From: Fibrobacteria bacterium
GTDB lineage: Bacteria > Fibrobacterota > Chitinivibrionia > Chitinivibrionales > FEN-1185
Direction of reading: 5' to 3'
Assembly: GCA_037447435.1 (NCBI GenBank)
Contig: JBBIGR010000002.1
Location: 32,001 to 96,000 of the forward strand
DNA length: 64,000 bases
Shown here: positions 1 to 64,000 of the stretch, piece by piece
Numbering within the stretch: the first letter of the stretch is position 1
Layout of the letters: each line of letters starts with the position of its first letter
Position numbers and translations under genes: made by a program
Notes under the pieces: model-generated
Database searches by the model: none
What the model saw: the letters and a program-made list of their open reading frames with translations, nothing else
Told to the model about the DNA's origin: nothing

Positions 1-1
1 C

Positions 2-208
2 AAAACAAACACTGAATGGAAACATTTGATGCGAAAAACCCTGGGACAAACCCACGGTGTTCAGATGACGCCGAATCCGTATTTTGAAAAAAATAAACTT
101 GAGATTAAAATCACATTAACAAAAGGAGAACAAGCCAAACCGGTATTTGAAAATTTGGCCTCAATTCCTTCGGACACCTGGACTGCCCTGATATGTCCAA
201 TCGAATAG
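2..208 (+). CDS. 3' end of a hypothetical protein (truncated by window start)
   Basis: Frame open from position 2 (KTNTEWKHLMRKTLG...ICPIE*) to TAG at 208; no family recognised. Confidence 0.6.
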   Translation, partial: KTNTEWKHLMRKTLGQTHGVQMTPNPYFEKNKLEIKITLTKGEQAKPVFENLASIPSDTWTALICPIE

Positions 209-294
209 TTGTTTGTCGTGCAATCATTTATATTATTGGCGGTCTTTAGGCCGGTACGATATAATGATGTAATGCTCAGAAATGCTTGGTCATT

Positions 295-549
295 ATGAAA
301 CCTATAATTTCCTTTTTGCGCCAATACGGGTTTTTCCTGTTATTCACCGGTTTTTGCGTCACCGCTATCTTCATGTTGCTCTACGTAACCTGCATATATA
401 AAAATTTAAATATTGATTTGAGGAATTTCGCCTTTGAAGCCACGTTTATCGGGCTTGGGGTTGCGGCAATCGGCAGAATCGGCGTTTTTCTCGAAAATCG
501 CGCACAGAAGAAAGAATGGCTGTCGGACGACAAAAAGGACAAAGCGTGA
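295..549 (+). CDS. Small membrane protein (2 TM), hypothetical
   Basis: Two hydrophobic segments; ATG at 295; stop overlaps next GTG start (GTGA). Confidence 0.65.
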   Translation: MKPIISFLRQYGFFLLFTGFCVTAIFMLLYVTCIYKNLNIDLRNFAFEATFIGLGVAAIGRIGVFLENRAQKKEWLSDDKKDKA

Positions 550-1013
550 AAATCCAAGACATCCTGCAAAAAAACGGCATTCTTACAAATTTGGAGTCCA
601 CGAATAAAATCGAGATACTGACTCAAATGGGAAAGTATCTTGCAACGCTCAACGGTATTACCGATTTAGACCATATTGCCAGGAAAATACTGGACCGGGA
701 AGCCGAAATGTCTACCGGCATCGGTTATGGAATCGCAATCCCGCATGCACGAATCGAAGGAATCGACAAATTATATATGATTGCCGGAAGATCGGTAAAA
801 GGCATTGATTTTAATGCCATCGACGAACAACCGGTACATTTGATTTTCATGATGCTTTCCCCTGCAAACGCATCGAGCCAATATACGACCATTTTATCGT
901 CACTTTCGCGGGTCATGTCGTATGAAGAAATCCGCAACAGCCTGATCGAATCCGAAAACGCCGAAAGTTTCCTCGGAATAATAGCCGCCGGCGAGGACAA
1001 ATACGTCGGGTAA
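546..1013 (+). CDS. PTS IIA component (fructose/nitrogen-regulatory type)
   Basis: REAEMSTGIGYGIAIPHAR phospho-His motif; DFNAIDEQPVHLIF; GTG start at 546. Confidence 0.9.
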   Translation: MKIQDILQKNGILTNLESTNKIEILTQMGKYLATLNGITDLDHIARKILDREAEMSTGIGYGIAIPHARIEGIDKLYMIAGRSVKGIDFNAIDEQPVHLIFMMLSPANASSQYTTILSSLSRVMSYEEIRNSLIESENAESFLGIIAAGEDKYVG

Positions 1014-1042
1014 GTAGCATACCCCTTCAATTTTCAGAAAAG

Positions 1043-3181
1043 TTACACTCCGCTGAACTGCATTTTATACAGATCGTAATACATTCCCTGGCGGGCAAGA
1101 AGAGAGGCGTGATCGCCTTGTTCGACGATGCAGCCTTTATCCAATACTAAAATTTTGTTGGCATTTTGCACCGTAGACAATCGATGCGCGACGACGATCG
1201 AGGTACGGCCGGTGATAAGGCGCCGTATTGCGTCTTGAATGAGCTGCTCGGTTTCGGTATCGATATTCGACGTTGCCTCATCGAGCACCAATATCGACGG
1301 ATCGGCATACAATGCCCTTGCAAATGCGATAAGCTGACGTTCGCCTGCGGAAAATGTCGCACCCCGTTCCATGACCGGCTCTTCATCGCGCTTTGGAAGC
1401 CTTGAAATAAAGCCGTCAAGATGCGTAATTGCCGAAACATCTTTGAAGCGTTGTCGATCGAGGTCATTAAATAAAATGATGTTTTCGCGCAATGTCCGGG
1501 AAAACAGGAACACATCCTGCATGACCGTAGCGATGTTTTTGCGAAGCATTGAAAGCTCGATGGCGGAAATATCCACACCGTCTATGGTTATTTTACCCTT
1601 TTGTATGGGATAAAGTCGCGACAGTAAACTGATAATTGTCGTTTTTCCCGATCCGGTACCGCCGACAAGCGCGAGCATTTGATGCGGATTTACGGAAAAG
1701 GAAACGCCTTTTAGCACCCATTCGCCGGGAGCATAGCCGAACCAAACGTCATCAAATACTATTTCTCCCTGGAAACGATTAGCGGGTGCCTTACTACGGC
1801 CCGATGCCGCGCCGCCGGTTTCATATTCCTTGACACAATCGGCGTTAAAAACCGACATGACTTTCTCTCCTGCCGCAGTTGCGCTCTGCAAGGTGTCGAA
1901 TTTTTCCGACAAATCGCCGATGGGCTCGAAAAAACTGCCGACATAGGCTATGAACATGAGAACGACGCCGTACGAAAGCATATCCCCTAATAGCAGCCTG
2001 CATCCGAGAAAAATCACCGCCGCAATGGCAAACCACTTGCAAAAATCAATAAGCGGCCTGAAAATGGCGTATATGTACAGTTGCCTGATATTCGCCGCAT
2101 ACAATTCGTTATTGATCGTTGTGAATTTTTGGAATTGCTTGGCCTGTTGCACGAAAATTTGCACGATGCGGATGCCGGTTATGTTTTCATTCAGGAATGC
2201 ATTGAGATCCGCAAGCTTTGTCCGGATGGCGCGATATGCGTCGCGCGCTTTGATGCGGAAAAGCATGGTGACGACGACCAGCAACGGGAATGTGATTGCA
2301 ACGGCACATGCCAGGTAAATGTTGACAAAAAACATGATCCCGGTGATGCCTGCAAGGATGAGTATGTCCTGCACCAAGGTAATAAGCACCGACGAAAACA
2401 TTTCATTTAACGCTTCGATGTCGTTGCCGACTCTGTTGACCAACTTACCGATAGGGTTTTTATCGAAATAGGCAAGTTCGAGCGAAAGGACATGATTGAA
2501 CAGGTCCTTTCGCAAATCGCGCATCGAATATTGCGACAAGCGCATAAGCAGGACGATTTGCGCATAGGAAGCCAGAAATTGTATCGTGTAAAGGCTCAGC
2601 ATGAACAGTACCAAAAGCCCGACATGGCCGGAATCCGATTTTCGTATTTGCACAAGTTCTTTTACGGTAAAGCGGTGCAGCGCATTGTCCTTGATGCAAT
2701 ACAGGGAATCGCCGAAGGCTACGATATCGCCCGTCGTCGTACATAAACGGAATTTATTGCGGGCCGCATCATCAATGAACGACGGCGATTCCACGAGCGT
2801 GTACTTTTCCTTCGAAAACAAACCGACGGCCTTATATTCGCCAATTTGCTTTTTAGAGAAAAAACCCGCTTGCGATTGAAATAAGAAATAATTTCCTTGC
2901 CGAAGAGACACGGCCTTTTTCAGGCTTTTTTGCACGTCCTTGTCCCGGGGTAATTGCAGTTTCGAAACGTCGATCACATACCCTTGCTTAATAATATAAC
3001 GGTCGAAAATGATTTTGCCCAGAAGCGGCGCCGTGAGCGTCGCGGCCGTGATGACCACCACGCAGGCGACGGACAAAAACAGCAGTTTTTTATACCGCAA
3101 TACATAGCCGAACAGGATGCGCATGAGGTCTTTATTGAAAAGTTTCCCGTTGTCGTTTTCTTCCTCATGATACGGCGTCAT
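1043..3181 (-). CDS. ABC exporter, fused TMD-NBD (MdlB/YheH-like subunit)
   Basis: Walker A GGTGSGKT, degenerate signature FSAGERQ, Walker B LVLDE, H-loop AHRLST. Confidence 0.93.
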   Translation of the reverse strand: MTPYHEEENDNGKLFNKDLMRILFGYVLRYKKLLFLSVACVVVITAATLTAPLLGKIIFDRYIIKQGYVIDVSKLQLPRDKDVQKSLKKAVSLRQGNYFLFQSQAGFFSKKQIGEYKAVGLFSKEKYTLVESPSFIDDAARNKFRLCTTTGDIVAFGDSLYCIKDNALHRFTVKELVQIRKSDSGHVGLLVLFMLSLYTIQFLASYAQIVLLMRLSQYSMRDLRKDLFNHVLSLELAYFDKNPIGKLVNRVGNDIEALNEMFSSVLITLVQDILILAGITGIMFFVNIYLACAVAITFPLLVVVTMLFRIKARDAYRAIRTKLADLNAFLNENITGIRIVQIFVQQAKQFQKFTTINNELYAANIRQLYIYAIFRPLIDFCKWFAIAAVIFLGCRLLLGDMLSYGVVLMFIAYVGSFFEPIGDLSEKFDTLQSATAAGEKVMSVFNADCVKEYETGGAASGRSKAPANRFQGEIVFDDVWFGYAPGEWVLKGVSFSVNPHQMLALVGGTGSGKTTIISLLSRLYPIQKGKITIDGVDISAIELSMLRKNIATVMQDVFLFSRTLRENIILFNDLDRQRFKDVSAITHLDGFISRLPKRDEEPVMERGATFSAGERQLIAFARALYADPSILVLDEATSNIDTETEQLIQDAIRRLITGRTSIVVAHRLSTVQNANKILVLDKGCIVEQGDHASLLARQGMYYDLYKMQFSGV

Positions 3182-4965
3182 GGCACAACCTTTTCCTCGG
3201 ATAATTTTTGCAGATGAAAAAGCCTCGCGTAGAACCCTTCGGCTGCCGCAAGCTGTTCATGGGTGCCTTGCTCGATTATTTTTCCCTCGTCAAGAACGAC
3301 GATCCGGTCGCAATGCATGACCGTCGAAACTCGATGCGCGACGATGATCGACGTGATTCCTTTTGCCGCGGAAATAATCGATTTGAGAATTTTTTGTTCG
3401 GTTGCCGCATCGACACTCGAAAGTGCATCGTCGAGAACCAGTATTCTCGGCGCAATGAGAAGCGCGCGGGCTATTGCGATACGTTGTTTTTGCCCTCCCG
3501 AAAGCGTTATGCCGCGCTCGCCTATTTTAGTATCGTACCCGTTTACAAACCTGAGGATTTCATCGTGTATCGCCGCCAGTTTTGCAACGCGTTCTATAGC
3601 CTGCGGCATGCAATTTTCATCCATAGTACCAAACGCAATGTTGTTTGCAATGGTATCGGAAAACAAAAAGGAGTCTTGCGGCACATAGCCTATTGCACTT
3701 CGTAATGCGGACAACGGGATATCGTTAATATCGGCTTCGTCGATTCGAATCGAATTTTCGGCAATAGGAAACAAATGAAAAAGCAATGAAAGCAAGGTTG
3801 TTTTCCCGGACCCGGGCTTGCCCATTATCCCGCACGACGTACCTTGCTTGATATGTAAGGATACGTTCGAAATGATGTCGCGCCCGTCGGGTTCGTATCG
3901 GAATGTGCAACGGTCGAATCGAATGCTTCCGGCAATCGTACCGTTTTTTTGCGGTTTTATATCCGCTATTGCGGAAACATGCACGTCGGAACGGGTTTCC
4001 AAAAGCTCCATTATTCTCTTTGAAGACGCAATACCGCGCTGTAACATATTGAAGACCCAGCCTATCGCCATCATGGGCCAAACGAGAAGCCCTATATAAA
4101 ACGAGAACGACATGAATTTGCCCAAAGACAACGATCCGTGCAATACCGAAAGCCCGCCGAAATAAAACAAGAGCGAAACGGAAATACAAGCAAGAAAACT
4201 TATGATCGGAAAAAAGAAACCCCATAGTTTGACAAGTCCCATGTTTTTGTCCACATACTCGTCGCAGGCCTTGACAAAATCCTTAAGCTCCTGTTCTTCC
4301 TGGACAAAGCCTTTGATGACGCGTATACCGGAAAACGCTTCCTGACTTTTGGATGAAATGGTCCCGAATGACTCCTGTACATCCTTGAATTTAGACTGTA
4401 TCATCCCGCCGAATCGAAGCATGATGAAAACAATAAGGGGCATGGGCAAAATTGTTATCAATGTCAAGGGAACATCCGTGGTCAGCATGAAAACTATGGA
4501 CATGGAACCCATGAACAATGCATCGGTAAGACCGATAAGCCCCATGCCCGATGCCATGCGGATGGCATTAAGGTCATTGATGCAAAGGGCCATGATGTCG
4601 CCGGTTTTCGTTTTATTGAAATAGGAAAACGAAAGCGACATCAAATGCGAAAAAATGTCCTGGCGGATTTGCGTTTCAATTTTCCGTGAAGGCCCGACAA
4701 TGCATAAGCGCCAGAAAAACCTAAGGATCACCATGGCCGCAGCCAGGCCAAGGATTTTTAAAGCGTTTGCGAGTATTATTCCCTGCGTGAATTGGGATTC
4801 GGAAAGAAGATCTAGGGTTTTTTGGATAATTTTAGGAATAACGAGTTGGCATAAATCAACGGCAACGAGCAATAACATGCCGCACATAACCATGCCGGCA
4901 TGCTTTTTAAGGTATGAAAATAAAAAAACCAGAGCTTTTTTTGTGCTGACCGTATTGCGTTGCAT
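3178..4965 (-). CDS. ABC exporter, fused TMD-NBD (MdlA/YheI-like subunit)
   Basis: GKPGSGKT, LSGGQKQR, degenerate Walker B LVLDD; ATGA overlap with partner gene. Confidence 0.93.
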   Translation of the reverse strand: MQRNTVSTKKALVFLFSYLKKHAGMVMCGMLLLVAVDLCQLVIPKIIQKTLDLLSESQFTQGIILANALKILGLAAAMVILRFFWRLCIVGPSRKIETQIRQDIFSHLMSLSFSYFNKTKTGDIMALCINDLNAIRMASGMGLIGLTDALFMGSMSIVFMLTTDVPLTLITILPMPLIVFIMLRFGGMIQSKFKDVQESFGTISSKSQEAFSGIRVIKGFVQEEQELKDFVKACDEYVDKNMGLVKLWGFFFPIISFLACISVSLLFYFGGLSVLHGSLSLGKFMSFSFYIGLLVWPMMAIGWVFNMLQRGIASSKRIMELLETRSDVHVSAIADIKPQKNGTIAGSIRFDRCTFRYEPDGRDIISNVSLHIKQGTSCGIMGKPGSGKTTLLSLLFHLFPIAENSIRIDEADINDIPLSALRSAIGYVPQDSFLFSDTIANNIAFGTMDENCMPQAIERVAKLAAIHDEILRFVNGYDTKIGERGITLSGGQKQRIAIARALLIAPRILVLDDALSSVDAATEQKILKSIISAAKGITSIIVAHRVSTVMHCDRIVVLDEGKIIEQGTHEQLAAAEGFYARLFHLQKLSEEKVVP

Positions 4966-4996
4966 TACGATGAAAAATACTTGGAAGCCATTATCT

Positions 4997-5297
4997 TTTA
5001 ACAGAGGACTTAAAAAATAAAGATAGCGATCGCGACATCAAAAGCATAATCAACAGATCCAAAAAGCACTGAAACATATTCAAAAATCTCTGTAACAGAG
5101 GCTAAAAGATCATTAATAGAGATTTTTTAGAGCATTATGCCGTTGTTACTGACATAAATACCTCTGTTACATTCAATTTTCTATTTGAACATCAAAAAAC
5201 AGCTCTGTTACACTACTTTTTGACTTTAAAGCGGTTATTTTTTTTGTTTAAGGGACAAAAATCCTGCTACAAAGGGGGGGTGAAATCCTGTTACAGG
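4997..5297. repeat. Array of CTGT(T/A)ACAG-type motifs upstream of the ABC operon
   Basis: TAACAGAG 5000, CTCTGTAACAGAG 5088, CTCTGTTACA 5162 and 5203, AAATCCTGCTACA 5259, AAATCCTGTTACAGG 5283. Confidence 0.7.
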
Positions 5298-5377
5298 TTT
5301 TTTTTGGAGCGTGTCAGAATTTTTATGCAAACGGATTACTGCAAATACCTGCTTGATTCTGAAGAACTCGATGTCCC

Positions 5378-5911
5378 TTATTGCTTGAGCGGAGCAATAT
5401 AGAGAATTTTTTTAGCGGGTATATTATAAATTTCCATGACCGGACCTTTTATTTCACGTTTTTCTTTAACTAAAAATTCGGCCATTTTAGGATAAAATTT
5501 CATAGGTCCGGTCATTGGAGACAATACGGACCTAATGGGAAATTCGCCGATTAAGCATTCTGTTTTTATGAAAATTTCCGCAGCATAGGGAGCAGAAACC
5601 GAATCAAGAAATTTTTCGGTTATATAACCGCCTTGGCTCCGCAACTCATTCTGTTTTGTCGTATGAGGATTATCGAAATAAACTGCAAAACCCTGAGTCG
5701 GTGTTAACGAGCGCTTTTTTGTGAGGTATTGATAGACATCGTACAACACAAAGCGTACATCTTTATATGGACCCTTATGCTCCCGAAACACCAGGTTATA
5801 AGGGCCCATGGAATCGATGCGTACCTTTACCGTATCGAAAATCCCGGCAAAAAAGCATAGGCAAAGGAAAACCAGTGCGCTTGCACCGACGATGAGTCCA
5901 AGTATTCGCAT
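5378..5911 (-). CDS. GyrI-like small-molecule binding domain protein with N-terminal membrane anchor
   Basis: HKGPY, VYFDNP and MEIY motifs typical of the GyrI-like fold; hydrophobic N-terminus; 14 bp behind smc. Confidence 0.75.
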   Translation of the reverse strand: MRILGLIVGASALVFLCLCFFAGIFDTVKVRIDSMGPYNLVFREHKGPYKDVRFVLYDVYQYLTKKRSLTPTQGFAVYFDNPHTTKQNELRSQGGYITEKFLDSVSAPYAAEIFIKTECLIGEFPIRSVLSPMTGPMKFYPKMAEFLVKEKREIKGPVMEIYNIPAKKILYIAPLKQ

Positions 5912-5925
5912 GAATAAGGACCGGC

Positions 5926-8900
5926 CTAAGCCGCCTGCAAGGCGGCCTCTTCGAATTTCACCGAAACGATGGTCGATACGCCGCGTTCCATTTGGGTCAC
6001 GCCGTATAAAAGATCAGCTGCTTCCATCGTACGCTTATTATGCGTGACGACGATAAACTGCGTTTGTTCCGAGAACTTTTTAAGTATGTTCACGAAACGC
6101 CCGATGTTCGCATCATCGAGCGGCGCATCGAGTTCGTCGAGAATACAATAAGCCGAAGGCTTGACAAGATACAATGAAAACAACAACGAAATCGCGGTAA
6201 GCGCGCGTTCTCCGCCGGAAAGCAATCCGACGCCGCGCATTTTCTTTCCTGCCGGCCGGACATTGATGGTGATTGCCGCTTCAAGCGGGTCAACGTTTTC
6301 TTCAAGCGAAAGACATGCTTCTCCGCCCTCAAAAAGCGTGGTGAACATGGTGACGAAGTTTTTCTGTACCTGTTCGAACGTCAATACGAATTGAGTACGG
6401 GCCTCTTTATCGAGTTTTTTGATCGCTTTTTCCAAATCGTCTACGGCTGTTTGCAAATCGTCTCGCTGCATCGTCATTTCCTTGAGACGCGCGCTTTCCG
6501 TTTCGAACTCATTGAGCGCAGCCATATTCACATCGCCGAGCCTGCGAAGCCGTTCCTTGAACATATTGATGTTTTCGGCGACTGCCGCATCTTCTTCCGC
6601 AACGACCATTATATCGGAAGGCGGGGTTTCAAGGTCGACTTCATATGCCTGCCAAATCCGCTCGCGAATCCGTCGTTTTTCCTGTTCGTCGCGCGTTTGT
6701 TCCAATTCCAATCCGTGAATACGATTCGATAATTCTTCGACATCGCCGGATTCGGTTTTTAACGACTTGCGGATCTCATCGATTTCCAACAGAATCGCAC
6801 TGTATTTTTCTCGTTGATTGTCGCGTATGGATTCGAGTTGGGCGCGTTGCTCCGTTTGCAAAACAAGCTGCTGTTCTTTTGCACCGATGCCCGATTCCAA
6901 AGATTGGATTTCCGATTCGGCATTATGCTTTTCGATACTTACGGACTCTTTTTTCGCCGTAAAGTCGACGATATTTTTGCTGAGCCGTTCGATGTCCTGC
7001 TTTTCCTGATTTATACGGTTTGCAAGCCCCATCATTTCGAGTTCGATATTTTTAAGATGCTCCGCCATGCGGTTGCGTTCTTCTTGCGTCAGGGCAAGAC
7101 CGGTTCGCGATTGCTCGCCTTCGGTTTCGATCGCCAGGCGTTTCGCGCTCAGTTCTTCGCAGGCTTTCTCCGCTTCAACGATTCTTGTCTCGCAATCGGT
7201 GATGCGGTCGCGCGTTTTGGCAAGCTCGCCATGGATGTTTTGCATCGTCGCATCTATGGTCTTGCTTTCGTTTTCATAATGGCGTATCGTGGTTTCCTGT
7301 TCCTGCTGCATCTGGCGGCCGGCATTGAGTTTTTCATCCACCTCAACAAGTGCGAATTTCGCCTCATCGCGGTTGATGATGCAGATTTCCTTTTCATGCA
7401 CTATACGCTGATAATCGTTTTCAGAGCGTTCGATATCGACCGCAAGTTTTTCTATCTGTTGCTTGCGCTGCAGCAGACCCGCCTGTTGCTTTTTAGGAGT
7501 ACCTGCCAAGACGCATCCGTTTTGCAGGCATACGACCCCGTCGCGCGAGACGAATATGGAATCGGCATTGTCCGCCGAACGGCCGATCGCTTCATCGGAA
7601 GTCGCGGTGAGGTGCATGTTCGAAAACAGATAATCGGCAACGCAGGAATATTCGGACGCCGTTTGCACATAAGAACGGAGCTGTTCGGTACCGGGCATCG
7701 ATTGGTTTTTGAACGAAAGTTTCGACAGGCGCTGAAGCGAGACCATCCGCGCATAACCTGCTTTTTCGGTATTGAGATACGCGACCGCGGCTTTAAGGTC
7801 GGCGTCGGTTTTAAACACGACCGTTTGAATCGTTTGGCCGAGTACCCGTTCGACCAAACCGACAACAGCCTCATCGGGCACGCGGACAAGGTCTGCGACG
7901 ATTCCGACCGCACCGCTGGATTTGTTGGCGACCAACGCCTTTACACCCGCTTCGTATCCTTCGAACGATGCGTCCAAACCTTCCAAAAACGTCCGTTGCG
8001 ACTTGTACGAGTCAATTTGCGCTTCCAGGCGTTTTTCTTTTTCAATGAGGTTCTGATAATTTTCATCCTCTTTTTCGATACGCCCCAAAAGCACCTCGCG
8101 CGACGCGCTCAGGTTCTGATGCGCCTCATGCGCCGACGCGAGCTGCGCCTTGCAACGTTCCATTGCGTCGAAATATTCGTCGAGACGCGTTTGCAGGGTC
8201 TGCAATTGTTTTTCATCGCGGTCTTTACGCTCGATACTGTTGGAAAGATTGCTGCGCAGCGACGCTATGACGTTTTTCCGTTCGCCGATGGCATTGATGA
8301 TATTGATCTGTTCCGACGACAGCCGCTCCGCTTCTTTCCGGATGGCACCGACTTTTCCGTCTACCGAAGCAAGTTCGGCCTGGGCGCGCGCCACCTTTTC
8401 TTTGCATTGATCAAGCTCGGTCCCGTGTTCGATGATTCCTTTTTCGAGTTGGATTTTCAGGGTGGAGCTGTTCTCGATTTGCTCCTGTAAACCGGCTTGA
8501 TCCCGTTGGCAGCGGACCACGTTCTCCTTTTGAAACGCCAGACGCTCTTTACTGACCGAAACCTCGCGATCGAGCGTGATGATTTTCTCATTGGCCTCGG
8601 AAACGTTCCGCGAGGCGATTTCAAGCTCTTTCTCCTGCTCGAGCGCGGCCAGCTGCTTTTTTTCTATGCCCGCTTCGGAGGTTGCGACGCCGGCCTTGAT
8701 GCGCGTGCGGCGCTCTTCACTTTCGTCAATATCCTTTTTGCGCGCCAGCATGGCCTCGGCAAGCGTTGTAAAGCGGCGGTTTTCGAAGCCGACTTCCAAC
8801 GATTTAAGATCCGTAAAGTAGCGCTTGTACCGATTTGCTTTTTCGACATGACGCGCAAGCATGCGCACCTGCCGGTCGGCTTCCTGGGCCTTGTCGTTTA

Positions 8901-9471
8901 TGCGCAAAAGGTCTTGACGCGTTTTATCGAGCTGGCGCAAGCTTTCTTTTCTGCGTTCTTTATATTTTCCTATGCCTGCGGCTTCTTCGAACAGGGTGCG
9001 GCGTTCTTCCGCTTTATCGGAGAGAATCGTATTGATCATGGCGTTTTCGATGGTCGTATACGCCGAATTGCCCACGCCCGTATCGAGAAACATCGTATGA
9101 ATGTCGCGGAGCCTGCAGGGAACTCTATTTACCAAGTATTCGCTTTCACCGCTTCTGTAAATTCTTCTGGTTATCGCCACTTCGGCATAATCCGACGGCA
9201 ACAGTTTTTTATTATTCTCAATGGTAAGGGTGACTTCGGCCATATTCAGGGCCGAGCGTTTGGTCGAGCCGGAGAAAATCACGTCCTGCATATTGGATCC
9301 GCGAAGAACCGATGCACGCTGTTCGCCGAAAACCCAACGCACCGCATCGATGACATTGCTTTTTCCGCAACCGTTCGGTCCAATGACCGCAGTAACGCCT
9401 TCACCGAATTCTACTTCTGTTTTTTCCGCAAAAGATTTAAACCCGAATATCGAAAGCTTGCGCAAAATCAT
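5926..9471 (-). CDS. smc: Chromosome segregation protein SMC
   Basis: GFKSF, GPNGCGKSN, long coiled coils with hinge, LSGGE, LDELDAPLD; 1181 aa. Confidence 0.97.
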   Translation of the reverse strand: MILRKLSIFGFKSFAEKTEVEFGEGVTAVIGPNGCGKSNVIDAVRWVFGEQRASVLRGSNMQDVIFSGSTKRSALNMAEVTLTIENNKKLLPSDYAEVAITRRIYRSGESEYLVNRVPCRLRDIHTMFLDTGVGNSAYTTIENAMINTILSDKAEERRTLFEEAAGIGKYKERRKESLRQLDKTRQDLLRINDKAQEADRQVRMLARHVEKANRYKRYFTDLKSLEVGFENRRFTTLAEAMLARKKDIDESEERRTRIKAGVATSEAGIEKKQLAALEQEKELEIASRNVSEANEKIITLDREVSVSKERLAFQKENVVRCQRDQAGLQEQIENSSTLKIQLEKGIIEHGTELDQCKEKVARAQAELASVDGKVGAIRKEAERLSSEQINIINAIGERKNVIASLRSNLSNSIERKDRDEKQLQTLQTRLDEYFDAMERCKAQLASAHEAHQNLSASREVLLGRIEKEDENYQNLIEKEKRLEAQIDSYKSQRTFLEGLDASFEGYEAGVKALVANKSSGAVGIVADLVRVPDEAVVGLVERVLGQTIQTVVFKTDADLKAAVAYLNTEKAGYARMVSLQRLSKLSFKNQSMPGTEQLRSYVQTASEYSCVADYLFSNMHLTATSDEAIGRSADNADSIFVSRDGVVCLQNGCVLAGTPKKQQAGLLQRKQQIEKLAVDIERSENDYQRIVHEKEICIINRDEAKFALVEVDEKLNAGRQMQQEQETTIRHYENESKTIDATMQNIHGELAKTRDRITDCETRIVEAEKACEELSAKRLAIETEGEQSRTGLALTQEERNRMAEHLKNIELEMMGLANRINQEKQDIERLSKNIVDFTAKKESVSIEKHNAESEIQSLESGIGAKEQQLVLQTEQRAQLESIRDNQREKYSAILLEIDEIRKSLKTESGDVEELSNRIHGLELEQTRDEQEKRRIRERIWQAYEVDLETPPSDIMVVAEEDAAVAENINMFKERLRRLGDVNMAALNEFETESARLKEMTMQRDDLQTAVDDLEKAIKKLDKEARTQFVLTFEQVQKNFVTMFTTLFEGGEACLSLEENVDPLEAAITINVRPAGKKMRGVGLLSGGERALTAISLLFSLYLVKPSAYCILDELDAPLDDANIGRFVNILKKFSEQTQFIVVTHNKRTMEAADLLYGVTQMERGVSTIVSVKFEEAALQAA

Positions 9472-9660
9472 GGGTTATTATTCCCTCACTAGCAGGATGT
9501 TAATTAAAAAAAACATACTATTAATAGAAATAAGGGCTACAATAGATTGTCTTTAGTTTCAACTAAGATACAATATATGGGGGATATAGTCAATAGTAGA
9601 TTTAGCAGTTTCCGATAATATTTGGAAGGGTTTTTGCTCTTAAAAATTTATGCAAAAACA

Positions 9661-10488
9661 TCAACCTAACATGGTCTGGGTTTGTTTTTTATGTTCAAAT
9701 GCGGAAAAGGTATGAATTCCCTTTTTTTTCAGCGTATTTATAATTTGCGGAAATGCTTTTCCCACTAATTCCGGCGTATGGGCATCCGAGCCGATGGTAA
9801 TGGTCGCATCGTTTTCTTTTATTTGGGAAAGAAACATATCGTAAACGTCATAGGTTTGTCGATCGTCGATTTTAGACCACAAATACCCGTTTGCATTGAC
9901 TTCGAGATTAGAAAGATGTTTTGCCGAAAGTTTCGTTATTTTCGAAAGGTATTCGGCCATTTTTTCCTGCGGAATATCGGACCAGGCAACATAACGCCAT
10001 ATAAAATCGACATGGGCAATGGATTGGAAAATTCCGGATTCAATGGCGGATTCGATTGCAGCAAAATAAGTTTCATAAACTTTTTTTGCATCCACCTTGG
10101 CATATTGCGACAAATGACGCCATCCGACTGAAGGAAGACAATGAATCGACCCGAGCAAGAAATCAAATGGATAGGAGGCAACGATATCTTCGAGAATGGT
10201 TTCTGCCCCTTCGATATAGTCGACCTCAAGCCCGATTCGTATGGAAATGCGATCTTCATATGCCTCACGCAAATCCAAAAGTTCCGAGAAATACCGGGCA
10301 ACATCGCGCTCGGTCATACCCCAATCCCAATATCGCTTCTTTTGTATTTTGCTTAAATAATAACGACCGAGATGATCCGAAAAACCGATTTGGGAAAAGC
10401 CCAGTTTTATAGCAGTCTCGATATAGTCTATGGTCTTGCCTTGCGCATGGCCGCAGTAGGGAGTGTGTACGTGATAGTCGGCGAGCAA
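9661..10488 (-). CDS. PHP-family histidinol-phosphatase (HisJ-like)
   Basis: DYHVHT, SDH, GLEVDY, GSIH, GSDAH motifs; TTG start. Confidence 0.85.
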   Translation of the reverse strand: MLADYHVHTPYCGHAQGKTIDYIETAIKLGFSQIGFSDHLGRYYLSKIQKKRYWDWGMTERDVARYFSELLDLREAYEDRISIRIGLEVDYIEGAETILEDIVASYPFDFLLGSIHCLPSVGWRHLSQYAKVDAKKVYETYFAAIESAIESGIFQSIAHVDFIWRYVAWSDIPQEKMAEYLSKITKLSAKHLSNLEVNANGYLWSKIDDRQTYDVYDMFLSQIKENDATITIGSDAHTPELVGKAFPQIINTLKKKGIHTFSAFEHKKQTQTMLG

Positions 10489-10560
10489 GAAAACCTATTT
10501 TTCTGCTAAATGGAAGATGCTATGGATGATAAGATTTCGTTTTTTTATCGATATATGCTA

Positions 10561-12012
10561 TTAAACTTTTAATTCCGTTTTATCTATTTTGCCGTACGAT
10601 TCGGCGCGAGCAAGAACGACATCAACGACGTCTTTAATGAATTCTTCGGTTTGTTGCGGTGCCCGCCCGACGAATGCCGAAACATCCAGAATACGATCCA
10701 AATCCGCTTTGGTAAGCATAAAGGCCCCATCGCAAAGAATGCGGTCAAGCAAATCGTTCGGTTTGCCTTCAAGCTTAATACCTTTGCCCGCATCCATAGA
10801 ATATTGTCTGATCCGCTCGTGCAAAACTTGTCTGTCCCCGCCTTTTTTTACCGCTTCCATGAGAATATTTTCAGTTGCCATAAACGGCAATTCTTCTGCA
10901 ACATGGCGACCAATTACTTTGGGATATACGACCAACCCGTTGCAAACATTTTGGCCGATAATCAAAACCGCATCTGCAGCAAGAAACGCCTCGGGTACCG
11001 ACAATCGTTTATTGGCCGAATCATCGAGCGTTCTTTCGAACCATTGTTCCGAAGCGGTCATGGCCGGCGACGATGAAAGCGACAGGATATAACGTGCAAG
11101 CGAGGTCATTCTTTCCGAACGCATAGGATTTCTTTTATATGCCATTGCCGAAGATCCGACCTGGCCTTTTTCGAAAGGTTCCTCTATTTCGCGCAAATTG
11201 GCAAGTAGTCGGATATCGTTTGCTATTTTATGACAAGACTGTGCGATTTGGGATAAAACAGCAAGTGTTTGGCTATCGATTTTCCGGGAATATGTCTGAC
11301 CCGAAACCGGAACCGACCCTTCAAAACCCATTTTTTTTGCAACCATGAGATCGAGCTTTTTAACTTTTTCCGCATCGTTGTTGAATAAGCTCATATAGCT
11401 TGCCTGGGTACCGGTTGTCCCTTTTACCCCTAAAAACGGCATCGATGCATATTGTTTTTCCAATGCTTCAAAATCCATCACGAGTTCATATAACCACAGG
11501 CAAGCCCGTTTTCCCACGGTCGTGAGTTGCGCAGGTTGAAAATGGGTAAATCCGAGCGTAGCCAGATCCTTTTGCTGCAACGCGAAATCCCGCAGCGAAC
11601 GAATCATTTCCGACATCCGCCGCAAAAGCACCAAACAGGCCTCTTTCATTTGTATTAAATCGGTATTGTCCCCGACAAAAGCGCTTGTCGCGCCCAAATG
11701 AATAATGGGTTTGGCTTTGGGGCACGCATCGCCGAACGCGTGAATATGCGCCATGACATCATGCCTGGTTTTCGCCTCGTAGGCGGCGGCAGTGTCGTAA
11801 TCTATGTCGGTAATATGCTGTTTCATCTCCTCGATTTGTTCGGTCAATATACGCAAGCCGAGCTCTTTTTCACATTCCGCAAGCGCAACCCACAATTTCC
11901 GCCACGTGCTGAATTTAAAATCCGGAGAAAAAAGGAAAGACATTTCCTTGCTTGCATATCGTTCCAACAATGGATTCACATACATATTCGTTGCTGTTTT
12001 TGAACTCGTCAT
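10561..12012 (-). CDS. purB: Adenylosuccinate lyase
   Basis: RHDVMAH, HLGATS, GFTHFQPAQ, GSSAMAYKRNP signature. Confidence 0.96.
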   Translation of the reverse strand: MTSSKTATNMYVNPLLERYASKEMSFLFSPDFKFSTWRKLWVALAECEKELGLRILTEQIEEMKQHITDIDYDTAAAYEAKTRHDVMAHIHAFGDACPKAKPIIHLGATSAFVGDNTDLIQMKEACLVLLRRMSEMIRSLRDFALQQKDLATLGFTHFQPAQLTTVGKRACLWLYELVMDFEALEKQYASMPFLGVKGTTGTQASYMSLFNNDAEKVKKLDLMVAKKMGFEGSVPVSGQTYSRKIDSQTLAVLSQIAQSCHKIANDIRLLANLREIEEPFEKGQVGSSAMAYKRNPMRSERMTSLARYILSLSSSPAMTASEQWFERTLDDSANKRLSVPEAFLAADAVLIIGQNVCNGLVVYPKVIGRHVAEELPFMATENILMEAVKKGGDRQVLHERIRQYSMDAGKGIKLEGKPNDLLDRILCDGAFMLTKADLDRILDVSAFVGRAPQQTEEFIKDVVDVVLARAESYGKIDKTELKV

Positions 12013-12045
12013 TATCGTTCCCTTTAAATCGAATGTCGTGTCGAT

Positions 12046-12094
12046 AAAAAAAATTGTACCCGATTAAAAAGCATATCAACCATTTTAATCAGGT
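12046..12094 (-). promoter_or_regulatory. Terminator-like hairpin in the purB 5' leader
   Basis: 12-bp stem ACCUGAUUAAAA/UUUUAAUCGGGU followed after 4 nt by U8, about 35 nt before the purB ATG. Confidence 0.4.
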
Positions 12095-12280
12095 GAAAGC
12101 CGGTCGGTTTTCAAATATAGTTTATTGGTCCGGTCTTCTCACACAACCCAAATCGAAGAAAAGCAATTTTTATTTTTATTGAGATAAAACTTGATGATTG
12201 GGCTTGGTATTGCTATTTTACATTATTAATTGATAATCAATATTATATAACATCACTTTTCCTTTGGAGGGAGAAGATAC

Positions 12281-13381
12281 ATGAAGAACGTATCGCTTAC
12301 CCGTATTATGTCGGTTCTTGCCGCAATCATCGTTTTTGTCGCTCCGGTAAGAAGTCAGCAATCGGTCGAAGATCTTATGGCTTCCGGAAGTGGGCTGCTT
12401 AAAAACGGATCCTACACCGAGGCGGCCGGCATTTTTCGCAAAGTAGTATCAATGGAACCGCGAAATTTTGAAGCGCAATACAACCTTGCTTTTGCTTATT
12501 TGCAAAGCGAGCGCTACGATAAAGCGGTTGCCGAATTCAACAAAGCCTTATCCCTGGAACCTAAAAATGCGGACTGTTGGGCAAATATCGGTTTTGCGTA
12601 TGAACGATTGGGGAAAACGCAAAAAGCGGCCGATGCAATATCGCGTTCCGTCGAACTCAATCCCAATAATGTCGAAGCGCGCATGAATCTTGCGGCAATG
12701 TATGAAAATGCAAACGCGTTCGATAAAGCCATTGCCCATTACGAAGCAGTGATTAAAATCGACGGAAGCCGCAGCGATGCCTATAACGGTGTAGCCCGTT
12801 GTCTTTCGGACAAGGGAAATGTTCCGGGCGCAAAAAAATACCTTCAGGAAGCAATCAGCAAAGATGCGAACAATGCCGAAGCGCATTGGCTCATGGCCAA
12901 CATTCTTTGGAAAAAAGAAAATAATGCCGTCGAAGCTTTTAAAGAATACCGCACCTCGATTACGCTCGACCCCAATTCCCAGGTGTTCTATGAAAACATG
13001 GCCTTGCTGCAGGAAGAAATGGGAAACAAGGAAGACGCAATCGAAACGTGGAAGAAATACCTGATTTATTTGAACGAAGCCATTAAAAAGGAAGAAGTCC
13101 AGAAAAGAATAGACAAATTAGAGCGCGGCGAAACCCCCGGTGCGACACCGAAATCCGAAGCGAAAATCAACCGCGACAAATCGTCACAGGAAAGCGCCGA
13201 GCGCATGAACGCGCTGAAAAGCGAGCTTCGCAACGATAAAAAATCCGATGCAAAACGTCTGGAAACACAACCCGTAGACATCGGATCCGATATTGCCAAT
13301 ATTTCCAAAGATACGTCCAATGCCATCGATCTTCGCAAGGAAGCAAAACGCAAAGCGGAATCGAAAAAGGAATCGCAGTAA
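12281..13381 (+). CDS. Exported tetratricopeptide repeat protein
   Basis: Signal peptide, about 7 TPR units, charged C-terminal tail; GGAGG RBS. Confidence 0.9.
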   Translation: MKNVSLTRIMSVLAAIIVFVAPVRSQQSVEDLMASGSGLLKNGSYTEAAGIFRKVVSMEPRNFEAQYNLAFAYLQSERYDKAVAEFNKALSLEPKNADCWANIGFAYERLGKTQKAADAISRSVELNPNNVEARMNLAAMYENANAFDKAIAHYEAVIKIDGSRSDAYNGVARCLSDKGNVPGAKKYLQEAISKDANNAEAHWLMANILWKKENNAVEAFKEYRTSITLDPNSQVFYENMALLQEEMGNKEDAIETWKKYLIYLNEAIKKEEVQKRIDKLERGETPGATPKSEAKINRDKSSQESAERMNALKSELRNDKKSDAKRLETQPVDIGSDIANISKDTSNAIDLRKEAKRKAESKKESQ

Positions 13382-13391
13382 CCGTAAGGAT

Positions 13392-13517
13392 GTAGGGGTT
13401 GTTGTTGTTGTAGGGGCGTATAATCATACGCCCGTACAAAACAGGGGCGTTTCGTATTTTTGTAGGGGCGTATAATTATACGCCCCTACAATCCTACTAC
13501 TACTACTACGCCCCTAC
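13392..13517. repeat. REP/REPIN-like cluster of GTAG-type palindromes
   Basis: GTAGGGGCGTATAATCATACGCCCGTAC 13410-13437; perfect palindrome GTAGGGGCGTATAATTATACGCCCCTAC 13462-13489; outer inverted GTAGGGG/CCCCTAC arms. Confidence 0.8.
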
Positions 13518-13533
13518 TGCCTTACAAATTTTT

Positions 13534-14451
13534 ATGACGCCGACCAATCCTCATTATTTTTCCTATCGCGATTATCTTAATAACCGTTTCAAAACATCGG
13601 TTTTAAAATTTCCCGTTAATGCCGGTTTTTCATGTCCAAACCGCGACGGCAAGCTCTCCTCTGTCGGATGCTCGTTTTGCGATAACCGCTCGTTTTCACC
13701 GGTCGCGCTGTCGGCGCAATCGGTTCTTGACCAACTTAAAAACGCTCTTGTCAAAGACAAAAACAAGCACGGCAAATATATAGCCTATTTTCAGCCTTTT
13801 TCAAACACCTATGCCTCGGTAGCGCATTTACAGGAACTATACGAACCCATCATCACGCTCAAGGATTTCGCAGGCATCGCGATCGGCACGCGGCCCGACT
13901 GCTTTACCGACAATATTTACGATTATCTCGAAGATGTTGCGAAAAGGACTTATTGCAGCGTCGAACTGGGCCTGCAAAGCGCGGACAATGAAGTTCTTTC
14001 GCTCCATAAACGCGGGCATACTGTCGAAGATTTCATCGCTGCGGTGGAAAAACTCCATGCAAAAAACATCGAAGTCGTTGCGCATGTCATGATCGGGCTT
14101 TCGCAAAACGCCGCAAACGATGCGATGAAAACCGCACGATTGCTCGCAAACCTTCCCGTCGACGGAGTAAAAATCCATCAGCTGATGATCATTCGGGGCA
14201 CCGCGCTTGAAACGATGTTTGCAAATCATACAATCAGCGTTCTGTCTCTCGAGGAATATGCAAATATCGTCTGCGATTTTTTAGAAACGCTACGGCCAAA
14301 CCAGCACATTCACCGCATCATGGCCGATTCCAAAACAAACAAAGGCCTCATAGAACCGCTGTGGAGCGCCGACAAAATGAAATCAATGGGTTTCATTCAC
14401 GGGGTAATGGACAAAAGGAATATTGTGCAGGGAAAAAAATGCGGCATATAA
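13534..14451 (+). CDS. TIGR01212-type radical SAM protein (YhcC/YtqA-like)
   Basis: GFSCPNRDG...GCSFC, YFQPFSNTY, IGTRPDC, VELGLQS, GVKIHQL. Confidence 0.9.
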   Translation: MTPTNPHYFSYRDYLNNRFKTSVLKFPVNAGFSCPNRDGKLSSVGCSFCDNRSFSPVALSAQSVLDQLKNALVKDKNKHGKYIAYFQPFSNTYASVAHLQELYEPIITLKDFAGIAIGTRPDCFTDNIYDYLEDVAKRTYCSVELGLQSADNEVLSLHKRGHTVEDFIAAVEKLHAKNIEVVAHVMIGLSQNAANDAMKTARLLANLPVDGVKIHQLMIIRGTALETMFANHTISVLSLEEYANIVCDFLETLRPNQHIHRIMADSKTNKGLIEPLWSADKMKSMGFIHGVMDKRNIVQGKKCGI

Positions 14452-14455
14452 AAAC

Positions 14456-16150
14456 TTAGTTTTTCGAACAAACAATAATGCTTTTGCGCATGGTACCCGA
14501 TGCGGTTTCCACCTTCACAAAATACACTCCCTGCGGCAACAAAGAAACATCGAACCATGTTTCGCCGTTTCCGTATCGCAGTGCGATCAGTTTTCCCGAA
14601 ACGCCGTACAACGAAACGCTCATATGCGAGGCAGGCATTGCATTGGTCACGACAAGCCGCGAGCCGATAATGCGCGCCGAAACGCGCGGGGATGCGGGTT
14701 TTTGCAGAGCGGGAAAGAGACCTTTTGGGTCCGGTGCAACACTCACCGGCAATTGCGAGCCGCTGGTCTTAAATGGCGACGCCGGCAGTCCTGCTCCGTT
14801 GTAAAGATTAAACAACGGATAATGCGCCCAGGCGTATAAAATCTGCGTTGGCGCGCTCACCGAGGGGCTGGAAACGACAATGGAATCATGATCTATCGCG
14901 GTATTCCCCCATACCCAATTTCCGTTCGACCCGGCAATGGCAAATCCGCTCAACGCGCCGCCGCCCTTTGCGACCAACCCGCCGTCGGTATGGCTAAAAT
15001 GCAGATTGATCTTGTTTCCCTGAACCGACATGCCCGTATACATCGGTCCGCTATACACCCGGGCGGTATTTCCATAGCACAAAGCATCGGCAATAAAAAA
15101 CAGGCGTTTCCCCACATCCCATTTGTCCCACGCGTGCAATTCCGCGGTCCCCGGCGTGGCGTTTTCCCCTAAATCAATAGTCACCGCCATACCCGTGTTG
15201 GGGGTCGATAGTGCAAGCCGCTGCGCCTCGCGTATCATGGCCCAGGTGTCGGTCGGCCCCACGGGATTGGTCTGCAAACCGTTGACACTCGGGAGCTGCA
15301 CATAGACTATGGGGAAATTCCCCTGGCCCCAAACCTTGCGCCACCCTTGCATAAGGGCCACAAACCGGTTTTGATAATGGGAAGCCGACCAGTTGGGATG
15401 CGCCGGATACGGTTCAGAGGCATTGTTTTCGCCTTGATACCAAATCAGCCCCCGGACCGCATACGGCACAAGGGGCGCAATCAGGCTGCGAAAGAGCGTC
15501 CCTGCGGCAGTGTCTTTTGCTATCAGAGAATCGGCGGCAATTGAAGCGGAATCCATCCATCGTTCAATGTCCGTTCCGCCAAGCGCGCTTAATACCACAC
15601 CGACGGGAATGTTCAAGCTTTTCTGGAGATTACGACTAAAATAATAGGCTGTAGCGGAGAAATTAAGCGCCGCATCCGGCGTACAAATACTCCAGTTTCC
15701 ACCGGCCAGGAAATTTAGGAACCTAAGATTCGGATAATTGGCGGTTGTAGCGGAATCCACATTGGGCCCGCCTATGGTTTTCATGGAATACGCCATATTG
15801 GATTGACCGCTTGCGAACCATACTTCGCCAACCATCACGTCGTTTACGGTGATCGCGGTCGCTCCTTGCACCTTGAGCTGAAAAGGCCCGCCGGCCTGCA
15901 TCGAATCCCATAAAACGGTCCATTTGCCGTTTACACCCGCAACAGCGGTTTTAGTTTGGCCGTTGAAGGTGACCGTAACATTCTCGGTATTATTGGCATT
16001 ACCCCATATCGGTACTTTCATATTGCGTTGCAAGACCATATGATCGCTGAAAAAGGAAGCCAGGCTCGTGGCCTGGACTTCCGTCACCATAGTGGCCAAT
16101 AACCCAAGTAAAAGGAATATCCTTCTGCAAGCAATGAAAGACAAGTTCAT
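14456..16150 (-). CDS. Sialate O-acetylesterase family (SGNH) protein with C-terminal sorting-type domain
   Basis: DHMVLQR, GEVWFASGQSNM, WYQGENN, LPASPF; C-terminal GVYFVKV...RKSIIV. Confidence 0.88.
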   Translation of the reverse strand: MNLSFIACRRIFLLLGLLATMVTEVQATSLASFFSDHMVLQRNMKVPIWGNANNTENVTVTFNGQTKTAVAGVNGKWTVLWDSMQAGGPFQLKVQGATAITVNDVMVGEVWFASGQSNMAYSMKTIGGPNVDSATTANYPNLRFLNFLAGGNWSICTPDAALNFSATAYYFSRNLQKSLNIPVGVVLSALGGTDIERWMDSASIAADSLIAKDTAAGTLFRSLIAPLVPYAVRGLIWYQGENNASEPYPAHPNWSASHYQNRFVALMQGWRKVWGQGNFPIVYVQLPSVNGLQTNPVGPTDTWAMIREAQRLALSTPNTGMAVTIDLGENATPGTAELHAWDKWDVGKRLFFIADALCYGNTARVYSGPMYTGMSVQGNKINLHFSHTDGGLVAKGGGALSGFAIAGSNGNWVWGNTAIDHDSIVVSSPSVSAPTQILYAWAHYPLFNLYNGAGLPASPFKTSGSQLPVSVAPDPKGLFPALQKPASPRVSARIIGSRLVVTNAMPASHMSVSLYGVSGKLIALRYGNGETWFDVSLLPQGVYFVKVETASGTMRKSIIVCSKN

Positions 16151-16315
16151 TTTTTTATCCCTAAAAAAAATAAAAGGAGTCAAATTCCATCATGGTATTC
16201 AATAGTGATTTTATAATTTCCGTATACGGATCGCACACAAAATAATGGCCGAATTCATACATGAATTTGTCCAATTGGCACGCGGTTTGATTTCTATTTA
16301 TGTATATATCGTCGC

Positions 16316-17923
16316 ATGAATCAGGGGTCCACAATTTTCTATGGTGTTGTTGTGTTGCAAAAACGTGACATCGATATTGGCGTCCCGAATCAAAGTGCGA
16401 ACGAATCGTACAAATGGTGGTTGCTTGCCAACATTATGGTTAGTACGTTCATGGTTGTGCTCGATGCGACCATTGTCAATACCGCGCTGCCTAAGGTAAT
16501 GGCATCATTCGGCATTTCCATCGACCTGGCGCAATGGGTGCTCACCGCATATATGCTTGCATTTGCGATTATGCTTCCAACATCTGGGTGGATTGCGGAC
16601 CGGTTCGGCTATAAACGCATTTTTGCGCTCTCACTTGCGATATTTTCTTTGTTTTCGTTTCTATGCGGTATTTCGTGGAACGAGAAATCGCTCATTGTTA
16701 TGCGGATCGGACAGGGGTTGGGCGGCGGCCTGCTTCAGCCGATAGGAATGGCCATCATCTTGAGAGAATTTCCCCCGCAAAAGCGCGGCTTAGTCCTGGG
16801 CTTCTGGTCAATATCCGTTGCAGCTTCCGTGTCTCTTGGACCTATGATCGGCGGCTATATTGCAGACAATTTCGACTGGCATCTCATCTTTACCATCAAC
16901 GTGCCTGTGGGAATCGTTTGTTTTTTCGCAACCTGGATAATCCAGCGCGAATTCAAACTAAAAGAAACACATCCGTTCGATATCATCGGGTTTTTGTCTT
17001 TGGCAATGTTCCTTGGATTTCTGCTTTTTGCCCTTGCCAGCGGCAACGCCGAATGGAACTCGGGCGGGTGGACATCCGACGCCATGATGTTGTGCTATCT
17101 TCTTTCCATCATCGGATGCGTCGTGTTTCTGGTTACCGAATTTAATGTTCGACATCCGCTCGTAGATTTGCGTCTTCTATTCAATTACAATTTTGGTCTC
17201 ACCAACATCGTGCTGTTCATTTTCGGTGTGGCCATGTTCGGCAGCGTTTTCCTTATTCCGCTTTATTTACAGAACATCATGGGATACACTGCTTTACAAT
17301 CCGGTATGGTCCTTTTGCCGGTTGGGATTTTGCAGGCCGCCACCGGACCCTTGGCAGGATACTTTTCCGACAAGGTAAGCTTAAAACCTCCTCTTGTTCT
17401 GGGGATAATCCTGTTTACCCTGAGTTTTCTGCTTAATACCCGGTTGTCAATATTTTCCGAACATGCCCAGATCATGCTTCCCATGTACATGCGCGGATTG
17501 GCCATGGGCATACTTTTCTCTCCGCTTAATGCGGCGGCACTGCTCGATATTTCCAGGCGGGACATGGCCCAGGCCTCGGGAATGACCAACGTGATCCGGC
17601 AGGTAGGAGGCAGCTTCGGCGTGGCGATTTTGCAAACGCTGCTTATCCAACGCGTTAGTTTCCATACCGCTGTTGCCGGCGCGCGCCTCGATGCGTCGTC
17701 GCCGTCTTACGTGGAAACCGCACGGGTAATACAGTCTCACGCCATAATGGCCGCAGGATCATCGCCCCACGACGCGATGACGCAAGCGTCGATTTCCTTG
17801 CACACGTTTTTCGCGCAACAAATGTTCGTATGGGGAATCAATGACGATTTCTTTTTCTCTGCCTTGTGCACTGCCCTGTGTTTCGTGCCAATACTTTTTC
17901 TGAAGACGAAGAAAACAATATAG
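16316..17923 (+). CDS. DHA2 (EmrB/QacA) family MFS efflux permease
   Basis: LDATIVNTALP, GWIADRFGYKR, WHLIFTINVPVG; about 14 TM. Confidence 0.93.
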   Translation: MNQGSTIFYGVVVLQKRDIDIGVPNQSANESYKWWLLANIMVSTFMVVLDATIVNTALPKVMASFGISIDLAQWVLTAYMLAFAIMLPTSGWIADRFGYKRIFALSLAIFSLFSFLCGISWNEKSLIVMRIGQGLGGGLLQPIGMAIILREFPPQKRGLVLGFWSISVAASVSLGPMIGGYIADNFDWHLIFTINVPVGIVCFFATWIIQREFKLKETHPFDIIGFLSLAMFLGFLLFALASGNAEWNSGGWTSDAMMLCYLLSIIGCVVFLVTEFNVRHPLVDLRLLFNYNFGLTNIVLFIFGVAMFGSVFLIPLYLQNIMGYTALQSGMVLLPVGILQAATGPLAGYFSDKVSLKPPLVLGIILFTLSFLLNTRLSIFSEHAQIMLPMYMRGLAMGILFSPLNAAALLDISRRDMAQASGMTNVIRQVGGSFGVAILQTLLIQRVSFHTAVAGARLDASSPSYVETARVIQSHAIMAAGSSPHDAMTQASISLHTFFAQQMFVWGINDDFFFSALCTALCFVPILFLKTKKTI

Positions 17924-17979
17924 GAAAGTATAGGCTGTTAAAATTTGTTAGGCGTCAATTATTACATTCGTCTGCGTTA

Positions 17980-18762
17980 TTATCCTGCTAACAACACAGA
18001 CGTCATGGACAGTGAGCCTGCCACCATCGTATCGTTAAACAATTTCAATTTGTCACGATCTTCCTGGAGAGCTAAAACATACAATAGCGGTAAATAGTGG
18101 TCGGGCGTGGGAACTGCCAGGCCGAGAGCTTTCCCTTGTTTTTTATAATCAATCAACGACGCATGATCGCCGCTTAAGACCAACGCATTCACTTTTTCGC
18201 GCGCTTCGATCGCCCAATCGTAACCGTAGCCGATCTCATCGAGCCTGTCCCAGGCGACCATGCCGAGATTATGCACGATATTTCCGCTCCCGACAATCAA
18301 TATCCCTTGGTCGCGAAATACGGAGAGTTCTTTTGCCAGGTCGTAATGATAGCGAGCGGGCTTGCTGTAATCCAAGCTCAATTGCACAATAGGAATATCG
18401 GCCTTGGGAAACAAATGCTTTGCCACTGTCCAGCAGCCGTGGTCCAAACCCCATTTTTCGTCGAGGCCGACAGCGGTTTTTTTTACGGTATTCTTTACTT
18501 CTTGCGCCAAAGCGGGATTTCCGGGAGCAGGATACTGCACGGCATATAATTCTTCGGGAAAGCCGCCGAAATCGTGAATGGTCCGCGGCTTTTCCATGGC
18601 GGTCGCATGCGTCCCGGACGTTTCCCAATGCGCCGATATGCACAGCACCGCGCGGGGCAAAGGGATTTCTTTACTTATAGTTCTAAAACCCGCGACGAAT
18701 TCATTCTCTTCAACGGCATTCATCGGACTGCCGTGGCCTACAAACAATACCGGCATTTTCAT
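17980..18762 (-). CDS. ygiD: 4,5-DOPA extradiol dioxygenase (LigB family, YgiD-like)
   Basis: FVGHGSPMN, ISAHW, HDFGGFP, GLDHG, GSGNIVHNL, PTPDHYLPL; start reset to ATG 18762 behind GAAGGAAGG. Confidence 0.88.
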   Translation of the reverse strand: MKMPVLFVGHGSPMNAVEENEFVAGFRTISKEIPLPRAVLCISAHWETSGTHATAMEKPRTIHDFGGFPEELYAVQYPAPGNPALAQEVKNTVKKTAVGLDEKWGLDHGCWTVAKHLFPKADIPIVQLSLDYSKPARYHYDLAKELSVFRDQGILIVGSGNIVHNLGMVAWDRLDEIGYGYDWAIEAREKVNALVLSGDHASLIDYKKQGKALGLAVPTPDHYLPLLYVLALQEDRDKLKLFNDTMVAGSLSMTSVLLAG

Positions 18763-18829
18763 AGTGCACGTCCTTCCTTCACTGATGCGCATTGCGGTTT
18801 GCGACGAAAAGGAAAAGCGAATTCGGCCG

Positions 18830-19747
18830 CTATTTTTCCTTGGTTTTGGCCGGTGCCGCTGCCAAGGCGGCAAATCCCTTATTCATCAATTCGGCTGCCT
18901 TGGTGTCTCGGGCGGCAAACGGATGCCACGGATTCGGACCTTTGTCCGCGCCCAGAACAACGGCAATGACGCGCGCATTGTTGCGGCTGGCGGTGGCAAC
19001 GATCGAATAACCGGCCTGTTTGAAATAGCCGGTTTTGAGGCCGTCACAACCGGAGAAACTCGAGAGCAAATGGTCATGATTGTACATAATGAATTTGCCG
19101 TCCCTAAATTCGCGGCGCTGCGTACCCGTGTATTTCAATGCTTCAGGATGCTTAGTAACGAGCGCGCGGCCAAGCAATGCCAAATCGCGGGCGGTCGTCA
19201 CATCCGGTTCCGCGCCGTCGGTCGGCGGAAGCCCGTGGACAGAGTGGAATGCCGTGTTCGTCATGCCGATTTCTTTGGCTTTCTGATTCATCAAGTCGAC
19301 AAACGCTTCCTTCGATCCGGCAACATGCGTCACCAGCGCGACCGCGGCATCATTGGCCGAATGTACGATCATGGCGTATAACAGATCTTCCACGGGAAAA
19401 TGTTCCCGCGGGTCAAGATACACCTGCGAACCGCCGATTTTCGACGCTTCTACAGTGACCGGCACGCTTTCGTCCAGTTTCACCGCGCCCTGGCTCACTT
19501 TATCGAGTATGACGAATAAGGTCATGATTTTTTGCACGCTCGCCGGATAGCCTTGCTCGTCGGCATGATCTTCGAACAGCACTTTGCCGGTTGCGGCGTC
19601 AATGCAGATCGCACCGACATACGGGGATTTGACGCGATCGGGAATGGTGGTGCGCACCGACGGTGCGGAATGTCTCGCCGAAACAGTGGCTGCCGAAGTC
19701 AATAAGGTAACGCCTATAATCACTGGAACGAATAAACGATTGAGCAT
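18830..19747 (-). CDS. D-alanyl-D-alanine carboxypeptidase (peptidase S11)
   Basis: SxxK (PASVQK), SxN (HSAN), KTG motifs; signal peptide. Confidence 0.9.
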   Translation of the reverse strand: MLNRLFVPVIIGVTLLTSAATVSARHSAPSVRTTIPDRVKSPYVGAICIDAATGKVLFEDHADEQGYPASVQKIMTLFVILDKVSQGAVKLDESVPVTVEASKIGGSQVYLDPREHFPVEDLLYAMIVHSANDAAVALVTHVAGSKEAFVDLMNQKAKEIGMTNTAFHSVHGLPPTDGAEPDVTTARDLALLGRALVTKHPEALKYTGTQRREFRDGKFIMYNHDHLLSSFSGCDGLKTGYFKQAGYSIVATASRNNARVIAVVLGADKGPNPWHPFAARDTKAAELMNKGFAALAAAPAKTKEK

Positions 19748-19887
19748 GAGGAATCTCTCTTTCAAGTTGAAATACTGCGCGCGTTGGGAATGATCTATAA
19801 AAATACATGCATTTTCAACTTAAAAATCAAATTTGCGTATCATTTCCGTCTCATGCATCATTTTAAATTTTATGGTACCCGCATTCG

Positions 19888-20337
19888 CTATTGTCCCCAC
19901 AATTTCGGCAACGCATTGCCGGTTTCCATAAGCGTTTTTAAACTGGAAACCACAATGGGCCATCCGTCGGTAATTCCCTTGAGCATTTCCGATCCGCTCT
20001 CCAGGTTTTCATGCGTCACTTTTATCTTTGATACGCCGCGATACGGTTGAATGGTAATGGTTACCGTGGAATGTTTCTCTTTATTATTCTCGTCCTGCGG
20101 GTCGGCCCACGTAATAACGAGGCGCGAGGGTTTGGAATACTCGACCACGGTACCGACCAAATCGATAGACTTTTCGTTGTCGGTGCCTTTATGAGTCCAT
20201 TTTGAACCCGGTTTCCAATCGGAAATGTTTTCATGTTGCCAGTATTTTTCCGTCATTTTCGGATCAAACAGCGCATCCCAGAGTTTTTCCTGCGCAGCCG
20301 AAACATACATTTCGTATTCGAATTTTACTTTATCCAT
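19888..20337 (-). CDS. SRPBCC/AHSA1-like domain protein
   Basis: EKLWDALFDP, SDWKPGSKW, RLVITW, GWPIVVSSLKTLMETG; AAGGAG RBS. Confidence 0.88.
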   Translation of the reverse strand: MDKVKFEYEMYVSAAQEKLWDALFDPKMTEKYWQHENISDWKPGSKWTHKGTDNEKSIDLVGTVVEYSKPSRLVITWADPQDENNKEKHSTVTITIQPYRGVSKIKVTHENLESGSEMLKGITDGWPIVVSSLKTLMETGNALPKLWGQ

Positions 20338-20373
20338 ACGCAATCTCCTTGTTGTTTTAAATCAAACGATGCG

Positions 20374-20472
20374 AAAAGGCGAAACAATCCGCGAGGTACG
20401 GTTTTACTCCCCCGCTAACGATTGTTTCGCCGTAGTATTCAGGTATCGGGTCAAGAACCCGAAACCGTACTC
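20374..20472 (-). promoter_or_regulatory. Candidate terminator/antiterminator RNA switch
   Basis: Stem GGCGAAACAAUC/GAUUGUUUCGCC plus UUUU; competing pairing GAGUACGGUUU/AAACCGUACCUC; small hairpin UCGGGU/ACCCGA. Confidence 0.55.
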
Positions 20473-20488
20473 ACGATGGAAACAACCT

Positions 20489-20722
20489 TCATTTGGCTTT
20501 GAGCCGCGAAACAAGGGTTTGGATATCTATTTGCGATAATGCCCCGCACCCCGAATTGCAGCCGCAATTATCGCCGCTTTCCGCAGCACGGTTCAAATGG
20601 TCCAATGCGCCGGTAAGATTTCCGGAATTTACCAGTAACTCCAACCGCGCATTCCATATCATCGTAGATCCCTCGAGGATCTCGGCCTTGGCCTTTTTAA
20701 TGGCGTCTATGTTTTCCAGCAT
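20489..20722 (-). CDS. Putative RiPP precursor peptide B (77 aa, NCGCNSGC core)
   Basis: AAGGAG RBS before ATG 20722; paralogue of 20760..20996; downstream of radical SAM/SPASM gene. Confidence 0.8.
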   Translation of the reverse strand: MLENIDAIKKAKAEILEGSTMIWNARLELLVNSGNLTGALDHLNRAAESGDNCGCNSGCGALSQIDIQTLVSRLKAK

Positions 20723-20759
20723 ATCGATTCTCCTTATTTGCAAAGGTCTTCTTGCAGGC

Positions 20760-20996
20760 CTATTTGGATTTCAAAGCGTTTATTTCCCTGGCAAAATCCT
20801 CCATGCGGAACGCGGCGCCGCATCCGGAATTGCATCCGCAGTTATCGCCCGATTCGGCGGTGCGGTTCAAATGATCCAAAGCACCGGCCAGGTTTCCGGC
20901 GGAAGTCAACGCATCGAGGCGCGCATTCCAAATGGTGAGGGATCCGTTTACTATCTGGGCTTTCGCTTTCTTGATTTCTTCCATTTTTTCAATCAT
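20760..20996 (-). CDS. Putative RiPP precursor peptide A (78 aa, NCGCNSGC core)
   Basis: AAGGAG RBS; 44 of first 61 residues identical to peptide B without gaps. Confidence 0.8.
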   Translation of the reverse strand: MIEKMEEIKKAKAQIVNGSLTIWNARLDALTSAGNLAGALDHLNRTAESGDNCGCNSGCGAAFRMEDFAREINALKSK

Positions 20997-21106
20997 ACCA
21001 AAACTCCTTTTTCTTTTGTTTGGTTTGTCTACTTTCCCCCATTTCTTTCACGCGTCACCATTTCGCCGGATTTTCCCTCCTTTCTGCTATGCCCCCCCCC
21101 TAGAGT

Positions 21107-22432
21107 TCACGTGCACGGAGCAAACGCAACCGCCTTTACCATTGCCTCCCATTCTGAAATGGTCATCGGACAACAAGCCTGCCGGTCATTCATTACGGTC
21201 AAGGGACATTTTCTGCCCTGGCACGGCGGATAGAACAAACACGAAGCGCATTGATCCTCTATTTTTTCATCGATGGTGACCCATTTGGACCACCGTTCTT
21301 TGTCAAGCTGCATTTCGCCGCTTTCCGCGAGAACGCCCACATGGTTCCGGACATCGTCGAAGGCAACTGTACATTTGTAAAGAGTGCCGTCTGCGCCGAC
21401 AACGATCGACGATTCCTTGGCTGCATAGCAAACATTGCCGTGCGGGCGAAGAAATTCCTTTACGGTCTTGTCCGACATTCCCGCGGAAACGGACGTCACG
21501 GTGAGGTCCTTGCGGATGCGGGCCGCGGCTTTGGCATCGCAGATTTCAAGGAGAGAATCGTTGACGCCGCCCCAGCGACCGACCGAATGAAAACTCATCG
21601 AAAACCGCGGGTCGCCGCCGAACAGGGGCACAATTTCCTTTTGCACCCATCTTGTCAATTCCAAGGAATTGACAAGATTATAATTGACCCGGATTTTCAC
21701 CCGGAAATCGCCGTTGTTCCGCTGAAGCGCTTTTAAATTTTCCAGTATTTTTTTATAGGTTCCCCTGCCGTTTCCGAGTTTTCGCGTCGAATCGTGCGAA
21801 GCTTCCGGACCGTCCAGGGTGATTTGGAAATTCCTGATCTCGCTATGCAGCAAGGAATCGATGAGTTCCGCATTCAGCAGATACCCGTTGGTCGTCATGC
21901 TGCTCGTATACGGCACACCCGCTTTTTGGCAACTGCGTATAAAGGATTCCGACAGGTCAGCCACTATTTCTTTTGCAAGAAGCGGTTCCCCGCCGAACCA
22001 ACAGACCGATACCCGTTTGTATTCCGCGGCTTTGCGGTCGACAAGGGATTTCAACCCGGTTACGACACCGGGCGCCATAGCTCCCCGTTCAAATTTTTCA
22101 TAGCAGTATACGCAGCGGAAATTACAGTTTTCATGCGGAAGAACTATGACGCTGAAAACGGAATTGCGTTCCCGTTCAAGCACCTCGTTGACCATTTCCC
22201 GTTCCCGCACATGAGACGGAACAAAAAAGCCGCCGGTACAAAGTTCCTTCAGCATCGGGTCGTCGAGCCGTGATTCATCGTCAAACTCCCCTTGTTCCAG
22301 GATGCGCAGGATCTTTTCCGATTGATAAACGGGTATACGCGCAATGGCACCCATGTAACTGTTGTAGAGAATGAGTTCGCCGGTATCGCATTGCAGCGAG
22401 CATGAATACGATGAGGTACACCAATGGATCAT
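21107..22432 (-). CDS. Radical SAM/SPASM domain protein, probable peptide maturase
   Basis: CNFRCVYC, WFGGEPLL, TTNGYLL, QITLDG; SPASM cysteines C..YKC..CASC-x5-C-x4-C..CC; about 90-aa N-terminal RRE-like extension; GGAGG RBS. Confidence 0.92.
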   Translation of the reverse strand: MIHWCTSSYSCSLQCDTGELILYNSYMGAIARIPVYQSEKILRILEQGEFDDESRLDDPMLKELCTGGFFVPSHVREREMVNEVLERERNSVFSVIVLPHENCNFRCVYCYEKFERGAMAPGVVTGLKSLVDRKAAEYKRVSVCWFGGEPLLAKEIVADLSESFIRSCQKAGVPYTSSMTTNGYLLNAELIDSLLHSEIRNFQITLDGPEASHDSTRKLGNGRGTYKKILENLKALQRNNGDFRVKIRVNYNLVNSLELTRWVQKEIVPLFGGDPRFSMSFHSVGRWGGVNDSLLEICDAKAAARIRKDLTVTSVSAGMSDKTVKEFLRPHGNVCYAAKESSIVVGADGTLYKCTVAFDDVRNHVGVLAESGEMQLDKERWSKWVTIDEKIEDQCASCLFYPPCQGRKCPLTVMNDRQACCPMTISEWEAMVKAVAFAPCT

Positions 22433-22734
22433 AGGTTTTCGCCTCCAATTGACAAATAGTTACTTTTGTCCGATGACGCAGAATCGTCCGCAGCTTGGGA
22501 GTAAGGCATGTACCCCATAGTCCCGGAAAACAGGGTACTTATGAATGGTTTATTTTTTGTAGCGCAAAAACCAAGCCAGTTGAATTCCTGCGTAGTGGCG
22601 GGGTGGCGGCAAACGTCTTATGCCGATTATTTCTTATTATTGAAAAAGTATTTCTCAAAAACGGAACTTGCGGCACTGGCGGCGGATCCGGGTTTTTATA
22701 AATTCCAAAACACCCGGCTCGATTTTATTTTATA

Positions 22735-22746
22735 TTGTATATACAA
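22735..22746. promoter_or_regulatory. Palindromic operator candidate TTGTATATACAA
   Basis: Perfect 12-bp palindrome fitting the GntR/HutC GT-N-TA-N-AC pattern, about 90 bp upstream of the deacetylase start. Confidence 0.4.
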
Positions 22747-22838
22747 CTTACGGACGAGTCTGAAATAAAATGAAGATTGATGTCCGAAACTTTGAATGTG
22801 GCAGATCGCTTAATACTATAACTTTTTTAGGGGGCTTA

Positions 22839-24437
22839 ATGAAAAAATTCTCCATTCCGGCAATCATTTTTGCCGCAGTCGGCCTTGTCGCTGCGGCAAA
22901 TGTTGCACCGTCACGAGTGCATCCGGGCACTATTTCTTTGGCGCAAACGCCGCAATTCGTTTGCCTCGGGTCCGACGACAATTATTATCCCGACGGCCTA
23001 AACTGGATTGTCAAACTTATCCAATCGAAAACCAACCCAACCGAAAACCCGGTTGTCGCGGGTACTTTCGACGGTATGCCGGCAACCATGTCGTTCTATC
23101 CCAATACCGACAACAGCGAATGGTACGACATCATAGACACCACGGATGTGAACGAATACGGCGCCGACAGCGCATTGAAAATCCAGGCATCGCTTCGGGA
23201 GGCGCTGGCGCACGGCAGCGAAATCGGCAGCCATACGAAGCACCATATGTCAAGTACGTCCTCGACCCTTGCATACTGGTATACTGAAATGGATAGTTCG
23301 CTTAAGGACCTTAAGACCATCGGATTTCCGACCGCAAGCATTGTCGGATTCCGGACTCCTTTTTTACAATATAACGATTTCACGTTCAAGGCCCTCGATT
23401 CCCTGAAAAATTTCAAGTACGATTGTTCAATAGAAAGCGGTTTGGACGATGCGACCGACGGCACCAATTTCGTGTGGCCGTACACGCTCGATAACGGCCC
23501 CTTCACCGGCGACACCGGCTTTCTTGCGGCAACCGACCGCGACACGATCTTTATGAACGACGGCGAACTTGACACAGAGACCATCATGGTCAAAATCGGC
23601 AATCATCCCGGCCTGTGGGAAGCACCGGTATATTGCGTGATCGTACCGCCGGCGCTGCGACATAAGATTTGGCTGCAGACAAAAGACACGATCGCGGTAC
23701 AGCTGTACAAGCATAATCCCGACGGCACGATCGCCACAAACAGAAACGGAGACGCCATCGATTCAGTCGTTGTGCCGGATTCCGTCTTCAGCGTGGATTT
23801 CGATACGACAACCGGGAAAATCACCGGACTCGATTATAATATGTGGTCTGCCCCGGCAAACGACGGCGTGGGTATGGACAGCGCGGAGTTTGTCGAAACG
23901 ATGAAGTATACCCTCGACAGACATCTGTCGGGCAATAGGGCGCCGTTCAATTTCGGCATGCACAGCAATATTTTCTACGATACGTCAGGGTTTATCGATG
24001 AGAGCGCCCAGCAATACGGCAGCATGACATCGCCGCCGCGGGCAACGGTCACGCAAATGCGTAACGCGATGAATGCGTTTATCGACTACGCGATCAGCAA
24101 ACCGGCAGTCCGTTTTGTATCGCAAAGCAACATGATCAACTGGTGCGCAAACCCCGTTCCGCTCAGCGTCCCGCTCGGCGTCGTCAACAATGTATCGTCG
24201 ATCCTTGCAAAAGAACCCGTTGTTTCGTATGTTGCGGGTAAAATTATCGTCCGCGATTTGCCGACACGTTCGCACGTAACGGTATCCCTTTACAATGTTT
24301 TGGGCAAGCGCGTCGATCAAGTGACCGCGAGCGGATCGTCGCTTGTCTGGAAACAGGGCAGCCGTTCGGCAGGCACGTATATTCTCAAAATCGCCGCACC
24401 CGGCCTGGTACGCACAAAATCCATTGTCATGGAATAA
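22839..24437 (+). CDS. Secreted polysaccharide deacetylase-like protein with C-terminal sorting-type domain
   Basis: PQFVCLGSDD, EIGSHTKHH, GFRTPFL, YDCSIE, GNRAPFNFGMH; signal peptide from ATG 22839; C-terminal YNVLGK...GTYILK. Confidence 0.85.
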   Translation: MKKFSIPAIIFAAVGLVAAANVAPSRVHPGTISLAQTPQFVCLGSDDNYYPDGLNWIVKLIQSKTNPTENPVVAGTFDGMPATMSFYPNTDNSEWYDIIDTTDVNEYGADSALKIQASLREALAHGSEIGSHTKHHMSSTSSTLAYWYTEMDSSLKDLKTIGFPTASIVGFRTPFLQYNDFTFKALDSLKNFKYDCSIESGLDDATDGTNFVWPYTLDNGPFTGDTGFLAATDRDTIFMNDGELDTETIMVKIGNHPGLWEAPVYCVIVPPALRHKIWLQTKDTIAVQLYKHNPDGTIATNRNGDAIDSVVVPDSVFSVDFDTTTGKITGLDYNMWSAPANDGVGMDSAEFVETMKYTLDRHLSGNRAPFNFGMHSNIFYDTSGFIDESAQQYGSMTSPPRATVTQMRNAMNAFIDYAISKPAVRFVSQSNMINWCANPVPLSVPLGVVNNVSSILAKEPVVSYVAGKIIVRDLPTRSHVTVSLYNVLGKRVDQVTASGSSLVWKQGSRSAGTYILKIAAPGLVRTKSIVME

Positions 24438-24448
24438 TTCCCGCGACT

Positions 24449-24476
24449 CGGGATACCGATTTCTATCGGTATCCCG
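24449..24476 (+). terminator. Hairpin after deacetylase gene, probable terminator
   Basis: CGGGATACCGAT-TTCT-ATCGGTATCCCG perfect 12-bp stem; U-tract weak. Confidence 0.55.
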
Positions 24477-24570
24477 CCTCTTGCTTAAAAACAGCCCCTT
24501 AAATCACCTTCTGGCATACATATTGCGTTATATAATTCAAATATCGCAATCATCAGGGGCATTAAAACAT

Positions 24571-25443
24571 ATGAAAACCATTCCGATTTTTGTAATGGCT
24601 TCGGCACTTTTTCTCGCGGCACATTATGCCGCAGCAAGCGAATCGCCCGACTATATTTCTCGCGGCGATTCCGTAGACACCTTTCGATACACCGGCGGAA
24701 ACGGAAAAACCTATTCCGCACAATTACCAAAAAATCGCGCCCCAAACGATTATACGCCAATCGGGTTTGTCAAGCAGCCGTCCTTTATCCGCGGTTCGGG
24801 AACGCTTAACAAAAACGAACATGCCGTTGTCTTGTCTCTCGACGGCGACCTTATTCCGTCGCCGCTCATGCTCGGATACCGATACGGTCTTTTTTATTGG
24901 TGGGACATGGGCGGCGCAAACGGCGTTTTTCAGGCATTCGTACAAACCCGTATGGAAAATTTAAAAACCCGGGAAACCGAAAAATTCTTTTGGTCGAACG
25001 AGTTTCGGGCCGGCTACAAAGTCCATGATGCAAATATCAATAGCAATCTCCGTTTCGACGATCGTTCACTTGTAGGAACCTTCGATAATTCGCTCAGCTA
25101 TCGGCTCGGCAATGCCCGCAGGCAGGCATTGTACCTGCTCTCGGTTTTGTATGTCGATTACGACCTTCATACGCCCCGTCGCCAAACCGATTATTACGTC
25201 ATGCCGGCAATTCTCGGTTTCGAAACAATGATCAAGGAACACGACAGCTTTTTTATCGAGCTCGGCGCCGCATATTCCATAAACGGAATGCAATTCGGCG
25301 ACAATACAAAACTCTACGAAAACACCTGGTTCCCGGTTTTTAGAATCGGCATGGCCATTCGCAGCGGCGCAAATACCGCGATTTATTACACCCGCGAAAC
25401 CAAACCGTTGTCCAGAGGAAAACAACCCAAAGAAGTCAAATAA
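24571..25443 (+). CDS. Exported hypothetical protein, possible outer-membrane beta-barrel
   Basis: Signal peptide from ATG 24571; aromatic-rich alternating strands. Confidence 0.6.
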   Translation: MKTIPIFVMASALFLAAHYAAASESPDYISRGDSVDTFRYTGGNGKTYSAQLPKNRAPNDYTPIGFVKQPSFIRGSGTLNKNEHAVVLSLDGDLIPSPLMLGYRYGLFYWWDMGGANGVFQAFVQTRMENLKTRETEKFFWSNEFRAGYKVHDANINSNLRFDDRSLVGTFDNSLSYRLGNARRQALYLLSVLYVDYDLHTPRRQTDYYVMPAILGFETMIKEHDSFFIELGAAYSINGMQFGDNTKLYENTWFPVFRIGMAIRSGANTAIYYTRETKPLSRGKQPKEVK

Positions 25444-25705
25444 ACATTCCATACATTTACCCCTAATACCCCAGATGGCTGCGATTGCATTCGCGTGTGT
25501 CGCATTAGTTTTTCCGCATGGTTACCCAAATTCCCGTTTAGTGCGATTGTACATATTCTTCATTATTCATAAAACCTCTTCCTTTCGCAAATTCAATGGG
25601 AGAAAATGGGAGTCTTTACTTCAAAAAAAAGAATGATTTTGTAAATATTTTAGCGCAGATTCAAAAAAGGTTGCTTATATTACCTTAAATAAGAAGGAGG
25701 TACTC

Positions 25706-27343
25706 ATGTCTCACATCATTAAGGCAGCATCGGTTGTCTGCTGCATGGCTGCGCTTGTTTTGTCCCAAACGCCAAGAAAGCAATTTGAACAATTGACAAC
25801 GGCACGATTGGCCCTGATCCCCGATTTCGTTTTGCCGGACATTTACAAAGACCGTGTTGCGCATCCGCTTCCGGCAAGTGTCGACAACAGTAAACTCAAA
25901 TATTTTCCTCCCTATAATTGGAGCATCGACGGCTGGGCGTGCGCAAACGCAGTCGGAGCTTCGTATTGCTATAATTACGAGGTCCTCAATATGCAGGATT
26001 CGGCAAACCCGAGCGGCTCGCCGAAATTCACGTATGAATATACCTATCATATGCTCAATAGCGGAAACCAATCCACGGGCGGAGACGGCTGGATGTTCAT
26101 AGATGTCTTCGAGCAAGCCAAGAAAACGGGCATCCTGACAAGCAGCGATTTCGGCGGTTTTGAATGGGGAGGCCAATTCGCAGGTTGGGCAAGCGGTTAT
26201 GATAAGTATTACCGCGCAATGAAACTGCGGGCCAGCGAATATTATAAAATCGATGCCACGCTCGCGACGAGCCCGGAGTTGATAAAACAATATCTCTATG
26301 ATCACGGCGACCAATCCGCACACGGCGGCTTGCTTGCGGTCCAGGTCAACGATGCGACCTGGGCAACCGGGACCGTATCGGGCAAACGAGTTTTTACAAA
26401 AATAGGAGGCGGCGGCGGACACGCCCTCACAGTATGCGGCTACGACGACAATTTCGACGGCGGCGCATACTTGCTTTGCGGTAACTGGGGCGAAGGCTTT
26501 TACTGGGCCCCGTACAGTTTGTTCAAAAACGGCGCCGGCTGGTATCCCGACAATACGAGCGATCCGTTCCAGAACAACAAATATTTTATGGGCGTGCGCA
26601 TCAAGAAAAATTACTCGCCCCGTTTCACTTTTAAGGTCAGCCTTACCCACAATCAACGGAATAATGTAACGCTTTCGACCGGTGCCGCAAATTCCACGAC
26701 AGCGTCGGTGCCCACCACGAGCATGAATTACTATGCATTGGTCAATAACACCGGCGGATCGTTGCCTATGTGCGGCGGAGGCCAAAGCTCCACTATCGAG
26801 CTCGGGCTCGACCTCACCGATTTCTCTTCCGTCGTTGCCGGCGGCCAGGGCACTTTCTTTCTTACCGTGACATCAAAGGGCGGCACCGGCCAGGTAAACA
26901 GCTTGTCGCTCATGGACTACAGCGGTGCGACCGTTTCCACAATCGCCTGTACGCAATCCAATGTGGGAATCAACGGCACCATTACCATGAAAATTCCGTG
27001 GACCGGCCCACAATTACCGCCCACGTCGGCATTCGATCGACAGAACGGCATCGTCACCCATCAAGCGAGCGACCTGCAGGTTGGCTATGAACCCGGCATG
27101 CAGGCGTTGCGTTTGACGATTCCTGCGGCCGCGGGCGAAGTACGCGGCGGCACGGTAAAAATCATGGATGTCCGCGGAAACATGGTACTGTCCCGGCCGC
27201 TGTCTTCCCGCACCTTCTCGTGGGACCAAAAAGACCGCGTGGGTAACAAGGTGGCCAAAGGCGCATATATAGCATCTGTCAACCTTGTCGGCCGCGGCGG
27301 CGAATCGAACCTTTTAACGACAAAAGTATTAGTCAAAGACTGA
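25706..27343 (+). CDS. Secreted papain-like (C1) cysteine peptidase domain protein with FlgD-Ig/sorting-type C-terminus
   Basis: LPASVDNS..KYFPP, WACANA (Cys), GGHALTVCGYDD (His), NWG; WDQKDRVGNKVAKGAY; AAGGAGG RBS. Confidence 0.75.
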   Translation: MSHIIKAASVVCCMAALVLSQTPRKQFEQLTTARLALIPDFVLPDIYKDRVAHPLPASVDNSKLKYFPPYNWSIDGWACANAVGASYCYNYEVLNMQDSANPSGSPKFTYEYTYHMLNSGNQSTGGDGWMFIDVFEQAKKTGILTSSDFGGFEWGGQFAGWASGYDKYYRAMKLRASEYYKIDATLATSPELIKQYLYDHGDQSAHGGLLAVQVNDATWATGTVSGKRVFTKIGGGGGHALTVCGYDDNFDGGAYLLCGNWGEGFYWAPYSLFKNGAGWYPDNTSDPFQNNKYFMGVRIKKNYSPRFTFKVSLTHNQRNNVTLSTGAANSTTASVPTTSMNYYALVNNTGGSLPMCGGGQSSTIELGLDLTDFSSVVAGGQGTFFLTVTSKGGTGQVNSLSLMDYSGATVSTIACTQSNVGINGTITMKIPWTGPQLPPTSAFDRQNGIVTHQASDLQVGYEPGMQALRLTIPAAAGEVRGGTVKIMDVRGNMVLSRPLSSRTFSWDQKDRVGNKVAKGAYIASVNLVGRGGESNLLTTKVLVKD

Positions 27344-27363
27344 TCCGGATTCTTGGATAAAAA

Positions 27364-27403
27364 AAAAGCCCGGTCCGCAAGAAAAATACCGGACCGGGCT
27401 TTT
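27364..27403. terminator. Bidirectional rho-independent terminator
   Basis: AAAAGCCCGGTCCG...CGGACCGGGCTTTT between convergent genes. Confidence 0.8.
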
Positions 27404-27433
27404 TACTTTACGCAATCATTCCCCGAAATCGTC

Positions 27434-29734
27434 TTACCCGCTTACCGCAATTTTATTCAGCATATCCGAAAGTTCTGCAATTGTAAAGGGTTTGGTCAGG
27501 CTTGCGGTGAAACCGTATTCAACGGGATTTTTCATCACCAGGTTATCGGCATAGCCGCTCACGACAAAAAGGGGAATTTTCGGCAAAGCGCCGTTATTCG
27601 ATTTACGCATCTGTGTTATAATCTCAAGGCCGCCCATTCCGCCGGGAATCGTAAGATCAAAAATCATCGCCGTCAATTGCCCGTTCCCTATTTCATTGTT
27701 GTAATACTCAACCGCTTCTTTCCCGTCGGCTTTGCACACGACCGCGTATCCCAACGATTCAAGGGTTTGCCGCAACGTGTCCCGAACGACTTCTTCGTCG
27801 TCAACAACAAGGATTGTCCCGCTTCCCCGATGCCCGGCATTCGCGGCGACGGATGCGAGCGCAGCCTCGGTCGAAGCAGGAAGAAAAACATGAAACAAGG
27901 CGCCTTTGCCCGCTTCCGATTCCACCTCGATGCATCCGCCGTGCCGGTTGATTATCGAATAACACGTGGCAAGCCCCAGACCGTGTCCCTTTGTTTTTGT
28001 CGTGTAAAAAGGGTCAAAAATGCGCGGCATGATGTTTTTGGGAATACCGATGCCGTTGTCTTTTATCGAAACCCTGACATAATTTCCTTTGACAAGCGGC
28101 GGATGTTCATTTTCTTCAAACGATTGGTTTTCCGCCGATATTTCAATAGACCCGCCGTTCGGCATTGCCTGCTGCGCGTTGATGACGATATTGTCGATCA
28201 CCTGACCGATCTGGTTCTTGTCTATGTTGCATGGCCATAAATCCCCCGCCATCGAGAATCTGCAGGAAATATTCGAACCCGAAAGAGCAAACAGCGCCGC
28301 GTCCTGGACAATGGATTCGATCGGCGTGATTTTTTGAGCCGGTGCGCCGCCCTTGGCAAAGGTTAAGAGCTGCAGGGTTAGCGCACGGGCGCGGCCTAAT
28401 GTCGCAATCGTGGATTCGAGATAATTTTCTGCCTTCGAACCTTTCGAAACCGACCGGGCCAGGTCGATGTAGCCGTAAATTCCGGTAAGTAAATTGTTGA
28501 AATCATGCGCGATACCGCCGGCAAGAATACCGAGGGAATCGAGTTTCTGCGCATTCGCGAGCAGCGTTTCGGTCTTTTTCCGTTCGGTAATATCGGTGAG
28601 CAGGTTGAGGGTGGCTTCTTTCCCTTTCCAATCGATGGGCACCGGGTTTATTTCAATCCAGCAAATTCTTCCGTCCGCGGTCATGATCCTGAATTCATAC
28701 CGCTGCAGCGGCAATCCGCCTTTGGCCCGCCTGCCCCTATTCTCTATTATCAAATACCGGTCGTCGGGGTACACGAATTCCATGAAGGGCCTCGTCAGGA
28801 ATTCCTTTTCGGAATATCCCCACAGCTCCACGGCCTTGTGATTGACAAATTTGCACATGCCGTCCTGCGAAACGAAAATAACCTGGTTCGCATGGTCGAC
28901 CAGGTTCCGGTATTTCTCCTCGCTCTCCAACAGGGCCAATTCGGCCTGCTTACGTTCCGTAATGTCTTCGACAATGGACAAGATGCAGGATTTGGTACCC
29001 TGCCTGATTACTTGCGCCGAAAAAAGCACGGTTCTGATATTTGTGTTTTTTGCCCGAAGCCGTGTTTCAAAACGCGTCACCGATCCATATTCGTGAAGCA
29101 CGGCAACCATTCGTTCCCTGTCCGTATCGGTGACCCACAATTTCAAATCGAGAGTCGAGCGGCCCAATACTTCTTCTCTGGTATACCCGGAAACGCTCGT
29201 GAACGCGGCATTGACTTCGATGATTGCGCCGTCTTCCAAATTCGCAATTATATATGGATAGGGTGTTGCTTTAAATGCGGTCGAGAACCGCTCTTCACTC
29301 TCGCGAAGGGAATTTTCCATATGCCTGCGCTCGGTAATGTCCCGTCCCATTCCTTCAATGAACACGACTGCGCCGTTTGCGTCCCTTACTAACCGAATGT
29401 TCAGTTCTACCCATACGACACCGCCGTCTTTTTTCCGGCACGACACTTCAAAACCCTTTACCGTGTCGCTATGTGCGAGTAAGCCAAGCAATTTTTCGCG
29501 ATCGGCCGGATTTGCATAAATGCTGTATTGTAAATTGCCTGACGTTGACAGCAATTCTTCGGGGGAATCGTATCCGAGGGTACGGGCAAGGGCCGGATTA
29601 ATGTTGACTAAATCCCCTTGCGGGGTCGATTGGAAAATGCCGTCTGTCGAATTTTCAAATATTCTGCGGTACGTTTCTTCACTTCTAATAGCAGCATCGG
29701 GATTTGTTTGTCTGGCCAAACTGTCTTTGGTCAT
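27434..29734 (-). CDS. Cytoplasmic hybrid histidine kinase (3 PAS/PAC, HisKA, HATPase, receiver)
   Basis: AGGIAHDFNNLL, NAQQAM, DNGIGI, FYTTK, GLGL; receiver VVDDE..FDLTIP..KPF. Confidence 0.93.
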   Translation of the reverse strand: MTKDSLARQTNPDAAIRSEETYRRIFENSTDGIFQSTPQGDLVNINPALARTLGYDSPEELLSTSGNLQYSIYANPADREKLLGLLAHSDTVKGFEVSCRKKDGGVVWVELNIRLVRDANGAVVFIEGMGRDITERRHMENSLRESEERFSTAFKATPYPYIIANLEDGAIIEVNAAFTSVSGYTREEVLGRSTLDLKLWVTDTDRERMVAVLHEYGSVTRFETRLRAKNTNIRTVLFSAQVIRQGTKSCILSIVEDITERKQAELALLESEEKYRNLVDHANQVIFVSQDGMCKFVNHKAVELWGYSEKEFLTRPFMEFVYPDDRYLIIENRGRRAKGGLPLQRYEFRIMTADGRICWIEINPVPIDWKGKEATLNLLTDITERKKTETLLANAQKLDSLGILAGGIAHDFNNLLTGIYGYIDLARSVSKGSKAENYLESTIATLGRARALTLQLLTFAKGGAPAQKITPIESIVQDAALFALSGSNISCRFSMAGDLWPCNIDKNQIGQVIDNIVINAQQAMPNGGSIEISAENQSFEENEHPPLVKGNYVRVSIKDNGIGIPKNIMPRIFDPFYTTKTKGHGLGLATCYSIINRHGGCIEVESEAGKGALFHVFLPASTEAALASVAANAGHRGSGTILVVDDEEVVRDTLRQTLESLGYAVVCKADGKEAVEYYNNEIGNGQLTAMIFDLTIPGGMGGLEIITQMRKSNNGALPKIPLFVVSGYADNLVMKNPVEYGFTASLTKPFTIAELSDMLNKIAVSG

Positions 29735-29791
29735 AAACGTCCTGTTCGTCTCGGACTGCAGGGTAGGAGCAATCCCGCAGCGAAGCGGGGG

Positions 29792-31702
29792 CTAGTTTTC
29801 CATTTTAAGCTGAGCAACCAGCTTGACGGTTTTGGCTTCTTTGTTCGACAGCCGGACGCCCTGCGCCTTGACGCCTTTTACGAGGTAATCCGCCAAATTG
29901 AACGATTCCTCCAAAACCCGCAGATAGGCCTTGGGTTTGTATTCGACCTCTATGGTGCCTTCTTTTTCCGTTGTAAACATCTGCACGCTTGCGCCTTCGG
30001 GAACCAAAAAATACGCCTTTTGCATGATGAATTGCTCGATCGTGCAGCGTTTGACATACGGGACCAACGTCTGCGGATGCTTGTAGACAACCGAATAAAC
30101 CGTGTCTTTGTCCACGAACCCGCAAAACAGCATGCCTTTGTCGACAAAGAGTTTGTCGGGCACGTTGAGTACCGAATAGACGCCGTTTTTGCGGATAACG
30201 AGTATCCGGTCGTATTGCGACACGTCGAACAGCGAACTGCCGTTGACTTCGTAGCCCAAATAGCCGTTGTCGCGGTCGTATCGCAATTTCAAATTGCGTT
30301 GTGCGACTTCTCGGACGTCGACCTTTTCAAACGAAACGACCTCGGTTTTCCGGGGATGTGCGGCGCCGTATTTGATGATGATGTCCTGCAAAAACCCTAT
30401 CGAATAATCGATGATGTTTTCCAGAGAATGCTTGATTTCCTTGAGCCGCGTCTTGATTTCGTCCATGTCTTTTTTTGCTTTATTGATGTCGAAGGCCGAA
30501 ATCCTGCGTATCGGAATTTTTAAAAGCGTTTCGACGTCGTCGCCGGTCACCGTGCGCTTTATGATGTCTTTGAACGGTTCCAAACCGTCTATGACCGCCT
30601 GGAAAACGGTCTCCTGCGTTTTCTTGTCTTCTATTTTTTTGTAGACGCGGTTTTCTATGAAAATCTGTTCCAGGGTTTTGGCATGCAACTTGTCGCGCAA
30701 ATGCCCGTCTTCATTTTTAAGCTCGCGCTTTAATATGTCAACCAACCGGTCGGCATTATGCGCGATGACGTCCGAAACGCTCAGGGTAACGGGCTTGCCT
30801 TCCTTGATGACCACCAAATTAGTCGATATCGACACTTCACAATCGGTAAAGGCGTACAACGCGTCGACCGTGTCCTGGGTATGCACGCCGCGGGCGAGCC
30901 GGATTTCGATTTCGACCTGTTCCGAGGTGAAATCCGAAATACCCGCGATTTTTATTTTATTTTTCCGCGCCGCGTCTTCGACGCTCGAAATCAGGCTTTC
31001 CGTGGTCGTACCGTAGGGAATTTCCCGAACCACGATGCGTTTGTCGTCGCTGGTGTCGAGCCGTGCACGCACGCGCACCTTGCCGTTGCCGTCGTTGTAT
31101 TCCGAAGCATCAAGCATTCCGCCTGTCGGAAAATCCGGGTCAACGGAAAACGGTTCTTTACCCAAATAAGCGATTTGCGCCTGCAGCAGTTCTATGAGAT
31201 TGTGCGGCAATATCTTCGTGGCCATCCCCACCGCAATGCCTTCGGCCCCTTGCGCAAGCAGAACGGGAAGCTTTGCGGGCAACGCGATCGGTTCTTTGTT
31301 GCGGCCGTCGTACGAATCCGCGTAATCGGTGACTTCGGGGTTGAACAGCGTCTCTTTTGCCAACGGGGACAAACGGGTCTCGATATACCGCATCGCCGAC
31401 GCTTCGTCGCCGGTGAAAATATTGCCGAAATTTCCCTGTTTATCAAGAAAGAGGTCCTTGTTGGCAATGCCCACAAGGGCGGAGAAAATAGACTGGTCTC
31501 CGTGCGGGTGGTATTTCATGCACTGCCCCACCGCATTGGCGACCTTGTGGTATTTCCCGTCGTCCATTTCGAAAAGCGTATGGAGAATGCGGCGCTGTAC
31601 CGGTTTCAGACCGTCTTCAATGTCGGGAATGGCGCGGTCTTTGATGACATAGCTAGCGTATTCGATAAAGTAGTTCTTATATAAATTCGGTACGAATGCC
31701 AT
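29792..31702 (-). CDS. parC: DNA topoisomerase IV subunit A (short type)
   Basis: DGLKPVQRRIL, YHPHGD, SAMRYIE catalytic Tyr; 636 aa, no GyrA box seen. Confidence 0.88.
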   Translation of the reverse strand: MAFVPNLYKNYFIEYASYVIKDRAIPDIEDGLKPVQRRILHTLFEMDDGKYHKVANAVGQCMKYHPHGDQSIFSALVGIANKDLFLDKQGNFGNIFTGDEASAMRYIETRLSPLAKETLFNPEVTDYADSYDGRNKEPIALPAKLPVLLAQGAEGIAVGMATKILPHNLIELLQAQIAYLGKEPFSVDPDFPTGGMLDASEYNDGNGKVRVRARLDTSDDKRIVVREIPYGTTTESLISSVEDAARKNKIKIAGISDFTSEQVEIEIRLARGVHTQDTVDALYAFTDCEVSISTNLVVIKEGKPVTLSVSDVIAHNADRLVDILKRELKNEDGHLRDKLHAKTLEQIFIENRVYKKIEDKKTQETVFQAVIDGLEPFKDIIKRTVTGDDVETLLKIPIRRISAFDINKAKKDMDEIKTRLKEIKHSLENIIDYSIGFLQDIIIKYGAAHPRKTEVVSFEKVDVREVAQRNLKLRYDRDNGYLGYEVNGSSLFDVSQYDRILVIRKNGVYSVLNVPDKLFVDKGMLFCGFVDKDTVYSVVYKHPQTLVPYVKRCTIEQFIMQKAYFLVPEGASVQMFTTEKEGTIEVEYKPKAYLRVLEESFNLADYLVKGVKAQGVRLSNKEAKTVKLVAQLKMEN

Positions 31703-33501
31703 TACAACAAATTCTCCATGATAAAGTCTTTTCGCTGCGGCGTGTTTTTTCCCATGTAAAATTCCAGCGTTTCGGGGATGTTCTTGATCGATTTCACATT
31801 GACTTCCACAAGCCGTATGTCCTCGCCGATGAATTGCCCGAATTCATTGGGCGAGATTTCCCCCAGCCCTTTGAATCGCGTGGTCTCGGCGTCGCGTATT
31901 TCTTTCAGCGCACTGTCGCGTTCCTTTTCGCTGTAACAATAACGGGTCTCTTTTTTATTGCGCACCCGAAACAGCGGGGTCTCCAGTATGAACAAATGGT
32001 TCGATACAACCATTTCTTCGAAATACGTAAGGAAAAACGTCATGAGCAAATACCGGATGTGGAAACCGTCCACGTCGGCATCGGTCGCTATCACGATCCG
32101 GTTGTAGCGCAGCTGTTCGATGCTTTCTTCTATGCCGAGCGCCATCATCAAATTGTACAGTTCTTCGTTCTGGTAAATGGCCGCCCGCGTTTTCGCATAA
32201 ACGTTTTCAGGTTTGCCCTTGAGCGTGAATATAGCCTGGTTCAGCACGTCGCGAGCGGAGACGATGGATCCTGCGGCCGATTGTCCTTCTGTCAGGAATA
32301 TCGTGGATTCCTCGCCGTGCTTTTCATCTCCCAAATGATATTTGCAGTCCTTAAGGCATGGGATTTTAATTTCGATGCGTTTTGCCGCTTCCTTGGCTTC
32401 CTTTTTGACCGCATTCAATTCCTTGCGCAACCGTTCGTTCTGGACGATTTTGCTCTCGAGCGATTTTGCGCTTTCGGGGTTTTTATGCAGAAAATCGACG
32501 ACGCCGCTTTTCACTTCATTTAAAACCCAGGAGCGGATTTCCGTATTGCCGAGCTTGTTTTTGGTCTGCGATTCGAAAACCGGACTCTTGAGCTTTACCG
32601 CGATTGCGCCGGCAATGCCTTCCCGCACGTCCAGGCCCGAATAATCTTTTTTGTAAAACTCGTTGATCCCTTTGAGTATGCCTTCGCGAAACGCCGACAA
32701 ATGGGTACCGCCGTCACTGGTGAGCTGGCCATTCACAAAAGAGAAATACGTTTCGCCGTAGGTCTGCGTGTGCGTGAACGAAAATTCAAGAAACTTCGTC
32801 TTGTAATGGCCAATGGGATAAGTAATGCCTTCGCCCACTTCTTCCGCCAACAAGTCCAGAAGCCCGTTTTTGGATTCGAAAACCTGCTTGTTGAATATGA
32901 GTTTGAGCCCGGTGTTGAGGCAGGCGTAATTCCACATTCTGCTTTCGATATATTCGTAATTATACGTATATTCGCCGAAAAGTTCATTGTCGGGCGTGAA
33001 TTCGACGTAGGTCCCGTTGGGTTGGCCTTTTACCGGACCTTTGCGTTTGGAAATAAGTTTTCCTTTTGAGAAAACTGCTTCGAAGAATTCGCCGTCGCGA
33101 TACGACGTGACCTTAAAATGTGACGACATGCCGTTCACCGCTTTTGTGCCGACCCCGTTGAGACCAACCGAGAATTGGAACACGTCGTCATTGTATTTGG
33201 CGCCGGTATTTATCACCGATACGCATTCGATGACCTTACCGAGGGGAATTCCGCGACCGTAATCGCGCACCGAAAGGATGTTGTTTTCAATGGTGATTTC
33301 AACTTTTTTGCCAACGCCCATGATGAATTCATCGATGGAATTGTCTATCACTTCCTTAAGCAGAATGTAAATCCCGTCGTCGGGATTCGAGCCGTCGCCG
33401 AGCCTGCCTATGTACATGCCCGGCCGAAGCCTTATGTGGTCAAGGGAGCTTAAGGTCTTGATTGTTTTTTCGTCGTAAACTGGAGCTGTGGTTTTATTCA
33501 T
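31702..33501 (-). CDS. parE: DNA topoisomerase IV subunit B
   Basis: RPGMYIG, EVIDNSIDE, GLNGVG, TEGQSA, ATDADVDG, RFKGLGE; TAATG overlap with parC. Confidence 0.88.
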   Translation of the reverse strand: MNKTTAPVYDEKTIKTLSSLDHIRLRPGMYIGRLGDGSNPDDGIYILLKEVIDNSIDEFIMGVGKKVEITIENNILSVRDYGRGIPLGKVIECVSVINTGAKYNDDVFQFSVGLNGVGTKAVNGMSSHFKVTSYRDGEFFEAVFSKGKLISKRKGPVKGQPNGTYVEFTPDNELFGEYTYNYEYIESRMWNYACLNTGLKLIFNKQVFESKNGLLDLLAEEVGEGITYPIGHYKTKFLEFSFTHTQTYGETYFSFVNGQLTSDGGTHLSAFREGILKGINEFYKKDYSGLDVREGIAGAIAVKLKSPVFESQTKNKLGNTEIRSWVLNEVKSGVVDFLHKNPESAKSLESKIVQNERLRKELNAVKKEAKEAAKRIEIKIPCLKDCKYHLGDEKHGEESTIFLTEGQSAAGSIVSARDVLNQAIFTLKGKPENVYAKTRAAIYQNEELYNLMMALGIEESIEQLRYNRIVIATDADVDGFHIRYLLMTFFLTYFEEMVVSNHLFILETPLFRVRNKKETRYCYSEKERDSALKEIRDAETTRFKGLGEISPNEFGQFIGEDIRLVEVNVKSIKNIPETLEFYMGKNTPQRKDFIMENLL

Positions 33502-33632
33502 GCCTAATAGGTAGTACCAATTGAATGGAAATGTACAATCACTAGTGGAAAATTATGGTTTTAATATAATATCTGCAATCCGTGAATTTTGCGATGCACA
33601 AAGATTTTAATTTTTGGTTTTGTGAAAAAATT

Positions 33633-34547
33633 CTAATGTAAAAAGGTGATTTGCGGTTCCCTATTTACCACGCTCTTGCAAATCGCTACAAACTCCTCCG
33701 GGGTGAAATTGCTTTTGCAGGTATTGATCAGCCAGCCGCAGATTTCGAATTGCAATTCTTTGGCTTCCGGATCCGTGTGGTCTATTGTAGGAAGCAAGGC
33801 AAAGTCGTTATACTCAACGGTGAAGCCTCCCTGTTTTTCACTCACCCATGTCCCGATCTTTTCCCAGGCAAGTCTATCTCCTGTAAACGGATCGAAAAGT
33901 CCGCAGGCAATCACGGCAGCGTGAATTGCCCGACGGTAAATCGACATCGTCGCGCCGATCGAACAGATCCTGCCGCGCCTCTGGTCCCGTTCCAAAATGT
34001 ATTTGGCCTTGCGAAGTATCCATTTACGGTATTCCTTGAGCGTGCATATTCCCTCCAGAAAAGCCGGCAGTTCATACACCGGAATGACCGACGTGCCAAA
34101 TTCGCCGCATTTCCGATGCGCGATAATTTTCCGGCACATCGCAATAAATTCCGCAGGGGTCTGACAGTTTTTGCAGGAGTTGATTTTCCAGGAGCAAATC
34201 TCAAAATCCACCGTTTCGCCTGCCGGATCGCAATGGTCAAGCGTCGGCATCAGTAGAAACCGTTTTACATACGCTCTATTGTCTTTCGCTTTTTTCGCGT
34301 CCCATTCCTCTATCAGTTCCCATTGCAACGGCTCACCGGTAAACGGGTCCTTTTCTCCGCCGTTGCATACCGCTTCATGAATCGTATTTTCATACAGTGT
34401 AAAAGTCGCGCCGTTTGCACAGGGCCGGTTTCTTTTCCGGTCCTTTTCAAGTATTTCGCCGGTTTTTTCCCGAAGCCAAACATTGTAATAACCCTTGGTA
34501 ATCGTTCCCTGTAAATATTCCGGCAGAGGTTTTGATGGTCTGGGCAT
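33633..34547 (-). CDS. Hypothetical protein with two tandem HNH/His-Me-finger-like domains
   Basis: Internal duplication DPFTG..W..PT(L/I)DH.DP..FEIC.W.IN.CK. Confidence 0.7.
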   Translation of the reverse strand: MPRPSKPLPEYLQGTITKGYYNVWLREKTGEILEKDRKRNRPCANGATFTLYENTIHEAVCNGGEKDPFTGEPLQWELIEEWDAKKAKDNRAYVKRFLLMPTLDHCDPAGETVDFEICSWKINSCKNCQTPAEFIAMCRKIIAHRKCGEFGTSVIPVYELPAFLEGICTLKEYRKWILRKAKYILERDQRRGRICSIGATMSIYRRAIHAAVIACGLFDPFTGDRLAWEKIGTWVSEKQGGFTVEYNDFALLPTIDHTDPEAKELQFEICGWLINTCKSNFTPEEFVAICKSVVNREPQITFLH

Positions 34548-34618
34548 AAAGAACCTTTCTTATGCCGATTTGCATTCAAAAAGAGTGGTGACGCGCAATG
34601 TCTCTGCAGGCGCCTTCT

Positions 34619-35791
34619 CTAAACAAGACCCAAAAGGAATTTGTCGGCAGAAACAATCCGTATACCCGATATCATTGTATCGACGCCTGACGTCTTGACA
34701 ACCTGGTAACAGAACGGGATTTTCCATTTTTCCTTAAAAAGCGCAAGTGCCGGGGAAAGCGAAATATCGCTGGTTTTCACCTCTACCGCAAACCACGGCT
34801 TGTTGTCGACCGTTACGACAAAATCAACTTCTCGCTTCGACATGTCTCGTAGGAAATAAAGCCCTGTTTTGTATCCCTCAAAATCATAAAGGTACTGAAC
34901 TAATTTTAATAAATGCGATGCGACCATATTTTCAAATCGAGCAGATTCGCCGGAAAGTTCCGACCAATCCCACAGATATAACTTTGGTTCTTTCTTGAGT
35001 GCTAATACGGATTTTGAAACAAACGGATATACACGAAAGTGGTAATAAAATGTTTCCAGTATATCTAACCAATGGGCAACCGCGCGAAAGCTTACGTCAA
35101 GGTCCTCACGGATCGCATTTGTAGACAATAGCGATCCCACTTTTTCCGGCAACAAATCGCTTAAAGCCTTCATACTGCCAAGATCGCGGATTATCGCAAT
35201 ATCCAGAATATCTTCGCGAAACATCCGTTCGATTTTTTCATTGTGCCATCTTCTGAGCACTCGGTCGCTTTGTTTCGTTAATGGCTCAGGAAACCCGCCG
35301 AAACTCATGAGGTCATTAAATGATTTTGGGGCAGAGCCGGTAGGTATATCAAGCTCATGAAACGGCTTAAACATATTTTTCTTGTTTTCCAACTCGGCAA
35401 CAGAAAACGGATGTAAACGATAAAAGTGATATCGCCCCTGTAACGAATCGCCACCTTTGCGAAACACATCCAGGCGGCTGCTGCCTGTGACAATAATACC
35501 GAAACGATCCTTGTTCTTGTCGTATTCGCCCTTGATAAATGCTTTCCATTTTTTGTACTTGTGGATTTCATCAAAGGAAACAAGATCCGCCTCCGTCGGC
35601 CACGCCGACGCCATGATTTGTTTTCTGTCTTGACGGTTGTCCCAGTTGAAATATGCGGGGCTTTTATACGTTTTTGCGACAATCTTGTTGGCAAGGGTGG
35701 TTTTTCCTACCTGGCGAGGGCCGCCCAGGAATACCATCTTTTTTTCGTGCAAATCTTCAATAATTGGCTCTGTGAGGTACCTTTTTTTCAT
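34619..35791 (-). CDS. AAA_14 + DUF4143 ATP-binding protein
   Basis: GPRQVGKTT, FDEIH, VTGSS, SLQGRY, GGFPEP, REVDFV..AVEVK; start reset to ATG 35791. Confidence 0.9.
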   Translation of the reverse strand: MKKRYLTEPIIEDLHEKKMVFLGGPRQVGKTTLANKIVAKTYKSPAYFNWDNRQDRKQIMASAWPTEADLVSFDEIHKYKKWKAFIKGEYDKNKDRFGIIVTGSSRLDVFRKGGDSLQGRYHFYRLHPFSVAELENKKNMFKPFHELDIPTGSAPKSFNDLMSFGGFPEPLTKQSDRVLRRWHNEKIERMFREDILDIAIIRDLGSMKALSDLLPEKVGSLLSTNAIREDLDVSFRAVAHWLDILETFYYHFRVYPFVSKSVLALKKEPKLYLWDWSELSGESARFENMVASHLLKLVQYLYDFEGYKTGLYFLRDMSKREVDFVVTVDNKPWFAVEVKTSDISLSPALALFKEKWKIPFCYQVVKTSGVDTMISGIRIVSADKFLLGLV

Positions 35792-35912
35792 GATCCCGTA
35801 TGCCCCGTTCTTTTGCCTTAAACATACAATCACCGCGTTTTAAGGTCAAGAAAGATTTGCGTGTAAGCAAATCTTTCGATCGAAACATTTGCCTTAGAGC
35901 AAATGTTTCACG

Positions 35913-36806
35913 TCACCGTTGTGATGGGCGGCCTAACAACATGTCCTTAAGGACATCTCTATATTTATGCAATGTCACATACACTGCCTTATCCGGCATT
36001 GGCACTTCGCGGGGAAAAGGCCTGGAATAAATGCCGGTAACCGTATGATGCAGCACATGTTCACGGGAATCGTTATGGGTTAAAAACAAAAAAATCTTTT
36101 CCAAAATCCCGTTGCTTCGGAGGTTTCTCGTCCACAGGTTCCGCTCCTTCCAATCGCCTTCCATGATGAGGTTTCCGTGTTCGACAAGCTGCGAATGATG
36201 GAGAATAACGGAGCCTACCCAGAAAGCAAGCACGTACGCCATGACGATATCGCCCGGGCGCACCTCGAAAAGCAACGAACTCGCCAGTCCGGCGCAAAAG
36301 AGGTAGACGACCCAGACAAAAAACGAAACCGCCGCTTTCCAAATGCGGTATCTGTCCCTGAAATGCGCATTCCGCGGGACGGTGACAAGACTTACCGCCA
36401 CCAGATAGGCGATGCCGATGAAAATTTCCAACAGGTTATTGACTATTCTTAATAAGCGGGTCTTAATTTCCCCGTACGGGTGGAATTCCATGTCGCTCCA
36501 CGTGTGGATATGCGTATGGTGGTGGCCGTGTACCATTTTGTAAACCTGCGGATCGCTTACCAGCAAGAGTGCATACACGTTGTACATCGTTTTGTTTGGG
36601 ATAGTCGGAACGTATTTATGCCACGTCTCATGCATAAGGAAACCAAGCCAGGTAAAAAGAAATGCGCCGGGAAAAACGGCTGCAATTACGGCAAGCGCCC
36701 AATGGGCGCGATATATCGCAGGCAAGACGATTAAAAAAGCCACCCATGCGATGGGGGCAAAATAAAACTTCCACGTCTGATGTATAATTTGCGTTTTGGT
36801 AATCAT
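35913..36806 (-). CDS. Membrane fatty acid desaturase-like protein
   Basis: Histidine boxes HETWH, HGHHH, HVLHH and TM segments. Confidence 0.82.
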   Translation of the reverse strand: MITKTQIIHQTWKFYFAPIAWVAFLIVLPAIYRAHWALAVIAAVFPGAFLFTWLGFLMHETWHKYVPTIPNKTMYNVYALLLVSDPQVYKMVHGHHHTHIHTWSDMEFHPYGEIKTRLLRIVNNLLEIFIGIAYLVAVSLVTVPRNAHFRDRYRIWKAAVSFFVWVVYLFCAGLASSLLFEVRPGDIVMAYVLAFWVGSVILHHSQLVEHGNLIMEGDWKERNLWTRNLRSNGILEKIFLFLTHNDSREHVLHHTVTGIYSRPFPREVPMPDKAVYVTLHKYRDVLKDMLLGRPSQR

Positions 36807-37016
36807 GCGGACCTTTTGCTATTTAAAGATGCAAACCGGGAATCACGACCGAACGGAAACTTTTTTCGAATGATAAAAAGAATATAAATACCGGCATATG
36901 CGGTACGGCTTTTGTATGGTTGAAGGAATTTTTCATTTCGGGCGTATAAATCCATAAGACAGCCGTATCCAATCTTTTATATTTATCCAAACAGCAAGTC
37001 ACCGATAAAGGAACGT

Positions 37017-38072
37017 ATGATCGCAAAACTCGGTTCAATTACTTTTTTCGGGAATTCCCTTTTGAATTATGCAGTGAGTATCGGTATAATTCTCGGGGGA
37101 ATCGCGGTGGTTTCCATAGTTCGGTCTATTTTGAAAAAACGCAAAGCAGGTCCGGGCAAAAAAGACGCCGAGCAATCGACCTCGAACATCGTCATGTTGG
37201 TGCAACGAGTAATCATTCCGTTGCTTTACCTGCTCGTTATTTACAGCGGGATAATGCACCTTACCATGCCTCAATTCGTCGAAAAAACGTTGCGCACGGT
37301 TTTTACCGCAGCCTTTACCGTTGTCGCCATAAATATCCTGATCGCTTTTTTAAATTCGGTCGTCCGGCACCTGATTCTTGACAAAAGCAGAGACGACGCG
37401 CAACAGCGTTCTTTTGGTGCCGTGTGGCCCATCGCGCAAGCGCTCATTTGGTCCATCGGTATCATTTTCCTTTTGGAAAATATCGGTTTTAAGATCACCA
37501 CGCTCGTTGCCGGACTCGGCGTCGGCGGCGTCGCGGTGGCGCTTGCAGGCCAGGCGCTGCTCAAAGACGTATTCGGCTATTTCACGATATTGCTTGACAA
37601 ACCGTTCGAACTGGGCGATTCGATCGCCGTCGGCGAATCCGCGGGAACCGTGGAACATATCGGCCTCAAAACAACAAGAATAAGGAGCCTTGAAGGGGAG
37701 TTGTTGATTTTGACAAATACGGCGCTCACGGATTCCCGGGTCCACAATTACAAAAACATGGCGCGACGCCGCGTGCAGTTCGGCATCGCCGTGGTTTACC
37801 AGACGCGACGGGAGCTCCTCGAATCGATTCCGGGGATTATCGAGGCGGCGATAAAGAGTACGTCCCAAACATCGTTCGACCGGGCGCATTTCGCCTCATT
37901 CGGGAACATCGGTTTTGTCTTCGAAGCTGTTTATTATGTGGAAAATCCTGATTACAATTTGTATATGGACCGCCAACAGGAAATCAATCTTCGCATCGTT
38001 CGGTCGTTTGAGGAAAAAGGAATATTACCGGCTTGTCAAGCATTGCCTCGCGCGCCGCATACATCGGCTTAG
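37017..38072 (+). CDS. Small-conductance mechanosensitive channel (MscS family)
   Basis: AGLGVGGVAVALAGQ, DKPFELGD, GTVEHIGLKTTRIR. Confidence 0.93.
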   Translation: MIAKLGSITFFGNSLLNYAVSIGIILGGIAVVSIVRSILKKRKAGPGKKDAEQSTSNIVMLVQRVIIPLLYLLVIYSGIMHLTMPQFVEKTLRTVFTAAFTVVAINILIAFLNSVVRHLILDKSRDDAQQRSFGAVWPIAQALIWSIGIIFLLENIGFKITTLVAGLGVGGVAVALAGQALLKDVFGYFTILLDKPFELGDSIAVGESAGTVEHIGLKTTRIRSLEGELLILTNTALTDSRVHNYKNMARRRVQFGIAVVYQTRRELLESIPGIIEAAIKSTSQTSFDRAHFASFGNIGFVFEAVYYVENPDYNLYMDRQQEINLRIVRSFEEKGILPACQALPRAPHTSA

Positions 38073-38128
38073 CTTCCATTTTTAAACCCTCCTCTCACCC
38101 TCGCAACAGTACTATTTGGCGTCCTGCC

Positions 38129-38282
38129 GTAGACCAATTTTTACAATCAAGTCATCATTTATAGCCAATTTGAAAATTGTAACAAATTGATAAACAAACA
38201 GATAAGTGTTTAATTACGTAGTCCAAACGGTCTACACTTTTTGGTTTTTCACAAACCAATGCGTGTTTTGGCGTGCTATATT
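38129..38282 (+). promoter_or_regulatory. Conserved promoter module, copy 1
   Basis: GTAGACCA 38129; IHF box TAACAAATTGATA 38180; GTAGTCC-AAAC-GGTCTAC 38218; TATATT 38277. Confidence 0.75.
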
Positions 38283-38350
38283 TATTTGCAAGGGAATTTA
38301 AATACCGAAAACCGGGATCCGTATCACACACAATAAAGAGGAGGTCGAGT

Positions 38351-40330
38351 ATGGTCCGAAAGTTCAGTTTGCTTATGTCAATTATCGCGCTTTGCGTCTT
38401 TGCCGTACAGGCGGCAACGTTAAGCGGCACGGTGAAAGTCGGCGACTCCACAGGAGCCGTTATCGCAAATGCGGTTGTCACGCTACGGGCGACCGGCGGC
38501 GGCGGGCAAACACTCGCCGATACGACGAACGCTTCGGGCGCATTCAGCTTTGCAAATGTTCCCGTCGGCACATACCGGCTTGTCGCGGCAAAGACCGGAT
38601 ACCTGGTAGCGAATTCAACAACAGTACAAATCACCGGCGCAACCGCTACCTATACGCAGAATTTGTTCCTTGTCGCAATCGGTCCGGCTGTTTTGGGAAA
38701 AATCACCGGTACCGTCATGGATTCCGTTGCCGGCACGGCGGCAACTCCCTTAAGCGGCGCCAAGGTAATCCTTAGTTCGGGTTTCGGCGCGACCGCGACA
38801 AGAGACACTGCCACGACGGCGGCTAATGGTACCTATACTTTTGATAGTGTCGCTCTCGGCACGTATACCCTTACGGCATCTGCCGCAAACCATTCCGGCC
38901 AAACCGCGACAACGACCATCATCAATGCAACAGCCCGCGTTGTAAACTTTAAATTGATCGGTGTTCAAACGGCATCCATCACCGGCACGGTTACCGACTC
39001 GGCCACTACAACAGCCATAGTCGGCGCAAAAGTGTATGTGCTTACGCGCGGCGGCGTCGCGACAATCGTTGATTCCGCCGTCACCGCAGCGGGCGGCGCA
39101 TTCACCTTCAGCGTCCCGAGCAACACAAATTATACGGTCCGTGCAAGCGCAAGTGCTTACGTTACAAGCAATATGAACGTGACGCTTACCGGAACAACCG
39201 GCCAAGCTTTAACGTTCAAACTTGTCAAAATAGCAATGGCGTCGATTACCGGGACCGTTACCGATTCTACGGCTTCGGGCGTTGCCCCGGTGGCTAATGC
39301 AAAAGTCTATCTGCGCACGACCGGGGGGACCATACTCGATTCGGCTACCACGCCCGCAGCAGGGACCTATACTTTTACTAATGTTCCGAGCGGCGTTTCT
39401 TACACGGTACGTGCAACTGCCGCCGGATACGTGACCGGCAACATTAATGTCAATGTGACCGGCACGTCCGCGGTTACGGTCAACATCCGACTTGTCAAGA
39501 CTCCGTCGGCCAATCTGTTTGTTCTGGTGAAAAAATCAAGCGATAGCACGGCGATCGCCGGCGCATCCGTAACTGTAAGCGGCACAACGGTATTGAATGC
39601 AACGACCCCGGCAAGCGGCTTGGTCGCTTTCACGGGTATCGGCATCGGCAATTACACAATCACGATTTCCGCCGCTAATTTTACCGCCCGCAGCGTTACA
39701 ACGGCCCTGACCGCAAACGCAGTCGACACGGTAAAAATTTATCTGACAGCCGCAGCAGGTGGAACAAAAGTACTCAAAGGAACCGTCGTGGATTCATCGT
39801 CGGCATCAAAGGCTCCTCTTGCCCATGTCGCCGTTATCCTTACCATCCAAGGCGCAGGCATCGGCGGAGGCACTTTGACGCTTATCGATTCCACCGACGC
39901 AACCGGCGCCTATAGCATCGCCGGCATCCCGTCGACACGGACTGGCGGCACGATAACCGCAACCCTGAGCGGCTATCGCGTCTATACCAACAATGCATTG
40001 ACGCTTGGCCAGGTCAACCTCGCCGACACGACGACATTCCGTATCGCGCTTCTCCCTGTCGCGTCATCGGTCAATAGCCCGGTTGCGATGGAAAACCCGG
40101 TTGCCCGCGGATTCACCATGACCCCCGGAATGCTTCGGTTAAGCAACTTGCGCGACGCCGGAGCGGTCAGGGTCTTTTCCGTAAACGGACAATTGCTGTT
40201 TAACAGCAAAATAGCCCCGAACACGTCGATTGTCGCAATCCCCGGCAATCTTGTAAAATCCGGAAGTGTGTACGTTGTCAGCGTTTCTCAGACAAATGCG
40301 GTGTATCGCAAACAGGTATTTGTCCCATAA
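38351..40330 (+). CDS. Secreted Thr/Ala/Gly-rich protein with about six tandem carboxypeptidase-regulatory-like beta-sandwich domains and a C-terminal sorting-type domain
   Basis: Repeats ITGTVTDS..GAKV..T..G.YTF..VP.G.Y; signal peptide from ATG 38351 behind GAGGAGG. Confidence 0.85.
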   Translation: MVRKFSLLMSIIALCVFAVQAATLSGTVKVGDSTGAVIANAVVTLRATGGGGQTLADTTNASGAFSFANVPVGTYRLVAAKTGYLVANSTTVQITGATATYTQNLFLVAIGPAVLGKITGTVMDSVAGTAATPLSGAKVILSSGFGATATRDTATTAANGTYTFDSVALGTYTLTASAANHSGQTATTTIINATARVVNFKLIGVQTASITGTVTDSATTTAIVGAKVYVLTRGGVATIVDSAVTAAGGAFTFSVPSNTNYTVRASASAYVTSNMNVTLTGTTGQALTFKLVKIAMASITGTVTDSTASGVAPVANAKVYLRTTGGTILDSATTPAAGTYTFTNVPSGVSYTVRATAAGYVTGNINVNVTGTSAVTVNIRLVKTPSANLFVLVKKSSDSTAIAGASVTVSGTTVLNATTPASGLVAFTGIGIGNYTITISAANFTARSVTTALTANAVDTVKIYLTAAAGGTKVLKGTVVDSSSASKAPLAHVAVILTIQGAGIGGGTLTLIDSTDATGAYSIAGIPSTRTGGTITATLSGYRVYTNNALTLGQVNLADTTTFRIALLPVASSVNSPVAMENPVARGFTMTPGMLRLSNLRDAGAVRVFSVNGQLLFNSKIAPNTSIVAIPGNLVKSGSVYVVSVSQTNAVYRKQVFVP

Positions 40331-40358
40331 AAATGGCGTAGTGTTTCTGTCCGGTATG

Positions 40359-40395
40359 CGCCCCGCTCTCTTCTACAAAGGAAGCGGGGCGTTTT
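40359..40395 (+). terminator. Rho-independent terminator
   Basis: CGCCCCGCT...AGCGGGGCG-TTTT. Confidence 0.7.
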
Positions 40396-40430
40396 ACTAT
40401 GCGCTCGAACATAAGCTGCAGGCTGCGCCC

Positions 40431-40584
40431 GTAGACCATTAACAAGAATAAAGCATCTGATTTAAATAGCACAAAACCATTTAACACGCTGATAATTATG
40501 AAATTAACTTTTTTATTCCGTAGTACATATGGTCTACATTTTTTTACATTTTTGTTATCGTTTTAATCTCTTTCGCGGTATATT
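40431..40584 (+). promoter_or_regulatory. Conserved promoter module, copy 2
   Basis: GTAGACCA 40431; IHF box TAACACGCTGATA 40482; GTAGTAC-ATAT-GGTCTAC 40520; TATATT 40579. Confidence 0.75.
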
Positions 40585-40616
40585 ATATGTATAGTACAAC
40601 AGAGGAACCTTAATTC

Positions 40617-41447
40617 ATGATAAACATTTTCGATTATTACGATTACCAAAAATTCCTACGGGCTTACTACGAGAATAAAAAGGCCGTGGATCCGAATTTT
40701 TCCTATCGCTTCATTCAACAGCGCGTCGGAATAGACCCGGGCTATCTGCTTAAGGTTTTCCAGGGTAAAAAAGATCTTACCGATCGTTTTGTCCCCAAGT
40801 TCACCGCGCTGCTCAAGCTTTCTAAGAGAGAAAGCGAATATTTTTCTCTCATGGTCAGGTTCGGAAGGGCAAAAAAGAACGTCGACATCAAACGCCATTT
40901 CGAACATATGCTTTCTTTTGTCGAATTCAGCAGCAATAAAGTCGATGCCGACAAATACGAATTTTATCAAAAATGGTATTATACCGCGGTACGCGAACTC
41001 ATCGGCATCATCCGTTTTTCCGACGATTACGACGAACTCGCCCGTATGGTGGAGCCGGCAATCAGGGCGCCGGAAGCAAAAAAGGCGATAGAACTTTTAG
41101 TCAGACTCGGGTTCATCCAGAAAAACAAGGACGGCATTTACGAAGTGACGTCCCGGTTCATCACCACCGGGGAAGAATGGCGTTCAATAGCCATTCGGAC
41201 GTTCCAAAAAGAGGCGCTCGGTCTTGCCCAGAACGCACTGGACTCCATTGCAAAAGACCAACGCGACATTTCCACGCTGACCATGAGCCTGTCGGCCGAC
41301 GGTTTTTTAAAGGTTCGCGAATGCCTCGCAAAATGCCGCAAGGAAATGCTGGATATCGCCCATAAAGACCTGGACGTGTCCCGGTCTTATCATGTCAATT
41401 TTTCCCTGTTTCCGATAACGAAACAAAACCCGGAGGTGGCCAAATGA
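40617..41447 (+). CDS. TIGR02147 family protein (putative DNA-binding regulator)
   Basis: IFDYYDYQKFL..FSYRF, YEFYQKWYYTAVRELI, RDISTLT, VNFSLFP; 276 aa. Confidence 0.85.
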   Translation: MINIFDYYDYQKFLRAYYENKKAVDPNFSYRFIQQRVGIDPGYLLKVFQGKKDLTDRFVPKFTALLKLSKRESEYFSLMVRFGRAKKNVDIKRHFEHMLSFVEFSSNKVDADKYEFYQKWYYTAVRELIGIIRFSDDYDELARMVEPAIRAPEAKKAIELLVRLGFIQKNKDGIYEVTSRFITTGEEWRSIAIRTFQKEALGLAQNALDSIAKDQRDISTLTMSLSADGFLKVRECLAKCRKEMLDIAHKDLDVSRSYHVNFSLFPITKQNPEVAK

Positions 41448-42718
41448 AAACCGCCTCTGGAATTATTTGCTTCGTTTCTTTGCTTTTGGGAACCGTGTTT
41501 TTCCAATGCTCGAGAACCACCGTCGTGGGCGGCCCCGGGACAGGCTCCGAAACGACCAACGGGATAACGGCAAAAGCGGAATATCCCAGCGGGCAACCCG
41601 CATCATTCGCTTCGGTGTTTTTAAAACCGAAGAATTTCCTGCCCGACACTGCAGGTTCCGACACGTCAAGCATTCCCGACGCCACGACCGACTCGGCGGG
41701 GACGTTTGTCATCGACTCTGTTGACACCGGCGAATATACCGTTGAAATAAACGACAAAAAGGCGAATGCGGTCATTTTTACCGTTAAAAAGGACTCGGTT
41801 TCGAAAAAGCCGGTCGATTTCGGAAAACAAGTGCTGCAGCCGACGTCCACGCTCAGCGGCCACATAGACCGCAGCAACTTTCCGCTCTCGGTTTCGGTGT
41901 ATGTCCAGATTTACGGAATGAACAAAACGACGACCGTGGATAAAAACGGAGCATTCTCCTTTTCCGATATCCCCGGCGGAATCCGGGAATTACGGATAAT
42001 CGCCAGCGACAAATCGCTGGGTACCATAGACCACGATTCTATCGTCGTTAGCCCGGGATTCAACCATGACCTCGGTAATTTCCAATTACCCGTCAACTTC
42101 TGGCAAGACACGCTCATCGTCCGTGCGATTCTGGATTCCAACGGTCTGGCAAATGTCCCCGTATCCAAAGTCTCTTCCCTGCGGGACGGAAGGATTTTCC
42201 AACTCGATTTGAGCCATCGCGGGCTTAAACGGTTGCCGCAGCAAATCGGTCAATTACGCATCACGCATTTATACCTCGACAGCAATTCGCTTGAATCGTT
42301 ACCGAGCGAAATCGGATCCATCGCGTCGCTGGTGACGCTCCACGCATCCGCCAATCGCCTTGGAACCATCCCTGCCGCAATAGGCAACCTCAAGGGCCTG
42401 CAGCATCTTGACTTAAGCAACAACCTGATCGATTCTCTCCCCGTATCGGTAAGCGGACTGGTTTCCCTTGTCGATCTGTGGCTGCAAAATAATGCGTTGA
42501 CCGTATTGCCGGAATCGTTGGGAAATCTCGGCCAATTGCGCATGCTCAATCTTGAGACCAACAAAATCGCATCATTGCCTTTGTCAATAACACGATTGCA
42601 CAGCCTTGCGTTTCTTTCCGTATTGCATAACCGGCTCGCAACGGTGCCGCCATCCGTTGCGAGTTGGCTCGATATGTATTCCACCGAAAAGGAATGGAGA
42701 GTATCGCAATTGCAATAA
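41444..42718 (+). CDS. Lipoprotein with beta-sandwich domains and C-terminal leucine-rich repeats
   Basis: Signal ending FFQ-C, GTGSETTNG, 23-aa LRRs (L.L..N.L..LP..IG.L); ATGA overlap with TIGR02147 gene. Confidence 0.85.
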   Translation: MKTASGIICFVSLLLGTVFFQCSRTTVVGGPGTGSETTNGITAKAEYPSGQPASFASVFLKPKNFLPDTAGSDTSSIPDATTDSAGTFVIDSVDTGEYTVEINDKKANAVIFTVKKDSVSKKPVDFGKQVLQPTSTLSGHIDRSNFPLSVSVYVQIYGMNKTTTVDKNGAFSFSDIPGGIRELRIIASDKSLGTIDHDSIVVSPGFNHDLGNFQLPVNFWQDTLIVRAILDSNGLANVPVSKVSSLRDGRIFQLDLSHRGLKRLPQQIGQLRITHLYLDSNSLESLPSEIGSIASLVTLHASANRLGTIPAAIGNLKGLQHLDLSNNLIDSLPVSVSGLVSLVDLWLQNNALTVLPESLGNLGQLRMLNLETNKIASLPLSITRLHSLAFLSVLHNRLATVPPSVASWLDMYSTEKEWRVSQLQ

Positions 42719-42802
42719 GGTCTGCTTTTAGGGTCTGCTTATGCGACAGGGTCGTACGGAAACGAATGTCGCTTCACAAGTATCGTCGGTGAGGTACTTG
42801 CG

Positions 42803-42842
42803 AAAACCCCGCTCCCCGTCTCTACCGGGAACGGGGTTTTTT
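42803..42842 (+). terminator. Rho-independent terminator
   Basis: AAAACCCCGCTCCC...GGGAACGGGGTTTTTT. Confidence 0.75.
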
Positions 42843-42877
42843 ATTTGCCGCCATCCGTTGTGAGTTATTTTAACGTC

Positions 42878-43978
42878 ATGGAACTTTCCAAAATCGTCAT
42901 CGGGACCATGCGCTTTCGCAATAAGAAAAGCGCGATATCGATCATTAAAAAGGCAATCGATTGCGGGTTCAACTATATCGACACGTCTCCCGCGTATTGT
43001 TACAAATCGGAAAACGAAAATTCCGAGGCCTGGGTCGGCGAGGCCCTGTTGGACGCCGGCTATCGAAACAGGGTCCTTGTTTCATCCAAGTGTTCGCCCG
43101 GAAACGGCGGCCTCGGATTTTGCCCGTTCAACCGGTCAAAAGGACTGGGCGTTGAGAAACAAGAACAATTCGACTCGGTGTTCGACCAGACGTTGCAGCG
43201 GATGAAACTGGAAACGCTGGATTATTATCATCTGTGGACAACGCATACCATGGAACAATTCGACCGGGCGATGCGGCCCCGTCATTGGTACGACGCCGCG
43301 ATGCGCCACAGGGCACTCGGACATTTTTCACAACTCGGGCTTACGACGCACGCCGATGCCGCCACGGTCATTTCGTTTTTAAAAACCGGGAAATTCTCTA
43401 CTGTCACCATTCCCTTCAACGTGCTCAACCGAGCGCAGCTTCCCCTCGTCGACTATTGCGAAAAAAACAATATCAGGGTCATTGCAATGAACCCGCTGGC
43501 CGGCGGACTCCTGGCCGCCAACGCCCGTTTAAAGGAATTGGCGTTCCGCTATCTCCTGTCATTTCCGACGCTGCACATTCTGGTGGGGTTCACCACGCTT
43601 CCCCAGGTCGATTATGCGAAACGGATGCTCGATACCGCGCCGCAGTACAAAAAATCAAGAGACCAAATTCTTTCAATCGTCGATTCGGTCATCGATTCGA
43701 ACGAAACGCGTTGCACCGGTTGCGGGTATTGCCTGCCGTGCCCCAACAACATCAATGTCGGCGCCTGCCTCGCCTATTACAATCTTTACAAATACATGAA
43801 ACTGCCCGAGGCAAAAAAAACATTTACCGATAAGCAGTGGGACGACGGGCTGCGGCTCGATCGCTGCTCTTTTTGCGGAACATGCACCGTCAAATGTCCC
43901 AACCAATTGCCGCTTCGTTCGATAATCAAAGACGCCCAATCCGCTTTGTACGCGAATCAGGCGAAAAAAATCCGATAA
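42878..43978 (+). CDS. Aldo/keto reductase with C-terminal 4Fe-4S dicluster domain
   Basis: GTMRF, GFNYIDTSPAY, MNPLAGG, CTGCGYCLPCP, CSFCGTCTVKCP. Confidence 0.9.
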   Translation: MELSKIVIGTMRFRNKKSAISIIKKAIDCGFNYIDTSPAYCYKSENENSEAWVGEALLDAGYRNRVLVSSKCSPGNGGLGFCPFNRSKGLGVEKQEQFDSVFDQTLQRMKLETLDYYHLWTTHTMEQFDRAMRPRHWYDAAMRHRALGHFSQLGLTTHADAATVISFLKTGKFSTVTIPFNVLNRAQLPLVDYCEKNNIRVIAMNPLAGGLLAANARLKELAFRYLLSFPTLHILVGFTTLPQVDYAKRMLDTAPQYKKSRDQILSIVDSVIDSNETRCTGCGYCLPCPNNINVGACLAYYNLYKYMKLPEAKKTFTDKQWDDGLRLDRCSFCGTCTVKCPNQLPLRSIIKDAQSALYANQAKKIR

Positions 43979-44093
43979 ACAGTTGACTTGATGTTCTGGA
44001 TTTGCTTATACTTCTATATTATTGTATTGGTTCATTTTGCCCTCGAATTTAATTTGTTCCATATTGCCAAACTATCGCAGAAGGAGTCTTGTT

Positions 44094-47000
44094 ATGCGCA
44101 GGGACTGTTTTAAAACGTTCTTTTTTGCTTCCGCCGTGTTCGTCTGCTGGCTTTGCTCCCCGGTTTTTTCCGACGAAGCATTCGACAAATTGATGGATGC
44201 TAAAAATTATTCGGAAGCGATCAACTATGCCGACAAGAAAATCCCGACCACCAACCGCGAAGCCGCAGTATGGGTAAAACTCGGCGTGGCCAACCTCGAA
44301 CTCGGGCTTGCCGAAAAAGCGCTCGCCTGTTATCTGGTTGCTAACCGGATGGACGCAAAAAACTACGATGCATTGCTGGGAAGCGCGAAAGTATATAATT
44401 CCCTTTCGCAACCTGCCAATGCCGCCGCAGCAGCCAAAAAGGCGCTCGACCAAAACTTCACTCCCGAGGCAAGCTGGGAATACGCCCGTGCGTGCATTGC
44501 GCTGAACAAACCGGCCGACGCAAAAAAGGCATTGGAAAAAGTGGCCGAATCCGACCCCAACAATTCGGCCGCAGTCAAAGAACTCGGGCTAATTTACTTT
44601 AACGAAAAAAACTACGCAAAAGCGGTCGACCTTCTTAAAATAGCCAATGTCAAGCAGCCCGATCCCGCGCTCACGCTAAAAATCGGTCTGGCCTACAAGG
44701 AATCCAACGGTCCCGATTCGGCACTTGTCTATCTTAAGGCCGCAAAAGACAAAAAGCCGACCGCTCCCGAAGCGGCATTCGAACTGGCCAAAATTTATTT
44801 CAATACGCAGCAATTCGACAAGGCTGCGGCCGAATTCGAAGACGCATCCGCCAAGATCCAACTCGGTGCGTTCGACTTCTGGGCATGGGGAACATCCTTG
44901 TCAAAAACAAACGGCAATGCCGATAAGATCGTCAAGATATTCCAACAGTCGCTCGATAAGTTCGGCGCATCTAAAAGCAAGGAAGCCCTCGAGGCGCATG
45001 CGGCGGTCGGCACTTATTATCTCGACAAGAAAAACTATCAGGCCGCAGTTTCGCATTTCCAGGCCATTTATGCGGCCGACAGTACAGGCAAGCTCGTGCC
45101 CGACATCAATTTTTCCCTCGCCCTTTGCAGTCAAGGGCTCGATTTGCCCAAAAAAGCCATTGCCCAATTGGAACGCGAGCTTGTCGTAAACAGCGGGAAC
45201 GTCGGCGCCTACGCGATGCTCGGCGACTTGTACGAAAAAGCCGGGCTCGCCGAAAAGGCGAAGGCCGTGTACGAAAAAATGCTCTCGCTCAACCCCAATA
45301 ATCCCAAGATACAAATGGCGCTCGGCGACTATTATCTAAAAGCAAAAAAGCACCAGGAAGCGCTGAAATATTACCAAAAAAGCTACACGCTGGAACGAAG
45401 CGCGCTTGCGGCACAGGGAATGGCGGTCTGCGCCTTTGCGCTCGAACAGCCCGACATGGCGCGCGATGCGGCCGAGAGCGCCTTGCATCTCGATGCCAAT
45501 TTGTGGGAACCCCATGTTGTTTTGTCCAAAATTTACTTAAAAGATAAAAACTTCAAAGACGCCAAAGACCAATTCGAATTCATGGTTAAGAAACAACCGA
45601 ATTCGAAGGAATACTGGCTGCAGCTTGCGGTATGTTACGAACAGCTCAACGACCCGGTCCGGTTGGCCGACATCGATAAAAAAATCATTGCGCTCGACCC
45701 GAAAAACATCGCGTCCCGTACCAGACTTGCCCGTTTTACGTTGTCAATGGGCGATACGAAAGCTGCGATCGAACAATATAAGGAACTTGCCGCTATCGCG
45801 CCCAAAGACGCCGAAGTGTTCAAGAACCTCTACGACTTGTCTGTCAAGAACAATGCTATGACGGAGGCCGCGCAGTATTTGCGTTCCTACGTACTTCTCA
45901 AACCGACCGACGCAAGCGCCCAGAAATCGCTCGGCGACATGCTGTACGACAAAAAAGACAATGCCGGCGCATTGTCCGCGTACCGCGCGGCGGTCAAGGC
46001 CGATCCTGCGATAAAAGGCGTTTACAAAAAGTATATCGAATTGCTCGGTACCGGCGCGGAACCCACGGAATTCGCAAGTGCGCTCAACGGCGCAATCGCA
46101 ACGAGTGAAGCCGATGCGCAAACCTATGCGATGCTCGGCACTATTTTTCTCAAACAGGGACAATGCCCCAAAGCCATAGAAATGTTCCAGAAATCAATTC
46201 AGCTCGATCCGCATAACACGAACGTCCTTACGATGCTCGCCCAATGCCAGGCTAAAACCGGCAACGCGAACGAGGCGATCATTTCGTACGAACAAGCGCT
46301 GGCAATGAACGACAAGGCGGTTGAAGAACTCAAAGCGCTCGGCGATTTATACCAGCAACAATCCAAGACGTCTCAAGCCGTGGCTTCGTATAAGAAATAC
46401 CTGGCAAAAGTTCCGGCAAATTCGAAAATCGCAAAAATCATTGCCGATTACGAATACGGTCAGAAAAATTATACCGAGGCGAATGTTTACTTTGCCAAGG
46501 TTACCGGCGAAACCGCGAAATCAGCGGACATGCTTTTCAAATACGGCCAATCGTGCTATTTGGCAAAAGATTTCAAAAAGGCCAAAGAACTGTATCTGCA
46601 GCTTGCTGCGGTTACCCCGAAAAATGCCGACGTGTTTAAAACGTTGTTCGACATTGTTTCCAAAGACAGCACGGCGAAAACGGAAGCAGTGTCGTATATG
46701 CAAAAGTACGTGGCATTAAAACCCGCCGACGCGTCTGCGCAAAAAGACCTCGGCGACATGCAGTACGACCTTAAAAACAACCTCGCCGCCCTGAGCGCTT
46801 ACCGTGCGGCGCTTGCCGCCGACCCCGCCATAAAGGGTGTTTACAAGAGATACGTCGAGCTCGTCGTGCTCAAGGGCACTTCCGAGGAACTGGTCAAAGC
46901 GCTTACCGGTGCGATCAGCGCCCAGGAAGCCGACGCCGCCATGTACGGGTCCCTCGGTGCCGTATACCAAAAACAGGGTAATTGCGCAAAAGCAATAGAC

Positions 47001-50000
47001 ATGTACCAAAAGGCGATCCAGCTCGACCCGCGAAATACCGCAGTGGTGTCGAGCCTTGCCCAGTGCCAGGCAAAGACCGGCGCGACCAGCGATGCCGTGG
47101 TATCGTACGAGCAGGCCATCGCCTTAAACGACAAGGCCGTCGACGAGCTCAAGGAACTCGGCGAATTATACATTGCCCAGAAAAAAACCGCCCAGGCGGT
47201 GACGATGTTTAAAAAGTACGTCGCGAAAAAACCGTCTGACGTTCGCGTCGCCAAATTTATCGCAGACAACGAATTTTCCCAGAAAAACTATGATGAGGCG
47301 ATCAAATATTACGCAATGGTCACCGGTACTGCGGCGAATTCCGCCGAGTTCCTTTCCAAATACGGCCAATCGTGCTACTTTGTAAAAAACTATAAAAAAG
47401 CAAAAGAACTGTTCGTCCAGCTCGCGACGATTTCGCCGAAAAATGCCGACGTATTTAAAACGTTATACGACATTGCGGAAAAAGATCCCGCAACAAAAGC
47501 CGAATCGCAAACCTATTTGCAGAAATATGTTTCCCTCAATCCGGGTGATGCGTCTGCGCAAAAAGACCTCGGCGACATGCAGTACGATGCAAAGAACCAA
47601 AGTGGCGCCCTTGCGGCGTACCGTGCGGCGATAGAGGCCGACCCGTCGATCAAAGGGATATACAAACGCTATGTCGAATTGGTAATGGCAAAAGGAACGT
47701 CCGAAGAACTTGTCAAGGCGCTTACGGGAGCCATCAAGGCGTCGGAAGCCGATGCCGCGATGTTCGCCTCGCTCGGCGCAGTATACCAAAAGCAACTTGC
47801 CTGGGCAAAAGCCGTGGACATGTATCAAAAAGCAATGCAGGCCGACCCGCGCAACGTTTCCGTTTTGTCGTCGCTTGCGAAATGCCAGGCAAAATCGGGC
47901 AATATCAACGATGCCGTTGTTTCCTATGAACAGGTCGTTGCCATGAATCCTGCGGCAATCGAAGAATCGCAGGAACTCGGCGACCTGTACGCAAAACAGG
48001 GCAAAATGAGTCAGGCAATGGCGATGTACAAAAAATGCCTGGAGAAAAAGCCCGGCGACTATCGTACAGCCAAAGCGGTCGGCGATTTTTCCTATACGCA
48101 GAAGAACTATGATGACGCAATCAAATACTATTCGATGGTTTCCGGGCCCGAAACCAAAAACGCCGATTTCTTGTTCAAATTCGGGCAGTCGTGCTATTTT
48201 TCCAAAAATTACAAAAAAGCGGCGGAGTTGCTCAATCAACTCTCGGCGCTTACGCCGGCAAACGCGGAAATTTACAAAACATTATATGATATCGCCGTTA
48301 AAAACAACGGTACGAAAACCGAACAAATTGCCTATCTCAAGAAATACGTCGCCGTAAAACCCGGTGATGCGCAAATGCAAAAAACCCTGGGCGATTTGCA
48401 GTTCGAGCAAAAAAATTCGGCAGCGGCGATTGCCGCATATAAAGCGGCGATCGCCGCCGATCCCGCGATCAAAGGCTTTTACAAAAACTATGTCGAACTC
48501 GTTTCCGCAAACGGGCTTCCCGAAGATATTGTCAAGGCCATGAAGGGTGCCGTCAATGCGGGCGAAGCGGATGCCGCAATGTACGAAGCGATCGGCGGGC
48601 TCGAACAAAAAGCCGGCGCGTACGCAAAAGCGATGGACTATTATCAAAAGTCTATGCAGCTCGACCCGCGTAACGTCAAGGTCCTTTCGAGCCTCGCGCA
48701 ATGCCAGGCCAAAACCGGCAATGTAAACGACGCGGTCATTTCCTATGAACAGGCGGTTGCGATGAATGCCGATGCGATAGAAGAATACCGCATACTCGGC
48801 GAATTGTACCAGCAGCAGAAAAAGCAGTCGCAATCCATAGCGATGTATAAAAAATATTTGGAAAAACGTCCTTCGAATTATACCGTCGCTTTGGCTGTCG
48901 GCGATTTTGCATACGGCCAAAAAAACTATGAAGATGCGGCCAAATATTATGCCATGGTCGGCGGCGAAATTTCGCGTAAAGCCCCGTTCCTGTTCAAATA
49001 TGCACAATCGTGTTATAACGCGAAAAACAACAAGAAAGCCGTTGAAGTATTGTCTCAACTGGCAACGCTTACGCCGCTTAATGCCGAAGTCTTTAAAATG
49101 CTGTACGACATAACCGTTGCGGATCCGACGACTAAAAAAGACGCCAGCGGGTACCTTAAGAAATATGTAAAGCTCAGTCCTACCGATGCCGCAGCCCAAA
49201 AGAATCTCGGCGATTTGTTGTTCGAAGAAAAAAATACGGTCGGCGCGCTTGCGGCATACAAGGCAGCGCTTACTGCCGATCCCTCTCTCAAGGGTTTTTA
49301 CAAACGATATGTTGAACTGGTTACGACGCAAGGTAATGCCGAGGAAACGGTCAAGGCGTTAAAAGGAGCCATATCCGCAGGCGAAGCCGATGCCCCGATG
49401 TACTTCAATCTCGGCAGCGTCTATCAGAAAGCGGCAAATTATTCAAAAGCGATAGAGATGTTTACAAAAGCGTTGCAGCTCGATGCGCAAAACATGAAAG
49501 CATTGTCTGCGCTTGCTTTGTGTCAGGCAAAATCGGGAAATGTGAAGGAAGCGACAATCACCTATGAACAGGTGGTCGCGCTCGATCCGAATAACGTCTC
49601 GGAACTTCGCGCGCTTGCCGATTTATACCTTCGGCAAAACAAAAACGACCAGGCTATGGGCATGTATAAAAAATGCCTTGAAAAGAACCCGGGCGATTTC
49701 AAGACCGCTATTGCGGTCGGCGACTATTCCTTAAAAATCAAGGATTATGACGCCGCGGTGAAATATTATGCCATGGTCGGCGGTGCCGACGCGAAAACGT
49801 CGGCGTTTTTGCTGAATTACGGCGAAGCGTGCTACAAGAGCAAGACCTGTTCCAAGTCCGTCGATATTTACAAAGAATTATTGGTCCTGACCCCGACCAA
49901 CGCCACGGTCGTTAAAACATTGTACGACATTGCGGTCAAGGCAAATAACACTGCCGACGAGATTGTTTACTTAAAGAAATATGTCGCCCTGAAACCCGGC

Positions 50001-51920
50001 GATGCGCAATCGCAAAAAGACTTGGGCGATTTGCTGTACGATCAAAAAGAAACGTCCGGCGCTCTCTCGGCATACCGTGCCGCCCTTAAAGCCGATCCGT
50101 CGTTAAAAGGCTTTTACAAGCGATATGTCGAACTCGTGACCCCGCGCGGCACACAGGAAGAAATCTCCAAGGCGCTTGCCGGAGCCGCTGCAGCAGGCGA
50201 AGCCGATGCGACGATGTATGCGACGCTCGGTGCAATTTACCAAAAACAGGCTTCTTACGAAAAAGCAATTACGGCGTATCAAAAAGCGTTGTCCCTCGAC
50301 CCTCGTAACATTGCAGTGCTTTCGTCGCTTGCGATGTGCCAGGCAAAGAGCGGCAACACGAACGAAGCGGTTATTTCGTATGAGCAGGCAACAGCCATGA
50401 ACCCCGACGCTGTCGCAGAATACAAGGCGCTCGGCGATTTGTATTCCAAGCAGAACAAAGCCGGCCAGGCGCTTGCAATGTATAAGAAATACCTGGAAAA
50501 AAATCCCAAAGATATGGATGTGGCCAATTCCGTTGGCCAGGCGGCCTTTGCAACCAAGAAATACGACGAAGCAGTGAAATACTTTGCCATGATGTCCGGC
50601 CCGGAAACAAACAGCATGGAATTCCTGTATGTGTACGGCCAATCCTGTTATTATTCGAAAGACTACAAAAAGACCATTGAACTTTTCGAAAAATACAGAA
50701 CAAACAATGCAAAACTCGCGACCAAACATGCGGGTGCAATGACGGTTGCAAAATTACTTGCCGATTCCTACGACAAATCTAACAACAGCGAAAAGGCCCT
50801 TGAACTGTATTCGCTGTATACCAAGACCGCTGCCGGCGCCAAAGACGCCGAAGCCTGCTTCCGACGGGCACAACTTACCGAAGCTTCCAGCCCGGCAACT
50901 GCGGCTAAACTCTATGAAGAGAATACGATATCGTTTCCCAAAGACTATCGCAATTTCCTGTATGCCGGCCTATACTATGCAAAGCAGAAAACAATGCTCG
51001 ATAAAGCGTTGGGTATGATGAAGAAATGTGCCGCGCTTGCCGATTCCATTCCGTCGTTATGGCTGGAAATGGGACAGGTGTACGGAAAACTCGGAAAAGA
51101 CAAGGAAGAACTTGAAGCGTATCGCAAGTTCATCCAACTCGATCCGGAAAACGCCGAAGCCTGCGGAAAAATCGGGGAAATCCTGCTTGCCAAGAAAAAG
51201 ACGAACGACGCCATGGTATTTTTGGAAATGGCCAATGCGCTCAGAGGTAACGACCCGAAATTCATGGTGCTTCTGGCTCAAGGATATCTGACGACCGACC
51301 GTTCCAAGGAAGCACTTGATTTATTGGAAAAGGCCGACAAGGTCAAGCCCGACGACGAAAACGTCAAGAGCATGCTTTTCGAATTATACAAGCAGACCAA
51401 TCAGCCGCAAAAAGCGCTTTCAGCCATTAAGGTAATTGCCGAAAAACGCCGCGACACGAAAACGAAACTCAAATATGCCGAGGCATTATATCTTGCGGGT
51501 TCCTACGCTCTTGCCGAAAGTGCGATTAAAGACATTACGGCAACCGAGCCGGAAAACATCGATGCGCTTATGATTTACGGTAAAACGCAATCGGTGCAGA
51601 ACAAGCTCGACGATGCCTTGGAAACGTACAAAGAAATATCCTATATCAATCCGAATTATGCGCCTGCATTGTACGAACGCGCCGAAATCTACGTTACCCA
51701 AACCAAGATCCAGTGGGCCAAAACGTTTTACGAACGCGCGCTCAAAGCCGATCCTAATTTCGCCCTGGCCGAACTCGGGCTTGCAAAGCTCGCAAAAAGC
51801 CAAAAAGATGTTGCAGGTTATCAGCTCCATCTGGAAAAAGCAAAAAAGCTGGATCCGAACAACAGGCTCATTCTCGATGAAACCGGCGGTGTAGCAAAGC
51901 CAAAAAAAACCGGTAAATAA
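44094..51920 (+). CDS. Giant exported TPR protein (2608 aa)
   Basis: AAGGAG RBS, signal peptide, TPR-like helices throughout. Confidence 0.92.
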   Translation: MRRDCFKTFFFASAVFVCWLCSPVFSDEAFDKLMDAKNYSEAINYADKKIPTTNREAAVWVKLGVANLELGLAEKALACYLVANRMDAKNYDALLGSAKVYNSLSQPANAAAAAKKALDQNFTPEASWEYARACIALNKPADAKKALEKVAESDPNNSAAVKELGLIYFNEKNYAKAVDLLKIANVKQPDPALTLKIGLAYKESNGPDSALVYLKAAKDKKPTAPEAAFELAKIYFNTQQFDKAAAEFEDASAKIQLGAFDFWAWGTSLSKTNGNADKIVKIFQQSLDKFGASKSKEALEAHAAVGTYYLDKKNYQAAVSHFQAIYAADSTGKLVPDINFSLALCSQGLDLPKKAIAQLERELVVNSGNVGAYAMLGDLYEKAGLAEKAKAVYEKMLSLNPNNPKIQMALGDYYLKAKKHQEALKYYQKSYTLERSALAAQGMAVCAFALEQPDMARDAAESALHLDANLWEPHVVLSKIYLKDKNFKDAKDQFEFMVKKQPNSKEYWLQLAVCYEQLNDPVRLADIDKKIIALDPKNIASRTRLARFTLSMGDTKAAIEQYKELAAIAPKDAEVFKNLYDLSVKNNAMTEAAQYLRSYVLLKPTDASAQKSLGDMLYDKKDNAGALSAYRAAVKADPAIKGVYKKYIELLGTGAEPTEFASALNGAIATSEADAQTYAMLGTIFLKQGQCPKAIEMFQKSIQLDPHNTNVLTMLAQCQAKTGNANEAIISYEQALAMNDKAVEELKALGDLYQQQSKTSQAVASYKKYLAKVPANSKIAKIIADYEYGQKNYTEANVYFAKVTGETAKSADMLFKYGQSCYLAKDFKKAKELYLQLAAVTPKNADVFKTLFDIVSKDSTAKTEAVSYMQKYVALKPADASAQKDLGDMQYDLKNNLAALSAYRAALAADPAIKGVYKRYVELVVLKGTSEELVKALTGAISAQEADAAMYGSLGAVYQKQGNCAKAIDMYQKAIQLDPRNTAVVSSLAQCQAKTGATSDAVVSYEQAIALNDKAVDELKELGELYIAQKKTAQAVTMFKKYVAKKPSDVRVAKFIADNEFSQKNYDEAIKYYAMVTGTAANSAEFLSKYGQSCYFVKNYKKAKELFVQLATISPKNADVFKTLYDIAEKDPATKAESQTYLQKYVSLNPGDASAQKDLGDMQYDAKNQSGALAAYRAAIEADPSIKGIYKRYVELVMAKGTSEELVKALTGAIKASEADAAMFASLGAVYQKQLAWAKAVDMYQKAMQADPRNVSVLSSLAKCQAKSGNINDAVVSYEQVVAMNPAAIEESQELGDLYAKQGKMSQAMAMYKKCLEKKPGDYRTAKAVGDFSYTQKNYDDAIKYYSMVSGPETKNADFLFKFGQSCYFSKNYKKAAELLNQLSALTPANAEIYKTLYDIAVKNNGTKTEQIAYLKKYVAVKPGDAQMQKTLGDLQFEQKNSAAAIAAYKAAIAADPAIKGFYKNYVELVSANGLPEDIVKAMKGAVNAGEADAAMYEAIGGLEQKAGAYAKAMDYYQKSMQLDPRNVKVLSSLAQCQAKTGNVNDAVISYEQAVAMNADAIEEYRILGELYQQQKKQSQSIAMYKKYLEKRPSNYTVALAVGDFAYGQKNYEDAAKYYAMVGGEISRKAPFLFKYAQSCYNAKNNKKAVEVLSQLATLTPLNAEVFKMLYDITVADPTTKKDASGYLKKYVKLSPTDAAAQKNLGDLLFEEKNTVGALAAYKAALTADPSLKGFYKRYVELVTTQGNAEETVKALKGAISAGEADAPMYFNLGSVYQKAANYSKAIEMFTKALQLDAQNMKALSALALCQAKSGNVKEATITYEQVVALDPNNVSELRALADLYLRQNKNDQAMGMYKKCLEKNPGDFKTAIAVGDYSLKIKDYDAAVKYYAMVGGADAKTSAFLLNYGEACYKSKTCSKSVDIYKELLVLTPTNATVVKTLYDIAVKANNTADEIVYLKKYVALKPGDAQSQKDLGDLLYDQKETSGALSAYRAALKADPSLKGFYKRYVELVTPRGTQEEISKALAGAAAAGEADATMYATLGAIYQKQASYEKAITAYQKALSLDPRNIAVLSSLAMCQAKSGNTNEAVISYEQATAMNPDAVAEYKALGDLYSKQNKAGQALAMYKKYLEKNPKDMDVANSVGQAAFATKKYDEAVKYFAMMSGPETNSMEFLYVYGQSCYYSKDYKKTIELFEKYRTNNAKLATKHAGAMTVAKLLADSYDKSNNSEKALELYSLYTKTAAGAKDAEACFRRAQLTEASSPATAAKLYEENTISFPKDYRNFLYAGLYYAKQKTMLDKALGMMKKCAALADSIPSLWLEMGQVYGKLGKDKEELEAYRKFIQLDPENAEACGKIGEILLAKKKTNDAMVFLEMANALRGNDPKFMVLLAQGYLTTDRSKEALDLLEKADKVKPDDENVKSMLFELYKQTNQPQKALSAIKVIAEKRRDTKTKLKYAEALYLAGSYALAESAIKDITATEPENIDALMIYGKTQSVQNKLDDALETYKEISYINPNYAPALYERAEIYVTQTKIQWAKTFYERALKADPNFALAELGLAKLAKSQKDVAGYQLHLEKAKKLDPNNRLILDETGGVAKPKKTGK
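45903..50700 (+). repeat. About six 819-bp (273-aa) intragenic super-repeats
   Basis: P.DA..QK.LGD marker at 45903, 46722, 47541, 48360, 49179, 49995; right boundary approximate. Confidence 0.9.
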
Positions 51921-51936
51921 TACATCGTTTCACTCT

Positions 51937-51976
51937 TCAAATAAAAAAGGCGCTTTACGGCGCCTTTTTTATTTGA
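51937..51976. terminator. Strong symmetric rho-independent terminator
   Basis: TCAAATAAAAAAGGCGC-TTTACG-GCGCCTTTTTTATTTGA. Confidence 0.85.
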
Positions 51977-52085
51977 GCGAAGTCTTCATCCCATTTTCCG
52001 CCCAAAGCGGCAGTTGGAATGCCGTTTCCTTGAAATATTCCATGGAGCAAAGAGTAATTTAATATATTGTACCTGAGGGCTTTTT

Positions 52086-53015
52086 ATGAATAAAGGTCGT
52101 AGTTGTCTTTTTGCCGTTATCCTGTTTGCAGCGGGAAGCGTTTTTGTTTGTTCTGCAAAACAGGGCGACGGTCATGCGGTTACAGTTCAGCCAAACGCGG
52201 TACCATCGGCAAAAACAAGCCTTAAAAACAAAATTACCTGGCACGATGGCATCACAGCCCTCAAAGCCGGCGAATTGACAAAAGGCCTTTTGCTTCTCGA
52301 CAGTTTTCGGATGAGCGGTTGCAAAAACGACACTTTCGTGGAACTGTACTCTAAAGAAGCGCTCAATTCGCTTGTGCCGCAAAAGCCCGACTCGGTGGTT
52401 TCCCTTTTTCGTCAATTCACCACCATCGACACCGGACTGTTTAACCCCGCGACCCATTTCTTCACTGTTTCGCAATCGGTCAACAGAAATACATCCAGGA
52501 TAGCGCCGTGTTACACCTACGGCGCCACGTTTGAATTGCGGAAACCCTTCAGGCTGGTTTTTTCCGGTCTGGCGATTACCGAACAAACGGTAATGAATAT
52601 CGGCTTTCATTACGACCCGACGGTCGACGCGTCGCTCAATCGCCAGCGATACGACCGCAAGGACATTGCCTCTTGCAAATTGTACATAGACCTCAGCGCA
52701 ACGCTGGGCTCCCCGATGCAATACATCCGCGACAAAATCAACGGCAAATTCGATTCGATTTCGGTGCGACACGATTTCAGCGACAAACAGGGAATTTCAT
52801 TGCGGTGCATAACGCGGTCCCGTAACAACGACGACGATTCCTATACTGCAATTGCCACCTTCGACAAGATGCTGCCCGACGTGCATACCCATTCCAATCG
52901 CCGGTCCGATACGACCATGACCCTGGTACGCTATACCCTCATCGCGCAATCCTGCAACGGCAATGCCGACCGCATCGAGGCGCGGTTTCTTACCGTACTG
53001 CATAATCTTTTATGA
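52086..53015 (+). CDS. Exported hypothetical protein
   Basis: 309-aa ORF, signal-like N-terminus, GAGG RBS; no family recognised. Confidence 0.65.
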   Translation: MNKGRSCLFAVILFAAGSVFVCSAKQGDGHAVTVQPNAVPSAKTSLKNKITWHDGITALKAGELTKGLLLLDSFRMSGCKNDTFVELYSKEALNSLVPQKPDSVVSLFRQFTTIDTGLFNPATHFFTVSQSVNRNTSRIAPCYTYGATFELRKPFRLVFSGLAITEQTVMNIGFHYDPTVDASLNRQRYDRKDIASCKLYIDLSATLGSPMQYIRDKINGKFDSISVRHDFSDKQGISLRCITRSRNNDDDSYTAIATFDKMLPDVHTHSNRRSDTTMTLVRYTLIAQSCNGNADRIEARFLTVLHNLL

Positions 53016-54209
53016 TATTTTTTGAGAGGTTTTCTTTTGGAGCTGCAGAAAAACAAAATACCCGCCGATCCAACCGATAGCCCCCAGACCTATCGCCAGC
53101 ACGATACTGCCGAAAAACCACTCTATGCCGCCGTTGATTATTGCGCCATATTTCGAGTGTGATGCGGCAACAACCATATACTGCGGGACAACTATTTTAC
53201 CGATGGCAACCGCTGCCGCAATGATAAAAGGCAAAAACGGGAACGACGAAATGCTGACCCCTAAAAAGGCTAACGGCCTATTGAGCTTAAGTAAAAAGCT
53301 CAGCGCCATGAGTGAAATTACCTGAAACCCGTAAATCGGCAATAACCCGAAAAATATCCCAAAAGACAACGAACTTGCGGCTCGTTTTGGCGTGCTGTGC
53401 GCGTGAAGTTCCCGTTTGAAAAGAGCCAGGATTTTCTCTTTCCACGAGGCACCCGGCATGTCGACGATTAAAAACGGAAGCAGTATTTTTATAAGCGCCG
53501 CCTTCGAATTTACTTTTGATATCCTTAAAAAATCACGTACCGGCCTGAAATGCGACACCCTGTTTTCCCGGGGTTCGTAATGACGATGTACGGGAATGCC
53601 GATTACGGGAATGCCTTGCCAGGCCGCTTTTATCAGAACGTCCTGCTCGTATTCATATCTGCCGCCTTTACATCCGAGTGCGGCGATACGGCTCAGCGGA
53701 TACGCGCGAAACCCCGATTGCGTGTCGGCAATGGCGATACCCGTGAAGAACCTGTACCAGAACGCCCCGAATTTCGCACCGACGGATGACCGCAGAGGCA
53801 TATTGTCTCGGTTTCCCCGCAACGTTCTTTGCCCAATGTAAAGTGCGTCCGGATTTTCCTTTAATTTTTCCGAAAACAGCGGTATGTCCTGCGGATAATG
53901 CTGGCCGTCGGCATCTATGGTAATTGCATGGGTAAAGCCCATGGACGAGGCAGTTTCAAATCCTGCCTTTAAAGCGAATCCTTTTCCGCGGTTTATTTCA
54001 AAATCGACAACGACCAGTCCTTTTACAGAAGACTGCATTCCCCGGATAATTTCTCCGGTAGTATCGGTCGAACCGTCATTGACAATGATAATATCCCGGA
54101 TATGAGGATGCGATTCGTTAACAACCCGCTCTATCGTGAGCGGGTTGTTATACGTCGGGACGATAATTGCGATGCGCACGGGCGAACCGTCGGATTTTGC
54201 CGTGTTCAT
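53010..54209 (-). CDS. GT2 glycosyltransferase fused to DUF2062 membrane domain
   Basis: VPTYNN, VNDGSTD, NRGKG, DADGQH, DTQSGFRAY, VSHFRP; C-terminal TM region. Confidence 0.88.
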   Translation of the reverse strand: MNTAKSDGSPVRIAIIVPTYNNPLTIERVVNESHPHIRDIIIVNDGSTDTTGEIIRGMQSSVKGLVVVDFEINRGKGFALKAGFETASSMGFTHAITIDADGQHYPQDIPLFSEKLKENPDALYIGQRTLRGNRDNMPLRSSVGAKFGAFWYRFFTGIAIADTQSGFRAYPLSRIAALGCKGGRYEYEQDVLIKAAWQGIPVIGIPVHRHYEPRENRVSHFRPVRDFLRISKVNSKAALIKILLPFLIVDMPGASWKEKILALFKRELHAHSTPKRAASSLSFGIFFGLLPIYGFQVISLMALSFLLKLNRPLAFLGVSISSFPFLPFIIAAAVAIGKIVVPQYMVVAASHSKYGAIINGGIEWFFGSIVLAIGLGAIGWIGGYFVFLQLQKKTSQKIS

Positions 54210-54212
54210 GAA

Positions 54213-55511
54213 TTACTTCGAAAGCTTGCGTTTGCGCTGATCGATGACCCGTATTTTTTTTGTGGTTGTTGCGCCGCGATAATGCTTTATGGTGGCCGCA
54301 TTCGACACCAGTACGGGCAATTGCACTCGCGCCTCGGTACGCAAATGGGAAATGATCTTTTCCAAATTCGAAGGCGGCGTCACTGCCTGGATGGTGACCC
54401 GGTCCGATAACGATTCGTCGTCTTCCAGAATTATGACATAATCCTCGATACCGTCTATGGCGTCCATGACATTGGTGATCGCAAGCGGATAAATCGTCGT
54501 GCCTTTGAATTTAATCATTTGAGATTTGCGGCCCATGATGGGCCCGATGCGCAAGGAATTCCTGCCGCAGGCGCACGTACCCGGCACCTTGAAAGTAATA
54601 TCGCCGGTGCGGTACCGTAAAAGCGGAATACCTTCGACGCCGAGCGGGGTAGCGACGAGCTCGCCGACCGCGCCGTCCTCGACGGGATTTCCCACTTCAT
54701 CGACTATCTCGGTATACACGAGTTCCGGATGCGCATGACCGCCGTATTGGGTCGTGCATTCGCAGTACGCGGTCGAAAGTTCGGTCGACGCGTACGTGGA
54801 AAAAACCTTTGCATTATATAATTCCTCGAGCGCTCTGCCGACCGAATTCAATTCCATGTCCTGGTTGCGCAACGCTTCGCCGATGGCGAATATTTTCTGT
54901 ACCGCGGAACCGCGCGTATCGAATCCTTTTTTGTTAAGCTCCTTGGCGAGCTTTAATAAAAACGACGGCACCCCGACGATGACGGTCGGTTTCAGCAATT
55001 CGATATAATGCTGCTGCATGTCGAACGGCAAGACGCCGATGCGGGCGGTATTCGCACCAAGCAACGTAAGTCCCCGATAATACGCCATGCCCGCGATGAA
55101 CAGTCGGTCGAGCGAGGCCAGGATTTGGACCTTGTCTTTGGCCGTGACCCCCGCGGCATGAAACGACAATGCCTCATTAAACGCAAGGCGGTCGATGTCG
55201 GCGGCGGTCATGGAAAAAACCAGCGGCTTTCCGGTAGAACCGGACGTTACTACGGTTTCCACGATTTGCTGCGGCACGACGCCCAGAAACAAATCGACAT
55301 CTTCGACCAGTTCCCGTTTTTCCGTAAGCGGCAGTTTTGCGATGTCCGAAATGGTTTTGATGTCTTCCGGGAAAACATCAAACAGCGAGTTTTGATAATG
55401 GGGAGACACTTCCTTGACATGACGCACCTGGTTGCGCACAGCGCGTACCGAGCGCGATTCTATTTCGTCTACAGACATGAATTCCCACGATAATTCGGGT
55501 CTAAAAACCAA
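54213..55511 (-). CDS. Phenylacetate-CoA ligase family (PaaK-like) adenylating enzyme
   Basis: TSGSTGKP, TYASTE, LRYRTGD, CACGR; start uncertain (TTG 55511 or ATG 55478). Confidence 0.85.
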   Translation of the reverse strand: MVFRPELSWEFMSVDEIESRSVRAVRNQVRHVKEVSPHYQNSLFDVFPEDIKTISDIAKLPLTEKRELVEDVDLFLGVVPQQIVETVVTSGSTGKPLVFSMTAADIDRLAFNEALSFHAAGVTAKDKVQILASLDRLFIAGMAYYRGLTLLGANTARIGVLPFDMQQHYIELLKPTVIVGVPSFLLKLAKELNKKGFDTRGSAVQKIFAIGEALRNQDMELNSVGRALEELYNAKVFSTYASTELSTAYCECTTQYGGHAHPELVYTEIVDEVGNPVEDGAVGELVATPLGVEGIPLLRYRTGDITFKVPGTCACGRNSLRIGPIMGRKSQMIKFKGTTIYPLAITNVMDAIDGIEDYVIILEDDESLSDRVTIQAVTPPSNLEKIISHLRTEARVQLPVLVSNAATIKHYRGATTTKKIRVIDQRKRKLSK

Positions 55512-57918
55512 GGATGATACCTCCTGCTGGAAAAAACATCAATTGATACACCGGCGTCGGCGCGGGCCGGGAATCGGCGTAAATTCTGGTCCATATATTT
55601 TTTTGGCCGTATACATTTTGCAAATCAAAATAGTAGATCAGTTGCAAAAAACCAAAGCCAAATCGGCGCTCCCACCGTATATCGAGTTTATGGTATGCAC
55701 CGTACACGTCCGCGTTTAGCGCGGCGTCGGAATCCACATACCATCGACGATACGTTTGATCGTATACCGGCGACGTGTGCGGCCGCGCTCCCAGATACCG
55801 CCATTTCGCGGAAATTTCGTTCCGGTCGCCAATAGGCATCACCCACGACAGCATGGCAAACCAGCGGTGGCGTTTCAGCGCCTGGTACCAGGCATAGCCG
55901 AGCAGTTCTTTTTTCCACCCGCCGCTCAGCGTGACCATCGAGACAAAATCGTAATCGCCCCGGTACCACTCGCCCTCATGGCCCGGCCGCATGTCCTGCA
56001 TTTCCGATTTCGACAGCGAATATGCCGCGCTCCAGGAAAACTCATTTGTCAATTTTTTCTGGGCGAACAATTCCAAACCGTAGCTGCGCCCCTTTCCAAC
56101 CGATACCAGCGTGTTGGACTGGGAAAACCGTTCGGCCGGCGATTTGGACGCATTCGACAAAAGCAACGACGAATCGAGGGGCATGTCCGACATTTTTTTG
56201 TAATATCCCTCGATAATGCATTTGACGCCGGTTCGTTCGAACACATATTCCAGCCCGCCGATACCGATCATGATGTTTTTCGGCTTCAGCCCTCTGTTGA
56301 AATCGGCCTTGACAATATCCGCGTAGTCCGGGTCCTGGTATTGTATGCCGAAGGCGGCTGTCGCCTCCAATGCCGACGACAGCATATACGACGCGCCGAG
56401 CCGGGGCGAAACCGTAACGCTCTTGATATACGGGAACGCGTCGAAACGCAGGCCCGGCATGATGCGGATGCGGCTTGCGGGCCTGACAATGGAAGAAATG
56501 TAGCCGCCGTATTTATACGCGACATCGGCGCCGTGTGCCGCCGATTCCTCGGTAACGGGCTTGCCGTTATTATCATATACGACCGTGCCCGCCGAATCGC
56601 CGGGACCGGCGTATGTTTTTAGGGTGTCGCTGTTTTGCCTGATCTCGATATCGAAATTCGCGCGCTTCACTACGCCGCCGATCATAAGCCTGTTGTTTCC
56701 CGGAAAATCGTAGGCAATTTGGCCTTTAAGCGCCTGTTCTTCTTCGGAAGAGGTATTCTTGTATACCGTGTCCTGGCCCGTGTACTCTAATCTGTCAAAA
56801 GTATTTCCCACCCCCGAAACCGTAAACGATGTCGAAACCGCCTTGGAAACGCTTTGTTCCCATGTCGCTCCCACCGCATAGACCTTGCCGCCCGAAAGTA
56901 TGGTCGACCCGACGGTACCGTACAAGGAATCGGCATTGTCGATTTCAATGCTGTTGTCGCCGTAAACGCCGTTTGCGTACACTTTCGTATCCGCCGTGTT
57001 ATACGCGAGCCTTGCCTGTGCGCCCCAGTATTTCGGAACGGCAACCGCTTCGGTGTTAAACCGGGAATTCGCAATGAAATCCAAATAGCTTTTGGTGGCC
57101 GACACCATGAAATTCGATTGCTTGGTCATCGGACCTTCGGCGTGAAAGCCCAAACCGGCAACGCCCAAATCGACACCGCCCAAAACCATGTCGCTGTTTC
57201 CGTCGCGCAGTTTCACGTCCAAAACCGACGAGGCCTTTCCGCCGTATTGCGCCGGAGGAGCGCCGGCATTGAACGTCAGGCCCTTTACCAGCAACGGATT
57301 GACAAGAGAAATGACCCCGCCGCCGCTGCCCTGTTCGGCAAAGTGGTTTGGGTTCGGTATTTCTATATTGTCCAGAAGAAAGAGGTTTTCGCCCGGCACG
57401 CCGCCCCGGACCACGATTTCATTGGTCTTGTCCCCGCCCGACGCAACACTGGGCAGGTTCTGCACGACACGCTGCACATCCATGATCGCACCGGGCGCAC
57501 GTAAAAGCTCGTCGTAGGTTATGATCTTTGTCGACGACGCCATGTCCGGAGGACGCCGAAAGGCATTTGCACGGACCACCATACGGTCAACCGGTGTCGC
57601 TTTGGCTGCGGGTTCAAGTTCGGCATCAAGCTGTTTTTTCTCCTCGCCCGATACGTACGCGTCGCCGATGAACGTCGCCTCATAATTTGGATGGGAAAAT
57701 AAAACCGAATGGCTTCCCGGCGACACCGAATCGAAAGAATAATTTCCCGACTGGTCCGTGTGCGCGGTACAGGCCGGGGCCGAGACGATCACGAGCACCG
57801 ACGGTATTTTTTTCCCCGTTTGCGCGTTTGTCACCGTGCCGGCAATGATTCCGGCAATCCCCGGGAAATAACAAATCAAACAAAAAAAGCAGATCGTTTT
57901 AAAAAACCGCATGCTCAT
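55501..57918 (-). CDS. TonB-dependent receptor with N-terminal carboxypeptidase-regulatory-like domain
   Basis: Plug motifs VRGG..ENLFLLDNIEI.NPNHF, QYGGKASSVLDV; barrel GLRFD, SPRLG; terminal Phe. Confidence 0.88.
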   Translation of the reverse strand: MSMRFFKTICFFCLICYFPGIAGIIAGTVTNAQTGKKIPSVLVIVSAPACTAHTDQSGNYSFDSVSPGSHSVLFSHPNYEATFIGDAYVSGEEKKQLDAELEPAAKATPVDRMVVRANAFRRPPDMASSTKIITYDELLRAPGAIMDVQRVVQNLPSVASGGDKTNEIVVRGGVPGENLFLLDNIEIPNPNHFAEQGSGGGVISLVNPLLVKGLTFNAGAPPAQYGGKASSVLDVKLRDGNSDMVLGGVDLGVAGLGFHAEGPMTKQSNFMVSATKSYLDFIANSRFNTEAVAVPKYWGAQARLAYNTADTKVYANGVYGDNSIEIDNADSLYGTVGSTILSGGKVYAVGATWEQSVSKAVSTSFTVSGVGNTFDRLEYTGQDTVYKNTSSEEEQALKGQIAYDFPGNNRLMIGGVVKRANFDIEIRQNSDTLKTYAGPGDSAGTVVYDNNGKPVTEESAAHGADVAYKYGGYISSIVRPASRIRIMPGLRFDAFPYIKSVTVSPRLGASYMLSSALEATAAFGIQYQDPDYADIVKADFNRGLKPKNIMIGIGGLEYVFERTGVKCIIEGYYKKMSDMPLDSSLLLSNASKSPAERFSQSNTLVSVGKGRSYGLELFAQKKLTNEFSWSAAYSLSKSEMQDMRPGHEGEWYRGDYDFVSMVTLSGGWKKELLGYAWYQALKRHRWFAMLSWVMPIGDRNEISAKWRYLGARPHTSPVYDQTYRRWYVDSDAALNADVYGAYHKLDIRWERRFGFGFLQLIYYFDLQNVYGQKNIWTRIYADSRPAPTPVYQLMFFPAGGIILGF

Positions 57919-58604
57919 CGTTGTGCCTTCCACCGAGGGAAATCGCTGAGGCTGACTATCGTATCGCGGGCAACGATGACGTGATCCAAAAGCGGCATTT
58001 CAAGTAATTTACAAATATTATACAGCCGTTCGGTGATTTCCCAGTCGGCCGGCGAAGGTTCCGCGGTGCCGCCCGGATGGTTATGCGCAATGATGAGCGA
58101 TGTCGCCTTGTATCGCAACGCTTTATCGATAATGGTGCGGGGATACACGGCGCATTGATTGACCGTTCCCTCGTGGACGATTTCGGTTTCGATCACATTG
58201 TTGCCGTTGTCAAGGAACAGCACCGCGACATATTCGTCCGGCTTATACCCGAAAGCGAACCGCAGGTATTCCTTTACGTCGTTACGATGATGCACAATCG
58301 GTTTTTTATGGTATTTCTCCGCGAGGCAATAGGCGGTCACGTCCCTGAACAATACCAATAAGAGGCCGGCCTTTCTGCCGATCCCGGGGACTTTCTCAAC
58401 GTCCTCGCTGTCGGCGTGCAAAAGCCCGGATAGGGTTTTATATTTGCGCAGCAGTTCTTTTGCAATGGGTTTTGTGTCTTTACGGGGAATCGCAAAGGTC
58501 AATATCAGCTCGACGATTTCATAATCCTGCAGCGACGCGCAGCCGTTTTCTTCGAATCGCGAAAGCAAACGGCCGCGATGTCCGGCATATCCTTCGTCGG
58601 GCAT
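57915..58604 (-). CDS. radC: RadC family JAB-domain protein
   Basis: GHRGRL, DYEIVELIL, EGTVNQ, HNHPGG..PSPAD, LLDHVI. Confidence 0.92.
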   Translation of the reverse strand: MPDEGYAGHRGRLLSRFEENGCASLQDYEIVELILTFAIPRKDTKPIAKELLRKYKTLSGLLHADSEDVEKVPGIGRKAGLLLVLFRDVTAYCLAEKYHKKPIVHHRNDVKEYLRFAFGYKPDEYVAVLFLDNGNNVIETEIVHEGTVNQCAVYPRTIIDKALRYKATSLIIAHNHPGGTAEPSPADWEITERLYNICKLLEMPLLDHVIVARDTIVSLSDFPRWKAQR

Positions 58605-58620
58605 AAACGTTCCTTTTGTC

Positions 58621-59943
58621 TTACCACTCGATTGCCAAGGCAGCGATGGTCACCCCTGCCCCAACCGAACACAAGACGATTTTGTCGCCTTTATGCAGAT
58701 CTTTCTGTAATTCCAGTAAAGCAAGAGGAATGCTCGCGCTGGAGGTGTTTCCAACCCTGTCGATATTGATGTAAAACCGTTCGAACGGCACGCCGCCCTT
58801 TTGCGCGGCAGCCTTGAGAATGCGTGCGTTTGCCTGATGAGGAACAACCCAGTTTACATCCTGGGGCAACCATCCGCTTTTTGCCGCAGCTTCCGAGATA
58901 ATGGAAGCAAACCCGCCCGTGGCGAATCGGAACAGGGCATGCCCGGCGGTCCGGATCCAGGGGTTCAGGTTTTCAATGCCGAACGGGATTTTGAACCCGG
59001 GTACCGATCGCTTTGCAAGCAATAAACCCTTGGAATCGGCCTTGAGGACTGCCTGCTTGATTGCATGGCCCGGCCTGCTTCCGCTCACGATGGTTGCGCC
59101 GGCGCCGTCACCGAAGAGGAAATAGGTGCCCATATCTGTTTTGTCAATGAGTTGCGATTGAATTTCCGTACCCACGACCAGGATATTGTCTGCGGCACCC
59201 GATACGATCATGCCGCGCGCCATGGTAAGCGCGTATAGCCAGCCGGAGCAGGCAGCCTTGATGTCGAACGAGGGAATACCTCGTATGCCGAGCAAGTCCT
59301 GCAATATGCAGGCAGTGGACGGCATGGCCACATCCGGAGTCTCGGTCGACACGATGATCCCGCCGATGTCCTTTGCTTCAAGCCCGGAACGCTTGATGGC
59401 CTCTATTGCCGCCTGATACGCCATTTCCGATGGTTTTTCACCTTCTTTTGCCCAACGGCGTTCCCTGATGCCGGTCACGCCGAAAATGTAATCTTCGGTA
59501 ACGGCGGGAAATTCTTTCAATAATTCTTTGCTGGTCACCACACGGTCGGGCAAATAGCCGCCCAATCCTAAAATGCAAACATTACCCGCAACCGTAACGC
59601 TTGGCGAAGGCTGAGCAGGGAGCACGTCGGATTTCTCCACGTCCGATTTCACCGCCTGTGCTGCGGGAATGGAGTTTTTCATGCTCACGTCGCTTGTTTC
59701 AATTTCCAAAACAGCTGCTTCAAACGAAATGGTCTCGCCTTCGACGCACAGCACGCGAACGACGGTTCCGTCACAGGGCGCTTCAAAATCGAACGCAGCC
59801 TTTGCGCTTTCGATTTCACCCAAGATCTGACCTTTTGTAAATTTTGAGCCGACCGACACATTCCACTTCGTAATGGTGGCTTCTGTTTCCGCTGCGGCTT
59901 GGGACGGCAAATACAATGCGATGGTAAATACGTCAGCACTCAC
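58621..59943 (-). CDS. Lipoyl-domain / beta-ketoacyl-ACP synthase III (FabH) fusion
   Basis: N-terminal ITKWNV..G..EIESAKA..EAPCDG; FabH triad AACSG, PHQAN, GNTSSASIP; GTGA overlap with E1 gene. Confidence 0.88.
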   Translation of the reverse strand: MSADVFTIALYLPSQAAAETEATITKWNVSVGSKFTKGQILGEIESAKAAFDFEAPCDGTVVRVLCVEGETISFEAAVLEIETSDVSMKNSIPAAQAVKSDVEKSDVLPAQPSPSVTVAGNVCILGLGGYLPDRVVTSKELLKEFPAVTEDYIFGVTGIRERRWAKEGEKPSEMAYQAAIEAIKRSGLEAKDIGGIIVSTETPDVAMPSTACILQDLLGIRGIPSFDIKAACSGWLYALTMARGMIVSGAADNILVVGTEIQSQLIDKTDMGTYFLFGDGAGATIVSGSRPGHAIKQAVLKADSKGLLLAKRSVPGFKIPFGIENLNPWIRTAGHALFRFATGGFASIISEAAAKSGWLPQDVNWVVPHQANARILKAAAQKGGVPFERFYINIDRVGNTSSASIPLALLELQKDLHKGDKIVLCSVGAGVTIAALAIEW

Positions 59944-61943
59944 GATTTCTCTCCAATCAATTGTGATAATTCTTTTGCAACCTGCTCACGCGATGGCCGG
60001 TAAAACTGTTCGAGCTCCGCGGCAAACGGTACCGGCATGGGCGGAGCGCTTATCAAAACCGGCTGTTTTTTCAAAAAGGAAAAACATTGCCTGCAAACAT
60101 GAGAAATGATCTGGTCGCCCAACCCGGCGATCTCCGTGCTTTCCTGAACGACAAGCAATTTCCCCGTCTTTTTCACCGATTCCAATATATTATTCAGGTT
60201 GAGCGGCGCCATGACGAAAGGATTCCATATGTCAACCTTCGCCTTGATGTCCTGACTCGCGTTGATTGCAATGTCGCACATGGCGCCGAACGCGACGACC
60301 GTACACTCGTCGCCGTCGGCATATTTGCGTTCCCGCCACACCTTGGCGCAATCGCCGTCGAACCGCACGTCTGTTCCGCGCACGCTGTTGTACAGCAATT
60401 TGTGCTCGAAAACAAAACAAGGGTTGGGGTCGTAAAAACCCGCAACAAGCGCTTCGAACATTTCTTGCGGTGTAAACGGATATAAAAGCTTGACGCCGCA
60501 GAATCGCGACCAAAGCCCTTCGAATTCCCCCGAATGAAACGCGCCCAGGGTGACGCCGCCGCCGCACGGCAAACGGAACAGCACCGGCGCTCCGTTGCCG
60601 CTGCGGAAATACCAGGTGCCGCAATTGAGACCGAGTTGCGTTGCGCATTCGGTTGCAAAATCGGCAAATTGAAATTCGACGATCGGCAGCGCTCCGGCTT
60701 GCGATGCGCCGAGGGCAAAACCGGTTATTGCCGATTCTGCAATAGGCATGTCCATGACGCGGTCGGTGCCGTATTTTTCAAACAGGCCTTTACCTGTTTT
60801 AAATGCGGAACCGTACGGCCCCACATCGAGTCCCAAAAGCGCGGCACGCGGGTTATTGGATAATATATAATCCTGCGCCATGGTCACGGCGTTGATGAAC
60901 TTGACTTTTGTCGCCTGAAACGGCGGGACGGTCCGAGAATGGTCCCCTTCCTTAAAAACGGGCGAATGCCCCAGCGCGACGACCGGATTGGGCCGCGGCG
61001 GAATCAGCGCGGCCTTGACCGCGGCTTCGACTTCGGCCGCAATCGGCTCTTCTATGGCAGCGATGGCATCGTCCGTCAATCCGACGTCCAAAAGTGCGGC
61101 GCGCGCCCGCATCAGCGGTTCGCGTTTGAGCCACTCGTCTTTTTCCTCTTTTGTCACATACTCGGCCTTATCGTAGACCGCATGACCTTCCAATCGCAAT
61201 GTTTGACTTTCAAGAATGAACGGCAGAGACGTTTCGTCCATTTCTGCGAGGGCGTCGCATACGGCGCTGTATACTTCCCAGACGTCGGTGCCGTCTATCG
61301 TTTTGCCGTTGATGCCGTATCCGCGCGCACGCTCCGAAAGGTTTTTGCAATTGTATTGGAGTTTTGTCGGCGTGGAATAGGAATAGTGGTTGTTCTCGAT
61401 AAGAAACAAAACAGGGACCTTACGCACCGAAGCGATATTCACGGATTCGTGAAATTCGCCTTTGCTGCTGCCGCCGTCGCCGATAATGGCCAGGCCGAAG
61501 GCGTCTTCGCCGCCCTGGCGCGCGGCCCAGGTTCCGCCCACGACAACCGAAAGCATATTTGACAAATGACTAATCATGGGAAAACGCCGCATGGCCGCAT
61601 TGCCGTGATGGACATTGCCTTCGCGCGCGTGCGACGGGCTGTCGGCATTGGCGATGTATTGGCAGAACATCTGATAGGGCGTATCGCCCAAAATCATATG
61701 CGCGGCAAAATCGCGTTGCATCAGGGACGTCACATCTTTACCCGGGCGAAGCGGAAGGCTCATACCGACGCTGGTCGCTTCGTTTCCGACGCTCAGAGTA
61801 ACGGTTCCCTTTACATACCGTTTAACGTAAAGTTCATTGAGCTTTTCTTCCATTTTCCGTGAAAGAAACATCCAGGAATAGGCGAGAGGAAGAAAATCCT
61901 CTTTCTTCATTTTTTGCGGATAACGCGGAATTGCGGTATTCAA
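59940..61943 (-). CDS. 2-oxoacid dehydrogenase E1 alpha-beta fusion (TPP-dependent)
   Basis: GDGG...ENN TPP motif; DMPIAESAITG, EFQFADF, FEHKLLY; TTG start behind GAGGG. Confidence 0.9.
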   Translation of the reverse strand: MNTAIPRYPQKMKKEDFLPLAYSWMFLSRKMEEKLNELYVKRYVKGTVTLSVGNEATSVGMSLPLRPGKDVTSLMQRDFAAHMILGDTPYQMFCQYIANADSPSHAREGNVHHGNAAMRRFPMISHLSNMLSVVVGGTWAARQGGEDAFGLAIIGDGGSSKGEFHESVNIASVRKVPVLFLIENNHYSYSTPTKLQYNCKNLSERARGYGINGKTIDGTDVWEVYSAVCDALAEMDETSLPFILESQTLRLEGHAVYDKAEYVTKEEKDEWLKREPLMRARAALLDVGLTDDAIAAIEEPIAAEVEAAVKAALIPPRPNPVVALGHSPVFKEGDHSRTVPPFQATKVKFINAVTMAQDYILSNNPRAALLGLDVGPYGSAFKTGKGLFEKYGTDRVMDMPIAESAITGFALGASQAGALPIVEFQFADFATECATQLGLNCGTWYFRSGNGAPVLFRLPCGGGVTLGAFHSGEFEGLWSRFCGVKLLYPFTPQEMFEALVAGFYDPNPCFVFEHKLLYNSVRGTDVRFDGDCAKVWRERKYADGDECTVVAFGAMCDIAINASQDIKAKVDIWNPFVMAPLNLNNILESVKKTGKLLVVQESTEIAGLGDQIISHVCRQCFSFLKKQPVLISAPPMPVPFAAELEQFYRPSREQVAKELSQLIGEKS

Positions 61944-62119
61944 TGACCCTCACTCGGCAAATATAATGGGTTTATATGATTCTATAATATACGTTAGGCT
62001 TTTTATGTTGGATTTGATTTTTAGCCATGAAGAAAATCTAATTCGAATTTTCCTTTATGATTATTATTGTCATAATTAGCGGGTCATAAGTAGAAACGCA
62101 CGAGAGTATATTAATATCT

Positions 62120-62533
62120 ATGGAACAAAAGAATACAATACAAGTGGTTTGCGCCATAATTGAAAAAGACGGAAAAATTCTCGTTGCCAAGCGCAGAATT
62201 TCCCAATCCCAGGGCGGATTTTGGGAATTTCCCGGTGGGAAAATCAATGGGCAGGAAACGCCGGAACAAGCGGTTATTCGCGAAATACGGGAAGAACTCG
62301 GCATCGAAATACTTGTGGAAAAAAAGCTGGACCCCGTTTCCTATTCTTATCCCGGTAAAGAAGTCCTGCTTATTCCTTTTATTGCAGGTATTATCTCGGG
62401 TACGCCGTTTCCGCACGAACACGACGCCATCGATTGGATCACCCGCGCCGGTTCGGACGAGCTCAATTGGTTGCCGCCGGATATTGAAATCGCCGCTTCC
62501 TATTGGAAAGAAAAAGCGTATGCCGTGATTTAA
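62120..62533 (+). CDS. NUDIX hydrolase, MutT/NudG-like
   Basis: WEFPGGK..GQETPEQAVIREIREELG. Confidence 0.9.
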   Translation: MEQKNTIQVVCAIIEKDGKILVAKRRISQSQGGFWEFPGGKINGQETPEQAVIREIREELGIEILVEKKLDPVSYSYPGKEVLLIPFIAGIISGTPFPHEHDAIDWITRAGSDELNWLPPDIEIAASYWKEKAYAVI

Positions 62534-62650
62534 TTTTCCCTTACCGCATTCTCTCGTTGCATACTTGAAATAAGCTCGGCCCAATGATAGTATAAAAAAG
62601 ACCTCCTTTTCTCTGGAAATCGGGCATTCATTCAAGACACGGGCCATCCC

Positions 62651-63361
62651 ATGATGCTGCTTTACAAGACTTTAAAAAAACACGCCGTCGCTATTGCATG
62701 CGCTTTGTTTTTGCCCGGATGCATATTCGATTCGAACACCGGCGATTCCGTGTTGACCTGTTCCTATCTCGGCATCCAGCGGGACACCGTGTCGCCCGAG
62801 CCGACGCTGCGTTTCGCTTTTTCGTCTCCTCTTTCGTCAACATTGGATTTCGATTTTTCTCCGGCCATCGGGCAACAATATGCCATCACCTTCGATTCGG
62901 CGCACGACACGGCATCGCTTTCATTACTGGAACCGTTGCCGTCCGACACCCGGTACGTCCTGACTTTTCATTCTTCACTAATAGGAAAAGACGGGAGCAG
63001 GCTTGATCCCGGAAAAGACAGCGTCGTTTTCATAACCGGGCATGCCGAAACCGAACCCAACAACTCTCCAAGCCTTGCCGACACCCTGACCTCCTCGATA
63101 TATGGTTTTTTGTCAACGAGCCGGGACACGGATTACTACTGCGTTGTCGGCAGTCATGCCCGGTATTACTGTATTGCGTCCGAAAACACTCTGTTTTCGG
63201 TTTCCGACAGCGCACATAATCCCGTGCAAATCATCACTTCCGGAAGCGACGCCAGCGCGTTTTCAGTACCCGATTCGACGCGATATCCGATATTCGTGTG
63301 TTTTTATTCCTTGACAAAAGGTGTTGTCGAAAATTATAAATTCGGAATTTTGAAACAATAG
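62651..63361 (+). CDS. Lipoprotein with Ig-like domain and E.EPNN motif
   Basis: Lipobox LPG-C; ETEPNNS; DTDYY. Confidence 0.7.
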   Translation: MMLLYKTLKKHAVAIACALFLPGCIFDSNTGDSVLTCSYLGIQRDTVSPEPTLRFAFSSPLSSTLDFDFSPAIGQQYAITFDSAHDTASLSLLEPLPSDTRYVLTFHSSLIGKDGSRLDPGKDSVVFITGHAETEPNNSPSLADTLTSSIYGFLSTSRDTDYYCVVGSHARYYCIASENTLFSVSDSAHNPVQIITSGSDASAFSVPDSTRYPIFVCFYSLTKGVVENYKFGILKQ

Positions 63362-63373
63362 CAGGGTGACCTT

Positions 63374-64000
63374 ATGGAATTCAGCAAATCGGATTTGGAA
63401 TTATTAAATGCAATAAAAGACAAATCTGCCGACCCGGCAAAACTGCGGGACGCAGGCACGTTGTATTGGAACGCCATTGAACAAGGGGTTGGCGATTGCC
63501 TGCGGAAAAAAAGCGACATCGCCGCCTTTTGCGACAAGGACCGCGATTTTATAGATTTTGGAATATCGGCCCATGTCTTGGACCGGCCCGTTGAAATACG
63601 GAAAAAAATCACTGACAATGTTCCGAAAGAAAGTTTCCTGTCCGTCCTCTATTTTTCAGACTGGATAAAACAGCTTTACGCTAAAATTATTCAAGGCGAC
63701 AAAAAAGAACTGCTGGAAAAGGAAATATCCTTCACGAACATCCAAATATCGCGGCTCGAAAAGGAAATTCTGGAACTGCAGCAGCAGCGCAAAGACGCCC
63801 TTTTGGCCGAGCAAGCGAAAACAACGGCAACCCGCCAAACTATAGACCAGAAAAGCGGCATCGATATATTGGAACAATACGATACGCTGCTTCGTCAGAA
63901 CCTGAAATTTAAAAAAGCAGTTTCCAAAGGTACTTTTTTTTCCGTTACCGACAAACGCAAACACTGCGAGCGGGAAAACACACTCAGCGCCCTCAAAGCA
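63374..64000 (+). CDS. Hypothetical coiled-coil protein (truncated by window end)
   Basis: ATG 63374, frame MEFSKSDLELL... stays open to window end; absent from the ORF track because it has no stop. Confidence 0.7.
   Translation, partial: MEFSKSDLELLNAIKDKSADPAKLRDAGTLYWNAIEQGVGDCLRKKSDIAAFCDKDRDFIDFGISAHVLDRPVEIRKKITDNVPKESFLSVLYFSDWIKQLYAKIIQGDKKELLEKEISFTNIQISRLEKEILELQQQRKDALLAEQAKTTATRQTIDQKSGIDILEQYDTLLRQNLKFKKAVSKGTFFSVTDKRKHCERENTLSALKA

Follow-up and report, generated by a model that had tools for sequence, protein, structure and literature searches.

A paired, conserved promoter module in a Fibrobacteria genome, predicted to serve a TIGR02147 activator with its own operator word

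A four-part promoter module occurs twice, with identical spacing, in a 64,000-nucleotide stretch of DNA from a Fibrobacteria bacterium (assembly GCA_037447435.1, contig JBBIGR010000002.1, positions 32,001 to 96,000 of the forward strand; this whole stretch is hereafter the window, and coordinates refer to it). Judged by sequence comparison, the module is a genuine, conserved promoter element, and taken as a whole it is probably the operator and promoter of an activator of the TIGR02147 family encoded beside it. The paired copies would be activator-dependent promoters of the sigma70 type. The adjoining TIGR02147 protein would bind an 18-bp palindrome as a dimer and switch on its own two-gene operon as well as the neighbouring secreted repeat protein, by class I activation from one helix face with the site near -62 or -72. 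An IHF-like protein may bend the DNA so that a remote half-site adds cooperative binding, as an optional extra, and the tag behind the cysteine of the operon's lipoprotein may bind the hood domain of the activator and so set its activity. For TIGR02147, the operators, the recognition code, the regulons and the lipoprotein partner that we infer here are new. The features of the locus are as follows.

38129..38136, + strand: remote operator half-site GTAGACCA, copy A; at about -160 relative to the predicted start, with the same offset in the orthologous locus L031
38180..38192, - strand: IHF-consensus box, copy A, reading TATCAATTTGTTA; conserved in L031
38218..38235, no strand: predicted 18-bp operator palindrome GTAGTCC-AAAC-GGTCTAC; predicted centre about -62.5; top matrix match in the genome
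38277..38282, + strand: -10 box TATATT, copy A; 41 nt past the palindrome, with extended -10 TG and poor -35 (AACCAA)
38351..40330, + strand: predicted target gene; 659-aa secreted protein with six CarboxypepD_reg (Ig-like) repeats
40359..40395, + strand: terminator-like GC hairpin and T run, seen by eye, between the target gene and the second promoter
40431..40438, + strand: remote operator half-site GTAGACCA, copy B; pattern match
40482..40494, - strand: IHF-consensus box, copy B, reading TATCAGCGTGTTA; pattern match
40520..40537, no strand: predicted 18-bp operator palindrome GTAGTAC-ATAT-GGTCTAC, putative autoregulatory site; second matrix match in the genome
40579..40584, + strand: -10 box TATATT, copy B; 41 nt past the palindrome, with poor -35 (TATCGT)
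40617..41447, + strand: TIGR02147/DUF4423 gene, 276 aa; HTH at residues 7-90, winged helix at 107-185, hood-like domain at 189-267
40734..40763, + strand: HTH turn and recognition helix DPGYLLKVFQ (residues 40-49); similarity there tracks operator sequence
41181..41417, + strand: hood-like domain, candidate peptide-binding part; predicted fold match
41444..42718, + strand: lipoprotein gene, 424 aa, candidate sensor; translationally coupled (ATGA overlap)
41543..41563, + strand: conserved post-cysteine tag GSETTNG (residues 34-40 of the lipoprotein); family tag consensus

An earlier note on this DNA had described four boxes at offsets 0, +51, +89 and +148, and all four were found there in both copies, which lie 2302 nt apart. 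On the reverse strand at +51 both copies carry WATCARNNNNTTR (as TATCAATTTGTTA and as TATCAGCGTGTTA), the IHF consensus as given in that note. The divergence of the intervening bases was also confirmed: the copies share 39 of 45 positions within the boxes and 45 of 109 (41%) in the spacers, where base composition predicts 31%. The pattern GTAG(A/T)nC-N4-Gn(A/T)CTAC has exactly two matches in the 5.05-Mb genome, both at this locus, and GTAGACC followed 60-140 nt on by GGTCTAC likewise has exactly two matches in the genome.

The protein encoded at 40617 scores 284.4 bits against the TIGR02147 model (cut-off 50), covering model positions 1-271 of 272, and 113.7 bits against PF14394 (DUF4423; cut-off 30). 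The genome holds 28 TIGR02147 matches, of which 25 are near full length, one is split in two pieces and one is truncated. A domain scan found no catalytic domain in the 659-aa secreted repeat protein. The 424-aa lipoprotein consists of Cys22, the tag, an Ig-like stalk and C-terminal leucine-rich repeats (LRR). A kinship of this lipoprotein with type III effectors was considered and rejected (the weak NCBIfam matches are confined to the LRR stretch and lie far below the cut-offs).

The family was represented by 229 distinct loci (this genome, up to 30 loci from each of six genomes of the same class with 26-63 matches apiece, and close homologues), 224 of which had enough upstream DNA. Perfect palindromes of the form YG..CR stand upstream of 59 of these 224 genes as compared with 1.6 in dinucleotide shuffles (maximum 5), in a set that includes over-sampled close homologues and whose kin are not independent. 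The enrichment is limited to lengths of 16, 17 and 18 among the lengths of 13-24 tested. The half-site goes with the helix of the adjoining protein: DPG(F/Y)L(V/L/F)KVF is paired with GTAG(A/T)(A/C)C, DPGYLVKVFQ with GTTGACC, DH(A/G)LxxKI with GGTGACA, DAS(F/Y) with GTGGA, AGFF with GTTTTC, SAFLYYV with GTTCAC and SP(S/A)LFKEV with GTACTC. Across the 88 loci with a clear site (2962 cross-family pairs), motif similarity was most closely correlated with protein similarity at residues 37-59 (r up to 0.43) and had a correlation of about zero with most of the C-terminal half of the protein. Over the same 2962 pairs the helix had a partial correlation of 0.39 when the C-terminus was controlled for, and the C-terminus one of 0.02 when the helix was. 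Site length also follows the HTH turn, a one-residue gap occurring with 18-bp sites (29/34) and an insertion with 16- or 17-bp sites (47/54).

In nearest-neighbour prediction the helix gave unique top ranks in 37 of 196 cases, the C-terminal domain in 42 of 196 and random donors in 2-7. Where the two disagreed, the helix was no better than the C-terminal domain (41 vs 49 wins, p 0.46); descent or orthology therefore explains much of the motif match. Two genomes of other classes, G098 (30 of 34 loci) and G091 (30 of 40), supplied a held-out set of 60 loci. Perfect palindromes were present at 15 of the 30 G091 loci, and the half-site was predicted exactly at 8 of these 15 from the helix, at 7 of 15 from the C-terminus and at 0.4 by random choice. 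G098 had a perfect palindrome at only 2 of its 30 loci and many half-sites that abut a good -35; the geometry described below is therefore not universal. At a further locus (L341), a homologue of the target protein (38% identity) adjoins a different paralogue (helix SSGFFSKI); its 17-bp palindrome, GCTTTC-N5-GGAAGC, is different too and is located 41 nt before TATATT. The expectation of paralogue-specific palindromes is thus supported, since the operator word changes with the adjoining TIGR02147 helix and is swapped in L341, and comparative evidence likewise favours the TIGR02147 protein as the reader of the palindrome. It is very probable that the N-terminal HTH helix of these proteins reads the half-site, each paralogue its own word.

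A matrix for the 40617 paralogue, built from 13 loci that all belong to other genomes, gives the two window palindromes the highest scores in the genome, 21.3 and 19.0 bits, ahead of a third match at 15.9. Given this gap to the third match, the predicted regulon in this assembly consists of these two promoters. The exact palindrome pattern, which was partly derived from the same loci, yielded 16 sites in 14 of 81 genomes as compared with 2 control sites. Nine of the 16 precede a TIGR02147 gene with a DPG(F/Y)L.KVF helix. Two stand before other genes, together with a phased -10 box. The remaining five, which lack both a phased -10 box and a TIGR02147 gene within 1.5 kb, count against the main reading. 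Comparative evidence also supports the autoregulation and the control of the neighbouring secreted gene that had been proposed for the protein.

For the remainder of the genome, a loose scan for any palindrome with a phased -10 box was set aside (455 matches vs 388-419 in the control; 68 vs 35-49 for perfect palindromes); its results were barely above control, so that only motif-specific scans are informative. Three other motifs, with patterns written after the results of the loose scan had been seen, gave 14, 6 and 16 sites, with a phased -10 box at 12, 6 and 15 of them as compared with 2, 0 and 2 at control gaps. Domains were sought in 32 of the 41 downstream ORFs; those omitted were seven regulator genes, one short antisense ORF and the target gene at 38351. 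The GTGGAW regulon had glycoside hydrolase domains in 5/6 ORFs (GH2, 3, 5, 16), the GTRTYM regulon in 9/17 (GH3, 8, 16, 18, 31, 81) and the GTTTTC regulon in 0/9.

The gap between palindrome and -10 box shows two sharp peaks, at 41 and 51 nt. Gaps of 40-42 or 50-52 occur at 72 of 88 loci as compared with 6-8 at control gaps (the gap windows were chosen after the histogram had been seen), and in the held-out genome G091 the gap is 41 in 10 of the 15 perfect sites. The logo built from the 72 promoters has TATATT and, at -35 to -33, a weak TTG (T 32, T 31 and G 48 of 72). With TATATT assumed to occupy -12 to -7, the window palindromes are centred at -62.5; according to the available part of PMC4132738, CRP acts as a class I activator from sites near -61.5 and -71.5. 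Both the phased site position and a recognisable -10 with a suboptimal -35, which are features of a class I activator-dependent promoter, are thus present in the predicted promoters. TIGR02147 proteins likely activate by this route, from a site near -62 or -72 in front of a good -10 and a weak -35. The base-exact spacing claimed by the earlier note holds for all four parts at this locus, whereas family-wide the gap from palindrome to -10 box alone is fixed; palindrome and phased -10 box would then form the core element, which refines the earlier reading.

The two outer boxes of the module have a looser distribution. A remote half-site is present in 38 of 82 family loci as compared with 4.9 when the motifs of other loci are used, and 34 of 40 remote half-site matches share their orientation. 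In most loci having one, the remote site lies at 55-136 nt, and the position of the IHF box varies. Family-wide, an exact IHF box was counted a short way before the palindrome at 8 of the 82 loci, as compared with 0.95, and a box with up to one mismatch at 36, as compared with 19. At the present locus the IHF consensus lies between two cognate sites, is exact in both window copies and is conserved in L031. The genome has two HU/IHF genes, for which the IHF models score best but below their curated cut-offs. Of 40 promoter directions counted in three further regulons of the genome, only 7 come with a remote half-site; looping is therefore an accessory at best. The idea of IHF-assisted looping has the enrichment of half-sites and IHF boxes in its favour and the rarity of remote half-sites in these other promoters against it. 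Remote half-site and IHF box are genuine but optional, and looping is the weakest step of the reading; that an IHF-like bend lets the remote half-site add cooperative binding, as an optional accessory, is offered tentatively.

Much of this evidence bears on whether the protein could instead be a repressor that bridges the remote half-site and the palindrome by way of the IHF bend until a signal from the lipoprotein releases it. The best N-terminal fold matches are indeed HigA-type autorepressors, the CI repressor is among the weak sequence matches, the remote site and the IHF box have been kept in three copies of the module, and the G098 half-sites lie against a good -35. Repression nevertheless seems unlikely to us: with 41 or 51 nt between it and the -10 box, the palindrome lies outside the core promoter; the weak -35 and the spacing of the twin peaks by one helical turn agree with recruitment of polymerase; and the remote site which the bridge would use is scarce in the three other regulons (7/40 directions).

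Activation by the TIGR02147 protein also has to be weighed against readings in which that protein does not read the module. The third copy of the module is found at L031, a syntenic metagenome locus (DNA 72-75% identical, regulator 91% identical), where it precedes the orthologue of the repeat-protein gene at unchanged offsets of 0, +51, +89 and +148. It agrees with the window copies at 40/45 and 41/45 positions in the boxes and at 51% and 44% in the spacers. The regulator gene of L031 has no module upstream in spite of the 91% regulator identity, which counts against the main reading. Because the spacers of the window copies are more alike than composition predicts and L031 lacks copy B, the window copies probably share descent, boxes and spacing having been kept while the spacers drifted. 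The same two observations favour a duplication remnant, and the copies might accordingly be leftovers of a promoter duplication, or recombination sites around a cassette (38218-40520), with no regulatory meaning. This we consider very improbable, with boxes 87-91% identical as against 41-51% for the spacers, no indels and two organisms concerned, and with related palindromes that mostly stand singly before a gene start at a fixed distance from the -10 box. No recombinase family was found among the eight neighbouring ORFs scanned, which together with the conserved boxes and drifted spacers leaves the recombination sites suggested in the earlier note unsupported. No excision joint at the locus was seen in the contigs of one sequencing run, possibly the source of the assembly, and contigs cannot show absence. 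An unlinked regulator of the GntR/DasR type that reads GGTCTAC sites, with TIGR02147 merely a target, is just as improbable. Its attraction is that GGTCTACA presumably resembles half of the DasR/NagR dre site and that the genome has one gene with a UTRA domain. At the locus, the likeness to dre by eye covers the half-site only and is followed by T runs; the UTRA gene is on another contig; and in many motif classes the palindrome varies with the helix of the adjoining TIGR02147 protein, L341 having both another regulator and another palindrome. One global regulator cannot account for many paralogue-specific words, and this alternative of the earlier note is also left without support.

The TIGR02147 genes, here regarded as genes of activators, are regularly followed by a second gene. 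A downstream ORF is present at 211 of the 229 loci; 207 of these ORFs have a cysteine at position 10-36 and 96 overlap by ATGA. The post-cysteine consensus is C-x-GxGSETxN, with the strict tag form in 79-90 of the 211. Among the partners in the same genome (20 examined of 22 listed, that of the window apart), CarboxypepD_reg domains were found in 15, LamG in 6 and Kelch in 1. The presence of a lipoprotein gene, often tagged, after nearly every family gene suggests peptide control. Tag class follows the regulator tree (35/43 in one clade of a quick tree), which shows co-inheritance, not binding; covariation of the tag with hood residues W188, Q197 and T220 was rejected as independent evidence on the same ground. 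The tag of the lipoprotein is expected outside the cytoplasm, whereas the regulator is cytoplasmic, which counts against peptide control. By analogy with cyanobacterial HetR and its PatS and HetN peptides, the activity of the regulator may possibly be set by the co-translated lipoprotein, whose post-cysteine tag would bind the hood as PatS binds HetR.

The predicted structure of the 40617 protein has a mean pLDDT of 92.6. Residues 7-90 match HTH domains of the HigA/XRE type (Z 8.3-9.3) and residues 107-185 match ArsR-type winged helices (Z about 8), both with middling scores. For the C-terminal domain folded alone, the HetR hood was the single clear match (4ynl_B, Z 8.0, rmsd 2.2, 76 residues aligned; 4hri_B, Z 7.2), the next unrelated match having 3.8; identity to HetR within the hood is 5%. 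In the available part of PMC4649674, the PatS hexapeptide is described as binding the HetR hood by beta-strand addition, releasing DNA. HetR was absent from the 50 best structure matches of the whole 40617 model. By sequence, DUF4423 was the only Pfam family found at E<=0.001, a profile search of PDB sequences at E<=10 had no HetR among the matches listed and a single-sequence PDB search gave 0 matches. Foldseek returned nothing at E<=0.001, and an atlas search with residues 182-272 had a best score of 0.83, a lead at most.

Fibrobacterota have a major part in the breakdown of cellulose and chitin. A literature search (subscription papers and supplements lay outside its scope) found no paper on the function of TIGR02147; for DUF4423 the texts available to it held one table row, from a Bdellovibrio proteome, with no function described, and in these texts no description of the regulation of secreted enzymes in Fibrobacterota was found. 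The word 'regulator' was not found in the available part of PMC6204037. With the present reading a family of up to about 60 paralogues per genome gains a testable function and predicted operators, and its regulons become computable from sequence, two of those in this genome consisting largely of glycoside hydrolases. If the reading is true, the family would provide a natural set of orthogonal activator-operator pairs and a structural relative of the peptide-binding hood of HetR outside cyanobacteria. A bolder and still more doubtful extension is that the two-gene cassettes are an undescribed class of trans-envelope signalling, in which a released or presented tag of the GSETTN type binds the HetR-like hood of the partner. 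Were it true, a surface lipoprotein with a variable sensing domain would be matched to each activator with its own palindrome, and Fibrobacterota would have dozens of parallel switches for secreted enzymes.

Among known systems, CRP at class I promoters, as covered by the available part of PMC4132738, resembles the predicted mode of action in that the palindromes are centred near -62 or -72, the two peaks are one helical turn apart and the -35 is weak. Unlike CRP, the TIGR02147 protein has no CRP fold or cNMP domain among its matches, and in place of a single global regulator each genome has dozens of paralogues, every one with a word of its own and a small regulon. With HetR, as described in the accessible portion of PMC4649674, it would share three domains, an N-terminal HTH, a palindrome on the 17-bp scale and autoregulation, the last two being predictions for TIGR02147. 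It differs from HetR in its N-terminal and middle domains, which match HigA/XRE and ArsR-type folds, and in its candidate peptide, the polar and acidic lipoprotein tag GSETTNG instead of RGSGR. Enzymes for polysaccharides are placed under trans-envelope pairs in several other systems, namely ECF sigma and anti-sigma factors, sigma-I with RsgI, and hybrid two-component systems. The TIGR02147 cassettes are like those pairs in being many, paralogous and of two genes, in the variable exported domain (LamG in 6 of 20, Kelch, LRR) and in regulons rich in glycoside hydrolases. They are unlike them in that the regulator would be an HTH protein binding upstream and not a sigma factor or response regulator, and in that the partner is a lipoprotein without an evident cytoplasmic domain.

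Within the source genome (G000), four pairs of divergent promoters, as predicted from sequence, each appear to share a single palindrome of their own with a phased -10 box (a TATATT-type box at a gap of 41 or 51 nt, +/-1) on either side (contig positions C26:31139, C4:42579, C3:191909 and C55:4789). At locus L335 of another genome (G070:C22:3663), a second, unlinked site, GTAGTCC-N4-GTACTAC, has its -10 box at gap 51; in G070 it is a candidate for remote control by a regulator of the class to which the window's TIGR02147 protein belongs.

Of two TIGR02147 paralogues of the source genome, at G000:C28:60972-61804 and G000:C53:13080-13508, one is in two pieces and the other is truncated past the first 141 model positions. 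Other genes of the window, with features recognised by eye, are:

29792-33501, minus strand, topoisomerase pair, short type II A/B genes (636 and 599 aa)
33633-34547, minus strand, 304-aa ORF with two mutually similar halves, DH..P motifs, HNH-like; no match in Pfam or NCBIfam profile scans
44022-51920, plus strand, 2632-aa secreted protein, TPR-like repeats over almost its whole length

In the 150 nt inspected upstream of the TIGR02147 genes of the held-out genome G098 (loci L211-L240), the expanded FSWREF clade has half-sites (e.g., GTATCAT) 13-15 nt ahead of a good TTGACT -35 element, and a second copy or a short palindrome lies about 75 nt upstream. This predicted promoter geometry differs from the arrangement of palindrome and phased -10 box, and possibly reflects class II activation or repression.

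Follow-up and report, generated by a model that had tools for sequence, protein, structure and literature searches.

A fused E1 and a lipoyl-FabH protein encoded by overlapping genes as a candidate CoA-independent module for priming branched fatty acids

We identified 2 overlapping genes in the 64-kb stretch of DNA analyzed (the window), one encoding a ThDP-dependent 2-oxoacid dehydrogenase E1 and the other a lipoyl domain fused to a KAS III (FabH) domain (Table 1). The E1 protein had Pfam matches to E1_dh (residues 25-318), Transket_pyr (347-519), and Transketolase_C (543-655), which confirm the alpha-beta fusion claimed in a sequence-only reading of this DNA. It also carried the GDG..NN motif, the alpha His291 equivalent, and the beta Glu and His equivalents, so that the E1_dh domain, transketolase-like beta domains, ThDP motif, and catalytic His and Glu of heteromeric 2-oxoacid dehydrogenase E1s were all present. 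No other E1 of this type was found in the source genome. The fusion gene has a GTG start with a GGAG-type ribosome site ahead of it; as the same reading had it, the gene overlaps the E1 stop, the shared stretch being 4 bases. Promoter and terminator scans gave results near chance (7 vs. 4.7 and 13 vs. 9.7, respectively).

Table 1. Features of the E1 and lipoyl-FabH genes, with positions in the window
Feature	Positions	Strand	Basis
Lipoyl domain::FabH (KAS III) fusion gene, 440 aa	58621..59943	-	Pfam, NCBIfam
Lipoyl domain, residues 12-80	59704..59910	-	Pfam PF00364 (Biotin_lipoyl), E 3e-11
Lys48, predicted lipoylation site at hairpin tip	59800..59802	-	Invariant Lys, modeled turn
Disordered linker, residues 92-119	59587..59670	-	pLDDT < 50 (AlphaFold model)
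KAS III / FabH domain, residues 122-440	58624..59580	-	ACP_syn_III, ACP_syn_III_C, PRK09352, model
Tyr152, Val156 replacing CoA-binding Trp32, Arg36	59476..59490	-	Alignment to 1hn9
Cys232, catalytic Cys (E. coli C112)	59248..59250	-	Alignment to 1hn9
Met271 replacing Arg151	59131-59133	-	Alignment to 1hn9
His369 (E. coli H244)	58837-58839	-	Alignment to 1hn9
Asn399 (E. coli N274)	58747-58749	-	Alignment to 1hn9
Fused E1 alpha-beta, ThDP-dependent 2-oxoacid dehydrogenase E1	59940..61943	-	667 aa ORF, Pfam domains and motifs

The lipoyl region (residues 21-90) was modeled by AlphaFold with a pLDDT of 84-94, placing Lys48, within its EIESAK motif, at a turn with strands 40-46 and 50-54 on either side. 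Lys48 was unchanged in all 126 aligned sequences, and the motif read ESAK, DSAK, or ESDK across the fusions. The lipoyl domain with an EIESAKA lysine that had been claimed is thus borne out as an E2-type domain with a hairpin-tip Lys, and Lys48 is the residue that would carry the lipoyl group. PF00364 spans both lipoyl and biotinyl domains, and the N-terminal domain might accordingly be a biotinyl carrier; biotinyl domains, however, carry a Met-Lys-Met motif, and the N-terminal NCBIfam matches here were to E2 lipoyl domains. This alternative is barely credible, as is the related suspicion of an assembly or frame artifact: among the matches listed, the best 120 relatives were 56-89% identical, and 119 of them had both Pfam domains, while 80 GTDB loci were retrieved from three phyla and full-length relatives number in the hundreds, isolates included, which excludes the artifact. 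The E2-like Ala/Pro linker claimed earlier is present, but it is short (~30 aa), modestly enriched in Ala and Pro, and lacks an E1/E3-binding domain. Pfam gave no match in the 440-aa fusion to that domain (PF02817) or to the E2 catalytic core (PF00198), both of which mark E2 proteins.

The FabH domain scored 312 bits against NCBIfam PRK09352 (cut-off 249) and 283.7 against TIGR00747, under the cut-off of 292.1. The closest solved structure was 1ub7 (E 1e-65), and the model had a pLDDT mostly above 85. The Cys-His-Asn triad was intact, as had been claimed, in Cys232, His369, and Asn399; equivalents of the triad and of Arg249 were present in 266 of 266 fusions, and the Asn247 equivalent was likewise invariant. 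Arg374 is the equivalent of Arg249, which we take to be the basic ACP-docking residue of FabH. On the favored reading, the fusion would condense a primer with malonyl-ACP. The same domain occupies the exact position of an E2 core, and a thiolase-fold replacement E2 might instead take the acyl group off dihydrolipoamide with Cys232 and pass it to CoA or holo-ACP, leaving condensation to a canonical FabH or FabF. FabH does have a transacylase side activity, and a second FabH is generally retained by carriers of the fusion (L013 in the source genome). We consider this reading quite unlikely, since the His244, Asn247, Asn274, and Arg249 equivalents are invariant and the two-gene type has lost the CoA adenine clamp, which speaks against an acceptor role for CoA.

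The accessible text of PMC4606726 gives Trp32, Arg36, and other residues as CoA-binding in FabH. In the alignment to 1hn9, Val148 of the fusion stands at the Thr28 position, and with the replacements in Table 1 the Thr28/Trp32/Arg36/Arg151 set for an acyl-CoA primer is missing. Across the 266 fusions, Trp32 was kept in 0, Thr28 in 1, Arg36 in 2, and Arg151 in 50. In contrast, fabH controls from related genomes kept each of the 4 residues in 24 of 24 cases, and stand-alone FabHs kept Trp32 in 102, Thr28 in 88, Arg36 in 91, and Arg151 in 96 of 109. Unfused KAS III paralogues sometimes lose CoA-site residues too (4/109; in another set, Trp32 was absent in 4 of 6). Further, a single-chain protein of Anthocerotibacter panamensis (P0310, outside the 266) retained Trp32 and Arg36 in an alignment read by eye, and therefore fusion does not force CoA-site loss. 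As branched-chain markers, Phe304-to-Val (Val in 5/24 and 10/109 controls) and Phe87-to-Met (Met in 17/109 controls) were rejected, and Asn210 was dropped as a diagnostic residue, being present in only 8 of 109 stand-alone FabHs.

We found the fusion and one E1 alpha-beta clade in identical sets of genomes: 50 of 67 in the order from which the window comes, 11 of 151 in a planctomycete order (that of G005), and 15 of 121 in Opitutales, in which the two genes are not linked. E1 was adjacent to the fusion at 0 of 28 Opitutales loci with upstream DNA, versus 46 of 46 loci of Fibrobacterota and Planctomycetota. The claim that no E2 core or E3 lies within the window was confirmed. Elsewhere in the source genome, the sole PF00198 match was SucB (contig C3), and lipoamide dehydrogenase (E3) was encoded on contig C21. 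At least 1 E2 core was present in the source genome and in 34 of the 50 carriers, and none was found in the other 16, of which 14 had no further E1 match; nor was an E2 core found in the genus of G003 (0 of 2 genomes). Since MAGs make up most of the genomes compared, a single absence carries little weight. These E2 cores, and the Trp32 and Arg36 of P0310, would suit a scaffold in which FabH uses free acyl-CoA made in trans by a canonical E2 such as SucB, the lipoyl domain being vestigial or regulatory. The 16 carriers without an E2 core, the invariant Lys48, and the exact co-occurrence with E1 even where unlinked make this very improbable. Taken together, the exact co-occurrence, the E2-less carriers, and the remodeled CoA site support, at the level of genome comparison, the earlier proposal of a dedicated E1 and lipoyl-FabH partnership without an E2 core. 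The source genome also encodes LipA, a lipoate-ligase-family gene, GcvH and the glycine-cleavage system, E3, and FAS II genes. LipA (63/67) and E3 (62/67) occur throughout the order, and we rejected them as specific support because non-carriers have them and the source genome has a glycine-cleavage system.

A branched-chain 2-oxoacid had been guessed as the substrate. VorB was above cut-off in 8 of the 67 genomes of the order, every one belonging to the 17 non-carriers and none to the 50 carriers, a contrast between two lineages in which 9 of the 17 non-carriers have neither VorB nor the fusion system. Chitinispirillum alkaliphilum, a carrier of the fusion (P0104), has aiC15:0 as its dominant fatty acid according to the accessible part of PMC4814513. 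The same text gives 16:0/16:1 for Chitinivibrio alkaliphilus, which enters the comparison by its lipids alone, and a second, multi-subunit 2-oxoacid:ferredoxin oxidoreductase for Chitinispirillum alkaliphilum, which counts against the guess. The ilvC gene was found in 5 of 5 carriers examined. With 1dtw, 1um9, and 2bp7 taken as E1 structures for comparison, the positions of Phe85/Tyr113/Met146 (human BCKDH numbering), which we assume to be substrate-pocket residues of BCKDH, are Thr, Gln, and Gly in this E1, the second being His in most relatives of its clade, and the two-gene E1 clade lacks the BCKDH-type Phe/Tyr/Met pocket. These pocket motifs are partly similar to those of PDH/acetoin-type E1s, and no NCBIfam E1 family was above cut-off for the protein. 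Together with a FlxY/PaaK-like ligase (10/80 loci) and a GT2-DUF2062 gene (8/80) downstream, they would fit the same CoA-free lipoyl-to-Cys channel with pyruvate, 2-oxobutyrate, or a larger aromatic or polar acid as substrate, leading to straight, odd-chain, or specialized lipids. That substrate range is unlikely: among solved structures, BCKDH matches the E1 alpha chain best (E 1e-31; best PDH, 9e-25), VorB is excluded from carriers, aiC15:0 occurs in a carrier, the ligase and GT2 neighbors occur in Fibrobacterota loci only, and the source genome has a canonical plsX-fabH-fabD operon and PFOR, which would make an acetyl route redundant. The guess is upheld by VorB exclusion and the carrier's lipids and not confirmed by the pocket motif; given CoA-free transfer, a branched-chain substrate is fairly likely. 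The neighboring radC, TonB-dependent receptor, FlxY/PaaK-like, and GT2 genes, unconserved outside Fibrobacterota, were rejected as parts of the module. Of the fatty-acid and polyketide priming once suggested, the former is favored, since the surroundings of the 80 loci show no conserved PKS-like cluster.

We identified related architectures in which FabH follows a full E2 N-terminus, lipoyl plus E3_binding (Opitutales and P0284), or is part of a single E1alpha-E1beta-lipoyl-FabH chain (P0241-P0243, P0310, and L184-L188). In Opitutales, the two-gene type (15), the single-chain FabH type (5), and the single-chain E1-lipoyl-E2 type (29, the E2 core having been read in 3) overlap in one genome only. 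The single-chain FabH proteins share with the two-gene system the domain order and the lack of an E2 core. Their E1, however, belongs to a different clade, sister to that of single-chain E1-lipoyl-E2, and keeps BCKDH-type pocket residues; because of this pocket difference and separate clade, we rejected them as orthologues and regard them as analogues. A shared origin of the FabH domains of both types was recovered at 60/94 in one analysis, and the domains were split in another. No account of the single-chain proteins was found in the open-access literature.

E1 reductively acylates lipoyl domains, and FabH works by ping-pong condensation. In textbook branched-chain fatty-acid synthesis, acyl-CoA comes from E2 or a ferredoxin oxidoreductase, and FabH owes its definition to the use of acyl-CoA. 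In the mechanism proposed here, E1 would release CO2 from a 2-oxoacid, probably a branched-chain one, and transfer the remaining acyl group to the lipoyl arm predicted at Lys48; the arm would pass it directly to Cys232. FabH would condense it with malonyl-ACP with no acyl-CoA step, a separately encoded, shared E3 would presumably reoxidize the arm, and type II fatty-acid synthesis would take up the 3-oxoacyl-ACP and yield anteiso and iso fatty acids. FabH would thereby stand in for the E2 acyltransferase core and the two proteins form a priming machine, a model against which the short fusion form, which lacks any E1- or E3-docking domain, has to be counted. Direct, CoA-free lipoyl-to-Cys transfer of whatever substrate is, in our estimate, distinctly probable, and priming of branched fatty acids without CoA by the two-gene module is somewhat favored. 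We see the chances as even for the wider proposition that the lipoyl arm is a direct acyl donor to the condensing enzyme, a fourth outcome of 2-oxoacid dehydrogenase chemistry that displaces VOR and E2-containing BCKDH, arose with at least 2 different E1 lineages, and is the source of anteiso/iso lipids in some planctomycetes as well as in Chitinivibrionales and Opitutales.

If true, the supply of FabH by a lipoyl arm would amount to a new pairing of enzyme and carrier, one that commits ketoacids to making lipids instead of to their breakdown. It would account for anteiso-C15:0 in an anaerobe from a genus without a detected E2 core, and hundreds of proteins annotated as plain FabH would need relabeling. 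With two soluble proteins and cultured carriers, among them Pelagicoccus and Synoicihabitans, the system is testable, and so compact a two-gene module could make branched fatty acids in laboratory strains.

We found no description of the lipoyl-FabH architecture in the open-access literature, subscription papers being outside the search. The system shares with the BCKDH complex (E1 alpha2beta2, E2, E3) a heteromeric-type E1 and a lipoyl domain, with E3 and LipA in the genome. It differs in that the module has no E2 core, FabH is fused to the lipoyl domain, and E1 alpha and beta are fused and form a separate clade. The canonical BCKDH route feeds FabH via acyl-CoA, as the accessible text of PMC9328018 has it; the end products here are likely the same, with acyl-CoA likely bypassed. 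E. coli FabH (1hn9) has the same fold, Cys-His-Asn triad, and Asn247 and Arg249, whereas the fusion adds an N-terminal lipoyl domain, has Thr28/Trp32/Arg36 replaced and Arg151 relaxed, and occurs beside a canonical fabH. QncN/QncL/QncM and SclQ1-4 are described in the accessible part of PMC6335953 as glycolyl-loading cassettes that start from ketose phosphates and charge an ACP for an NRPS. As is proposed here, a ThDP enzyme and a lipoyl domain there provide biosynthesis with an acyl unit by way of a carrier protein, and to that extent QncN/QncL, put forward earlier as a precedent, is a fitting one. The E2-type acyltransferase of Qnc-type systems was absent from the module (no PF00198), and no neighboring NRPS cluster with a dedicated ACP was conserved in the 80 loci. 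The precedent is only partial because QncL, in the same accessible text (PMC6335953), keeps an E2-type acyltransferase domain, as Qnc/Scl systems do, whereas here a condensing enzyme stands in its place.

We identified a 4-base overlap in the window between the gene for a fused E1 alpha-beta and the gene for a lipoyl-FabH fusion. The sequence-only reading of the latter as a lipoyl domain joined to a KAS III domain with an intact Cys-His-Asn triad was borne out, with Cys232, His369, and Asn399 equivalent to the E. coli triad (C112/H244/N274) and Lys48 unchanged throughout a 126-sequence alignment. An AlphaFold model with 126 sequences as input (mean pLDDT 87.4, pTM 0.72) predicts 2 well-folded domains with a disordered linker (92-119) between them, and in it strands 40-46 and 50-54 are joined by a turn that carries Lys48. 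This linker is short, and no E1/E3-binding domain was found in the window fusion, which has no E2 core and is therefore outside the E2 class.

Coordinates of the gene pair and of other features, in the window unless a locus (L) is named
Feature	Position	Strand	Basis or remark
Fused E1 alpha-beta, 667 aa	59940-61943	-	Window ORF and domain matches
Lipoyl-FabH fusion, 440 aa	58621-59943	-	Lipoyl domain 12-80, KAS III domain 122-440
radC, TonB-dependent receptor, FlxY/PaaK-like ligase, GT2-DUF2062	53010-58604	-	Trail the pair on the same strand; ligase scores 432 bits vs cut-off 520
2632-aa protein	44022-51920	+	Nearly all TPR repeats, likely signal peptide
Third FabH over cut-off in G000 (genome of the window)	L015:1153-2196 (contig C1)		Adjoins PilZ gene
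Weak StlD/DarB-like ketosynthase, G000	L016:1075-2226 (contig C23)		
DpgA-like type III PKS, G000	L017:985-2166 (contig C24)		
Single-chain E1alpha-E1beta-lipoyl-E2core, about 1000-1040 aa	L189:703-3813, L190:1447-4575, L191:1480-4494		

A search for this architecture and its synteny, as the sequence-only reading had proposed, located the fusion in Fibrobacterota, Planctomycetota, and Opitutales (80 of 84 loci retained), and Atlas clusters added Spirochaetota. Of the loci whose upstream DNA was available, all 46 from Fibrobacterota and Planctomycetota have an E1 no more than 210 bases upstream of the fusion, vs 0 of 28 from Opitutales; 6 loci had too little upstream DNA to be counted. Among 226 genomes of the phylum, the fusion occurs in 50 of 67 from the window's order, Chitinivibrionales, and 1 of 159 others, and the cognate E1 is present in the identical 50 (3 E1s, and likewise the fusion in genome G026, are fragments at contig ends). 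Fusion and E1 also occur together in the same 11 of 151 genomes of the planctomycete order of G005. The Opitutales fusion has an extra E3_binding domain and adjoins pyrG, often kdsA too; the E1 alpha-beta there is unlinked to it, has 43% identity to the window E1, and falls within the window E1 clade (support 100/99). Both coincide in the same 15 of 121 Opitutales genomes, including G302, where the fusion match spans the FabH part only, and G327, where the E1 is split over 2 frames. Three orders and 1 unlinked case thus agree on co-occurrence, though relatives are non-independent, and the pair is real and conserved. The protein P0284, with lipoyl, E3_binding, and short-type FabH domains, bridges the window and Opitutales forms. 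Of the genes trailing the pair, radC recurs in 15 of the 80 loci, the ligase in 10, and GT2 in 8, every one in Fibrobacterota.

The window's genome, G000, is 99.6% complete and encodes LipA, a lipoate-ligase-family gene, a glycine-cleavage locus, and, of the canonical E2/E3 partners whose presence had been left to check, E3 and a sole E2 core, SucB, its gene flanked by sucA and citrate synthase. No further PDH/BCKDH alpha-beta-type E1 was found in G000 by tblastn, and a canonical plsX-fabH-fabD-fabG-acp-fabF operon lies on contig C27 (gene names other than fabH were read from translations). Consequently, the window E1 is without a cognate E2 in G000, and the fusion FabH is extra to the housekeeping FabH. 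Promiscuity of the PFOR, 2 OFOR/KOR-type, and 1 IOR-type oxidoreductases of G000 remains a rival source of acyl-CoA. Across the order, no PF00198 match was found in 16 of the 50 carriers, among them all carriers of 3 genera, nor any other E1 match in 14 of those 16; the genus of G003 had an E2 core in 0 of 2 genomes. The 2 Pelagicoccus-type genomes have 2 E2s apiece, every one of which is encoded in a separate operon together with a dedicated E1 or E3. Retention of LipA and E3 was rejected as specific evidence because both are widespread in the order (63 and 62 of 67 genomes).

In FabH, CoA adenine is bound by Thr28, Trp32, and Arg151 and pantetheine by Arg36 (E. coli numbering), according to PMC4606726. 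Fusion FabH domains keep Thr28 in 1, Trp32 in 0, Arg151 in 50, and Arg36 in 2 of 266 cases, with the triad and Arg249 invariant. Canonical FabHs of related genomes have each of the 4 CoA residues in 24 of 24. For comparison with stand-alone FabHs, an unbiased search of the library gave 150 matches, of which 41 were excluded because they were lipoyl-bearing, fragmentary, or off-length; the remaining 109 have these residues in 88, 102, 96, and 91, respectively. Lacking this CoA clamp, the fusion is placed by its residues outside the canonical acyl-CoA FabH class. The residues that replace the clamp are conserved as well (in the short form, without E3_binding, they are Tyr/Val), as would be expected of a new docking surface. 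As counter-cases, the single-chain E1-lipoyl-FabH of the cultured cyanobacterium Anthocerotibacter panamensis (P0310, WP_218080544.1) retains Trp32 and Arg36, and both are gone in 4 of the 109 stand-alone FabHs. In the planctomycete MAGs G004 and G005 (L139-L142), TIGR00747 matches the fusion best, the other aligned KAS III paralogues are without Trp32 and Arg249, and no canonical FabH was seen among them.

The nearest solved alpha chain to the window E1 is human BCKDH (E 1e-31; best PDH 9e-25), a match that leans weakly to BCKDH. The pocket is not BCKDH-like, with Thr, His or Gln, and Gly replacing Phe85, Tyr113, and Met146, the pocket residues of BCKDH. VorB, an anaerobic alternative for the branched-chain route, was above cut-off in 8 of 67 genomes (G011-G016, G063, and G064), all of them non-carriers and spread over 2 lineages, and in 0 of 50 carriers, 2 of which have matches below cut-off. 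Chitinispirillum alkaliphilum, which encodes the fusion, has aiC15:0 as its dominant fatty acid, with iC16:0, whereas 16:0/16:1 are given for Chitinivibrio alkaliphilus and 13:0/15:0 for Fibrobacter succinogenes (PMC4814513). Opitutaceae are generally rich in aiC15:0 (PMC13274419), but Coraliomargarita likewise makes iso-C14:0 and aiC15:0 (PMC10288369, PMC3035286). The branched-chain substrate guessed in the sequence-only reading is thus favored by indirect evidence, VorB confined to non-carriers, nearly exclusive architectures in Opitutales, and aiC15:0 in a carrier, whereas the pocket speaks against it.

Opitutales harbor the two-gene type in 15 genomes, single-chain E1-lipoyl-FabH in 5, and an E1-lipoyl-E2 chain of ~1030 aa, a whole E1 and E2 in one protein, in ~29 of 121 (29 counted by score and length, the E2 core read in 3 and Pfam-checked in 1); the latter is nearly exclusive with FabH-bearing forms, and only G302 shares types. 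The E1s of single-chain E1-lipoyl-FabH proteins fall outside the window E1 clade, with the E1-lipoyl-E2 chains as their sister group. Fibrobacterota FabH domains are nested among planctomycete ones in the tree, which hints at transfer. Proteins P0244-P0280 are ~890-aa fusions of FabH and a short-chain reductase (FabG-like), 2 of them named from Acidobacteriota.

Most likely, E1 would decarboxylate a 2-oxoacid with ThDP, the lipoamide on Lys48 would be reductively acylated, thioester exchange would move the acyl group to Cys232, malonyl-ACP would be condensed with it, and a shared E3 would reoxidise the arm. Established chemistry of E1 and E3 accounts for the first and last of these steps, and the lipoyl-to-Cys232 exchange would be the novel one. 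Searches of open-access literature turned up no description of an E1/lipoyl-FabH system, and the pair is, as far as found, uncharacterised. We propose that it works like BCKDH plus FabH, minus E2 and CoA; QncN/QncL and SclQ retain an acyltransferase domain (PMC6335953), whereas the window pair is without an E2 core.
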